From Mobula hypostoma (lineage: Eukaryota), in NCBI RefSeq assembly GCF_963921235.1, contig NC_086097.1:39682001-39746000 (forward strand): DNA of 64,000 nucleotides, written 5' to 3'. The position numbers were made by a program, and so were the translations under genes. Under the pieces are notes generated by a model that worked only from the letters and a program-made list of their open reading frames with translations, was not told the DNA's origin and did not search any database. This document shows positions 1-64,000 of the stretch, piece by piece (position 1 is the stretch's first letter; every line of letters begins with the position of its first letter).

Positions 1-255
1 TTACCTACCTTCAGACCCTTCGGCTTCTCAATCACTTTCTCTCAAGTAATCGCAACTGCACTTACGTTAGCCCTCTGACACTCTCGAACATACTGGAATA
101 CCGCAAGTATCTTCCACAGTGAAGGCTGATTCAAAATACTTATTTAGTTCGTCTGCCGTTTCCCATTACTACTTTTTCAGTGTCATTTTCCAGTAGTCTG
201 ATAGCTACTCTTACCTCTCTTTTGCAGTTTATGTATCTGAAGCAACTTCTGGTAA
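1..255 (-). mobile_element. Old CR1 LINE ORF2 fragment
   Basis: The reverse complement around 100-155 translates to ADELNKYFESAFTVED, the same CR1 motif as the LNEYFASVFT seen elsewhere in the window. Confidence 0.7.
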
Positions 256-261
256 CCTAAG

Positions 262-612
262 GGACTTGCAAATTTCTACATTTGTACCATGGGGAATAAT
301 TCTGACTGGTTGCATCACTGTCTGGTCTGGAGGGGCCACTATACAGGATCAGAAAAAGCTGCAGAAAGCTGTCATCTCAGCCAGCTCCATCATGGGCGCT
401 AGCCTCCCCAGCATCCAGCACATCTTCAAAATCAAAGCCTCAAAAAGTCAGCATCCATCATTAAGAACCCCCATCGCCCAGGACATGCCCTCTTTTCATT
501 GCTACCATTAAGGAGGAGGTACGGGAACCCAAAGACACACACTCAACATTTCAGGAAAGTTTCTTCCCCTCTGCCATCAGATTTCTGAATGGGCAATGAA
601 CCTATGAACACT
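262..612 (+). mobile_element. Rex1/Babar LINE 3' ORF fragment
   Basis: ORF 266-511 (ILTGCITVW..DQKKLQKAV..LPSIQHIF) and downstream SFFPSAIRFLN-like codons match the Rex1-type ORF C-terminus. Confidence 0.7.
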
Positions 613-616
613 ACCT

Positions 617-1186
617 CAGTACATTTCTGGCTTACTGGGACGCATAGGGACCAGTACATTTTGGGTAATTAAATGGCTGCCACAGGTAGTCAAAGTTTAA
701 TAGAAGTGGTTTAAATGAGACAAACTACATTTAACTGAGTAATAAATTATGTATTTTAAATGAAATACAGAACAAGTTAGACTGCTACCAATATTACTAC
801 AGTACTATATAGCCGTCTATTAGTTGCTAATAGTTATCGACAAAGGAATTCAAACAGTGTACTCTGCCATGTTCTTTTGATTGACCATAAATGAACAAAA
901 TCAGTGCAGACGCCTAGTGAAGATAATGAGGACTGCCTTGATTGCCCTCCTGCATGAAGTAGTATTGAAAAATCACTGCCTTTTCATTCATTGTCAGTCA
1001 GCTCAGATGAATAACATAATACAAACGCAACTGATACTAACTAAAAACTGTTCGCTCAAAGGTCGGTGTAATGTCTAACGGCCACACAAGTGCACATGAC
1101 TGATGCCAGTTAGAAACTGTTCAGCAACAGTCTCTTGTCCCAATTAAGTGCAAGTGTCCCAAATAATTGAAGGAAATCCCGGCTAT
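617..1186 (-). mobile_element. Truncated copy of the Tigger/pogo-like MITE, same family as 3308-7938
   Basis: 617-830 is the reverse complement of about 7720-7938, and 1075-1186 is the reverse complement of about 3378-3490. Confidence 0.75.
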
Positions 1187-1189
1187 GCA

Positions 1190-2787
1190 GTGAGGGCAGG
1201 GAATCTTCTGGAGTCAGATGGGGGAATTGCTGTTGCAACCTTCCATCGCTCTCGGGCAGCCAGCAGGTCTGCAAGACACTTCTCCTTTAAGTTGTCATGG
1301 GCAAGTCTTGCCAAGGGCCACCATCCAGTCCGGTCTGGTCTTGTGTACACTGTTCCAGCTGCTTTGGAGTGAGTCCAGCATATACAATTTGAACCTCTTT
1401 TGGTACTTGAACCTCATTTGAACCTCTTGTGAGGCCTACTTTGGTTCTTCTTGCCCAGAGACAGCACGCCATACAGCAGTTGTTTGAGGATTCTGGAGTC
1501 CTCCATGTGTATGACATGTCCTGTCCATTGAAAATGGGCTTTCAGGATCATGGCCTCAATGTTCGTGGTTCCACTCTGCCGAGGACTTCTAGGTTTGTGA
1601 CTTGGTCCTAGGATCAACCTCAGAAAATGAATATGGAAGCTGTCTGAGAGGTCTCCTGTTATCAGTCCATTTTTCACTGTTAAAGTAAAGGAGATTGCTC
1701 ATGATGACAGCATTGTACACCTTGAACTTTGTGGATAGACCGATGTTATGCTGGTTCAACATGTGCAAATGCTGGTGGCCAGGGTTCTGTCTGGCTTTGT
1801 AAATCCTGGCATTGATTTCCTTGTCCAGGGAGACATCACTAGATACGATGCTTCTGAGGTAGCTGAACTCATCTACCATATTCCGTCCTGCTCCCACAGT
1901 GGTGATGGAAGGAGGGGCAGCAGCAGATCCAGGACCAGAATGAAATAGGACTTCCATCCTTACCAGGCTGATGGTGGGGCTGAAGAGACGAGAAAGTTGT
2001 TGACAGTAAGTTAGAGATCAGACTCTGTGTTGGCCACCAGGGCACAGTCATCAGCATAAAACACGTCAAGGACGAGTTTCTCAATTGTCTTGAATTAGGC
2101 ATTTGGACAACGCAGGTCAAAGAGTGATCCATCAAGCCTATACTTCAGATACACACACTGTTCAAGGTCTCTGACAGCAATGTTCAGCATGCATGTGAAA
2201 AATAGGTAAACAATGACAGGGGCCAAACACACATGCTTGTTTCACACTGTTTGAAGTGTTGAATTGGCTCTGAATCTCTCCCTTTGCCGGGACGAGGCCA
2301 GACATATTGTCATGAAAGAGACGAATGAGGCTGATGAGTCTGCAAGGGCCTCCCAGCTGCGACAATATGAACCACAGTGCTTCCCTGTTAACCGTGTCGG
2401 ACGCTTTGGTTAGATTGCGAATAGGAATTCAAACCTTGTTCCGCGCACTTTTCCTGAACCCGACGACCAACAAAAACCAGGTGGATGGTGCTGCGACCTG
2501 AGCAAAAACCACACTGTGTCTCAGGTGGGTTTGCTTCTGATATGCTGGTGATCAGGTGGTTGAGAATTATATGGGACAGGACCTTCCTGGTAATGGACAA
2601 AAGGAAGATGCCTCAGCAGTTGTTACAGTCAACTTCACTTCCCTTGTCTTCTTCTTCCCAGATGTTCATTGGAATGCTGTGGAAGGTTCTGATTGCAACT
2701 GGCTCTACCGACTTGAAGATCTCGGCAGGTGTTCTGTCCTGTCTGGGGGAATTTTCCAGAGCTTGATCAAGCTCATCCAATGTCCAT
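1190..2787 (-). mobile_element. Degenerate RTE-clade (BovB-like) LINE
   Basis: Frameshifted minus-strand ORFs carry PETQCGF, LFHDNM, FSYLRSIVS..EINARI and WTGHVIHMEDSRILKQLLYG motifs. Confidence 0.85.
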
Positions 2788-3848
2788 TGTAAGTACTCAC
2801 ATGAAAACAATAATGTACAAAATAAACCTGCATTACTGTACAACATCTAGAGGAATGTTGTCTCCTTTGGTGGTATGCATATATACGGTTTAATGATGAT
2901 GAACTTAAGCTTGTATTAGTAAGTGTTCCTTGTTTTACTTTAGTTACGCATATCACCAATGAGAGGGGGCAGTTGGTCTAGAGAACCTAGTATTACACTT
3001 GCAACCTCAAACATTTATGCCAGGGAACCAATAGTTTAACTTTATCAAGGTTTTCAAAGGGAGAGACTGAGGTTTGGAGATCAAGGGCTTGTGTGGGGTC
3101 TTTGCTAGGGAGATAACTTTGGTGTCTGGGTGGAGGAGGTTGATGACTCTGTGTCTTGGCTGGGGATGTGCGTTAGAAATCTGGTGATTGACGAGTTGGA
3201 ATCCTGAGGAGATTTGGTTGGTGGGGGCTGTTGGAAGGTGAAGAGATGGGAGGAAACTTTGGGGCGCACTTAGTGACAAGTCGTTTGGGGAAAGGGGATA
3301 AAATATACAGTGGATTCCAGTTAATGGGGACAGCTACTTATTTGGGACAACTCAAGGAACAGAAATGAATGGAGAAAGTAGCCAGGATTCCCTTCAGTTA
3401 TTTGTGACACATATGCTGATCAGGACAGGAGACTGTTGCCAAACAGTTTCTAACTAGTGTCAGCGGCATGAACTTGTTCGGATATTAGACACTACACCAT
3501 ACTTAGAGCAAATAGTTTTTAAATAGCATCATTTGTGTGTGGTCGTGTTCAAAAAGGGATGATTTTCTCACTGATAGTTGGTAAGAAATAAGGAGTAAGA
3601 CATAAGGAGTAGGACAATTTAGAATTGTTTTGCTCACAGCGGTTTCAAGCATTCAGGCTTGGAAATGCCAGAAACTACTTCAATAAGTTAGGAACTACAA
3701 AGAATTTGAAGGTATCGACAATCATCTTGAATGTCAAATGAAAATGAAGATTTGTTGAAAGCATTGTATGAAGGCAGTCGATTATCTGCCCGAAATGTCT
3801 GCACTAATTTTGATAATTTACAGTCAATAAAAAGAACCCAACAGCGTA

Positions 3849-6800
3849 TTGGTTGTCTGTTGTAAATGGCAATGATAGTGAAACCTGTGCGGGAGAGTTT
3901 TTTAAAGTAGATAAGTCATTGTACTGGGACAGACCCACTCTCTCGACCTTGGAGTAGTTGTCACAAACTGAAGTCTTCCTTGCTTGCGGTGGATGTTTGA
4001 TCAAGGCACGACTGAGTAGACGTGTGGACATAGCGAGTCCACAATATCCTGAAGTGGGAAGGTGAACAGCCAGAGGTTATGGTACATAGGTAGGAAAAGG
4101 GAGGAGGTCCTGAAAACAGACTACAGAGACTTAAGAAGGAAGTTGAGAAGCAGGACCTCAAAGGTAGCAATCTCGGGATTACCGCCTGTGCCACGCGACA
4201 GTGAGTATAGGAATAGAGTGAGGTGGGAGACAAATGTGTGGCTGAGGAATTGCAGCAGGGGGCAAGGATTCAGATTTCTGGAACATTGGGACCTCTTTTG
4301 GGGCAGGCGTGACCTGTATGAAAAGAACGGGCTGCACTTGAATCCGAGGGGACTAATATCCTGGCAGAGAGGTTTGCAAAGGCTGTTGGGGAGAGTTTAA
4401 ACAAAAATTGCTGGGGGGTAGGAACCAAACTGAAGAGACGGAGGAAAGGACAGTTGGCTCACAAATCGAGAAAGCTTGTAGACAGTGTGAGAGGGAGGAT
4501 AGGCAGGTGATAGAGAAGAGATGCACTCAGACTGATGGTTTGAGATGTGTCTATTTTAATGCAAGGAGTATCATGAACGGAGCGGATGAGCTTAGAACAT
4601 GGATCAGTACTTGGAGCTATGATGTTGTGGCCATTACAGAGACTTGCATGGCTCAGGGACAGGAATGGCTACTTAGAGTGCCAGGCTTTAGATGTTTCAG
4701 AAAGGACAGGGAGGGAGGCAAAAGAGGTGGGGGCATGGCACTGTTGATCAGAGATAGTGTCACAGGTTCAGAAAAGGAGCAAGTCATGGAGGGATTGTCT
4801 ACTGAGTCTCTGTGGGTGGAAATTAGAAACAGGAAGGGATCAATAGCTCTACTGGGTGTTTTTTATAGACCAGACAATAACAGTAACAGGAAGATCGAGG
4901 AGCAGGGAGACAGATTCTGGAAAGGTGTAATAATAACAGGGTTGTCTTAGTGGGAGCTTTTAAATTTCCAAATATTGATTGGCATTTCCCAAGAGCAAGG
5001 GGTTTAGATGGGGTGGAGTTTGTTAGGTGTGTTCAGGAAGGTTTCCTGACACAATATGTAGATAAGCCTACAAGAGGAGAGGCTGTACTTAATCTGGTAT
5101 TGAAGGGAACTTGGTCAGTTGTCAGGTCTCTCAGTGGGAGAGCATTTTGGAGATAGTAATCATAATTCTGTCTCCTTTACCATAGCATTGGAGAGGGATA
5201 GGGTCAGACAAGTTAGGAAAACCTTTAATTGAAGTAAGGGGAGATATGAAGCTATCAGGCAGGAACTTGGAAGCATAAGTTGGGAGCAAATGTTCTCAGG
5301 GAAATATACAGCAGAAAAGTGGCAAATATTCAGGGGATATTTGCGTGGCATTCTGCATAGGTAAGTTCCAATGAGACAGGGCAAGGATAGTAAGGCACAG
5401 GAACCATGGTGTACAAAGGCTGTTGAAAATCTAGTCAAGAAGAAAAGAAAAGCTTACGACAGGTTCAAAAAACTAGGTAATGATAGACATCTAGAAGATT
5501 ATAAGGCTAGCAGGAAGGAGCTTAAGAATGAAATTAAGGGAGCCAGAAGGGACCATGAGAAGGCCTTGGCGAGCAGGATTAAGGAAAACCCCAAGGCATT
5601 CTACAAATATGTGAAGAGCAAGAGGATAAGATATGACAGAATAGGAACAATCAAGTGTGACAGTGGAAAAGTGCGTATGGAACCGGAGGAGGTAGCAGAG
5701 GTACTTAATGAATACTTTGCTTCAGTATTCACTACGGAAGAGGACCCTGGTGATTGTAGGGATGACTTACTGCACACTGAAAAGCTTGAGCATATAGACA
5801 TTAAGAAAGAGGATGTGCTGGAGCTTTTGGAAAGCATCCAGTTGGATAAGTCACTGGGACCGGACAAGATATACCCCAGGCTACTGTGGGAAGCAAGGGA
5901 GGAGATTGCTGAGCCTCTGGCAATGGGGACGCAAGAGATTCTGGAGGATTGGAGGGTTACAGATGTTGTTCCCTTATTCAAGAAAGGAAGTAGAGATAGC
6001 CCAGGGAATTAGTGAGTCTTACTTAAGTGGTTGGAAAGCTGATGGAGAAGATCCTGGGAGGCAGGATTTAGAGAGGCATAATATGATTAGGAGTAGCCAG
6101 CATGACTTTTTCAAAGGCAGGTCATGCCTCACGAGCCTGACTGAATTTTTTGAGGCTGTGACTAAACACATTGATGAAGGTAGAGTAGTAGATGTAGTGT
6201 ATATGGATTTCAGTAAGGCATTTGATAAGGTACCCCATGCAAGGCTTATTGAGAAAGTAAGGAGGCATAGTATCCAAGGGGATCTTGCTTTGTGGATCCA
6301 GAACTGGCTTGCCCACAGAAGGCAAACAATAGTTATAGACGGGTCATATTCTTCACGGAGGTCGGTGACCAGTGGTGTGTTCAGGGATCTGTTCTGGGAC
6401 CCTTACTCGTCGTGATTTTTATAAATGACTTGGATGAGGTTAGTAAATTTGCTGATGACACAAAGATTGGGGGTGTTGTGGATAGTGTGGAGGGCTGTCA
6501 GAGGTCACAGCGAGACATCGACAGGATGCAAAACTGGGCTGCGAAGTGGCAGATGGATTTTAACCCAGATAAGTGTGAGGTGTTTCATTTTGGTAGGTCA
6601 AATATGATGGCAGAATATAGTATCAATGGTAAGATCCTTGGCAGTGTGGAGGATCAGAGGGATTTTGTGGTTCGAGTCCATAGGACACACAAGGCTGCTG
6701 CACAGGTTGACTCTGTGGTTAAGAAGGCATATGGTGCATTGGCCTTCATCAACCATGGGATTGAGTTTAAGAGCCATGAGGTAATGTTACGCTATATAGG

Positions 6801-7685
6801 ACCCTGGTCAGATCCCACTTGGAGTACTGTGCTCAGTTCTGGTCACCTCATTACAGGAAGGACGTGGAAACTATAGAAAGGGTGCAGAGGAGATTTACAA
6901 GGATGTTGCCTGGATTGGGGATTATGCCTTATGTGAATAGGTTGAGTGAACTTGGCCTTTTCTCTTTGGAGCGATGGAGGATGAGAGGTGACCTAATAGA
7001 GGTGTATAAGATGATGAGAGGCATTGATCATGTGGATAGTCAGAGGCTTTTTCCCAGGGCTGAAGTGGCTAACATGAGAGGGCACAGTTTTAAGGTGCTT
7101 GGAAGTAGGTACAGAGGGGATGTCAGGGGTAAGTTTTTTACGCAGAGAGTGGTGAGTGCGTGGAATAGGCTGCCAGTGACGGTGGTGGAGGTGGATATGA
7201 TAGGGTCTTTTAAGAGACTCCTGGATAGGTAGATGGAGCTTAGAAAAATAGAGGGCTATGGGTAACCCTGGGTAATTTCTAAAGTAAGTACATGTTCAGC
7301 ACAGCATTGTGGGCCGAAGGGCCTGTATTGTGCTGCAGGTTTTCTATGTTTCTATGCCCCTTCGCTCTCCGTGAAGCATTGCAGAATGCTTGGCTGTTGG
7401 ATCTCACTGTTGATCTCAACCACCCAGTTGCCAGAGCTGACCTCGTGCTAGGCCAGGCATACCTGTACTCCACCGGGTATGAGGCCTGCCAGCTACGCTC
7501 ACCTGGTTTAGGCTGTTGAAGCGGTGTATCAGAGGGTGGCTGCTGTCACATGCAAACAAATACTAGGAGCTACAGGTGAAAGCTCAATGTTAGGTGGAGT
7601 CCAAAAGTGAGTGAGTTGCCCCAGAATGGACACGACAAGCCCCTTCACTAGAGTACTATCTCTTCCTGGACATCCCATACATGGA
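3849..7685 (-). mobile_element. RTE-derived non-autonomous element, split by a CR1 into 3849-~4000 and 7357-7685
   Basis: 7357-7685 resembles an RTE 5' UTR on the minus strand and 3849-3880 resembles an RTE 3' end (..AGACAACCAA). Both lie exactly in the gap of the MITE. Confidence 0.5.
4020..7356 (+). mobile_element. Near full-length CR1 LINE (end of ORF1 esterase, then ORF2 endonuclease and RT), frameshifted
   Basis: ORF1 SGNH-like segment (ISGLPPVP..HWDLFWGRRDLYEKNGLHLN), endonuclease [36 protein letters not shown] and FADD, and a (TTTCTATG)n tail. Confidence 0.95.
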
Positions 7686-8080
7686 AGTGTACACTGAATG
7701 AATTTCTCCATCAATGACTATTAGGAACTAATACACAGTTTTGTAGTACTTTAGTAGCATTAGTAGTGTTCTAATTTGTTCTGTTTATTTAAATACACAA
7801 TGTATTACTCAGTTAAATGGTACTTCATCTTTTTTATATGTTTTTAACTATTTCCATGAAACTTTGGGTAATGGGCAGCCGCTTAATTGGGCCAAAATGT
7901 ATTGGCCCTGATGTGTCCCAGTTAACTGGAATCCACTGTACTTGGAGGGTTAAAGCCAGGGACTGTCTGGCAGTGGTAGAGGGTGGGAGTGAGGGGTAAT
8001 GAGCATGTGGTCTTTGGTTTTGTTCAGCACCGGAAGTGTAGAATTAAGTAATCAGACTTATCTTGGTAGGTTCTCAGAAT

Positions 8081-8495
8081 CCTACAGATGCTGCCTGGCC
8101 TGCTGCGTTCACCAGCAACTTTGATGTGTGTTGCTTGAATTTCCAGCATCTGCAGAAGACCGCTTTGCTGAACATCTACGCTCTGTCCGCCAGAGAAAGC
8201 AGGATCTCCCAGTGGCCACACATTTTAATTCCACATCCCATTCCCATTCTGACATGTCTATCCACGGCCTCCTCTACTGTAAAGATGAAGCCACACTCAG
8301 GTTGGAGGAACACCTTATATTCCGTCTGGGTAGCCTCCAACCTGATGGCATGAACATTGACTTCTCTAACTTCCGCTAATGCCCCACCTCCCCCTCGTAC
8401 CCCATCTGTTACTTAATTTTATGCACACATTCTTTCTCACACTCTCCTTTTTCTCCCTCTGTCCCTCTGAATATACCTCTTGCCCATCCTCTGGG
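8081..8495 (+). mobile_element. Penelope-like element fragment: 3' tail piece followed by GIY-YIG C-terminus and 3' UTR
   Basis: 8158-8495 is nearly identical to about 59981-60320. 8081-8157 matches the PLE terminal repeat. Confidence 0.9.
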
Positions 8496-11074
8496 TTTAT
8501 CACAATAAAATCACGCAGGTCTTAGATGACGGCAAGAGGGAGAGTCTGGATCAGCCACTGACCCTGGACGAGCTGACAGGCTCCATCCGTTCCTTTGAGT
8601 CGAGTAAGAATCCCGGAAGTGATGGCTTACCGGCCGAGTTGTACTCGGCTCTGTGGAACTGGATGGGCCCTGACCTGCTGGAAGTGTACAATGCTATGCT
8701 TCTGGCTGGCAGCATGTCAGAGTCCATGAGGAAGGGCATCATCACCCTCATCTACAAGCAGAAGGGGGAAAGGGAGGACATTAGGAATTGGAGGCCCATC
8801 TCTCTCCTGAATGTGGATTACAAGATCCTGTCCAAGGCTATCGCAAACAGGATCAGGTCTGCTCTGGTGATCCACCCGGACCAAACCTGGGCTGTACTGG
8901 GCAGGAAGATCTCAGACAGCCTCGCGCTGCTGAGGGACACCATCGCCTACGTGCAGGACAGGGTGGTGAATGCCTGCCTGGTCAGCTTGGACCAGGAGAA
9001 AGCCTTCGACAGGATATTGCACAAGTACATGGCGGACATGCTGTCCAAAATGGGATTTGGGGAGGGAATCCGAAATTGGATCAGACTGCTCTACACAGAC
9101 ATCCATAGTGCAGTCCAGGTCAACAGGTGGGAAACAGACAGCTTCCCCATCAGGTCTGGAGTCAGGCAGGGCTGTCCCCTCTCCCCTGTCTTGTTTGTGT
9201 GCTGCATAGAACCCTTTGCCGAAGCCATCAGGAGGGATGAAGGCATAAGAGGGGTGACGTTGCCAGGCAGTGAAGGGGCCCAAGTGAAAACCTCCCTGTA
9301 CATGGACGACATCACCATCTTCTGTTCTGATCCGAGGTCAGTTCGCAGGTTGATTGGCATCTGCGAACAGTTTCAGCTAGCATCGGGGGCCAGGGTCAAC
9401 CGCACGAAGAGCGAAGCCATGCTCTTTGGCAACTGGCCTGACCAATCCAATATCCCCTTCACCATCAGGTCTGACCATGTGAAGGTGTTGGGGATCTAGA
9501 TCGGAGGGGCCGAGGCATGCAACAAGAACTGGCAGGAGCGGACTGCCAAGATGAAACAGAAACTGGGACTGTGAGGAGGGCGCTCCCTATCGATAACGTG
9601 CAAGAACCTGTTCCTGCCTGTGGCCATTGAACTTGCAGCTCCTCCCGTGGAGGGTCAGACACCCCGAGCCAATAGGCCGGTCCTGGACTTATTTTCCATC
9701 TGGCATAGTTTGCATTTTGTTGTTTGATTGTTTGTGGTTTTTGTATCGCTGTATTTATGCTCTATTCTTGGTTGGTGTGGCTGTAACGAAACCCAATTTC
9801 CCTTGGGATCAATAAAGTATATCCATCTATCTATCATCAGGTGTGAGGTGTTCTCAGGTCTGCTGTACTTGGTGCAAGTGTGGCCCATCCTTCGCTCCTA
9901 CAGCTCGGAAATCACCCGAGCTGTCTTCAGATTCATCTAGGGATCCAAGATGGAGCGGGTCAGACGGACCGTCATGCACAAGTCCCTGGACAATGGGGGC
10001 AAGAATGTCCCCAATGTTGCCCTCACCCTGATGACCAGCTTTGTGTGTGGTTGCATCAGGTTGTGTGTAGAACTCAGGTATGTGGGCACCAAGTACCACT
10101 ATGTGCCCAGGTTCTACCTGTTGCCCTGGCTACGATGGATGGGTTTGGCCCCACTCCCGTGCAACGCCCCAGTCAGCTGGTCGTTGCTGCCATACCTGGC
10201 CTTTGTGAAGAAGTTCTTCCAGGACAATGCTTTCGACCACAGGGCCATCAGGCAGTGGTCGGTACGTAATGTCCTGCAGGCACTGCAGGAGAAGGACGTG
10301 ATGGACACAGTGGGGTGGTTCCCTGAGCAGACCGTCCAGTTCATCTGGCAAAATGCCTCATCGCCAGACCTCACCAACGGGCACCAGGACCTCGCATGGC
10401 TGGCGGTGAGAGGGGCCCTCCCAGTCAGAACCCTCCTGTACGCCTGGAACGTCGCCTCCACACCCCGCTGCCTGCGGGAGGACTGCAGTGAGGAGGAGTC
10501 TGTCTGTGACCCACCTCGTTGCACACTGTCAGTTCACAGAGAAGGTGTGGAGGAGGATGGACGGGCTAGTGTCACGTTTCATCCCCAGCAGCTGCGTAAC
10601 AGAGGACTCTCTGATCTACGGGCTGTTCCCGGGGACGCACACGGAGACCAACATCCGGTGCTGCTGGCAGATCATCAACTCGGTGAAAGACGCTCTTCGG
10701 TCGGCCTGAAACTTGATGATCTTCCAGCACATGGAGATGTCTGTGGCAGAAACCTTCCGACTGGCATATTCTCGGCTGCAGGAGTACGTGCTGAGGGACG
10801 CACTGAAACTTGGTGCAGCCACCGCAAGGGCCCGGTGGGGAAGGACCACGGTTCAGGGTTCTTCTCCCGTGGGATTGGGAGGGGTCAGGTGGTGAGGAGT
10901 ATACCCCTCATCAGCGGTGTGGATGGATGAATCAACAGAGTGCCACGTGAGTGGCTAAAAGTGTGGAAATGTTTAGAATATAGTGGAAATGTCTGTAAAG
11001 GATTGAGAGTCATTGAATGGTTTATTGTATATAATTTTATTTTTGAATGAAGTATATTTTGAAATATAAAAAAA
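8496..11074 (+). mobile_element. 5'-truncated Tx1-clade LINE (RT plus C-terminal Cys/His domain)
   Basis: ORF 8480-9499 has NWRPISLLNVDYKIL, SLDQEKAFD, GVRQGCPLSP and YMDD. Later frames carry GGKNVPN and a C..C..HL motif. The element ends in an A-rich tail at 11062-11074. Confidence 0.9.
9610..9833 (+). mobile_element. Rex1-type LINE 3' end inserted into the Tx1
   Basis: Starts with FLPVAI codons and ends GGGATCAATAAAGTA plus a (TCTA)-like tail. The Tx1 reading (KNL / IRCEVF) resumes across it. Confidence 0.75.
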
Positions 11075-14000
11075 ATGGTTGTTGACGAGGGACTGAGCAG
11101 TAGGCCTCCCCCACACACACAGGCAGGGCTCATGAAGACGAGACCTGGGAACCGAACATCGTGCCTTCCCAGGGAGGCCCGATGGAGCGAGCGTGCCCAG
11201 GCTTCCCAACCCGGGGAATAGAGTGGAGCACATCACTCGCCTCCATCGCGACCCACAGCGGGGAACCCAAGACGCTGTAGCCATGGGAAGATGGGCACCA
11301 TGGCAGACGAGGCCGGAGCAAGAGGAAGTTCAAAGGGCCTCAATGATTTGCGCCTCAAGGTTTATCCTGAAGCTCCCCAGATATGACGCTACCAGCCGCC
11401 TGGAGCCTTACCTGGCGCAAGTCAAACTTGCCACATGGCGCAATGGATGGAGCCCTGCCGAGACACAGCACCTTGCCCTGGCGCTGGAGGGAGATGCCCT
11501 GAAGGCGCTCATCGACCTAACGCCGGTGGAGCAGGGAGACTACTCTTCGTAGCACTGGAGCGGTGTTTCGAGCAGAGGCCATAGGCGGAATCAATGAGGG
11601 AAGAACTGTGCTGCAGACGGTGCTGCATAGGAAAAAACTTGGGGGGCGCTTGCAGCAGATCTCCGCCACTGTGCTCGGCGTGTCTACCCCGAGTTCCCTC
11701 CCGCGGCCCAGGGAGAGCTTGCTCTCCACACCTTTGTAAGGACGCTGACGCCAAAGCACCCAGCAGAATGTTCGCTTAATGTTGGACGAAGCGTTGGCCG
11801 AGGCGGAGAGAGCAGAAGCAATTTCCCCCCCCCCCCCAAAGTGTTCCAGCATCACCCCGCACGTCGGAAGACTGGGCTTGTGCCGCCGAGCATGAGGAGG
11901 AAACTGATGAGAAGGAGCCCGTGAGACAAGTCTGGCCAGCGCCACGCCGACCCTGCCGCCGGCCACGAAATGACCTTTGCTACCGGTGCAGTGAGGCAGG
12001 TCAACACTCACCACACGCTGGAGGTACTCAGCAGGTCGGGCAGCATCCGTGGAAACGATCAGTCAATGTTTCGGGCCGGAACCCTTCTGAAGAGGGAAGG
12101 GGCAGAGGCCCTATAAAGGAGGTGGGGGGAGCGTGGGAAGGAGAAGGCTGGTAGGTTCCAGGTGAAAAACCAGTAAGGGGAAAGATAAAGGATGGGGGAG
12201 GGGAGGCAGGGGGGGATAGGCAGGAAAGGTGAAGAAAGAATAGGGGAAAACACAACGGGTAATAGAAGGAGACAGAACCATGAGGGAGGTGATAGGCAGC
12301 TGGGGGAGGGGGCAGAGTGAAATAGGGATAGAGGGTGGAGGGAATTACCGGAAGTTGGAGAATTCTATGTTCATACCAAGGGCTGGAGACTACCCAGATG
12401 GTATATGAGGTGTTGCTCCTCCAACCTGAGTTTAGCCTCATCATGGCAGTAGAGGAGGCCATGTATGGACATATCCGAATGGGAATGTGCAGCAGAGTTG
12501 AAGTGGGTAGCAACCGGGAGATCCGGACCGCTACCTCACTGACGCCAAACAGCAGCTCTCTGCCACCTCCTCTTACTTACCCCTGGAACAGGACCCCACC
12601 AAAAAACATCAAACCATTGTCTCCCGTACCATCACTGCCCTTATCAACTCTGGAGACCTTCCATCCTCAGCCACTAAACTCATAATTCCCACACCCCGCA
12701 CTTCTTGGTTTTACCTCCTCCCCAAGATCCACAAGCCTGACTGTCCCGGTAGACCCATAGCTTCTTCCTGCACCTGCCCTGCCTAACTTGTACCTGCTTA
12801 CGTGGACTCCATTTTGTCAGCCATAGTTCAGTCCCTCCGCACCTACATCTGGGATACATCCCATGCCCTAAAACCTCTTCAATAACTTCCAATTTCCCCA
12901 GTCCCGACCGCTTCATTTTCACTATGGATGTCCAATCCTTATATACTTCCATTCCCCATCAAGACGGCCTCAAAGCCCTCCGCTACTTTCTGGACAATAG
13001 ACCTCACCAGTTCCCCACTACCATTACCCTCCTCCGGTTGGCGGAACTGGTACTCACAGTTAATAACTTCTCTTTTGGCTCTTCCCACTTTCTTTGGACC
13101 AAGGGTGTAGCTATGGGCTCTCGCATGGGCCCCAGCTATGCCTGCCTCTTCGTTGGTTATGTGGAACAGTCTGTGCTCCAAACCTATTCTGGTACTGCTC
13201 CCCAACTTTTCCTTCGGTACATTGACGACTACATTGGTGCTGCTTCCTGCACCCATGCTGAGCTCGTCAATTTCATCGACTTTACTTCAAACTTCCACCC
13301 TGCCCTCAAATTCACTTGGTCCATCTCGGACACTTCTCCCCCCTTTCTCGATCTCTCAGTCTCCATCTCTGGAGACAGACTGTCCACTGACATTTCTATA
13401 AGCCCACTGACTCGCATAACTACCTCGAGTGTACCTCTTCCCACCTTGCCACATGCAAAAAAGCCATTCCCCATTCCCAGTTCCTCCGTCTCCGTCGCAT
13501 CTGCTCCCAGGATGAGGCTTTCCGTTCCAGGACATCTCAAATGTCCCCTTTCTTTAAGGATTGTGGTTTCCCTTCTGCCATCATCAATGATGCCCTCACC
13601 CACATCTCCTCCATTTCCCGCACTTCGGCCCTCAATCTATCCTCCCATCACCGCAACAGGGACAGAGTTCCCCTTATCCTCACTTAGCACCCCACCAGCC
13701 TCCAGATCCAGCACATTATCCTCCGCAACTTCCTGCATCTTTGGCCTGGACCTGCTGTCCTGCTGGGGGGCCCGTGTGGATGTGTCAGGTACAACACTCT
13801 GCCTCGGAGCTGAAGCTGTGGCTGTCCGGCAGGGCAGCTCCAGGGAGCGGCCCCACCGGGGGCAGCAGCCACCGCTGGTTTCACAGCGGCCCGTGGCAGT
13901 GCAGCACAACTGGCCGCAGCCCAACGCAACACAGCTGAACCATGGGCAAACGACGGTGACGGCACTTTTGTGGGATTATGGTGGGAAGTTCCATTTCATT

Positions 14001-14226
14001 TATTGTTACATTTTAGCTTGGGTTATACAGTTATTCACTTGTGTATTTGCGGGTCACACTGACTGTAATCGGGGTGTGTGATGGTCACCTCCCCTGTCAG
14101 TATGAGACAGGTAGGGTTCACTCTCCGGGTCATGGTGCCCGGTCTGTTTCGTGTTTATCACAAAAAAACTGTTGTTGAGTTCAACCAGCTTCCTCGTCTG
14201 TCATTATGGACCAAATGCTCATCACA
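11075..14226 (+). mobile_element. Degenerate Gypsy LTR retrotransposon (gag, zinc knuckle, protease C-terminus, possible LTR at ~13969-14226), interrupted by a PLE
   Basis: Gag-like PRYDATSRLEPYLAQ..NGWS..LALALEGDAL, CYRC..GQH near 11980, and GLDLLSCWGARVD at 13741. A TG..CA-bounded segment lies at the end. Confidence 0.7.
12010..13738 (+). mobile_element. Penelope-like element: inverted 3' arm (12010-~12524) plus RT-coding segment
   Basis: MDVQSLYTSIPH, GVAMGSRMGPSYA and FLRYIDD are PLE RT motifs. The left part is the reverse complement of a PLE 3' end. Confidence 0.9.
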
Positions 14227-14227
14227 G

Positions 14228-15035
14228 CATTATAAGACCATTAGACATCGGAGCAGAATTAGGCCATCTGGCCCATTGAGTCTGCTCTGCCATTCAATCA
14301 TGGCTGATCCTTTTTTTTCATCTCCTCCTCAACCCCAGTTCCTGGCCTTCTCCCCGTAATCTTTGATGCCACGTCTGATCAAGAACCTATCAATCTCTTC
14401 CTTAAATACACCCAATGACCTGACCTCCACAGCTGCATGTGGCAACAAATTCCACAAATTCACCACCCTTTGGCTAAAGAAATTTCTCCGCAGCTCTGTT
14501 TTGAAAAGGCACCCCTCTATCCTGAGGCTGTGCCCTCTTGCCCTAGACTCTCCCACCATGGGAAACAGCCTCTCCACATTTACTAGGTCTTTCAACATTC
14601 GAAAGGTTTCAATGAGATCCCCCCTCATCCTTCTGAATTCCAGCGAGTACAGACCCAGAGCCATCAAATGTTCCTTGTATGGTAACCCTTTCATTCCTGA
14701 AATCGTCCTTGTGAACCTCCTCTGGATCCTCTCCAGAGGCCAGCATGTCTTTTCTAAGATGAGGGGCCCAAAACTGTTCACAATACTCAAGATGGGGCCT
14801 CACCAGTGCCTTATAAAGCCTCAGCATCACATCACTGCTCTTGTATTCTGGACCTCTTGAAATGAATGCTAACATGGCATTTGCCTTCCTCACAACCGAC
14901 TCAACCTGCAAGTTAACCTTCAGGGTGTTCTGCACAAGGACTTCCAAGTCCCTCTGTATCTCAGATTCCTGGATTTTCTCTCTGTTCAGAAAATCATTCA
15001 TACATTTATTTCTACTACCAAAGTGCATGGCCATT
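14228..15035 (-). mobile_element. CR1 LINE 3' end
   Basis: ORFs 14329-14790 and 14609-15034 ([37 protein letters not shown]). Confidence 0.92.
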
Positions 15036-15084
15036 ACAAACTCATTACATTATTATAGATTAAAAACATCTAAGTGTATTAATA

Positions 15085-15474
15085 TGTCAAGACCAGTGGA
15101 ACCATTTCTACTGACAGGAGAAGGAGCAAAGGTGTGGCTAAACCAGTCGCTTATCAGCTGTGATTGGCAGCTCATTTAGGAGAAGGAAAACTCTGATCTC
15201 AAACCTCCACTGTCTTGTGGCTATACCCACTCATGGGAAAGGCTTCTGGAGTGAACTCCAAGGGAAAAATCTGGAGCTGGAATCCCTAAGGTAGTCCTAT
15301 ATTGAGTTCAATGCAGACTGGCAACTCCTGCGACATTGCTGGTGCCAAACTGTATTGGTCTCTGCCACTCCTTTGGGTTCATCAGGTGCATGGAGAGGGG
15401 GAGTTTGGTGTATGGGCAACAGCTTGCTCTCTAGATGGTACTGCTCAGGCTTGCATACCTAGACAGCTAGGACG
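15085..15474 (+). mobile_element. Non-autonomous retroelement resembling a LINE 5' UTR; appears to resume at ~17325-17360
   Basis: Non-coding, UTR-like sequence that abuts the RTE insertion. Recognised by pattern only. Confidence 0.35.
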
Positions 15475-17324
15475 TAATCAGGACTCTGATGCAGACCCCA
15501 TCATCCTGGACGAACTGCCTGAACTTCCTCCTATCCACGACCTCAGTCTACCGCCAACCTTCCAGGAGGTTCTAACAGCTGTCCATTCCCTTAAGAACAA
15601 CAAGTCCCCTGGCAGTGACAATATTCCTGCTGAGTTACTGAAGAACGGAGGGTACGTTTGTATGCGCACCCTCTACCAGTACATGACCAAGGCCTGGACT
15701 GATGAGAACATCCCACAACAATGGAGAACTGCAAACATGGTTGTCATTTATAAGAACAAGGGTGACCAGGCCATCTGCGGCAATAGCAGGGGCATATCAC
15801 TCCTTTCTGTTGCTGGAAGGGTCCTGGCTAAGGTGATGCTTCAGAGACTCATCAGCAACATCACCAAGTCAATGCTGCCTGAATCGCAGTGTGGATTTAG
15901 GAAGAACAGGAGCATGATCGACATAATCTTCACAGCCTGGCAGCTTCAGGAACAGTGCCAGGAGCAACATCAGGACCTGTTTATGGCCTTTGTAGACCTC
16001 TCCAAGGCACTCAACACTGTGCAAAGAGAGCTCTTATAGGATGTTCTCTTCAGGTTTGGCTGTCCCAATAAATTTGTTGACATCCTTTGCCAGTTCCACG
16101 ATGACTGCGCGAGTGACAAGAGTCTGAGCCCTTCCTTGTACGCACAGGGGTGAGGCAGGGGTGTGTGCCAGCGCCAGTGCTCTTTAGCATCTTCCTCTTG
16201 TGTGTTACCAAGCTTCTCCACAACGAGATTGAAGACAGCAGCGGTGTGGCAGTGGACGTCAGATTAGATGGCAACCTCTTTGACATTAGGAGGCTCCACG
16301 CAACCACCAAACTCCATAGAGAGCGGGTCCTGGAGCTGCAGTATGCAGAAGCTGTGCTCTTGTGGCCCATACTCCGGAGGATCTTCAGACTGTCCTTGCT
16401 GTGACGGTGAGAGCGTACAGCAGGATGGGGCTGACTGTCAATACCACCAAGACAGAAGTGGTTTGCCAGTGGAGTACCAGTGTCCCACCCACTCTACCTG
16501 CCTTCACTGTTGGTGAGGAAAACCTGTCAGCAGTGCCATCTTTCAAATATCTGGGGAGCATTCTCCCTGAGGATAGCGGCATTGACAAAGACATCCAGAG
16601 CCGCATTAAACAGGCATCAGCTGCCTTTAGGAGACTTCGGCGTAGAGTCTTTCAGAACAGGAGCCTTCGTCCCTCCACAAAGGTCGCCGTATACCAAGCG
16701 ATCTGTGCCACCACCCTCCTTTATAGCTGTGAAGTTGAGGTAACCTACAGCCATCACATCAAGTCCTTGGAGGGCTTCCACATAAGCTGCCTCCAGTGCA
16801 TCCTGGGAATTACCTGGTGTGAGTGGGTGCCTCACACTGAAATACTTGTAAAGACCAACTGCAGAAGTATTGATGCCATGATCACCCAGCGCCAGCTGCA
16901 GTGGCTGGGGCACGTGATAAGGATGCCCCCATGTCGGCTACCCCGCAGAGTGTTATACGGCCAGCTACATCATGGTCAACGCTTAGCTGGAAGGTCGAAG
17001 AAGCGCTATAAGGATCAGATGAAGAATGCTTTAAGGAAGTGCAAGATCAGACCCGAGGACCTGGAGGATGTCGTTGCTGACCGTACCATTTGGCGACAGC
17101 TGTGTAGGGACGGGGTTCGTATTCTGGAGATGGAAAGAACAACCAGAAGACAGCAGAAGAGAGCCAGGAGAAATGCAGCCATGGTTGCCACCACTATCAC
17201 ATATGCATGTCCCACCTGCAATAGAGCTTGTGGGTCCAGGATAGTACTGTATAGTCATCAAAGATCTCACCGTTGAAGGAGTGGACGTTGTCATTGGATT
17301 TCAATGGACAACCGAAGAAGAAGA
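15475..17324 (+). mobile_element. 5'-truncated RTE (BovB-like) LINE
   Basis: ORFs contain KSPGSDNIPAE, RGISLLS, LPESQCGFR, RQGCV, WLGHVIRM and a terminal CPTC..HQRSH. The element ends in a (GAA)n tail. Confidence 0.93.
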
Positions 17325-17399
17325 ATATCCATGGTCAACTCTGACCGACAGAGGCCTCAGAACCTGGCAGACATAATTGTTCGGTTAATACAATTGAAC

Positions 17400-18065
17400 A
17401 AACCACACAAAATGCTGGAGGGATTCAGCAGGTCAGGCAGTATCTATGGAAAGGAATAAACAACAATCAAAGTTTCAGGCTGAGACCCTTCATCAAAAGG
17501 AAAAAGAAGACAGGATAAGAAGATGAAGGGAGGGGAACTAGTTCAAACTGGCAGGTGGATGGTGGGGAGGGGTGGATGAAGTATGAAGTTAGGAGGTGAT
17601 GGATGGAAGAGATAAAGGGTTGAAGAAGAAGGATGCTGATAGGAGAGGACAGTGGACCATAGGAGAAAGGGAAGGAAGAGGGGTACCAGAGGGAGCTGAC
17701 GGGGCAGGTGAGGGAAATAGAAGGGGTAAGAGTGGAATTAGAATAGGCAATGTAAAAAGGAGAGTAGGTAGTGGGGAGAAATGACTTGAAGTTAGAGAAA
17801 TTGATGTTCATCCATCTAGGTGGAGGCTGTCCAGACAGAACTTGAGGTGCTGAGTGTGGCCTTAACATGGCAGGAGAGGAGACCATGGACAGACATGTCA
17901 GAATGGGAAGGGAAGTTGAATTGTATTCAGTGGCCAATGGAAAGTCTCACCTTTTGTGGTGGACGGACCAAAGGTGCTCGAAGACATGGTCCCCTAATCT
18001 ACCTTGTGTTTCACCAGTGTAGAAGAGGCAACACCGGGAACACCAGGCACAATAGATGACCCCAC
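17400..18065 (-). mobile_element. Older Penelope-like 3' fragment
   Basis: Minus strand reads GVIYCAWCSRCCLFYTGET, followed by a purine-rich arm and the terminal repeat with a decayed hammerhead motif. Confidence 0.85.
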
Positions 18066-18067
18066 TA

Positions 18068-19190
18068 GTTTTCATAAATAAAATAAAGTGAGGTGTTTTA
18101 TGTTTAATGAAACCTGTAACACATTTTATTGAACTCCAAAATCTACACACCAAAGTGCGCTAGAATTCTTTACGTAATAATGTCATCATGTCATACCAGC
18201 CTCTTGAAGTGAAACCCCAACTCATTGTTGGTGGTTGTGAAATATGTACATTTCTCCCAATTACGTTACCCTGCACAGACACTAAGCATCCAACTCCCCC
18301 GCAGGATTCGCTAAAACCAGCATTGTGAGTCCGTCTGGCGCTCGGATAAGCCACCCGACTTGGGTCCTGTGTTCCGTGCATGGAGGAACAGCAGGTGCCT
18401 CTGGCTCGTCCAGAGGTACGTTGACATGTTGTATTGCCAGGGGCATGGCAGTGGAATACTCCAAATCTTGGTGGGCCTGTTTAAAGCGATCTACCGAAGT
18501 ATATTCAGATTTACCCCTCTTACCTATGATAAAAGTCTTTTCTCCCCATTCCAAAGTGTGGAGCATCCCATCGTAAGGGGGCCCAAGGGGACGCTGATGT
18601 GCATCATGGCGGACGAAAACAAACGAGGTGGAATGTAGGTCAACAGGAACCCAAGAGAGCTGTACACCATGATGGGAGGTAGGAATGGGTGAATAGGAAT
18701 TGTATTTACTGAGTAGTGTGGGAAGTGTTGAGAGGCTGACCTGGCAGTCATGGCCTCAGAAATGAAATCACCTGGCATTTGTAACAGCTGCCTGTATACC
18801 AACTTCCCATGGCTGACTGCAGGCCCCCTTTTGGAGCTGTTGTGAGCCCCAGCAGGACTCACAGGAGGTGATCATGCTAACGTTCGTCCATCAGGGAAGC
18901 TCTCAGAGCAGCCTTTAAGGATCAGTGAAACTGCTCACCTGGGCCATTGAACTGAAGGTGATACGCCGTGGTGTGATGTACCCTAACTCCAAGGTTCTGG
19001 ACCATCGCATCCCTGAAGACTGATATGAATTGGGGACCGCAGTCAGAGGAAATATCAGATGGGGTGCCAAACCGAGCAACCCAGGTGCTGATGAACACCC
19101 GAGCCACATCTGCGGCCATCGTCGATGCTAGAGGGACAACCTCTGACCACCTGGTGGTATGGTCCAATATGGTAAGGAGTTTATCAGGTT
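18068..19190 (-). mobile_element. Gypsy integrase, polypurine tract and 3' LTR remnant
   Basis: Integrase core WVARFGTPSDISSDCGPQF..HHTTAYH, C-terminal KTFII..SVDRFK, and a purine tract (GGGGGAG on the minus strand) near 18295. Confidence 0.85.
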
Positions 19191-20099
19191 TCAAAGTTAT
19201 TGGTTTAGATGTCTTTTAAGTTCTAAATTAAAAAAAGATTCTTAAATAATTAAACAGTGGAATAATGGTATGAAATGGCTATTTCAATCCCTATAGTGGT
19301 TTTCTATCAGTGGGGTGAGATGAAGTAGGGGATTGGGGAAGGAAGATCCCAGGAGGAAGCTCTTTCCCTCATAGCTGTACTTCAATAATTTGTAAAATTT
19401 CCAGACATCTTGTTGGACTCTGGTCCAGAGTCTCTTTCTTTCTCTCAGCACTCTCCTATTATCCTTTGCATGCAGAAGATATACCAGAGGGATGCTATGG
19501 ATGCTTATAGATCCGTCTGAAGAGAACTTTTAAGAGCTGAAACCAGGAGCTGACTATCAAACCACTCCTAGGGATTGTCTGGTTTCCCTAATGTTGACCA
19601 AATTATCCTTCCTCTTGGGAAACCTGCCAACTGTAGGAAGGTCAAGACAGCTTCAAGGAGAAGGTAAGTGCCTTCACAGGATTTCCTGTGGGCCAGAAGA
19701 AGTAGGAGCATCCTTGGGATTTGTCACCTTTAGGTGGCCCTGCATTATGCAAGCTTCAGTAGATGCTATTGATGTGGTATTTCAACAGCAGTGGGAACAG
19801 AAACAGAGGACAAATCATTACTGGTTCTGAACAAATCTAAAATTATGTTGTGTTCCTCTCACACTCAGTTTCACTGACTACAATACTACCCTCCAATGTG
19901 CACTTTAATAAGCTCCTCCTACCATTGCACATCGAAGGTCTCGAACCTGTGAGTACTTCCTTGGACAGTTTAATCTTGAAATATATACAAAATAATGTGG
20001 AGCAAACAAAAACTGCAATTTAATAGCTTTTACAGTGTCCTGGGAGCAAACTATTCAATCAAAAATTCCATAGAGCTTTACTTTTAGAAGAGATAAGCA

Positions 20100-20815
20100 A
20101 AATGAAGAAAGTTAAATGTTAACCCTGGTTATAAAAGATGGGATAAAGAAGAGAATCAGTTTGTGTGGAGTTAGTAAGGGGTGGGGAAACACCGGTGGGA
20201 GATTTCTAAAAGCCTCCAAACAGAAATGGTAATGTAAGCTACAGTATAAATCTGACAACTAGAGGCTATTCTATCCATTGCAAATATAGATTGAGCAAGA
20301 CAAATTAGCAGATATTTTGTGGAGGCCAACTTCACTGACTGTATATTTAGAGATAATTTTCTGTATTAGCATGCTGAGGAGTAAGGGAGAGGAATGGTAT
20401 TTAGCATCATGCAATGAGAAGGGATTAATTACTACATGGAGGTGAAGGGACTTCTAGGGAAAAGTGACAATAATATGGTAATATTTTAATGTAAAGATTT
20501 GAAAGGATTTTGTTCAAACGGAATATGTGAACAAAACAGGCTGTGAAGTCATGAAGTGAGAAATACAATGATGAACGACATGAATTACAATGACGGCAAT
20601 AAGAAACAATGGCTAACTTTTAAAGAATTTAAAACAGATTTTGACAAATGGTTATACCCTTTAAAACACGAAATCCATTACAAAAGTGGTTCACCTATGG
20701 TAAACCAAAAGATACAGATAGCATTGGATAAAAGATTGGTAACACCGAAGATGACAAGTAACTCACAATTCAGCAAAGAGGACAAAGGAATTGCTAAGAA
20801 ATGGGAATGTAATAA
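20100..20815 (+). mobile_element. Highly decayed CR1 ORF2 (endonuclease region)
   Basis: Residual VWVEL, LGKSD and QWLTFKE motifs. It continues at about 21925-22960 after a younger insertion. Confidence 0.55.
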
Positions 20816-21922
20816 GATAGAAACATAGAAAAACTACAGCACAATACTGGCTCTTCAGCCCACAATGCTGTGCCGAGCATGTACTGACTTTAGAAATTAC
20901 CTAGGGTTACCCATAGCCCTCTATTTTTCTAAGCTCTAGGTACCTATCCAGGAGTCTCTTAAAAGACCCTATTGTATCCGCCTCCACCACTGTCACCAGC
21001 AGGCCATTCCACACACTCACCACTCTCTGCGTAAAAAACTTACACCTGACACCTCTGTACCTACTTCCAAGCACCTTAAAACTGTGCTCTCTCGTGATAG
21101 CCATTTCAGTCCTGAGAAAAAGCCTCTGACTATCCACATGATCAATGCCTCTCATCATCTTATACACCTCTATCAGGTCACCTCTTATCCATTGTTGCTC
21201 CAAGGAGAAAAGGCCAAGTTCACTCAATCTACAAGGCATGCTCCCCAATCCAAGCAATATCCTTGTAAATCTTCTTGCACCATTTCTACAGTTTCCACAT
21301 CCTTCCTGTAGTGAGGTGACCAGAACTGAGCACAGTACTCCAAGTGGGGTCTGACCAGGGTCCTATATAGCTGCAACATTACCTCTCAGCTCTTAAACTC
21401 AATCCCATGGTTGATGAAGGCCAATGCACCGTATGCCTTCTTAACCACAGAGTCAACCTGCGCAGCAGCTTTGAGTGTCCAATGGACTTGGACCCCAAGA
21501 TCCCTCTGATCCACCACACTGCCAAGAGTCTGACCATTAATACTAAATTCTGTTGTCATATTTGACCTACCAACATCAAACACCTCACACATATCTGGGT
21601 TGAACTCCATCTGCCACTTCTCAGCCGGGTTTTGCATCCTATCAATGTCCCACTGTAACCTCTGACAGCCCTCCACATTATCCACCAATCTTTGTGTCAT
21701 CAGCAAATTTACTAAACCCATCCCTCCACTTCCTCATCCAGGTCATTTATAAAAATCATGAAGAGAAGGGGTCCCAGAACAGATCCCTGAGGCACATCAC
21801 TGGTCACCAATCTCCATGCAGAATATGACCCATCTATAACCACTCTTTGCCTCCTGTGGGCAAGCTGATTCTGGATCCACAAAGCAATGTCCCCTTGGAT
21901 CCTGTGCCTCCTTTCTCAATAA
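20816..21922 (-). mobile_element. Young CR1 3' portion
   Basis: ORFs 20907-21257 and 21386-21721 closely match the 3' part of the 4020-7356 element, with an ATAGAAAC tail. Confidence 0.93.
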
Positions 21923-21924
21923 GA

Positions 21925-22962
21925 TGGTCAGAAAATTAAAAACAGATCTTAAAAGATTCTATATGTGTGAAAAAGAAACTGCTAGTTAAAATGATTGTGT
22001 ATTCCTTACAAACTAAGATGGGAAAAAGTATATTAGGAATAATGAAATGGCAGGGAAATTGAACAATAATGTGTATGCCTTCATGGAAGAAGACAGAAAA
22101 CCTTTCGGTATTGGCAGTGACCAATTGGCCTAGAGCAGAGTTTCCCAACCTTTTTTTTATGCCACGGATGCTTACTATCAACCAAAGGGTCTGTGGATTC
22201 CAGGTTGGGAATCACTGGCCGAGAAGAAATGAGGAGCATTTCCTCTAGGAAATGGAATTACCTTGTTCAAGAAAGCTAATAGGGATAAACCATTGAGTAA
22301 ACTAGTGGAGAAGATTCTCAGGATTCATGAGTATTTGGAGCACACTTTTAATAAAAAAAGTCAACATTGCTTTGTAAAGGGGAAGGACAGCCCTCATAAG
22401 CCTAATTGAGTTTTTCGAGGAGGTGCAAAACAAATTGAGCAATTGCATGTGTGAATTTTAGTAAGGTACTCAACAAACTTCTTCCTTGTGTTAGGCTTGC
22501 CCAGAAACTCATGAGGCATGGGATCTATGGGGACTTAGCTGCATGGATTCAGAATTGCCTTTCCCATGGAAAGCAGAGGATGGCAGTAGATGGATTGTAT
22601 TCTGCCTGGAAGCAGGCACCTGGTTCCGTTGGCATGTGTTCTGAGACCCCTGCTCTTTGTGATTTTTATAAATAATGTGGATAAGGAAGTGGAAGGGTGG
22701 GTTAATAAGTCTGCAGATGATGCAAAGTTGTTATGAACAGTGTAGATGGTTTTCATACGTCACTACAGGACATAGACTAGATGCAGAGTTGGTGAGGGGT
22801 AGCAGATGGAGTTCAGTCTGGAAACGTGTAAAATGATACACTTTGGAAGGTTGAATGTGAAGTCGGAGTACAAGGTGAGTGGTAGAATCCTTAACGTTAT
22901 GAAGAAAGAGGGATCATTGGGTCCAAGTCCACAGATCTTTCAAAGTTGCCATGCAAGTTGAT
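21925..22962 (+). mobile_element. Old CR1 ORF2 remnant
   Basis: ORF 22451-22675 (NFSK..HGIYGDLAAWIQN) and FYMCE/ADDAK-like residues. Confidence 0.7.
22136..22217. mobile_element. hAT-type MITE (82 bp)
   Basis: Imperfect TIR CAGAGTTTCCCAACC / GGTTGGGAATCACTG. The 8-bp flanks GCCTAGAG and GCCGAGAA match at 6 of 8 positions. Confidence 0.7.
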
Positions 22963-22964
22963 AA

Positions 22965-23085
22965 ACACAAGTAAGTCTGCAGATGCTGGAGATCCAAAGC
23001 AACACACACAAAATGCAGGAGGAACTCAGCAGAGCAGACAGCATCTATGGGAATGAATAGACAGCTGATGTTTTGGGCCAAGATC
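22965..23085 (-). mobile_element. Short PLE terminal-repeat copy
   Basis: CTGCAGATGCTGG..CACACACAAAATGC..GCAGCATCTATGG..GTTTTGGGCC. Confidence 0.8.
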
Positions 23086-23470
23086 TAGACACTAGACACT
23101 TGAATACTACAGCACAGTACAGGCCCTTTGGCCCTCGATGTTGCGCCAACCCATATATTCCTTATAAAAAAAAGTAGCAAACCCACACTACCCCATAACC
23201 CCCTATTTTTCTTTCATCCTTGTGCCTGTCCAAGAGGCTCTTAAGTACCCCTGATGTTTTAGCCTCCACCACCATCCCTGGCAGGTCATTCTAGGCACCC
23301 ACAACCCTCTGAGTAAAAAACTTACCCCTGATGTCTCCCCTAAACCTCCCTCCCTTAACTTTGTACATATGCCCTCTGGTGTTTTCCCTGGGAAACAGGT
23401 ACAGGCTATCCACCCTATCTATGCCTCTCATAATCTTGTGGACCTCTATCAAGTCCCCTCTCATCTTTCT

Positions 23471-25080
23471 TTCTTTTTCAATCTTTTTATTAATTTCATA
23501 GAATGAAAACATAACAAAGCAAAAATACAAGTAGTAGGAGATACATTGTTACATTTAAAATGAGTAATTGTAAAACCAAATAGTAAAAATTAACAAAGCT
23601 CCCAATCGTGTAGAATAATAGTAAATAATACAAAGCAAAAAAAACTGAAGAAAAATCATGAAAAAGAAAAAAAAGAAAAAAAAATGAACCCCATCCCAAA
23701 AAAAAACTAAACTAAACAGAATTAATCAACTGAACTAAAAGACTTGGGCAATACTAACAACTTGAAAATAGGAAAGAAGAAAACCTTAGTGTCGACGACT
23801 CCATTCCTCTCAACCTACAGTGCAGAGAAATAAAACAAGTTTGGAAATGGTCAAATTACATCAAATGAAAATGCTGAATGAATGGCCTCCAAGTTTTTTC
23901 AAATGTAATGGAAGGGTCATAAACCGCACTTCTAATTTTTTCCAAATTCAAACATACCATAGTTTGTGAAAACCAATTAAATACCGTAGGAGGGTTAATC
24001 TCTTTCCAATTCAGCAAAATGGATCTTCTAGCCATTAGAGTAAGAAATGCAATCATCCTACGTGCTGAAGAGGTTAGATAATTTGAATCTATCATTGGTA
24101 ATCCAAAGATAGCAGTAATTGGATGAGGTTGTAAGTCTATATTCAAAACCATTGAAATAATGTCAAAAATGTCTTTCCAATATTTTTCCAACAAAGGACA
24201 TGACCAAAACATGTGAGTTAAAGAAGCTATCTCAGAATGACATCTATCACATATAGGATTTATATAAGAATAATAACGAGATAGTTTATCTTTGGACATA
24301 TGAGCCCTGTGTAGTACTTTAAACTGTATCAACACATGTTTAGCACATATAGAGGATAAATTAACCAATTGAAGAATTTTTTCCCATTTTTAAATTGGTA
24401 TAATAATGTTAAATTCACTTTCCCAATCAGCTTTAATTTTATTGGAAACATCAGGACATAAATTCATAATTATATTATATATAATTGCTACAACACTTTT
24501 CTGAGAGAGATTTAAATCTAAAATTTTTTCCAAAGTGTCCATTGGATATGGGTGTGGAAAATTAGGAGAAACAGTAATTAAAAAGTTTCTAATCTGTAGA
24601 TATCTGAAAAAGTGAAATCTGGGTAAGTTATGTTTATTAGAAAGTTGATCAAAAGACATGAAACAATTATCCAGAAATAAATCACGAAAACGTATTATAC
24701 CTTTGGTTTTCCGATCAAAGTAAGCTTGATCCATAGTGGAAGGTTGAAAAAGGAAATTAGATATAATAGGACTTGCTAAAATAAATTGATTAAACCCAAA
24801 AAATCTTCGAAATTGAAACCATATACGTAAAGTAAAGGAGGGGGGGGCTTGCCCTCCCGAATTTCAGATTCTATTATTGGGCAATTAATATTCGATATTT
24901 AAAACTTTGGTTACGAGATTTGGATGTATCTTTAAATCCACAGTGGGTAAATCTTGAATGTAATTCATTACAAGGGTTTTCCTTGGGTTCAGTTTTAGGA
25001 ACTTCGCTTCCTTTTACTTCTTCCAAATTGTATAAACAAATGAATAATCCAATAGTTAAGCATACCTTACGTATATGGTG
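23471..25080 (-). mobile_element. L1-clade LINE, 5'-truncated with a 5' inversion
   Basis: ORF2 C-terminus (QFKVLHR, CDRC..HMFWSC) and an A-rich tail on the minus strand. 24836-25080 is a plus-strand GGLALPNFRFYYWA piece. 15-bp TSD CCCTCTCATCTTTCT at 23456 and 25081. Confidence 0.92.
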
Positions 25081-26057
25081 CCCTCTCATCTTTCTATGCT
25101 CCAAAGCGAAAAGTCCCAGCTCTGCTAACCTTAGAGAAAGTCATAGAGCACAACAGCACAGAAACAGGCCCTTTGGCCCATCACCTTGCCTCATAAGACT
25201 TGTTTTCCAATCCAGGCAACATCCTGGTAAATCTCCTCTGCACCCTCTTCATAGTGTCCACATCCTTCCTATAATGAGGTAACCAGAACTGAACACAATA
25301 CTCTAAGTGTGGTCTCACCAGAGATTTGTAGAGTTGCAACATGACCTCTCTACTCTTGAACTCATCCCCCTCTTAATGAAGCCTAGCATCCCATAGGCCT
25401 TCTTAACTATCCTATCAACCTGTGCAGTGACCTTGAGGGATGTATGGATTTGAACCCCAAGGTCCCTCTGTTCATCCACACTCTTAATAAACCGACCATT
25501 AACCCCATTAACTCAGCCTTCTGGTTTGTCCTTCTGAAATCCATCACCTCACACTTATCCGGATTGAATTCCATCTGCCACTTTTCTTTCCAACTCTGCA
25601 TCTTGTCTATATCCTCTTTTAACCTTCAACAACCTACAGCTCCATCCACAACTCTTCCAATCTTCGTGTCATCCACAAACTTACTCACCCATCCTTCTGC
25701 ATCTTCATCCAGGTCTTTTATAAATATCACAAAGAGCAGGGGTCCCAGGACAGATCCTTGAGGCACTCCACTAGTCACCGACCTCCAGGCAGAATACTTT
25801 CCTTCCACTACTACCCTCTGTTTTCTTCCTGTAAGCCAATTTTTTTTATCCAAACAGCAAAGGTTCCACTGATCCCATGCCTCATGACTTTCTGGATGAG
25901 TCTCTCGTGGGGGACCTTGTCAAATGCCTTGCTAAAATCCATACAGACCACATCTACCGCCCTACCCTCATCAATTTCTTTTGTTACCTCTTCAAAAAAC
26001 TCAATTAGGCTCGTGAGGCACGACCTTCCCTTCACAAAGCCATGTTGGCTATTATTG

Positions 26058-26195
26058 CAAACACGAGGAAAACTGCAGATGCTGGAAATTCAAGCAACAC
26101 ACATCAAAGTTGCTGGTGAACGCAGCAGGCCAGGCAGCATCTCTAGGAAGAGGTACAGTGGACGTTTCAGGCCGAGACCCTTCATCAGGACTAAC
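26058..26195 (-). mobile_element. Short PLE terminal element with a hammerhead core
   Basis: TSD GTTG(G/A)CTATTATTG at 26044 and 26196. The minus strand reads AGTCCTGATGAAGGGTCTCGGCCTGAAACGTC. Confidence 0.9.
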
Positions 26196-26904
26196 GTTGA
26201 CTATTATTGAGTAACCTGTACTTCTCCAAATGCTTGTAGATCCTATCCTTAAGAATCCTTTCCAACAGTTTGCAGACCACCGACGTAAGACTCACCAGTC
26301 TATAGTTCCCAGAATTCTCCCTATTACCTTTTTTAAACAAGGGAACTACATTTGCCATTCTCCAATTCTCTGGCACCTCCCCTGCAGCTAAAGAAGATTC
26401 AAAGATCATAGCTACTGCTCCAGCGATCTTTTCTCTCACTTCCCACAGCAACCTGGGGTATATCACGTCCGGCCCTGGGGACTTATGAATCTTGATGTTT
26501 TTAAGAAGATCCAACACTTCTTCTTCCTTAATCTCCACATTGTCCAGCACACAGGCCTGCTCTATTTCGACCTCACCCTGACCAAGGTCCTTTTCACTTG
26601 TGAATACTGAAGCAAAGTATTCATTTAGGACCTCCCCAACTTCCTCCACCTCCAGGCACATGTTGCCTTCTTTATCCTTTAGCAGCCCCACCTTCATTCT
26701 TAGCATCCTTCTGTTCTTCACATACACATAGAATGCCTTGGGGTTCTCCTTAATCCTACGTGCCAAGGCCTTGTCATGTCCCCTTCGAGCTCTCCTTAGT
26801 CCTTTCTTAAGCTCCTTCCTGGCTACCCTATATTTCTCATGAGCCCCTCCTGCTTCCTGCTTCTTATATCTAACATATGCTTCCTTCTTTCTCTTGATAA
26901 AAGT

Positions 26905-28722
26905 TCGCAAACCCCATGAAGCACCGTACCTGTTTGACTGTAGACGGTTTGGGCCATTCTGCAACTCCCTGAACTTTACTAGGGTCCATTTGAACACTGG
27001 ATGGGGTAAGCATATAGCCTAAAAATGACACTTGGTCTTTATGGAATTCACATTTTTCAGGCTTGGCGTACAGTTTATTTCAAGAAGGCGTCTGAGTACA
27101 CTCTGGACATGCTGGACATGCTCCTGATGAGAGCGGGAATAGATAAGGATGTCATCTAAATACACAAACACTACCGGATCAACATGTCCCTGAGCACATT
27201 GTTAACCAAGAGCTGGAATACCAAAAAGCATCACCAGGTATTCATAGTGGCCAACAGAGGTGTTGAAACCCGTTTTCCACTCATCCCCTTCTCTTATGCG
27301 AATCAGATTGTAAGCATTGCGTAGATCAGTTTTGGAAAATATGGTTGCTCCTTGGAGATGTTCAAATACAGATGCCAGCAAGGGAAAAGGGTAGCGGTTC
27401 TTCACAGTGATGTTGTTCAGGGCTGATAATCGGTGCAGGGATGGAGCTTACCATCTTTCTTGCTCACAAAAAAGAAGCCTGCTGTTGCCGTCGAGACTGA
27501 CGGACGGATAAACCCCATGTTCAATGCCTCCTTGATGTATTCCTCCATGGCCACCATTTCTGGATGAGAGAGGGAAAACAGCTGGCCCCAGGGAGGACTA
27601 ATGCCAGGTAGGAGGTCGTATGGCACAGTCGTATGGCCGGTGTGGGGGCAGGGTGGTGGCTTTTCTTTTACTGAAAACCTCAAGGAGATCTGCGTATTCA
27701 GCCGGAATCCCAGACAGGTCCACATCCTTAGCTGACACTGGAGAGGATTCATGGAATGGAGCTTGAGCTGGACCCAGACAGGTAGACAGGCATGCTGGCC
27801 CCCACTTTTGGAGTACCTTTGGAGACCAATCGATCAGTAGGTAGAATCGGGATAACCAGGGGAGACCAAGTACCAGTGGCAGTTCAGGTGATTAACCAGA
27901 TAGAAAGATATTTCTTCATGATGGTTGCCTTCAAGCACTAGTTGGAGGGGTTGGGTGGAAAGGTGGGTCTGGCCAGTTCCCAGAGGTCAACCATCCAGCG
28001 CCTTGACGTTCATCTTTTATCTTAATTCCTGAGTTGGAACTCCCCATCTTTGAGCGAGAGAGATGGCCATAAGATTCCCGGCTGCACCGGAATCAATAAA
28101 CACCTCAACTTCATGGGTCTGAGACCTCCACAACAAGGAAGCTGCGAGCATTGCTGAATTAGGGGAAGTTGACTGAAGAGAGAACCGACCCATCAGGATT
28201 CCCCTCCCTGCTGACGGGTATTCTCTTTTACTGGGTGCTTGGAACGTGCCGCCCAGAAGTGTCCTGGATCACCATAATAGAGGCAGGAACCGGTTCTCCG
28301 GCGCCACTCTCGTTCCTCCTGAGACAGGTGAATGCACCCCACTTGCATAGGCTCCTCCATGGGCTGGGTGCTGGGTGGTGAGGGAGGGGGAGAGGGCGAG
28401 GAAAGACGGTTATCTGCCTCATTGCCTCCGTAACATCACTGAGAACAGATTCCATTGCCTATAGCTTGTCTCCTACCTGACCAGTGAATCTCATAGCTAA
28501 AGTCAGCTGCTCTCTCTCCGCTGGATCCATCCTTCTGTGGTCGAGATTTGCTGTCACCAGGTTCGGATATGGCCCAAGTGCGGAGTGAGAGACACTGAAG
28601 CAGGTCGATAGTTCACAAACTTTAATGCGAACAACGTTAAAGGGAGAATCAAACAATAAACACTTGGCCAAACAGGGCTGTTAACTAAAACTCTCAAATG
28701 GAAAATGAAGCCTACACTGCTT
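26905..28722 (-). mobile_element. Gypsy (sushi/Tf1-like) 5' portion: partial LTR (28552-28722), gag, protease and RT
   Basis: Gag start MDPAE at 28530, protease FIDSGAAGN near 28090, and [22 protein letters not shown] and [19 protein letters not shown]. Confidence 0.9.
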
Positions 28723-28829
28723 CTCAGCTTTATGTCGAGCTCTCTAAACTCAATCTTCAGGACCTCATTGCTGTTCCTTCCTATGTCACTGGTAACAATA
28801 TGTACCTAGACATCTGGCTGCTCTCCCTC

Positions 28830-29495
28830 CCTCTCCAAAAGAGGAGGCTATGGACTGACATGTCAGAATGGGAATGGGAATCAGAATTAAAATGTTTGGC
28901 TGCCGGGAAGCCCTGCTTGTGTCAGATGTTGCAGAGGTGCTCAGCAAAGTGGACCCTCAATTTACAATGGTTTTCACCAATATGGGAGAGACTGTATCAG
29001 GAGCGCTGGACAAAATAGAGGACCCCAGCAGGTTCGCAGGTGACGTGTTGACTCATCTGGAAGAACTGTTGTCCTCCCTGAGTGGAGGTGAGGACAGAGA
29101 TGTATTGGCAGATGTAGCACTTAGGCCGTTTGCAGGGATAATTGCTGTGAGGGAGATTAGTGGGGAGGAGCGAATAGACAAGGGAATCGAGGAGGGAACG
29201 ATCCCTGTAGAAGGTGGAGAGGGGGCCGGAAGGCAAAGGTATGTTTAGTGGTAGGATCCCTTTGGAGAGGTTGGAAGTTGCAGAGGATAATGCGTTGGAT
29301 GCGGAGACTGATGGGGTGGTAGACGAGGACAAGAGGGACTCAGTATTAAGGTAGCAGAAAGATGGGTGAGCACCGAAGCTGGGGAAATGGAGATGCGGGT
29401 GAGGGCAGCATCAATAGTAGAGGGTGGGAAACCCTGTGCCTTAAAGAACAAGCACATCTCTGATGTTGTGGAACCAAAAGCCATATCCTGGGAAC
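28830..29495 (-). mobile_element. Older Penelope-like fragment (RT thumb to GIY-YIG)
   Basis: ORFs 28997-29332 (YPCKRPKCYIC..TCEPAGVLY) and 29245-29574 (FFKAQGFPPSTI). Confidence 0.85.
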
Positions 29496-30045
29496 AGTTG
29501 ATAGGATGGATAAGAAGGCATATGGCCTTCATCGGTTGGGAATTGGGTTTAAGAGCCATGAGATAATGCTGCAACTCAAATAAAACTCTGGTTACACCAC
29601 ATTTGGAGTATTGTGCTCTGTTCTGGTCACCTCATTATAGGAAGGATGTAGAGGAGATTTACTATGACACTACCTGGATTAGAAGTCATGTCTAATAAGG
29701 AAGGGCTGAGCAGGCTAGGACTTTTCCTTTTGAAGCGATGGAGGATGAGAGGCAACTTGATAGAGGTGTATAAGATTATGAAAGGCATACATAGATAGAG
29801 TGGACAGCCAGCATTTTTTTCCGAGGATGGCAGTGGCCAAAACCAGAGGCCGTACTTTAAGGTGAAGGGAGGAAAGTTTAGGGGAGTTGTGAGAGAATTT
29901 TTTTATACAGACAATAATGGGTTCCTGGAATACACTGGTGGTATTACAGACTGATAAAATAGGGAGATTTAAGAGACTCTTAGATAGGCACATGGATGCA
30001 AGAAAAATCGAAGGTTATAGGCTATGTATGAGGGTATTAGATTGT
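29496..30045 (+). mobile_element. CR1 3' fragment
   Basis: HLEYC, GNLIEVYKIMKG and FKRLLDRHM codons. Confidence 0.8.
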
Positions 30046-30056
30046 GAAGTATATTT

Positions 30057-30488
30057 ACACACTACTTTGTTAGGTACAACTGTACATCTGCTCATTAATG
30101 CAAACATCTAATCAACAATCATGTGGCAGCAACTCAATGCATAAAAACATGCAGACTTGCACAAGAAGTTCAGTTGTTGTTCAGACCAGACCTCAAAATG
30201 GGCAAGAAATGTTATCTAAGTGACTTTGATTGAGGAATGATTGTTGGTGCCAGGTGGGAGTTTGAGTATCTCAGAAACAGCTGACCTCTTGGAATTTTCA
30301 TGCACAACAATCTCTAAAGTTTGCAGCGAATGGTGTGAAAAGCTAAAAACATCCAGTGAGTGGCAGTTCTGCAGGTGAAAATGCCTTGTTAATGAGAGAA
30401 GTCAGAGGAGAACGGCTACACTGGTCCAAGCTGACAGGACTACTTTGTTAGGTACAGGAGGTTTCTAATAAAGTGGTCACTGAATGTA
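30057..30488 (+). mobile_element. Tc1-family non-autonomous element (transposase HTH remnant)
   Basis: MGKKC.LSDFD.GMIVGAR..SISETADLLG-like codons and a right TIR CTAATAAAGTGGTCACTGAATG followed by TA. A second copy lies at about 36330-36598. Confidence 0.8.
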
Positions 30489-30559
30489 TCTAGCTTGGCA
30501 CAACACTGTGGTGTACTGCTCTATGTTTTGAACATTGGATTGGAGTAAATAATGGGACT

Positions 30560-31940
30560 GAGTATCCAAACCTCCTTAAGATTTGATGACCGGGACCCAG
30601 GATTTTGAAAGTGGAGGTTAAGAAGATAGTAAATGGATTGTATATCATCTTCCTAAGCTCCATAGATTCAAGAATAGTCTTCACAGATTGGAAGATATCA
30701 AATACACTCCCACCATATTATATGGAGAGGGAGGGAGAGGGAGAGGCAGAGAGAAAAAGAAGTGGAATTACAGGTCAGTTGCCCTCATTCAGCAGTTGGC
30801 ATAATATTAGAATATATATCATCAAGTTGATGGTATTCAGATTTAGAAAATAATAATTAAAATTAGGAAGGGAAAGGATGCATAGTGAAAATTTAGTTTT
30901 GCATGCCATCTGTACAGGTAATCTCAAAACTTAATTACAGCAAGGTAGTAGAAATAGATAAGGAGCAAGTGGTAGGTGTGATGCATTTGAACTGATGGAA
31001 GTCTTATAATAATCTGTTACACCTGAAGTTATGGAACACGATTAGAACAAGTGGAATTGGAGGTAAGGTCCTGGAGTAGTTTGAGGAATGTTCAATGGAT
31101 AGAAAACAGAGAACAGGAATAACTTGGTTATTTTTAGGCTGGAGACTGTCACTTCCAGCAATGGTTCACAAACCATATCATTGATTTGGATGAGGTGATG
31201 ATGTATCAATTTATCTAAAATAAAATCAGTAATTCTGGGATCACCTCAACAGGCGAGGCATCAATTTTGTGGGAAAAACTAAGTCATTGTGAAAAGTTAA
31301 TGGCTTTGTGTTGGAATGGGCAAGTTCTGCCAAAAAATGGAAAGATTTGAAATTTTGTTTGTAATAAATCTATGATTGCTGATAATGCAAACCTAAATGG
31401 TAGTATGGCTTTTGAGGAAGATGAAAAGAGGCTTAAAGGGAATTTTGTGGGTTAACTGAAAGGGTGATCACATGGTAGACATTATGTAAAACGATAACAA
31501 AATGTGAGATCATCCATTTTGAAGAAAAAGAAGCAGAAAAGTGGAGTTTTTTTTAATATGTCAAGAGGTTGAAAGTTGTTCTGTTGAGATCAAAGTAGAA
31601 ATAGAAGAGTTTAATTGGGGTTTAAGAACTAATGACAGTCTAGATAAGGTGAAAGTGTTAAGAACTCAACACTCCTAGGGTAAAGGGCATTAAAATAAAT
31701 CAATTACTAAAACGGTGAGAAGGCAGCTGAATAAATTCTTTATTTCCTAAGACTAGAGAGTCTAGAACTCCCAGCCTGGAAGTCGTGGAGGGAAAAATCC
31801 TCTTTGCATTTCAAGAAATACTTTGATAAATGCCGGAGGGGCTGAAACCTTCATGGCTGCAGACCAAATGCTGAGCAGTGGAGAAAACCCAGAAGTTGCT
31901 TTTTGATGAGCAGGGTCAGTATGGGCTTTAGAATCCTACG
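30560..31940 (+). mobile_element. Very old CR1 remnants
   Basis: Scattered PRILK..V, DWKISN and ADNANL-like residues in collinear order. Confidence 0.5.
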
Positions 31941-32892
31941 AAAATCAAACCATTTCTGTAGCCACTATGTTGTAATTGTTATCAAGGAGTACTTGTTCAT
32001 AAAGCACTTGATATTTCAGATATAAGAGTGTAAGGATCACGAGAAACAATCTGGTTTTGGAAATTGTGAACATGTGATAAAAGAATTAGCAGAGATCCTG
32101 AACTGTAATCATTATTGTTGTTTCAAATCTCTACATAGCTCTAGTATTTGAAAATACAATTCTGTCACATTTTGATAATTTACTCTGTTTTCTCCACTAG
32201 TTGCCAGAGAAACCCAGAACCAGTGCATAACTTTGAATAATACATGAATTTTTAAAAATCACATTATATACTCCAAGTGAAGCACTACATTATGAAGATA
32301 AAGGCAAACTTATTAACCTAAGTCATTGGAAGATGGAATTTTTCTGACAATAATCTTTAAATGATATGCATATTGGATATTATCTATAGGCAAGCAATGA
32401 GAACAAAATTCAGTACCTCATGTTAGCCTCTGATAAACAGATCAGGCTGGGATACAATGCTACCTACTCATTCTGATTAAATTGCCTTTGGTGTTATTTA
32501 ATGAGCTTGCAATCCTAAACATTTGTTTTAATGACAGTCAGTTATACAGCTACCATTCAGATCATATATCACAGTCACTGTCTTACAGACTAACAGAAGT
32601 AATACTGGAAATGGTAACCAAATACTTCTTATATTTTGAGGGTAAATTAGTTATTTACTAGTTCGAAAGCTCAGTTTTCTAAGTTAGTTTAACTCACTAA
32701 TTTTAAACCGAAATCTGAATTTACTGTTCAGTAATTTGTAATTTGAAAAATAAAATTAGTAAGTTGGTTACTAATTTAATTGGTTCGGCACAGCGTAGGG
32801 GCTGAGGACCTGTTCCTGTGCTGTACTGTTCTGTGTTCTATGTTATTGTTTGAAAAGAGGATGTACACACATTTTCAAAAAGGTGATAGCAT

Positions 32893-32984
32893 CCTGACGA
32901 AGGGTCTCGGCCTGAAACGTCGACTGCGCCTCTTCCTATAGATGCTGCTTGGCCTGCTGCGTTCACCAGCAACTTTGATGTATG
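32893..32984 (+). mobile_element. Short PLE terminal element beginning at the hammerhead core
   Basis: CTGACGAAGGGTCTCGGCCTGAAACGTCGACTG is identical to 60503-60535. Flanked by TAGCAT on both sides. Confidence 0.88.
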
Positions 32985-33594
32985 TAGCATAGAGGTCACC
33001 TGGACTTTCCTGGGGATTTTTTATTTAATAGCTTGATTTTGCTAATGATGCTTGTATTGTATGGAAACTTATTATGCATTTACTCAGTTATTATGCATGC
33101 TGCTTCCATTACTTTTTGTGGTTGGTATAGAACTCCTAGTGCAAATCTCTATCAGTACTTAAGTACTTCTCCACACTTTGAATATACTCCAACCATTCCT
33201 TCTATCACAAATATTTTTGCGAGAGGGTCATGACTTCTGGTATATATTTATAGTATAATGTAAATCAGTCCTGATCAGGTCGAATCCTTCTCATGTTGGT
33301 TAGCTGGTATCAGTCTTTAAATTTACAACCCTCCTTAGGAGGGTTGGGTGTCCATGCAAAAGGGCTATGCTATTCTCAAAGTCATCTATCTTAAAGCCAG
33401 CATTATCCAAAAACAGTTATGTGTGCAATGTCTGTGCATTTTCATATGCCGCTGCCTTTAAACCTGAGCAACGAGAAGTACATAGAAATACAAGTAGAAA
33501 GAACTATTAGATCTGGAACTGGTTTATGTAAAACTGTAATGGGATTGGATATACAGTATGTGCTTATATCTACCTATGTCCTTCAAGAAGACAA

Positions 33595-33965
33595 CAACCT
33601 TGTTGTAGTTTGGAACCTTACATGCCTCAATGACCCAGAGAGCTACATATGTTGACTGGAGTCAGGGCTTTATGCTTTGGCTCTTGGTAGGGTCAAAGGG
33701 TAGAGGCTGGACTAAGAGTGGTCCACCGGTCCTCCAGGTTTGGTGGTTCAGCTCGGGGCTAACAACCCTGACTGGTAGAACAAAACTGTAATGAAAACAG
33801 CAATGAAGGACCCTTAGTGAGAAGCTATTCTTGAGTCTCATCCTGGGACTTGCATGACTGACAGTGAACACTGAGCTACTGACACGATGAAGGAAACCCT
33901 GAACACCACCAGAGATAGAGGAACATTATTGCTGCCCTTAACGCCAGTGGGTTTACAGGCAGTAG
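33595..33965 (+). mobile_element. RTE-derived bipartite SINE-like element
   Basis: The 5' part resembles RTE (Rex3/Expander-type) 5' UTRs and the 3' part resembles an RTE 3' end (TTGCTGCCCTTAACGCC). Pattern recognition only. Confidence 0.5.
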
Positions 33966-35281
33966 ACAGATATACCCACATGTAATAGTATATTTGCATA
34001 TTCTGCAGTAATTCCGCATTTTTAAAAGGAAAAGTAATTCATTTATATGCACTCTTTATATGCGCATTTATATGCTGTGTGCTTAGCCTCCTGCTTTACT
34101 CACTTTATACTTATGACTGTGTGGCTAAACACAGTTCTAATGCTGCATTTCAGTTTGCCTACTGTCGTTGGCCAAATCAAGGGTGACGAAGAATCAGTAT
34201 AAAAGAGGGAATTTTTTGATTCTCATGCCATTAACTTTGTCTGGTTTCTTTCATTCAAACACGTGTCCATTAACACAGTGTTCAGCGTACCCTTACAAGT
34301 CAATTAGACATTTTAATGGCCAGTCCTTGTTATCTTGTAGCATGCAATGTTCCTTGGGCTTACAAAGCACATTAATACTTAGATATAAGTGATAAGCCTG
34401 AAGAAAGAATCCAGCTATCAACAAACATTTTACAGCCATTAACAGACCCTGTATGCTACAAGATTAGAAAGAACGAAGTAGTCATTGACCTCACAGATAT
34501 TCATTCTTTGATTACAAAATCCAATATGCCACATTCCAGCCCTTGTATGTCTGTTAGGTTAGCGACACATAGAACTCTTCCTTCTGCTTGAAACGAAGAT
34601 TACATATCAATATCCCTTGGATAGTTAAAACTAACGTTAACGTTATATTAAAATATGTAAAAATTATACAGATCCAAGGATTAACCTCAATATTCACATT
34701 AAAATATATGTCTGCATCTCCAGGGGATGGGAAGATCTTGTTGCCAATTCAAACAGGATGAGTAAGATGTACAAATGCTACATTATGATCGGGGATGGAA
34801 GAGTTAGATTACAATCAATTTGGCACTTTACTTTTTTCATAAAAAATAGTCATATAAGATCAGTCAGTCCAGGTGTACAACATCCCCTGACACTTATAGT
34901 CCTGCCACACTCCCAATTAGTACTTATCACCTGATATATATAGTATCCTTTCCTAAGATAACAATGATTTTACAAATCACAAGGTTATTAGTGGCTTGTC
35001 GGGTCTCAACAGAAGTCCGACATCCAACAAAACACAAGACAAGCATTAAAACAGAATAAAGCAACATTCTGGCAGGAACCTTTAAAAACAAATGAGGAGA
35101 GATGGTTGAAAATACTTTCATTCTCCCATAGTCAGCTTACCCTTATCCACACACCCAGTATGGGTCTGTCCTCGTACAATCACCCAGTATGTAATTTTTT
35201 GTCCATCGGCTATTATCTAACCCTCTACTGGGGGGGAAGATGGGCATGTCACCCATGCTTTACCTCCTCCCCCCCCCCCCC

Positions 35282-35962
35282 GCTTGGTATTATCATCTCA
35301 GAGAATCTGTCCTGGGTTCAGCACATATGTGCCATTATGAAGAAAGCACAGCAGCTCCTCTACTTTTTTAGAGGTTTGCAAAGACTTGGATTGTCATCTA
35401 AAACTTTGTCAAACTTCTATAGATGTGTGATGGAGCATATATTGACTGGTTGCATCACGGCTTGGTATGGAAACACAAGTGCCCTTGTACAGAAGCCTCA
35501 AGACCCAGACTGCCAGCTTAACGAACAGTAATTATCCCTCAACCATCAAACTCTTGAACCAGTAGGGATAACTTCACTCAACTTTGCTCGCCCAATCGCT
35601 GAACTGTTCCCCCTGAAATGAACTCACTTTCAAGGACTGTACATCTCATGTTCTCTTTATTCACTGCTTGCTTGTTTATCTATCTATCTATCTATCTATC
35701 TATTTATTTATTTATCTATTATTGCTATTATTATTGTTTATTTTTTCTCTTTCTTTTTGTATTTGCACAGTATAGTCATACTTTATTGATCCCGAGGGAA
35801 ATTGGTTAAGTATGTTGCTTTCTTTTGCACATTGGTTGTTGTCTGCCCTGTTGGGCATGGACTTTCATTGATTCCATTGAGTTTCTTGTATTTACTGTGA
35901 TTGCCAGCAAAAAAAAATCTCAGGGTTGTATATAGTATCTTATATGTACTTTGATAATAAAT
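35282..35962 (+). mobile_element. Rex1/Babar LINE 3' fragment with a TATC/TTTA microsatellite
   Basis: ORF segment LGIIISENLSW..KKAQQLLYF..FYRCVMEHILTGCITAWYG, ending in a GATAATAAATTTGAA-type tail. Confidence 0.8.
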
Positions 35963-36329
35963 TTGAAGTTTGGTTGGACAATTTTCTCATCCCGTAAATG
36001 ATTTGACAAATCTCATTTGCACTGCCAGCGGTGTATTATATTCACTTTAAGGGGAGCAAAACTGTGCAAATTTGCACACATAATCAAATGTGAGGTTTTG
36101 GGTTTGCATATTACTAGTGACCACAGTTTTCCAGATGTGGCCCATGAACTGAGCACTTATGCTCATTAACGAACTCAAAACTTCACTTTAATGTGCAGAC
36201 CTTTTGTCCTCTTTACCTATTTGTAATATGTGTGCACATGCAAGTGTTCCTTGTGCCTTTTTCTTAAAAACAAGAACAAATCCTTTTTTAAAATCTTCAT
36301 CCTACCTACAGAATCTCTCAGGGAAACTA

Positions 36330-36598
36330 TGCACTCAGTGGCCACCACATTTGGTACACCTACTTGTTAATGCAAATATCCAATTATGCGATCATGTGGC
36401 AGCAACTCAATGCATTAAAAAAAACATGCAGACAGGACCAAAAGGTTACGTTGCTGTTCAGACCAAATATCAGAATGGGGAAGAAATGTGATCTAAATGT
36501 GAAATCAATGCAAATGATTGTTGGTGCCAGATGGGGTGGTTTGAGCATCTCAGAAAATGCTGATCTCCAGGGCTTTTTACACACAACAGTGTCTAGAG
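36330..36598 (+). mobile_element. Tc1-family element 5' part
   Basis: TIR-like CACTCAGTGGCCAC and ORF text MGKKCDLN..MIVGARWGGLSISENADL. Homologous to 30057-30488. Confidence 0.8.
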
Positions 36599-37499
36599 GA
36601 TTAGATTTACAGAAGAAGTGCAGTGTAGGCAGACAGTAAGGTGCAATGTCATAACAAGGCAGATTGAGAGGTCAAAAGTCCATCTTATAGTACTAGGGGA
36701 CCATTCAATTGTCTTACAACAGCGAGAGCCTATTTTCTATTTGACCTTTTGCACTTTTTCACAACTTGCCAACTCCCCTTTTTTGTACTCTATATTTACA
36801 TTTTCTTTTGCTAATATGGAAGTTCAAACTATAATTTTTATTGAGGATAAATATGAACCTTACATAAATCCCTGGTATATACACTTTTCAACATCAAGAG
36901 CATCAAGTAATCACAGTCCTTTTCTATGTGACAAAGTAACTTTACTTTCTGATCCCTTGAGAAATACCTTGGAGAATGTCTTCTGATTATACATAAGCAT
37001 TCTCTAAATGGTAACTGTGGTGCTCTGCTTTTTTATGTAATCAGGCACTTAAAAACACTGCAGTTGTCAGCTTTGGAATATAATATTTGGTCCATGTGTA
37101 ATCAATAATTTGATTTACGATAGATGGTAAGTGTAGCACTGTTTGGCAGAAAATGCTACTTTAGTTTCCCATGTTTGCCAGCAGTGGAGGTTTTCATCAT
37201 GTTTAGTCTGTAATGGATATTGATAGACATAGTTTTGGGAAAAGGTAGGATTATTGTAAAAGTGGGTGATTTATTGTTAGTGGCCACTTAGTGGAATAAT
37301 GGATCTGTTTCTTTGCTCTTTTGGTCTCTGAGAAAGACTAAATAGTGTAATTAAATTCTGTTGTTAATGTATAATATATGGATTGTATAAGGTGAGCTAA
37401 GTTGTCTTTTCTTTTCATTCAGCAGTGTTAGCTGCCCTTGGTTACCTATTGCATCTCTAAATGCTTACTGATGTCTCCATAATGAATTCAGTTGTAGAA

Positions 37500-38520
37500 T
37501 ATCCTTCACCATCAATGCTGCCCTCAACCACATCACTTTCATTTCACGCATGTCTGCTCTCACCCCATCCTCCCGCCACCCTGCCAGGTATAGGTTTCCT
37601 CTTGTCCTCACCTACCACCCCACCAGCCTCCGCGTCCAGAACATAATTCTCAACAACTTCCGCTGTCTCCAACGGGATTCCACCACCAAGCACATCTTCA
37701 CCCCCCCCCACTTTCTGCTTTCCGCAGCAATCACTTCCTACGCGACTCCCTTGTCTATTTGTCTGTCCCCACCGATCTCCCTCCTGGCACTGATTACTGC
37801 AAGCAGAACAAGTGCTACACCTGCTCCCTCACTAACACTCAGGACCCAAAACAGTCCTTTTAGGTGAGGCAACACTTCACCTGTGAGTCTGCTGGGGTCA
37901 TATACTGTGTCTGATTTTCCTGGTGTGGCCTCCTGTATATCAGTGAGACCTGACATAGATTGGGAGACTACTTCACCAAGCACCTACACTCTGTCTGCCA
38001 GAACAAGTGGGATCTCCCAGTGGTCACCTATTTTAATTCCACTTCACATTCCCATTCTGATATGTCTATCCATGACCTCCTCCACTGTCATGATGAGGCC
38101 ACACTTACGTTGAAGGAACAACACCTTATATTTTGTCTGCGTAGCTCGAAATTCCAGTAATGCCCACCCCTTCTCCTTCCCCATTCCCTATCCCCCTTTC
38201 CCTCTCTCACCTCATCTCCACGCCTGCCCTTCACCTCCCTCAGGTGCTTCTCCCCAAATTTTCCTTTCTTCCATAGCCTTCTGTCCTCTCGTATCTAACT
38301 CCCCCTTCTTCAGCCCTGTAAGTCTTTCACTAATTAACTTCCTAGCTCTTTACTTCACCCTTCCCACTGCCCCTGTTTCACCGATCACCTTGTGTTTTCC
38401 ACTCCCTTCCCCCTCCCCCACTCTGACTCCTGCTGAAGGGTCTCGGCCAGAAACGTTGACCTGTACTCTTTTCCATAGATGCTGCCTGGCCTGCTGAGTT
38501 CCTCCAGCATTTTGTGTGTG
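37500..38520 (+). mobile_element. Older Penelope-like 3' fragment
   Basis: PLVLTYHPTSL, a GIY-YIG remnant, a pyrimidine-rich 3' region and a mutated hammerhead core (CTGCTGA) near 38430. Confidence 0.9.
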
Positions 38521-39887
38521 TTTTGTAGAATACCTTGGCTTCATGATAGTTATTTCCTAGCTCAACAGATGAAGCACGAGTTTCTTTCACTTGTTCACTG
38601 CAGTCATCAGAAGAGTCTGGGAAACCAACACAAGAATTGCTAATGAGATTTCTGCAATTGTCTGAAGGAGTCACAGTACAATGGGATGGTGGGAGAGCTC
38701 CCATGATAGTCTGTTACAGTGTATTGTTGACTGCAGAATATTTGCAATTTGCAATTGACTAAACTGCGTGTTTGTTATTTTCAGATCACTCAGAACATAT
38801 AAAGATATAATCAGGTTAGAAGGTGAACCATGCTGCACAATATTGAGTTCCTGGTTTGTAATAGGTGTCTTCCTTCTTCATGCTGAATTCCAATCTCAGA
38901 GCAGTGGCTAGCCAAAGTGTCTGAAAATTCATCAACAGCAGACATTCTTCCGACATTAATTTGTTCCTAACAGAAAATCAATTCTTTACTTGGAGCCGAA
39001 CTGCATTTGAGAGGGGAATTAGCACAAATACACTGATAGGCCACAGTGTTATGATCTATTAACAGTGGGATTGGTTAACATTTCATTCAAATTAATGAAT
39101 TCATTCTTCTTCCTTAAGAAGAGTTTTGACACCTGGAATTTCATTATAAAATGATGCCTCAATAAATGGTTAATTTTTAATACATTTTGTCAGCAATTTG
39201 TCCAATTGTGCCAAAGATCAATCAAAGAAGGTGGTGACTCATGATTAGTTTATTAAGGAGATACTGTGCAAAACCCACATGCAGAATTCCCAGAATGTAC
39301 AATGTTTGTTACAACATAAGGGGCTTGCCACTTAAAACTGTAATTTATTCTCTCAGAATGCAGTAAAAATTTTGAATAAAAAAATGTGTTGTACTGAAAA
39401 TAGCCTGCTCTAAACATGATTGAACATGACCTCACCCATTTTGTAAGGCATAGTTTTGTTGTGGTATTTGCAATTTGCAAAATGCTGCATTAATTTAAGG
39501 TATTAACATGCATTCCAGAATGTCACTGAGGATTAGAAATTCTTCCCTTAAATAGAAATACCAGTCTATTACTATGTGGATAACCTGCAACTATTTAGTC
39601 TGACCTCTCTGTCATCCAGTTTACAATTATGTTCCCTGTGCAACAGTGTTCATGTCTTTGAAAGCACAGTACATTATTTTCTTGACGATTGCATGACTTT
39701 AGCTTGTTGATGGGACTGATAGAGAGGATCACTGCAGTATCTGAGGCCGGGCCTCCATCTCTTAAAGTGCACCTTATCTTTAAGGCAACAACAGCCGGAT
39801 GAGGTGCAAAGATGCAGAAATGTTTTACACACCAAGGATGCCTGGAGGTCATTCCATTGTAATGTAAGTGGGAACTATGTTTTGGAA

Positions 39888-40033
39888 GCAACACACAGAA
39901 AATGCTGGAGGGTTTCGGCCCAAAATGTTAACTATATTCTTTTCCATAGATGCTGCCTGGTTTGCTGAGTTCCTCCAGCATTTTGTGTGTGTTGCTTGGA
40001 TTTCCAACATCTACAGGTTTTCTCTTGTTTGTG
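39888..40033. mobile_element. Mini PLE-derived insertion with a short inverted arm
   Basis: 14-bp TSD ACTATGTTTTGGAA at 39874 and 40034. 39888-39910 is inverted relative to the right arm. Confidence 0.88.
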
Positions 40034-40245
40034 ACTATGTTTTGGAAATAGGTGTCAATTGTGAGTCTCTGGAATATGGAGCAATGTTGGAAGGAATTCC
40101 AGTGTTTGGGCTTAGACCTGTGATCCTTCAGACAACTCACAACATACACGAGGTCTTACATCCCAACACTCTCTTGCACACTTGTATTCCCTCTCTTTGC
40201 TCTCTGTTCAGTCGCTCTCATTGGTTCCTTACATCTTCCACTGAC

Positions 40246-40820
40246 ACATAGAAACATAGAAACATAGAAACATAGAAAATAGGTGCAGGAGTAGGCCATT
40301 CGGCCCTTCGAGCCTGCACCGCCATTCATTATGATCATGGCTGATCATCCAACTCAGAACCCAGCCTTCCCTCCATACCCCCTGACCCCTGTAGCCACAA
40401 GGGCCATATCTAACTCCCTCTTAAACATAGCCAATGAACTGGCCTCAACAGTTTGCTGTGGCAGAGAATTCCACAGATTCACCACTCTCTGTGTGAAGAA
40501 GTTTTTCCTAATCTCGGTCCTAAAAGGCTTCCCCTCTATCCTCAAACTGTGAGCCCTCGTTCTGGACCTCCCCAACATCGGGAACAATCTTCCCACATCT
40601 AGCCTGTCCAATCCCTTTAGGATCTTATACGTTTCAATCAGATCCCCCCTCAATCTTCTAAATTCCAACGAGTACAAGCCCAGTTCATCCAGTCTTTCTT
40701 CATATGAAAGACCTGCCATCCCAGGAATCAATCTGGTGAACCTTCTTTGTACTCCCTCTATGGAAAAGATGTCTTTCCTCAGATTAGGGGACCAAAACTG
40801 CACACAATACTCCAGGTGTG
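40246..40820 (-). mobile_element. Young CR1 3' end
   Basis: ORF 40354-40833 and an (ATAGAAAC)n tail. Confidence 0.93.
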
Positions 40821-41296
40821 ACACAAGATGCATTGTGATTGGTGCAAATTTTTCTGGGCATTAAAGTAAAAAAAATGTGTGTGGGTTATTGCTTACCTTC
40901 ACCGGGTAGTGGGGAAAATATGACTTGTTTAGTATTAAAAGCAGTTGTAAGTTAGTCTGCAGATACCTTAATACCAATATAGTAATGGCCAACCCCACTC
41001 GAGTATTCTCTCTATTGCAATTACTTCTTGAGTTCAAAAACACACCCTCCGCTGGTGAGTGAGTCTGTGGAAACAAGGAACAGAAGGTAATTTAAATTGG
41101 TGTTTTACATCAGACTTCATGGTAGTGACACTGCAAATATTCAAAAATAAACAAATGTGTTGATTTCAGATAAAAAAGGAAGAACTTGTGGGAATCCCAA
41201 TCATAAGGGACAAAGTTTCGAGAAAGTAGAGAGAATAAAGGTAGTCAAGTTGCCAGGCCTGACAGCTTGAGTCCAAAGGTTGTAAAATAAGTGGCT

Positions 41297-41487
41297 ACCC
41301 ACATAAAAGTTGCTGGTGAACGCAGCAGGCCAGGCAGCATCTCTAGGAAGAGGTGCAGTCAACGTTTCAGGCCGAGACGTCGACTGCACCTCTTCCTAGA
41401 GATGCTGCCTGGCCTGCTGCGTTCACCAGCAACTTTTATGTGTGTTGCTTGAATTTCCAGCATCTGCAGAATTCCTGTTTGCGTTTG
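41297..41487. mobile_element. Mini fold-back PLE-derived element
   Basis: 69-bp arms at 41300-41368 and 41374-41442 with 2 mismatches. 13-bp TSD AAAATAAGTGGCT at 41284 and 41488. Confidence 0.92.
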
Positions 41488-42162
41488 AAAATAAGTGGCT
41501 GTAGAGATGGTCAGTCATTGATTGCAGTTTTTCTCACCAAGTTCCAAGAAGTTACCAGCAGAATGGTAAACTGCAAATGCAATGCATTTGTTCAAAAAGG
41601 AAGAGAGACAAAATGTGGAGAAGTATAGGCTAGTTACCTTAAGATCTTCTATGGCAAGATATTGCCACTTTGTAATCAAGGCAGAAATAGCTAGTCATTT
41701 AGAAAAGATTCATCCAATCAAGTCAAATCAATATTGTTTATGAAGGGGAAATCATATTTAACATGTTTTCTGGATAATAACAGGCAGTGTTCACAGAGGA
41801 AACCTGAAAATATGGTGATATTGGATTTCTGGAAGGCATTCCATAAGGTACCAATTAGATGGCTAGTATGCTAGGCAAGAGTTCACGGTTTTGGGTGAAG
41901 TGTGTAGACATGTTTTGAAGACTTGTTATCACATGATAGGCAGGGAGTCTGAATAAGCTGGTCTCTTTCACACTGGAAAAATATAACTAGGAGTGCCCCA
42001 AGGTTGCTGCTTGACTCTCAATTATTCACTATCTATTTGGAGGAGTGGAAAAGTGTAAAGCACACAGCCTTGCTGATGTCATAAAAATAGTGGAAATGCT
42101 GCAGTGTGGGTATGTGGACACAGCTGTAAGTTGGTTGTGTGAGTGGGCAAAGATTTGGTGAA

Positions 42163-43369
42163 CAGACACAAAGTGCTGGAGCAACTCAGTAGGCCAGGCA
42201 GCATCTATGGAAAGAGTAAAAGAGTCGATGTTTTGGGCCAAGGCCCTTCATTAGGACTAGTTTACTGTTCACTCTTTTCCATAGATGACCTGCTGTGTCC
42301 CTCCAGCATTTTGTGTGTGTTACTTTGGATTGCCAACATCTTCCAGTAAGGTGGCAGTGCATGCAAATGTAGCGGCCTCTTGGGGACTCAACAAAGGTGC
42401 ATTTTCCTTTGTAAAGGTTATTTTTTATGATCCAAGGACAATTTTATTCCAAGAACTTTGGGTACTGCAGGGCTACTCAATCAGTGAGCTGTTTGTGAAC
42501 TGGACTGATGTCAACACTGGAGCTGGCCGAGGTGTCAAAAGGGCCGGCCTTGATGTTGGAGAAGGAGCTGGCCGGGTTATCGGGAAAGAAGATGGTCGGG
42601 ATACTGGAGGAGCCTGCTGGGATGTCCTGCTGTAGGGTCTCGGCCCAAAATGTCGACTGTACTCTTTTCCATAGATGTTGCCTGTCCTGCTAACTTCCTC
42701 CAGCGTTGCTGCTGGAGTGTTGGAGGAGCCAGTTTGGGTTCAGAGGCGCTGACCTGGCTGCAGACTGTATTGCTGCCGGCTACTTGGAAGCATTACAGTT
42801 GGTGCAGTATAACCTTGGGAGATCGTCTCGGACATTTCACTTGTGATCACAAGACTCTGTTGGACAGTGATAATGTAAGTTGCCGCAGGCCTGTTACCCT
42901 TGTCTGGTGGTGGGATAGAGGACATGGAAGCGGTTATAGTGAGGACTAGGCCCCAAGCCTTGGGTTTACCTACTGCTATATATCGGGTGAGGGACGCGGA
43001 AGTGCTACAGCATGGTGCCCACACTTGGCTGGGTGCCTAGCCTCTCCCATCAGTGCTGCCCTCCTGTGTTTCAGCAGTGGAATGACAGGCATCTGCACAC
43101 TGCTGGGAGACTGTGCTATCGATTTTGCCGAACATTGTCACTCAGAATCTTGGACTTTATGTCTTCTTTTTGAATAAATACGTTTTTTCACTTGCTATTT
43201 TGAATTATCTTACTATTTTGAATGTTACTCGCTATTTTGAAATTTGCTTGCTACTTTAAATGTTTGCGCCTTGGCCCCAGAGCAATGCTGTCTCGTTCAG
43301 CTGTATCTCTGTATGGTTTGAATGATAATTAAACTTGTTTTGATTTGATCTGCAGATTTTCGTGTTAAT
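42163..43369. mobile_element. Mini fold-back PLE-derived element, interrupted by a ~1 kb insertion
   Basis: 11-bp TSD GATTTGGTGAA at 42152 and 43370. The arms span 42163-42341 and the tail resumes at 43348. Confidence 0.8.
42342..43347 (+). mobile_element. Non-coding retroelement with an L2/Rex-like tail; contains a small PLE copy at ~42620-42705
   Basis: Starts CCAGTAAGGTGGC, ends AATTAAACTTGTTTTGATTTG, and has ATCT on both sides. Confidence 0.55.
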
Positions 43370-44269
43370 GATTTGGTGAATACAGTTTAATGTAAGAAAG
43401 TATGAGGTCATGAACATTGATTGGAAGAATCAAAAGACAGACAATTATCCAAATGCAGAGGGACTGAAATGAGTGAAGACATACAGATCTAAGTGTGATA
43501 CCAAAAAAAATATATCATGTGCAGGTGAGGCAAGATATTCTGAAGACAAATTGCATGGTGGTTTTTTTTTAACTGGAGCATGAGCACTTAGAGAAGAAAT
43601 GTTCCATTTATACATGGTGGTGCTGAAGTTGCACCTGGAATCATGTGAAAACCTTTGTTCCCCATATTTAAGCTAGAGTACACTGGACTTGAAGGCGATT
43701 CTGAAGAGATTCATTATGGTTATTTCTGCTGTGTGTTGCCCCATCATGAATGGCTCTACAAGTTAGAACCGTAATCTATGGAGTTTAGAAGTATAAGGTC
43801 TGATCTTATTCAAACCCAGAAGAAAGTAGATGGATGTTGAAATCAATCCACTTGTGAGAGAACCCTGAATGAGGGGCCATAGTGAAAAGATACCCGGTCA
43901 CTGGAAACTGAATAGTGTTGGAATCTCCTCACAGACGATGGTTAAAATCTAGAATTCTCTAACCTGGAGTACTGTGGAAGCTGGGTATTTAAAGGGACAG
44001 ATAATTTTTTGAAGGGTTGGAGAACTCTACACAAAAGAAAAGATAAGGCCTGGGACAGATCAGTCATCAACATACTGAGTGGCAGGGTAGGTCTCAGAGG
44101 CTAGGTGGCTCATTCCTGCTCTGATTTTCTTGTGAGCTGTTGATAGGATGATTTCCTAAATCACTACAGACTTCAGAAATGTTTCCAGCTCTGCTGAAGA
44201 ACATCATAGCAGATAAGAGGTAGGAAAGGCTTATAATGGAAATTCCAGAAGTAGATGATGGCATTGCTG

Positions 44270-44625
44270 CCATTGGGTGAGGTGGTAGTGTGGGAGACAG
44301 TTGTGTTACCTTGTGCCACTGGCACCCCATGTTTGGTCTTGGCTTTGGTGTGCGGTTTGCACATTCTCCCTGTGGCTGTATGGATTGCTCCCGGTGTTCT
44401 CTGAATTTCTCCAATTTCCAGGGATGTACTGGTTAGTGATTTGGTTGACTATTGTGAAGTGTTTCTGGTGTGGACAGTTGTGGAAGAATCAAAGGGAGTT
44501 TGTGGGTAACTATGAAAGAATAGACTATGGGGGGAGGTGTGGTCCATCGGGTTTGCTTGGGGGTGAGGTGGGGAGGTGGGCTTGACATGAACTTGCTGGG
44601 TTGAATGGGCTCATTCTGTATCCTG
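44270..44625 (+). mobile_element. Old V-SINE-like element
   Basis: Core GTTTGCACATTCTCCCTGTGGCTGTATGGATTGCTCCCGGTG resembles the vertebrate V-SINE central domain. Confidence 0.6.
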
Positions 44626-44689
44626 AGGAAACATTGGAAATAATCAGCCCCAATTCTACTTAACTGAACAATTTATTTACTGTAATAGT

Positions 44690-45400
44690 AACACACACAA
44701 AATGCTGGAGGAACTCAACAGGTCAGGCAGCATCTATGGAAATGAATCAAGAGTTGATGTTTTGGCTGAGATCCTCCATCAGGACTGGAAAGGAAGGGGG
44801 AAGATGCCAGAATAAGAAAGTGGATGGAGGGAAGGAGGACAGGCTATGAGGTGATAGGTGAAGTTAGGTGGGTAGGGAAGGAGTTGAAGTAAGAAGCTAG
44901 GAGGTGGTAATTGGAAAAGGCAAAGGTCAAGGGCTGGAGAAGAAGGAATCTGACAAGAGAGGAGAGTGGACCATAGGAGAAAGGGAAGGAGGAGGGGCAC
45001 TGTGGGAAGGTAATAGGCAGGTGAGGAGAAGAGGTAAGAGGCCAGAGTGCAGAATAGAAGAAGAGAGAATGTGGAGCAGAAAAAAAAATAACCAGAAGGA
45101 GAAAATGATGTTAATGCCATCAGGTTGGTGGCTACCTAGATGGAATATGAAGTGTTGTTCCTCCAACCTGAAAGTAGCTTCATCAAGTCAGAAGTGGAAA
45201 CCATAGACCAACATATTGGATCAGGAATGGGGATAGGAATTAAAATGGTTGACCACTGGGAAATTCCACTTTTTGCAGATGGAGCGAAGGTGCTTGACAC
45301 AGCAATCCTCAAATTTGCATTTGGTCTCACCAGTGTAGAGGAGCCACATTGGGAACACTGGATACAGTAGACAACTCCAACAAATTTGCAGGTGAAGTGA
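44690..45400 (-). mobile_element. Penelope-like 3' fragment
   Basis: ORF 44927-45166 starts MEEQHFIFHLGSHQPDGINI, and the terminal repeat lies at 44690-44785. Confidence 0.88.
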
Positions 45401-45801
45401 TCTTTAATAGTATTGCATATATTTCAAGAGATGCTACTTCATTTTATTATATTTTTCAATGTAGGTTACTAGTACTTGAGTTATCTAATTTCTTTGTAGT
45501 GTAACAATGCAATCTCTGTACCTTTTGCTGCAAGACCTGCTTGTTTGAGATCAGTGTTTAGAAAACTATTATTCAGTGTAATTTAGCGCCTCTTTCTTGG
45601 CCACATTTGTCCTAAGGCTTTATAATATTTTGCCTTCCCTTCATCTGTAGGTGGCACTGGACAAGTAATACTTAATACTTCCCTCGTGGGAAATGAGTAA
45701 AATGTGATATGTAGATCTGAAAACAGTTTTGGATCAGTCAGAGTGTGGTTGACATTTCTTCCTGTAATGAACACTCATTTCCCAGCTCTCTTCAATACTT
45801 A

Positions 45802-46100
45802 CGAGGGGTGATTGATAAGTTCATGGCTTAAGGTAGAAGGCGTCAATTTTAGAAAATCTAGCACATTTATTTTTCAACATAGTCTCCTCCTACATTTACA
45901 CAAATAGTCCAATGGTCGTGGAGCATACGGATCCCTTCTTTGTAGAAATCAGCGTCTTGGACCTCCAGAAAGTGGTCCACAGCAGGGGTGATTGATAAGT
46001 TAAGTTCGTGGCCTAAGGTAGAAGGAGATGAGTTATTAACTTCAAACTTTCTGTATAACACTCAAAGAGTTGAACTGGACGTGCATGTAACGAGAGCTGT
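45802..46100. mobile_element. Rearranged mariner element fragment
   Basis: TA followed by CGAGGGGTGATTGATAAGT. Minus-strand transposase C-terminus FYKEGIRMLHDHW..CVNVGGDYVEK. A second TIR-like copy lies at about 45984. Confidence 0.8.
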
Positions 46101-46539
46101 CTGAGATGTGGAAGGGTTGGATGGACAGTAGTTATTTCGATGGACCCTAGATTATGGTCTCTGGGGACTTTGCTATTCCCTGCATGGGGGATGGCGGGAG
46201 ACTGGAACAAGTGCGGGTAGGGAAGAGGGGAGGGTTGATTGATGCATTCGCTGCTGCTTGTGTGTGTAAGGGAGGAGGCAGGCTTTGACGTCCTAACATT
46301 TTTCTGTCATTTGTTCTTTGGGGTTTTCCTTCTGTTTCACAGATGTCTGTGAAAAGAAAGGATTTCAGATCGTATACTGTATACATTCTCTAAATTGCAC
46401 CATTGAACCATTGACATTCTTAATGATCAATAAATCAATTGTTTGGAATCAAATGACCTTACCTGGTGTCTAAGGCCACTTTCAAGGAACCATGTATTTT
46501 ACTTCTTGATCCTTATTCTGTTATGTATCTCAATAAATA

Positions 46540-47610
46540 AATATTATCTTATCCAGGTCTCCTGCAAATTCTTCTTTCACTTCCCATGCTGTTGGATATA
46601 CCTGATCAGGCCTGGAAATTTATGCGTCTTCATACATTTTAAGACATTCAACACCTCCTCTGCTGTAATGTGAACTATCCTCAAGACATCCTCATTAACT
46701 ATCTCAAATTCTGAAGTCCTTATGCCTTTCTCCATGGTAAAATAACAGGGGAAATATATTCTTGTATACCTTGCTTATCTTCTATAGCTGCTCGGAAGGT
46801 TGTTCACTTTGGTCTTTTAGGGGCCCTATTTTGTCTTTAATTACCCCTTTTCCATTAATGTACTTAAAAAATCTCTTTGGATTTTCCTCAATCTTCTCTG
46901 CCAAAGCTATCTCTGCCACCCTCCCCCCACCCCCCTCCATTGGGCTTCTGATTTCCTTTCTAAGTATCCTCCTGCATTCCCCTCTTCTCCAGAGATTGAC
47001 TTGATCCCACCTGTACCTGCACCATGCCTCCTTCTTTTTCCTGACCAGAGCCTCAATATCCCTCATCATCCACAGTTCCCTAACCCTGCCAGCATTTCCC
47101 TTCACTTTAACAAGAATATCCAGACCTTGAACTCTTGCTATTTCACTTCTAAAATCCTCCCATTTGCCAGGTATCTCTTTGCCAGCAAACAGCCCACTCC
47201 AATCAACTTTTGCAAATTTCTGTTCAATACTGTATTTATACTGAACTTTGAAATTTGCCTTGTCCAAATTTAGATCTTTAAGTTGTGGTCTCTTTCCATA
47301 ACTAATTTAGAATCATGGACACAGGTTCTAAAGTACACCCCCCCCCCACAACTGATAGCTCAGTTGCTTGTCCCACCATTTTTTTCAAGAGTAAGTCAAG
47401 TTTTGCCTTTGTTCTAGTAGGGCCTTTTATATATTCCCTGAGGAAACTTCTCTGAGCATACTTAAATTCTACCCTTAGTACTCTGGCAGACCTAGTCTAT
47501 ATTAGGAAAGCTAAAATCCCCTACTATGTCAAGCAAATTTCCACAGATTTCTGCAATCTCCCTGAATATCTGTGCCTCTAATTTCTGTTGACTATTAGGG
47601 GGCCTAGATG
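46540..47610 (-). mobile_element. Old CR1 ORF2 fragment
   Basis: ORF 46782-47267 (LAEKIEENPKRFFKYINGK..IGPLKD). Confidence 0.85.
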
Positions 47611-48046
47611 TTTAAAACGTAGAATTGCTTTAGAAACCAATACGTTTGCAATGCAGAATTTGTGGATATTCATAATATCAAAGATACCATGTATATATTG
47701 GGGAAATGACTTTGCAAGGTTGCTATTAGAGATTTACATCTTGCTTTTTCATTTGTGCTCATGAAGTGTTTAAGGTCGAGATTTTTGTCTTTACTGTGCC
47801 TTATTATACAGCAGAATGCCTTTGGGTGCTTTAGACCCAATCAATTATTTTTGAGAGTAGGCAACTTTGTTGCGTGTTGAACAGAGTGGTGAACAGATCA
47901 CTTCGGTACACAGCCAGGACCTACAGATCAGATGAATGACTGTACTGTAGATTTATTTGCACTGACAACAAATGTTGCCAAACTAATCTTAAAGCCACTT
48001 TATCTGTTGCTGCTTGTGAAATCTACTTTAACTTGTAACATAACTA

Positions 48047-48634
48047 CAGGGGTCCCCTGCTTTCCGAACGTTCTCTTTACGACATTTCGCTTTTACGAAT
48101 GACCTACATTAGTACCTGTTTTTGTTAACCGAAAGAGGATTTTCGCTTTCACGAAAAAAGACGCTCGCTTTAAACTTGAGTTTACCCCGAGAAAGACTAC
48201 CATGACCATGAAGCCTTGCGTGGGCAGGTGTGTGCGCATGCGTAGCGTGCGAATACGTGTATGTGTGCATGTGTGACGTGTGTGTACGTGTGAATGTATG
48301 ACGTGCACATGTGTGTACGTGCCGATTTTTTTCAACAAATCGATTTTGGCTCAAACTTCCCGATTCTGTTAAGTGAAACTACACTGTACATACATTATTT
48401 CTACCTTATATAGGCTGTGTATTTATCGTATGATTCCTGCTTTTGCTATATGTTAATGTTATTTTAGGTTTTATGTGCTATTTGGTATGATTTGGTAGGT
48501 TATTTTTTGGGTCTGGGAACGCTCAAAAATTTTTCCCATATGAATTAATAGTAATTGCTTCCTCGCTTTATGCCATTTCAGCTTACGAACGGTTTCATAG
48601 GAATGCTCTACATTCGGATAGCGGGGGAAACCTG
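48047..48634. mobile_element. Tigger-like MITE
   Basis: Imperfect TIRs CAGGGGTCCCCTGCTTTCCGAA / TTCGGATAGCGGGGGAAACCTG, with TA on both sides. Confidence 0.82.
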
Positions 48635-48735
48635 TATTCTTGATACTCTGTGCAGTTTATTCCACATTCTTCTTGTGTGCAACCTTTCACAAAATATTTT
48701 CTTCAGTGTTGACATACCTATCCAGTGAATAAGAT

Positions 48736-48915
48736 TTTGCAAACATGAGAAATTCTGCTTATGCTGGATCCAAGGCAACACAAACAAAATGCTGGAGGAA
48801 CTCAGCGGGCCAGTCAGCCTCTATGGAAAAGAGTAAACAGTTGATTCCTGTTTACTCTTTTCTATAGGTGCTGTTCGGCCTGCTGAGTTTCTCCAGCATT
48901 TTGTGTGCGTTGCTC
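48736..48915. mobile_element. Mini fold-back PLE-derived element (older subfamily)
   Basis: Arms of about 66 bp meet at CAG-TTGATTC-CTG near 48845. 10-bp TSD TGAATAAGAT at 48726 and 48916. Confidence 0.87.
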
Positions 48916-48995
48916 TGAATAAGATGTCCTTTTTTTTAGGTAGGTTTTAAAGTTTGCTGAATTAAAAAAAAACTTTTAAGCAGTTCCAATAAATG

Positions 48996-49187
48996 CAATC
49001 ACCGGCTGATGGTGTAATGGCACCGGACTTCGAGGCAAGTGGTCCCAAGTTCGAATCCGGCTGGCTCCTTGCATGTTTTCCATCCATGCTGGGTTGAGCA
49101 TCGAGCTGGCAGCTCGGCCTCATAAAAAACAGGTAAATGCTAGAGAAGGTTGCTGCCCGATACTCCAGAAGGCATGGAGAGGAACAA
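48996..49187 (+). mobile_element. tRNA-derived SINE
   Basis: A box TGGTGTAATGG, B box GTTCGAATCC, a (CAA)-type tail, and TSD CAATAAATG at 48987 and 49188. Confidence 0.8.
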
Positions 49188-49956
49188 CAATAAATGTAGC
49201 TACAGGCCCAAGACTAAATATCCTGCAATGATGTGCTTGGCTACACAATACCTTTGTAAACTCTACATGGCACAAGCCAGTAGTGTGATGGAAAACTCTT
49301 CAATTACCTGATATTGCCTGTTCAAATGCTGAACAAACAATCCTACTTGATTGCCACTTGCTCTTTCATTATGAGTAATATCTTCTGCCATCACTTAGCT
49401 TGGAAGGAAAGTGAAACAAATGTGTATCATTTGTCTTTAAAGGTGCCAGGTTGGTGCTGGGAACCAGGCTGGATAGGCCCTCTCTATGGTGGCACTTATA
49501 AACCTTTCCATCCCCAGTTACAACTGCCTGTCACAATCTTAGGTCAAGAATGATGGATAATGAGTCTTGGATCAAGATGAGGCAGTGATCCCTGTGTAGA
49601 CTGATTTGGTGAGAACTCTAAAAAAGAAACTATACAGTATATTACACCTTTGCATTTGAGTTAGGGTTACATATCATTGACAACAACCTCCACACTTCCA
49701 CCTTTCACTGTGGATCTGCAGACACCAAGAAGTGGTGTCAATTTTACTCCATCGCAACAGAGAGGGCCGACAACCTTGGCATTATTACTACATCAAACTC
49801 CAGACCAATTTCGTCAGAGGGGAGGGAACGTCGATTCAGACCATGAGAGATCTGCGACAGGCATTTTCATTTCATCAGAAGTCAAAATTTTAAATGTGAA
49901 TTCGGATGAAGAATCAGTCCTAGATGTTAGCCAGTTGTCTTTGGTCAAAATGAAGC

Positions 49957-51242
49957 AGGAAAATAGAAACATGGAAACATAGAAACCCTACAGCACAATG
50001 CAGGCCCTTCGGCCAACAAAGCTGTGCCGAACATGTACTCACCTTAGAAATTACCTAGGGTTACCCATAGCCCTCTATTTTCCTAAGCTCCATGTACCTA
50101 TCCAGGAGTCTCTTAAAAGACCCTATTGTTTCCGCCTCCATCACTGCCACTGGCAGCCCATTCCACACACTCACCACTCTCTGCATAAAAAACTTACCAC
50201 TGACATCTCCTCTGTACCTACTTCCAAGCACCTTAAAACTGTGCCCTCTCCTGCTAGCCATTTCAGCCCTGGGGAAAAGCCTCTGACTATCCACACGATC
50301 AATGCCTCCCATTATCTTGTACACCTCTATCAGGTCACCTCTCATCCTCCATCGCTCCAAGGAGAAAGGGCCAAGTTCACTCAACCTCTTCTCATAAGGC
50401 ATGCTCCCTAATCCAGGCATCATCCTTGTAAATCTCCTCTGCACCCTTTCTATGGCTTCCACATTTATCCTGTAGTGAGGCGACCAGAACTGAGCACAGT
50501 ACTCCCAAGTGGGGTCTGACCAGAGTCCTATATAGCTGCAACATTACCTCTTGGCTCTTAAACTGAATCCCACAGCTGATGAAGGCCAATGCACCGTATG
50601 CCTTCTTAATCACAGAGTCAACCTGCGCAGCAGCTTTGAGTGTCCTATGGACTTGGACCCCAAGATCCCTCTGATCCACCACACTGCCAGGAGTCTTACC
50701 ATTAATACTAAATTCTGCCATCATATTTGACCTACTAAAATGAAACACCTCACACTTATCTGGGTTGAACTCCATCTGCCACTTCTCAGCTCAGTTTTGC
50801 ATCCTACTGATGTCCCACTGTAACCTCTGACAGCCCTCCACACTATCCACAACACCCCCAACCTTTGTGTCATCAGCAAATTTACCAACCCATCCCTCCA
50901 CTTCCTCATCCAGGTCACTTATAAAAATCACGAATAGTAGGGCGTCCCAGAACAGATCCCTGAGGCAAACCACTGGTGACCGACCTCTATGCAGGATATG
51001 ACCTGTCTATACTAACTCTTTGCCTTCTGTGGGCAAGCCAGTTCTGGATCCACAAAGCAAGATCCCCTTGGATCCCAATCCTCCTTACTTTCTCAATAAG
51101 CCTTGCATGGGATACCTTATCAAATGCCTTGCTGAAATCCATATACACTACCTCTACTGCTCCACCTTCATCACTGCGTTTAGTCACATCATCTACTGCT
51201 CTACCTTCATCAATGTGTTTAGTCACATTGATGAAGGTAGAG
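49957..51242 (-). mobile_element. Young CR1 3' portion
   Basis: Collinear RT ORFs from 50061 to 51313. AAAATGAAGC at 49947 and 51243 is a candidate TSD. Confidence 0.93.
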
Positions 51243-52659
51243 AAAATGAAGCTTAGGGTTAGAAATTGTTTACATTTAAATATAGACAAGTACATGGTAA
51301 GTATTTTTGTCATTCCTGAATTATTTTAATGACCATGTTAGCAAATGCTCCCAATGAAACATCAGGAAAACCCATAAAGAATTTAGCCTGCTTTATTACT
51401 GACAATAATTACTGGAATGCACTGCATTTTGATGCTGTCAAAAGGGTTTACATTCTCTACAGAAAGTAAGAGATTGTATACTCCAATCAATAACAATTAA
51501 CAGGAAGCACAAGAAAAGCATTAAGCTTAGGGAGCTGAATGTTCTGCCCTCTGACATAAAGCTTGCGAGCTATCAATCAGAGGCTAACAATCTATTACAT
51601 TCATTGACCTTAAATGTCACTCTGTTCATTTGCCTGTGGATGTTAACTGCCTTACTAGTACATGTATGTGCTCCACTTACTATACAATAACAAATACACC
51701 ACTGACTGTGAATGAAAGGAAAATAGAGTTTTCAAAGTAACAAAATCAGGAAATATGACTTGCCTGTAAACAAAACCTCAAGATTCTAAACAAAGTAATG
51801 CCTCTAAGGCAGAATTCGTCATAGCACCACACCCATTCCAAATTTTAGTCCTAAATACTTTCAAAGCAATAAATGTTTACTCTCATAAATTTTTGAGAAG
51901 CATTAATTACTGCATTCACAGCCGGGAACCTAACCTCAAAGTCAGTTGAATAAAATATCCAAGAAATGCCAGAAAATACTTCTGAGGAAATAAAGGACCA
52001 AAGACTTGATCAAGCAACCTAAACCTCTTAAGGTAAACTAGCGAGTTAGTCACTGATGCTTTATTCTAGGTTGATGGTTAAACTTCTAGACATCAGATAT
52101 AATATTTCCTTCATGTTTGCAATGGGAAGGGCTTTGCTTCCTTGCCTGTGTTTGTTGATTAGTTTGAGTACAGTTGTGGAGGGTCTATTACGAGATTGAG
52201 TTTAGGCATCAGGAAGACAGCTGGGCAGAGGAATCCTCCTTAGGGGGACTGGGAGGATAGTACGTAGATTGCTAATGCACAAAATCAGGGTTAAAATTCC
52301 ACTTTTACTGAGGTGCTTTTGTTTCATCACTGAGGCACAGCTCTTCAGCCGCGAAGCCTTGTAGTTTTGCATAGTTGGCGCTGTTAATGGCTTTCTGGGC
52401 CAGATGGGCATGAACAGAAGGAACACGTATAGACGCAGAGGGAGCCCACTTCATCCTCTGTTGCTTTGTTAGATTTTTTAAACTGTTGTTCAGTTATCAC
52501 AACCTTCTTCACACTTTTTCTGTGGCCCTTTTCACTTATTTCTCTTCAACCATCAATTCAAATGCCTTTTGACAATTATTGTTGAATATTTATCTACAAC
52601 CATTCCCAAATGACAGTGACATGTTCTTATCCCGGGTGTTCATTGACCCTTGAATCAGT

Positions 52660-53012
52660 GTCTCATCTCAGCCAGCTCCATCATGGGCACAAGCCTCCCC
52701 ATCATCGAGGACATCTTCAAAATGTGGTGTCTCAAGAAAGTGGGATCCGTCACTGAGGACCCTCACCATCCAGGACATGCCATCTTCTCATTACAACCAT
52801 TGGAGCCTGAAGACCCACTTCACAAACAGCTTCTTCCCCTCTCCTATCAGATTTCTGTATAGTCCATGAACTCTACCTTACTATCCCTCTATTGCACTAT
52901 TTATGTTTTTTTTTGTTTATTTGTTCATTTGTAACTATAGTAACTTTAATGTCTTGCACTAGACTGCAGCCACAAACTGTACGTCAGTGATAATAAACCT
53001 GATTCTGATTCT
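52660..53012 (+). mobile_element. Rex1/Babar 3' fragment
   Basis: Homologous to 370-612 (ISASSIMGTSLPIIEDIF..DPHHPGHAIF), ending in an AATAAACCTGATTCTGATTCTGA tail. Confidence 0.78.
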
Positions 53013-53244
53013 GAACCCCTCTGTTACAGGAAACATTGAACGTATTGCTTTTGGCCCCATGTGGAAATCCTAAACGTCGCTGCCTGGGACTTTTCTTGCT
53101 GCCAGCTGATGCTGATGTTAGCATCTGCACTGTGCAAACTTCTCTCAGTGCCAGTCAGCGATCCTTCTCTGCCCAGAACGATCAAACCCAGTAGATTTAA
53201 AATGACATTGGTAAGTGAAAATCTGCTGGATTTCTGGTGAAAAA

Positions 53245-53368
53245 TCATGATAAAGGGTCTTGACCCCAAACGTTGACTGTTCATTCATTTCCATAGAAGC
53301 TGCCTGACAGCATTTTGTGTGTATATGTGTTGCTTTGGAGCTTCAGCTTCATCAGAATCTCTTGTATC
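53245..53368 (+). mobile_element. Decayed short PLE terminal copy
   Basis: AGGGTCTTGACCCCAAACGTTGACTG..CAGCATTTTGTGTGT. Confidence 0.7.
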
Positions 53369-53829
53369 TTATTTCTTTCTGCTTCTGCTAGCTTTCAACT
53401 GAGGGACTTAACACTTCTCTTTTGTTATAAAAACAACCCTTCCCATACAGTAGTATGGACAGCTACTTAATCTATTTCTGGCTGTTTAGACTGCCCTTTT
53501 TATTCATTTTGAAGATGTGGCGATTGCTGTTCTTCCATGATCACTCGTGAGAGGTGATGGCAAAATGAATGCCTTCATGAGCAGTCTTTGTGTAGGTACT
53601 CGCTCAATGCTGCTGTGTAGATCATTTGAAGATTTAAGTCCAGTGATGATGAAGGAACAGTGTTGTATTACTAAGTCAGGGTGGTGTGTGATCTGGAGGG
53701 AATCTGCAGGTAGTGGTGTTGCTAAGCCTCTACTGTTTTTCCTCAATAAGTATTTTAGATATCTGAGGTTTGCTAGATGCAGTTGGGAAAGTGTTGGCAG
53801 GTTGTTTCAATGTGCTGCTCTCATTAGAA

Positions 53830-55290
53830 TTATAGAGTCATAGAGCTGTACAGCATTGAAACAGGGCCAACGGCCCACATAGTCCATACTGAACTGTTAT
53901 TCTGCCTAGTCCCATCAATCTGCACCTGGACCATAGAAACATAGAAACATAGAAAACAGGTGCAGGAGTAGGCCATTTGGCCTTTCGAGACTGCACCGCC
54001 ATTCAGTACGATCATGGCTGATCATCCAACTCAGAACCCTGTACCTACCTTCTCTCCATACCTCCTGATCCCTTTAGCCACAAGGGCTATATCTAACTCC
54101 CTCTTAAATATAGCCAATGAACTGGCCTCAACTGTTTCCTGTGGCAGAGAATTCCACAGATTCACTGCTCTCTGTGTGAAGAAGTTTTTCCTCATCTCGG
54201 TCCTAAAAGGCTTCGCCTCTATCCTCAAACTGTGACCCCTCGTTCTGGACTTCCCCAACATTGGGAACAATCTTCCCTCTATATCCCTCCATACCCCTCT
54301 CATCCATGTACTTATCCAAACTGCTCTTAAATGTTGCAATCAAAGCTGCCACCGTATCTTCCACTGACCTGCTTATTCCACACTTGCACCAGCCTCTGAG
54401 TGAAGAGGTTCCCCTTAAATATTTCACCTTTCACCTATAATTTATGACCTCCAGTTCTAATCTCACCTCTCGCCAATGGAAAAAAGCCTGCTTACATTAA
54501 TCATAACTGGACCCTTCATAATTTTGTATATCCCTATCAAACCTCCCCTCATTCTCCTATGCTCCAGGGAATAAAATCCTAACCTATTCATAGCAAGAGG
54601 ATTCGAGTACAGGAGCAGGGAGGTACTACTGCAGTTGTACAAGGCCTTAGTGAGACCACACCTGGAGTATTGTGTGCAGTTTTGGTCCCCTAATCTGAGG
54701 AAAAACATTCTTGCCATAGAGGAGTACAAAGAAGGTTCACCAGATTGATTCCTGCGATGGCAGGACTTTCATATGATGAAAGACTAGATCAACTAGGCTT
54801 ATACTCTCTGGAATTTAGAAGATTGAGGGGGGATCTTATTGAAACGTATAAAATTCTGAAGGGATTGGACAGGCTAGATGTAGGAAGATTGTTTCCGATG
54901 TTGGGGAAGTCCAGAACAAGGGGTCACAGTTTGAGGATAAAGGGGAAGCCTTTTAAGACCAAGATGAGGAAAAACTTCTTCACACAGAGAGTGGTGAATC
55001 TGTGGAATTCTCTGCCACAGGAAACAGTTGAGGCCAGTTCATTGGCTATATTTAAGAGGGAGTTAGATATGGCCCTTGTGGCTAAAGGGATCGGGGGTAT
55101 GGAGAGAAGGCAGGTACAGGGTTCTGAGTTGGATGATCAGCCATGATCGTACTGAATGGCGGTGCAGGCTCGAAGGGCCGAATGGCCTACTCCTGCACCT
55201 ATTTTCTACGTTTCTATGTTTCTATTCAACTGTTCCCTTTTACTCAGGACCTGGCAACATCCTTGTGAATTTTTTCTGTACTCTTTCAGT
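53830..55290. mobile_element. Old minus-strand CR1 3' end carrying two young CR1 3' ends in opposite orientation (53933-54275 minus, 54591-55221 plus)
   Basis: ORFs 54031-54339 and 54745-55146 share the same C-terminal peptide. CTATTCA flanks the plus copy at 54584 and 55222. Confidence 0.88.
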
Positions 55291-56225
55291 CAGCATCAGG
55301 AAGGAACACCCACCACCAACAGTTAAAGAAAGCAACTGTACTCCTCACAAAGTCCCGTCGTACCACAGTGATATGGATGTTTGGCTGAGCAGAGAAAAGT
55401 GGGGAGTTCAAAGACGGTCGGGAGGTGATAGGTCCAGGGTAGTTATTCACAGCATGGAAATAGTTTCATCCGCACCAAGAAAATTCCTAAATCTTTCCCA
55501 ATAACACCTTCCTGTCAGGGAACATAAATTTCCACCTCTTTTCCTCCTTGCCCATGCATTATATTGACAAAGAGATCAATCATTTGTGACACTATTTATT
55601 TTTTAATCATTTAGCAATGAGAGATACAGCCCAATTACCAGCATTTTATAAAATCTGTCTCTTATGAGTCTGCCTCTCTTTTATAAATGATCCATAACTT
55701 GGTTGATATAGAATGCTGAGAATCCCAGTAGACACAGACCATTAGTATTCGCTCATCTCCCTTACACACTATGGCAACAGAAATTCATTTCAAGAAGCAA
55801 TTAACAGAAAGAAGCTTAAGATAGTCTCCGATGATGCTTTAAGTCACTGGCTGATAAAATGCAGAGGAGGCCACTGGCCCATTTTAACCTTGCCAGCTCT
55901 TTGAAATGGCCTCTCATAAATCCCATTCCCCAGTCTTCCTGGTAAGCTTGCAATAGGTGAAATTGGGAAAGATTTAGGAATCTACCTGATTTCCTACTGA
56001 AAGCTCTTTTAATTCTGGTCTGGCAGCTACTTAATTAAATCTCTACTTAACCTTGTTTGCTCAAAAGAGAATAATCCAACCCCAGCTTTTCCAAACTCTG
56101 CAAATAATTTCTCAACCTTTGAATTGCTTTGTTTAATGTTGTTTGCACTTCCTCTGTGATATTCACATCCTTCCCAAAGTCAGGAATCCAGAGTTAATCA
56201 CAATACTCAGATGCAGAATAACAAT

Positions 56226-56411
56226 CATCAAAGTTGCTGGTGAACGCAGCAGGTCAGGCAGCAGCCCTAGGAAGAGGTACAGTCGACGTTTCAGGCCGGG
56301 ACCCTTCGTCGACTGTATCTCTTCCTAGAGATGCTGCCTGACCTGCTGCGTTCACCAGCAACTTTGATGTGTGTTGCTTGAATTTCCAGCATCTGCAGAA
56401 TTCCTCTTGTT
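56226..56411. mobile_element. Mini fold-back PLE-derived element
   Basis: 63-bp arms at 56226-56288 and 56307-56369. 14-bp TSD TGCAGAATAACAAT at 56212 and 56412. Confidence 0.92.
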
Positions 56412-56960
56412 TGCAGAATAACAATGCTTGGAGTTGGCAATGAAGCTGCAAATGCCGTTTCAAATCTTGATATAGTCTCAAGGAAGCCACTTTTTTTTTC
56501 TCTCTGCAGAACTCCAGTGAGCCGAAGATCATCTAGCAGACTCTCTCTGCATGGGATAATCCTTTCATCTGAAGAATCAATTTAGCGATTTTTATACTGC
56601 TTGTCGGATAAATACATCCAGACCTTGATAACTGGACCAAAACCAGCAAAGTACACTACCCCACAAATGATCTTGCCAGTTCTGTCCCTGTAATACCCAA
56701 GTCAATAATAACAAAGCCTATTTTCCCGCACTTGATTGCATATAAATGAGAACCTCAATCCCCATCTACTTAAGTAACATTTTTGTAAAATCTATTAAGA
56801 ATGTTCTAGGAACCAGAGAAATTTGCTTAATTATGATCAATGTATCTAAGAATCCTATCTTTGAACCTTGGATATAGTCTGTCAAATCCTGAGAAATGTT
56901 GCTTCCTCTATGTTAATGTTATCTCCAGGTTTGACTACTCTTGTATATTTCTCATCTAGC

Positions 56961-57115
56961 TTTCAAAGGTTTCAAAGGTACATTTAATGTCAGAGAAATG
57001 TATACAATATACATCTTGAAATACTTTTTCTTTGCAACCATCCACAAAAACAGAGGACTGCCCCCAAAGAATGAATGACGGTTAAATATTAGAACCCCAA
57101 AGCTCCCCAGCCCCC
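56961..57115 (-). repeat. SINE/LINE 3'-tail repeat; second, longer copy at ~62109-62457
   Basis: Both begin TTCAAAGGTTTCAAAGGTACATTTAATGTCAGAGAAAT. Confidence 0.7.
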
Positions 57116-57504
57116 GTGGATTTCCAGCATCTGCAGGTTTTCTCGTTTGTGATCGGAGAATTTGCAAGTGGGAAGAAGTGAAGTGATATTTGGAAACTTG
57201 ACTTTTTAAAGCATAATTTAGCATGCAAATCACATATGGACAGTGTGAGAAAATCCTTCATTACCCACTACAGGCATGCTAAGTATGTTTTGTGGGAGTA
57301 CAGATGAACTAGAGCGAGAACGATCAAACCCAGAGGAGATCAAGGTTCTTACTGACTTTAACAGGTTTTGCTACCTGTTAAAATGAATGCCTCTACATAT
57401 AAAATTCAGTGTGCATATGTTGCCTCTGGGCAAAAAAATTGCACAGCACAAGATTTTTGCACGCACTGGTTATTACAAATTAGTAGGAACATTGGTTCTC
57501 TCTT

Positions 57505-58490
57505 AAACACAAGAGGTTCTGCAGATACTGGAAATCTTGTGCAACAGACACATAATGCTGGAGGAACTCAGCAAGTTAGGCATCACCTATGGAAGGGAAT
57601 AAACAGCTGATACTTCAGGTTGAATTCCTTCATCAGGACTGGAAGAGAAAAGACAGAAACCAGAATAAGAAGGTGGGAGAGAGGAAGGAACACAAAGTGG
57701 CAAGTGGTAGGGTGACGCCAAGTAAGGAGGAAGGTGGTAGGTGGGGGGAATGAAGTAGAAAGCTGGGAAGCAATAGGTAGAAAGCATAAAGAGCTGAAAA
57801 AGGAGGAATCTCACTGGAGAGGACAGTAGATTATGGAAGAGAGAGAAACAGGAGATGACCCAGAGGGATGGGATGGGCAGGTGAGAAGAAGAGAAGGGAT
57901 AAGAAGGTAACCAAGATGGGTAATAGAAAAAGAAGGAAGGTGTTGCAACCATGGATCTGGCAGCGCAGCAGGTACAGCAATTGCGCTTGTGAATATGCAC
58001 GTGTCAGCTATTTATTGCGCTTGTGAATATGCATGTGTCAGCTATTTATTATTTCATTGTGATGGTATTTAATTCTATTCCTTCCGTCGTAGTGTTTGTC
58101 GAGACTTGGACACAGCACAGCAACGCTTCACTGCATGCTTGCATTTGGCCTTACCTGAGATATTGGACTGTTGGGTCAACTGGCTCTGAAGACTAGCAGT
58201 ACTTGTTTTATATTTAGTTATTCCTTTCAGCCGCAGTGTTGTCTTCATTTTCCATTTGAGAGTTTTAGTTAACGGCCCTGTTTGGCCTAGAGTTTATTGT
58301 TTTCTTTTCCCTCTAACTCTGTTCACATTAAAGTCTGTGAACTATTGACCTGCTTCAGTATCTCTTGCTCTGCACTTGGTCCATATCCAAATGTAGTGAA
58401 AGAAGGAGTGAAGAGGGAGAGACGACGAGATGTCAGAGAAATTGATGTTCATGTCATTTAGTTGGAGACTGCCCAGACAGAATCTGGGTG
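57505..58490 (-). mobile_element. Old Penelope-like 3' fragment interrupted by a solo LTR
   Basis: Terminal repeat at 57505-57640, purine-rich arm, and resumption at 58402 through GAGAAATTGATGTTCATG. Confidence 0.82.
57941..58401 (+). mobile_element. Solo LTR of the same Gypsy family as 26905-28722
   Basis: About 58233-58401 is the reverse complement of 28552-28722. 5-bp TSD GAAGG, TG start, and an internal 34-bp tandem duplication near 57980-58050. Confidence 0.88.
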
Positions 58491-58973
58491 GTGATGACAT
58501 GCTCTGTAACTCTCTGAAATAACTGCACCTCTAATCCTGGACTCTCCAACTTCCCTGAATTTAATCACTCTACTATTTTACAATTGCGGAAGAACATTTA
58601 CAATCTAAGAATCCCTGGGAACATTTGAAGAATATTACTGATAAGCATCAGGCTTCTTTAATTTCATAGAAAGGAAACTATACCTTTCAGGGCTGATCAA
58701 CCATGGTTCAGCAGGAGATCCTTCAGTTTGCCTTTCATTAGATTCATATTTCTTTAATTAGCCTCCACTAACTTGGCTATTCCATTATCTTCCTCTTTGT
58801 GGGGCTAAAATCTCTACTCAAGGGGATATTTTTCTTTTCACCCTATTTATGCAAAAACTGAAGATTATATAAGGTTAACAACAGGAATTCTGCAGATGCT
58901 GGAAATTCAAGCAACACACATAAAAGTTGCTGGTGAACGCATCAGGCCAGGCAGCATCTCTAGGAAGAGGTGC

Positions 58974-59008
58974 AGTCGACGTTTCAGGCCAAGATCCTTC
59001 GTCAGGAC
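58974..59008 (-). ncRNA. Predicted minimal type I hammerhead ribozyme (inverted arm)
   Basis: The minus strand reads GTC-CTGACGA-AGGATCTTGGCCT-GAAAC-GTC-GAC. Confidence 0.7.
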
Positions 59009-59286
59009 AAACTGAAGGAAGAGTGAGTAAGGGATCTGAAAGTTGGAGGGGGAGGGGGAGATCCGAAATGATAGGAGAAGACAGGAGGGGGAGGGATGGA
59101 GCCAAGAGCTGGACAGGTGATAGGCAAAAGGGATACGAGAGGATCATGGGACAGGAGGTCCGGGAAGAAAGACAAGGAGGGGGGAGGGGACCCAGAGGAT
59201 GGGCAAGGGGTATATTCAGAGGGACAGAGGGAGAAAAAAGAGAGTGAGAGAAAGAATGTGTGTATAAAAATAAGTAACAGATGGGG

Positions 59287-60205
59287 TTCTGGAGACAGCT
59301 TATCCACTGGTGTCTACTATAAGCCTACTGACTCTCACAGCTATCTGGACTATTCCTCTTCTCACCCTGTCTCTTGCAAAAACGCCATCCCCTTCTCGCA
59401 ATTCCTCCGTCTCCGCCGCATCTGCTCTCAGGATGAGGCTTTTCATTCTAGGATGAGGGAGATGTCTTCCTTTTTTAAAGAAAGGGGCTTCCCTTCCTCC
59501 ACTATCAACTCTGCACTTAAACGCATCTCTCCCATTTCACGTACATCTGCTCTCACTCCATCCTCCCGCCACCCCACTAGGAATAGGGTTCTCCTGGTCC
59601 TCACCTACCACCCCACCAGCCTCCGGGTCCAACATATTATTCTCCGTAAATTCCGCCACCTCCAACGGGATCCCACCACTAAGCACATCTTTCCCTCCCC
59701 CCCTCTCTCTGCATTCCGCAGGGATCGCTCCCTACGTGACTCCCTTGTCCATTTGTCTCCCCCATCCCTCCCCACTGATCTCCCTCCTGGCACTTATCCG
59801 TGTAAGCGGAACAAGTGCTACACATGCCCTTACACTTCCTCCCTTACCACCATTCAGGGTCCCAAACAGTCCTTCCAGGTGAGGCAACACTTCACCTGTG
59901 AGTCGGCTGGGGTGATATACTGCGTCCGGTGCTCCCGATGTGGCCTTTTATATATTGGCGAGACCCGACGCAGACTGGGAGACCGCTTTGCTGAACATCT
60001 ACGCTCTGTCCGCCAGAGAAAGCAGGATCTCCCAGTGGCCACACATTTTAATTCCACATCCCATTCCCATTCTAACATGTCTATCCACGGCCTCCTCTAC
60101 TGTAAAGATGAAGCCACACTCAGGTTGGAGGAACAACACCTTATATTCCGTCTGGGTAGCCTCCAACCTGATGGCATGAACATTGACTTCTCTAACTTCC
60201 GCTAA
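59287..60205 (+). pseudogene. 5'-truncated but uninterrupted PLE ORF: RT thumb, Cys linker and GIY-YIG endonuclease
   Basis: VYYKPTDSHSYL, PCKRNKCYTC, VIYCVRCSRCGLLYIGET..RFAEH and LEEQHLIFRL..PDGMN. Confidence 0.92.
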
Positions 60206-60498
60206 TGCCCCACCTCCCCCTCGTACCCCATCTGTTACTTATTTTTATACACACATTCTTTCTCTCACTCTCCTTTTTCTCCCTCTGTCCCTCTGAATAT
60301 ACCTCTTGCCCATCTTCTGGGTCCCCCCCCCTTGTCTTTCTTCCTGGACCTCCTGTCCCATGATCCTCTTGTATCCCCTTTTGCCTATCACCTGTCCAGC
60401 TCTCGGCTCCATCCCTCCCCCTCCTGTCTTCTCCTATCATTTTGCATCTCCCCCTCCCCCTCCAGCTTTCAAATCCCTTACTCACTCTTCCTTCAGTT

Positions 60499-60534
60499 AG
60501 TCCTGACGAAGGGTCTCGGCCTGAAACGTCGACT
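60499..60534 (+). ncRNA. Predicted minimal type I hammerhead ribozyme
   Basis: AGTC (stem I), CTGACGA, AGG..CCT (stem II), GAAAC, GTC^, GACT (stem I'). Predicted cleavage after 60530. Confidence 0.75.
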
Positions 60535-61899
60535 GCGCCTCTTCCTATAGATGCTGCCTGGCCTGCTGCGTTCACCAGCAACTTTGATGTGTGTTGATTA
60601 TATAAGGTTGTTCCGTACTTCAAACCTATATCTAAACCTTTAAATTCTACATTTTAATTATAGGGCTTTACAGGCACCCATTTATAAGTCAGCATGTACC
60701 TATCAAGTTTTCAGAGTCATCTAGCTTTGTACTCCGTAATACTTAAGAGAATTTTTAATCTTTAATTACTTTCACAGTGCAATGGCACTTGAAAAATTAA
60801 CTGTCAGTACAAAATAACCGAGGGAGAATTATCATATTAAAGCTAAGACCTTTTATTGGTTTTGCCTGTCTTATACATGCATCCATCTGGAGACCTGAAT
60901 ACTCCTGAATTTATTGCACGATTTAACAAAATACAGCTGTTGTTATGAAACATATTTGATAGAAAGAATTGGTAAGGTTTAGGATAAATGCGCCATGCTA
61001 AACGATTAGATGTAGTCCATAATGAAACGTCATGGATAAATAAAGTCATAGAGGTAAAACTGAAACGACACCAAAAGTACAGACAAGAATTGCCAGGAAC
61101 AGAAGGGAAAAGAAAGTGAAAAGGAAATAGAAAGTAAGATTATTGGCAAGTATAAGAAAAAATAATACTCTTAAGGACATGAATAATGTAATAAAGTTAG
61201 AATAGGAAGAGGAGCACAGGCAATGATAGTAAGTGGATGAAACTGAACAGGTAGGATCTAGAGATACTAGCAGGGTAAACGTGACATTGGATGGAAGGAT
61301 CGATCCAATAGTGAGGATAGAACATGTGTTCTTCTTTGTGGGGAGACCAAAACGAGATATCATAAATGCAAGGATGTGATATCAGGAAGTAGCAGAGATA
61401 TAGTAAAGGCCATGGGACTGGGCACTATTCTAGCTGTCGTTACTGATGATCTGCCCTCCAAAGCAAGCTGCAGTACTGAACAAGCTGCTCAGGCCAGTGA
61501 GGTCTCTGGCATCTACTCTACCATGTGGCAAAATGCCCTGTTCACAAAACAAAGGGGAAATATAATTTGCCTAATTAGCTGACTTGAATCATCAGCAAAA
61601 CAATGCAAGGTGTCTTTGGTAGTGCTATCAAGTGGCACGTACTCAACAATAACCTCCTTACCAACACTCATTTTAGTTTGTTATCTTATGTAGAGAAACA
61701 GCACAGTAACAGGCCCTTCTAGTCCGCGAGCCTGCACCACCCAATTAACCTGCTGAGACATATGTCTTTGGAATGTGGGAGGAAACTGGAACACACAGAA
61801 GAAACCAGAGTTTTCACCAGGAATGTTCACCTCTAAGCTAATTTAGCCTTCATCCAAACATGGACCAAAAAGTTGAATTCCAGATGAAGTGAGTGTGAC

Positions 61900-63200
61900 T
61901 GTCCTTGACCCAATGTGGTATCAAGGAGTCCTAGTAAAACGTAAGTCAGTGTGCAGCAAGAGGAAAATACTTAAAGGGTTGGAGTCATAATCTCACACAA
62001 GGGAAAATGGTTCTGGTGATTAGTCGGTCAGCCCTGCTCCAGGACTTCACAGGAGCTCGCAAGGCAGTGTCTGAGGATTAATCATCTTCAGCTGATTCAT
62101 CAGTAATGTTCAAAGGTTTCAAAGGTACATTTAATGTCAGAGAAATATTTACAATATACATCCTGAAATTCTTTTTCTTCACAACCATCCACAAGAATGA
62201 CAGTTAAAGGTTAGAACCCCAAAGCCACCCCCCAGCTTCCCCTTCCCACGCATAAGCAGCAGCAAAGTGACGATCCCCCCCACCAGCAAAATTAGCATCA
62301 GTGCCCCCCCCCCACCGAGCACTCAAGCGTGCAGCAAAGCATCAATAAAGACACAGACTTGCAGTACACCAAAGACTACTCGTTCACCCGGTAATTCGAC
62401 ATATCACAGGCTCTCTCTCTCTCCCTAATAAGGGAAAAAGAGGTGTCTCCGTTTCACGTTTGGTTAGAAATGGGAATTGTTTTTTGATGATTGCACAATG
62501 TTTAATTCTACTTACAACTCCTCAGTAAGTGAAGCAGCCCATACCTGCTTGCAGCAAGACCTAGACAACATTTAGTCATGAATTGTTAAGAGATAAATAA
62601 CATTGATAATAAAAGAAATGCTTGACAACAACCATTACAAACAAGAAAGTGTACTTACCAAACATTGATATTCAATGGCATTTTCATTGCAAAGTTCTCC
62701 ACCATCAATCTTCTAAAGTCACCATTAATCAGAAGCTGAATGGGATCAGTTACATAAGTACCACAGCTATAAGAACTGATCAGATGATGAATATCCTACA
62801 GTGGGTGACCACATCCTGACACCCCAAAGCCTCACTACCATTTACAGCACAGGCCATGAGGTATGATATAATACACTCCGGTAACTCTTGAACTTTAACA
62901 TCTTTCAGGACAAAGTAGCACTCCTGAATGGTACTTCGGCCATTATTCTGAACATTCATCCCTTACAAAGTGCCGCACTAGTGACTACAGTGACAAAATG
63001 CACCTCCAGCCCTTTTCTCTACCACAAGGACAGCAGGCAGATGGGAATGCCATCACCTTTGAGTCCTTCTCCATTCTAACTTGACTTGGGACACATATCA
63101 TGAATCTTTCTTCATTGTTGGGTCCAAGTCCTGAAAATTGCTACCCAACATACTGTAACAGTACCTTTACTAGAACCATGTTTAAGAAGGCTTTCAGGAA
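61900..63200 (+). mobile_element. Very decayed LINE RT remnant (CR1/L2-group), interrupted at 62109-62457
   Basis: Residual QGSV..IIFS-like and QQDLDNI codons. Confidence 0.45.
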
Positions 63201-63367
63201 CATTTCTGAAGGAACTGTTAGATCCGGGCACAGCGGCAGCCTCTCCCCTCTCCAGTACAGAGCAACCAATCAAAAGGCAGGCAGCTGGTGCCTGCCCTCT
63301 GCGCACGCTTCAATGCTTCAATCTCCTTCGATGAGCATGGTGAAAGCTTTCACCAGAACATCTACTG

Positions 63368-63532
63368 CCTGAGTCAGTGGTGGAGGCAGATACACTCGTG
63401 AAGCTTAGGAGACTACTAGACAGGTATGTGGAGGAATTTAAGATGGGGGTTATATGGGAGGCAGGGTTTGAGGGTCGGCACAATATTGTGGGCCGTAGGG
63501 CCTGTAATGTGCTGTACTATTCTATGTTCTAT
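63368..63532 (+). mobile_element. CR1 3' tail
   Basis: VVEADT..RLLDRY codons and a TTCTATGTTCTATG tail. Confidence 0.8.
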
Positions 63533-64000
63533 GACATTGCGGTCATGGAAACCATTTCCAGGGCAACTGGAATCCATCAATGCTGGCTGATTATTGTTGG
63601 ACACTTAAGCGAGAAGCCTCAGACACTGAGTACAAATGAAATTCATCAACAAAACATTTTTAGCTTTGTTAAACTATTGCAAAGTGTTAGCACCGTTGTG
63701 CAATTAAACACATTATATTCAATGAAAGTTGATTTCTTGTTTCTCCAAATTCCCTATGTGATACAAGTAGTCTGAAATTATATTTGTATTCTGCTTCAAA
63801 TGGTCTATCACATACATAAAAAATTTCAGAGGAAGCAAGACTTTCGAAAAATTTGTTGTCCAGTGTTATTGAAGCAATTGGTGTTCCTCTAATTAAACAG
63901 ATTAGATTTAGATGACAATATATTACTGTATGGGGTAGAATTTCTGACTCACAGCTCCAGTGATGCAGGGTCAATCCAACGTTCAAAGTTCAAAGTAAGT

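Follow-up and report, generated by a model that had tools for sequence, protein, structure and literature searches.

Miniature fold-back insertions in Mobula hypostoma are probably very short two-armed insertions of a Penelope-like element

Five small fold-back elements lie in the window, the 64,000-nucleotide stretch of Mobula hypostoma contig NC_086097.1 that was analyzed. They are probably very short cases of the known two-armed (inverted) insertion of Penelope-like elements (PLEs), made by priming on both target strands and annealing of the cDNAs. By their identity to the terminus of an element with reverse transcriptase (RT) and GIY-YIG domains, all five are classed as derivatives of an EN+ PLE.

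An exact flanking repeat was found at each of the five elements (Table 1), in agreement with the initial annotation, which had given each its own TSD of 10-14 bp. Inverted arm pairs were detected at 41294-41448, 48768-48920, and 56220-56375 and were read by eye at 39888-40033 and 42163-42348; exactly one arm reached the tail in 5/5 window copies (partly by eye). The four uninterrupted copies measure 146-191 bp in total, with arms of ~25-140 nt and no ORF, and for these the earlier description of elements made only of two arms stands. It does not apply to 42163-43369, a ~185-bp fold-back whose tail is split by ~1 kb of unrelated sequence (42342-43346, boundaries by eye); this insert includes a further arm fragment at 42623-42707, and the final 23 nt of the tail lie at 43347-43369. 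The TSD of c4 starts again at 56413, and the element therefore spans 56226-56412 rather than ending at 56411 as first annotated.

Table 1. Positions, composition, and TSDs of the fold-backs and other PLE copies in the window
Feature	Position	Strand	Composition	TSD
Fold-back c1	39888..40033	.	24-nt tail-less inverted arm 39888-39911 + direct tail-bearing arm ~39903-40033	39874-39887 / 40034-40047; 14 bp, exact
Fold-back c2	41297..41487		Tail-less minus-strand arm 41297-41378 + tail-bearing plus-strand arm from 41377-41379	41284-41296 / 41488-41500; 13 bp, exact
Composite c3	42163..43369		Minus-strand arm 42163-42260 + plus-strand arm 42260-42341	42152-42162 / 43370-43380; 11 bp, exact
Fold-back c5, older subfamily	48736..48915		Tail-bearing minus-strand arm 48736-48846 + tail-less plus-strand arm 48848-48915	48726-48735 / 48916-48925; 10 bp, exact
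Fold-back c4	56226..56412		Tail-less minus-strand arm 56226-56306/10 + tail-bearing plus-strand arm from 56307-56311	56213-56225 / 56413-56425; 13 bp, exact
Larger two-armed PLE insertion	58877..60595		Minus-strand tail-bearing arm 58877-~59283 + 5'-truncated plus-strand copy	58863-58876 / 60596-60609; 14 bp
Single-arm 5'-truncated PLE insertion	26058..26195	minus	Tail + complete hammerhead core	~14 bp, one mismatch (by eye)
PLE arm + part of tail	8080..8165	plus	Joined directly to PLE ORF fragment, partial tandem arrangement	

Identity of the fold-back arms to the 3' terminus of the two-armed insertion at 58877-60595 is 90-95%, which confirms the arms as copies of the PLE 3' terminal repeat in opposite orientation. 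This insertion shares its subfamily with c2 and c4, and its plus-strand copy carries the end of an ORF (59285-60205, GIY-YIG), a 3' UTR, a hammerhead core, and a tail-less end. The GIY-YIG match of the ORF fragment (E value of 2.3e-4, 21.8 bits) was just below the 22.6-bit cut-off. The fragment has 86 longer relatives, with E values down to 2e-95; most of these have a precomputed RVT_1 match and 21 have a GIY-YIG Pfam match. No intact RT was seen within the window. Arbitrarily placed sequence totaling 200 kb contained two-armed copies of 0.9-2 kb with TSDs of 14-16 bp, and the size series is unbroken from the miniatures to kb-sized two-armed copies with ORF sequence (58877-60595 and loci L010, L011, and L018).

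A putative hammerhead core was read by eye at 60499-60535, with the predicted cut between 60530 and 60531. The core (CUGANGA ... GAAA ... UH) and stems I and II are readable there, at 26058-26195 (minus strand), and at 42163-42258 (minus strand), where direct reading gives the minus-strand arm of c3 a complete core. The ribozyme assignment is a prediction from this eye reading of the conserved core. Rfam hammerhead models gave no match at the gathering threshold and none at E<=10 on 60400-60650, which may be due to the stem III in those models, an assumption on our part. The minimal hammerhead of PLE terminal repeats, according to the available part of PMC4209133, has a CUGAYGA core, stem II, GAAAC, and GUC but no stem III loop and was proposed to work as a dimer; in Schistosoma, pairs of such motifs lie on opposite strands 100-700 bp apart. 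The putative motif in the window, as read by eye, has the same layout, also without a stem III loop, which would make it a type I minimal hammerhead, but differs in having no Rfam match. Most small fold-backs retain only part of the putative ribozyme, with at most one complete core each.

The right arm had been described as starting at or near the GTC^GAC cut in four copies. This holds for 41297 (c2, 3-5 nt upstream, 41379), 42163 (c3, <= ~4 nt away, 42260), and 56226 (c4, 0-4 nt upstream), but not for 48736 (c5), in which the full tail-bearing arm that starts <= ~4 nt from the cut is the left one. The ambiguity in c4 is the 4-nt CGTC microhomology shared by both arms (junction CCCTT[CGTC]GACTG), and a start at GACTG, 56311, is one of the readings that it allows. 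The tail-less arm of c2 extends into hammerhead helix II, and its junction is GAGAC joined to GTCGACTG. In c1, both arm readings overlap at the TGCTGGAGG microhomology; its left arm, only 24 nt long, corresponds to arm positions ~121-144, and its right arm begins close to the 5' boundary of the hammerhead motif, away from the cut.

Exact flanking TSDs indicate that each fold-back is a single insertion event. All 20 young copies picked without regard to their flanks had exact flank repeats of 9-17 bp, which is also the variable range of TSD length overall. In a mismatched-flank control of 30 other fold-backs, the longest shared word had a mean of 4.8 nt and was at least 8 nt in 1.7% of 870 pairs. 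Exactly one tail, with an arm counted as tailed if it extended to profile position 170 or further, was present in 44 of 46 sampled fold-backs (29/30 and 15/16). The tail-bearing arm ends at the true 3' end of the element, including the 36-40-nt tail, and the tail-less arm stops ~40 nt short of it, in a GT/AC-rich stretch. The outer ends are ragged, with differences of up to ~10 nt between copies. The dinucleotide haplotype agreed between the arms of one copy in 47 of 50 cases (hand count), and mean arm identity was 0.932 within copies versus 0.862 between copies (36 copies), the observed value being reached in 0 of 2000 permutations; both comparisons bear out the earlier remark that the arms of a copy share variants.

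The TA, TG/CA, and CG arm haplotypes were all present in every major junction class. The tail was found on the short versus the long arm at 5:4 in the c2 type, 3:3 in the GGCCGA[GAC]TG type, and 1:2 in the full-hammerhead type; the c4 type showed a mild asymmetry, with the tail on the short arm in 5/7. The same junction classes were formed repeatedly and do not represent one lineage. With three haplotypes in each class and the tail on either arm, the copies are probably separate events, as had been proposed.

Against this, whole c4 and whole c2 each gave 39-40 near-full-length matches of 90-98% identity among the 40 candidates scored per query (2990 candidates for c4 and 1720 for c2 at first look), and the query's junction was common to 6/7 (c4) and 9/11 (c2) of the aligned copies. 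These matches might suggest non-autonomous elements that multiply as whole hairpins, MITE- or SINE-like, with one founder per junction type. However, the samples were picked by similarity to the query and are therefore biased. The pattern-derived samples described above, where copies of one class carry the tail on one arm or the other and concordant arm haplotypes match PLE variants, together with the outer ends that vary between aligned copies, make such multiplication unlikely, and no arm difference common to several copies was seen. A unit-amplifying hairpin family was rejected because the tail side varies and each class holds three concordant haplotypes.

Genome-wide, exact patterns for one subfamily recovered 12,798 fold-backs, with inner spacers of 0-30 nt in 1289, 31-60 nt in 6635, 61-90 nt in 3559, and 91-120 nt in 1315; a reversed-pattern control gave 0 matches in every spacer band. 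Two subfamilies were covered, and since exact-match patterns miss diverged copies, the counts are underestimates. Junctions were classed by hand, taking the first 50 entries per list, all of them on contig C1. The spacer exceeded 30 nt in 11,509 of the 12,798, and in nearly all of the 150 such fold-backs listed (50 per band) both arms pass the cut, into or beyond the ribozyme. No arm at the cut was seen among the 50 listed with spacers of 31-60 nt (each read singly) or the 50 listed with spacers of 61-90 nt (about half read singly, the rest scanned near the cut), and 1-2 of the 50 listed with spacers of 91-120 nt had one (scanned for arms ending near the cut). Extrapolation from the 50 listed per band gives ~6% of the 12,798 readable with an arm start at the cut, which by a rough estimate is about the expectation for an even spread.

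Where the spacer was <=30 nt, one arm started at positions 71-80 in 43/50 and the other arm was variable. Thirty of the first 50 small junctions fell on 3-6-nt inverted matches, and recurrent junction classes lay on short inverted microhomologies such as GTC/GAC, GACG/CGTC, AGTC/GACT, GGCC, ACGT, and GTCGAC. All six pairings of GTC with GAC were found as junction classes, and where a class allows a start at the cut to be read, its junction lies on a GAC/GTC microhomology. The commonest small class (13/50), with the GAGAC-GTCGACTG junction of c2, starts 3-5 nt upstream of the cut and has a microhomology of just 2 nt; we infer that it arose by annealing over a 15-nt quasi-palindrome centered on GGCC. 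Microhomology accounts for most of the bias toward starts at 71-80, perhaps not all; stalling of RT at the core of the ribozyme or a fraction of cleaved templates could add to it. The initial annotation had mapped the turn to the cleavage site and had suggested comparing breakpoints with GTC^. The breakpoints fit microhomology and are not concentrated at GTC^, and the cut-site claim therefore fails by its own comparison.

It had also been proposed that the templates are short RNAs beginning at GACUG, released when the hammerhead cleaves itself, and that the hairpin turn marks the cut. Of the first 50 junctions in the smallest size class, 28 allow a reading in which one arm begins exactly at the G after GTC (hand count), an arm starts within ~5 nt of the cut in 4/5 window copies, and the three GAC microhomology classes are the products expected from a cDNA ending ...CAGTC-3'. 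However, this size class makes up a small part of the total, and the largest small class keeps native sequence upstream of the cut, so that its template was uncut. In 286 kb, none of ~40 single arms has its start at the cut, and the published PLE enzyme inserts uncut RNA, with no RNA-seq read ending at the hammerhead site (PMC11167929). As most arms pass the cut and the commonest small class starts upstream of it, templates of this kind are improbable. Although a hairpin shape with flanking direct repeats would also fit DNA-transposon MITEs, or palindromes from DNA-level replication or repair, such origins are highly improbable given TSDs of no fixed length, ragged termini, non-equivalent ends with a tail at only one of them, and arms that correspond to the 3' terminus of a nearby retroelement (58877-60595).

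In the preferred two-armed PLE insertion, the RT/GIY-YIG enzyme would nick both target strands ~9-17 bp apart, giving the TSD, and each 3'-OH would prime reverse transcription on the 3' part of the PLE RNA. The distal start would produce the arm with the 36-40-nt tail, and the tail-less arm would come from a start in the GT/AC-rich stretch, ~40 nt upstream. Both cDNAs would be minus-sense, so that short inverted matches would be the only places where they could pair, after which the paired 3' ends would be extended on each other to give the fold-back. Because the hammerhead helices are themselves inverted repeats, that region abounds in matches of this kind (AGTC/GACT, GGCC, ACGT, and GTCGAC); many turns would therefore fall inside it, and a few on the cut-bearing GTC^GAC palindrome. 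The order of events and the cDNA-annealing step are what we infer here. In vitro work on a PLE enzyme showed cleavage and extension of both strands, with reverse transcription beginning at two neighboring internal sites between which the tail lies; insertion needed no hammerhead cleavage (PMC11167929). The variable TSD, one-sided tail, ragged ends, and size series agree with this two-strand, two-start reaction, and the TSD, tail, and size-series evidence upholds the original suggestion of retro-type insertions of PLE terminal sequence from both target strands. A more speculative reading is that PLEs integrate in two-armed form by design: the two subunits of a dimeric enzyme would copy one RNA twice, from distal and proximal starts primed by separate target strands, and the hammerhead helices, as cDNA, would be the annealing points that close the insertion. 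Such copying would explain both the single tail in 44/46 fold-backs and the same template variant in both arms.

The initial annotation knew of no description of this form, but the fold-backs are probably known PLE two-armed behavior in miniature. PLE "complex tandem/inverted" insertions have pseudo-LTRs and a one-sided 30-40-bp tail (Evgen'ev and Arkhipova 2005 and Arkhipova 2006, in the available part of PMC8557442; PMC11167929). As in the window copies, an inverted 5'-truncated copy adjoins a direct one, a tail is present at one end only, TSD length varies, the terminal repeat holds a hammerhead motif (putative in the window), and the coding partner has RT and GIY-YIG. The present elements differ in that both arms are cut to ~25-140 nt and that there are thousands of copies. 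No measurement of junction microhomology or arm agreement like that made here was found in PMC11167929 or the available part of PMC8557442.

Animal retrozymes are short non-coding hammerhead-bearing PLE relatives arranged as tandem direct repeats giving circular RNAs, as described in the available parts of PMC7229834 and bioRxiv 10.64898/2026.07.22.740005. The fold-backs resemble them, so far as those parts describe them, in being short, non-coding, hammerhead-bearing, and PLE-related; they were rejected as retrozymes because their arms are inverted pairs rather than tandem direct repeats, with mostly partial ribozymes and at most one complete core. In MITEs, the terminal inverted repeats come from a DNA transposon and are equivalent, and TSD length is fixed. 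The fold-backs are likewise small, hairpin-shaped, and flanked by duplications, but the one-sided tail and the TSDs of 9-17 bp exclude them from that class. In twin priming of human LINE-1, said to have been described by Ostertag and Kazazian in 2001, the second target strand reportedly primes RT internally on the RNA, and the cDNAs reportedly join at microhomology to leave an inversion inside a TSD-flanked insertion. The proposed PLE route would share the internal second-strand priming, the microhomology joining, and the TSD-flanked inversion. In LINE-1, however, the segments cover different parts of the RNA, whereas here both arms copy the same stretch, giving a hairpin, and the internal start is a preferred site rather than one chosen by homology to the target.

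The building of "complex tandem/inverted" PLE copies is called undefined in the available part of PMC8557442, and two-armed integration has so far been reconstituted in part, in vitro (PMC11167929). A miniature insertion packs the two RT start points, the junction, and the TSD into 200 bp, and with thousands of independent copies such insertions form a natural record of finished PLE integration events. They set constraints for any PLE mechanism, namely, one tail per insertion, the same template variant in both arms, and junctions at inverted microhomologies, and these three rules are cheap to test on whole genomes. This result also removes the appealing but unsupported notion that the template is set by self-cleavage of the ribozyme. 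In annotation, such hairpins could be mistaken for MITEs or microRNA-like precursors. If PLE integration is two-armed by design, its by-product would be over 10,000 perfect hairpin loci with homology to the PLE terminal region, and these could supply double-stranded RNA for small-RNA silencing of the element.

Five hairpin-shaped repeats were found between 39.8 and 56.5 kb of the window, each a fold-back of two inverted copies (arms) of the 3' terminal sequence of a Penelope-like element (PLE). Exact direct repeats of 14, 13, 11, 10 and 13 bp, with verified coordinates, flank all five whole elements, confirming the initial annotation in giving each insertion its own target-site duplication (TSD) of 10-14 bp. 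As a control, the left flank of one element was set against the right flank of another among 30 other genome fold-backs; over these 870 pairs the longest word in common had a mean length of 4.8 nt, and 1.7% of the pairs shared a word of at least 8 nt. The description of these insertions as two arms only had to be amended for c3, which is a fold-back of ~185 bp whose tail (the final 36-40 nt, present on one arm) is split by ~1 kb of other sequence. This non-PLE insert (42342-43346) has ATCT at both borders, contains a further PLE arm fragment (42623-42707) and could be a nested insertion or the result of a template switch in reverse transcription. The inverted arm of c1 is just 24 nt long and its direct arm starts close to the ribozyme's 5' boundary, with the junction lying within a 9-nt stretch common to both arm readings; in c5 the left arm is the one bearing the tail.

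Positions of the two-armed PLE insertions in the window and of the parts of the arm, the latter on a profile made from an alignment of 15 window copies
Feature	Whole element	Inverted arm pair	Profile position	Remark
c1	39888-40033	39888-40033		read directly from sequence
c2	41297-41487	41294-41448		75 nt, 95%; repeat search
c3	42163-43369	42163-42348		read directly from sequence
c5	48736-48915	48768-48920		73 nt, 82%; repeat search
c4	56226-56412	56220-56375		69 nt, 93%; repeat search
Larger two-armed insertion	58877-60595			own 14-bp duplication
Helix I 5' strand			44-47	
CTGAYGA			48-54	
Stem II			55-67	
GAAAC			68-72	
GTC			73-75	cut after 75
GT-rich stretch			~133-146	
Final 36-40 nt			ends at ~181	

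Two other repeats were observed nearby. An unrelated inverted repeat at 53933-55225, with arms of ~346 nt in total (133 + 213 nt, 95% complementary) enclosing ~600 nt, is possibly a further transposon bounded by long terminal inverted repeats, and a different interspersed repeat with a short tandem motif at its start lies between c1 and c2 (~40230-40820).

A BLAST search of the window with the fold-back arms returned 13 further single copies. The larger two-armed insertion has a minus-strand arm of ~400 nt and a 5'-truncated plus-strand copy that includes the end of an ORF, a 3' UTR and the terminal sequence shared with the fold-backs. The fragment of the ORF gave a borderline GIY-YIG match (E value of 2.3e-4; 21.8 bits, where the cut-off is 22.6) and had 86 longer relatives (E values down to 2e-95), for which precomputed Pfam annotation gave RVT_1 in most and GIY-YIG in 21, the architecture of endonuclease-positive Penelope-like elements. 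Named relatives included proteins of bamboo shark and electric ray, and of sea cucumber, snail and tick at 36-45% identity, which illustrates the wide distribution of this PLE clade. At 8080-8165, a PLE arm with a partial tail is joined directly to a PLE ORF fragment, the kind of partial tandem from which pseudo-LTRs form.

Upstream of the shared arm, AGTC-CTGAYGA-stem-GAAAC-GTC is followed by GACT. This motif fits a minimal hammerhead lacking the stem III loop, a putative ribozyme of the form reported for PLE terminal repeats (PMC4209133). At the gathering threshold, Rfam gave no match anywhere in the window, and for 60400-60650 at E values up to 10 it gave four chance-level matches, none of them a hammerhead; as no Rfam model matches, the ribozyme was assigned from the motif. 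An ORF start at the ATG of CUGAUGA, as in the anole element, was considered but set aside, since the c2/c4 subfamily has CUGACGA.

The window copies terminate at profile positions ~141-153 or ~176-181, and these two ends correspond to the optional tail described as a PLE feature (PMC8557442) and now attributed to two adjacent internal start sites of the reverse transcriptase (RT) (PMC11167929). Each of the five fold-backs in the window carries the tail on one arm and not on the other. Exactly one tail-reaching arm was likewise found in 29/30 and 15/16 sampled genome fold-backs, and the same held for the larger two-armed copies whose duplications are clear (58877-60595 and the genome loci L010, L011 and L018). 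Independent choice of the start for each arm would give one tail in at most half. In some fold-backs with good TSDs of 12-14 bp (L059, L060, L065 and L085), the tail-less arm stops at profile 102-134, short of ~141-153, so that the second start site is a preference and not a fixed point.

It had been proposed that the turn of the hairpin maps to the hammerhead cut (GTC^GAC) and that self-cleaved short RNAs serve as RT templates. An arm does start within ~5 nt of the cut in c2, c3, c4 and c5, but this did not hold as a general rule across the genome. A pattern joining two inverted arm segments, both lying just outside the cut, through a spacer of variable length was counted by exact match across the 3.48-Gb assembly and gave 1289 places with spacers of 0-30 nt, 6635 with 31-60 nt, 3559 with 61-90 nt and 1315 with 91-120 nt; the reversed-pattern control gave none in any spacer band of the same assembly. 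Spacers thus exceed 30 nt in 90% of the 12,798 fold-backs. Among the 150 longer-spacer places listed, both arms extend past the cut in nearly all, and the most frequent arrangement has both arms stopping around the ribozyme's 5' edge (positions 44-52). An arm could be read as beginning with the base that follows the cut in 28 of the first 50 places with spacers of 0-30 nt, in none of the first 50 of the 31-60 nt list (each read), in none of the first 50 of the 61-90 nt list (about half read singly, the rest scanned for arms ending near the cut) and in one or two of the first 50 of the 91-120 nt list (scanned in the same way). Weighted by list size, such readings make up ~6% of all fold-backs, which by a rough estimate is about the share expected if the two ends were distributed evenly across the 120 nt covered. 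For an older subfamily, a pattern of its own matched 318 places at spacers of 21-50 nt and 429 at 51-80 nt, and there too the junctions were scattered. The idea that the turn marks the ribozyme cut is therefore not supported.

The recurrent breakpoints are instead largely accounted for by microhomology. Junctions were classed by hand in the first 50 places of the 0-30 nt list, which were taken in coordinate order on contig C1 and were therefore not picked by similarity. They comprised GAGAC-GTCGACTG (c2 type, 13/50), CCCTT[CGTC]GACTG (c4 type, 9/50), GGCCGA[GAC]TG (6/50), the perfect palindrome CAGTC-GACTG (5/50), CGTCAG[GACT]G with the whole ribozyme core kept (4/50), GTCGAC-GTCGAC (3/50), a palindrome centred on GGCC (3/50) and other junctions (7/50). 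A scripted list of all inverted matches of at least 3 nt in this part of the PLE copy that the window itself carries reproduced precisely the sites used by the recurrent classes: GTCGAC (6 nt), TTCAG/CTGAA (5 nt), ACGT, GGCC, GACG/CGTC, AGTC/GACT, TCAG/CTGA and CTTC/GAAG (4 nt), and GTC/GAC pairs (3 nt). The six GTC x GAC pairings were all found as junction classes, and the commonest class with spacers of 31-60 nt is one of them (CGTCAGGAC-GAAGGG, 9/50). Some turns coincide with the cut because it is the mid-point of the only 6-nt palindrome. GAGAC-GTCGACTG is a 2-nt class, yet very common, perhaps through annealing over a 15-nt quasi-palindrome around GGCC or through stalling of the RT at the folded core. 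At three places with AGTC/GACT junctions (C1:3874695, C1:43181517 and C1:120872518), one strand has a complete predicted hammerhead core, in which helix I would be lengthened by the whole hairpin stem of ~65 bp.

Recurrence of the same junctions first suggested that fold-backs multiply as whole hairpin units. Whole-copy searches with c4 and c2 each returned 39-40 near-full-length matches at 90-98% identity, and the junction of the query was common to 6/7 (c4) and 9/11 (c2) aligned copies. However, every major junction class has three arm haplotypes, which are also present in the single PLE copies of the window, and by hand count 47 of 50 copies have the same haplotype on both arms. In 36 pattern-derived copies fetched with their flanks, arm identity was 0.932 within and 0.862 between copies (0 of 2000 permutations reached it), and the arms agreed at five polymorphic sites in 33-36 of the 36 copies against 15-24 expected by chance. 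Within one junction class, moreover, the tail can be on either arm (5:4 for the c2 type, 3:3 for GGCCGA[GAC]TG, 1:2 for the full-core type and 5:1 plus one copy with two tails for the c4 type). A tail always on the short arm, as seen in 17/17 family copies with the junction of the query (6 c4-type and 11 c2-type), was discarded given both orientations in the pattern-derived samples; the uniformity arose because whole-copy BLAST queries bias selection. Outer ends vary by up to ~10 nt among copies. Mixed haplotypes, concordant arms and a tail on either arm indicate that the same junctions formed repeatedly from different template variants. This agrees with the initial annotation, which noted that the arms of each copy share variants and took the copies as probable separate events. 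Identical-junction pairs 4-45 kb apart (C1:13257890/C1:13261847, C1:42753176/C1:42783021 and C1:168412519/C1:168457407) look like local segmental duplications carrying a fold-back.

Snap-back of a single cDNA was rejected by reasoning: it predicts either a tail on both arms or target flank copied in inverse orientation, and the fold-backs show neither.

The most likely mechanism is priming from both target strands followed by annealing of the cDNAs. Both strands would be nicked and each would prime reverse transcription on PLE RNA from a different one of the two RT start sites; the resulting minus-sense cDNAs would then anneal at a short inverted match and be completed on each other. The anatomy, statistics and microhomology map are observed here, and we infer the order of the steps. 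The proposal fits the behaviour of purified PLE protein in vitro, which cleaved and extended both strands, used two internal starts and did not need ribozyme cleavage (PMC11167929), the last of these also speaking against self-cleaved RNA as the template. The fold-backs resemble the products of L1 twin priming, except that both PLE arms copy the same stretch.

The fold-backs are the known inverted PLE insertion in miniature, and pairs of hammerheads on opposite strands, 100-700 bp from each other, had been reported before in Schistosoma (PMC4209133). In the main texts and abstracts of the open literature searched, no description was found of hairpins of <200 bp in such numbers or of the junction rules. 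The fold-backs are a useful natural data set on the unsolved mechanism of PLE integration.
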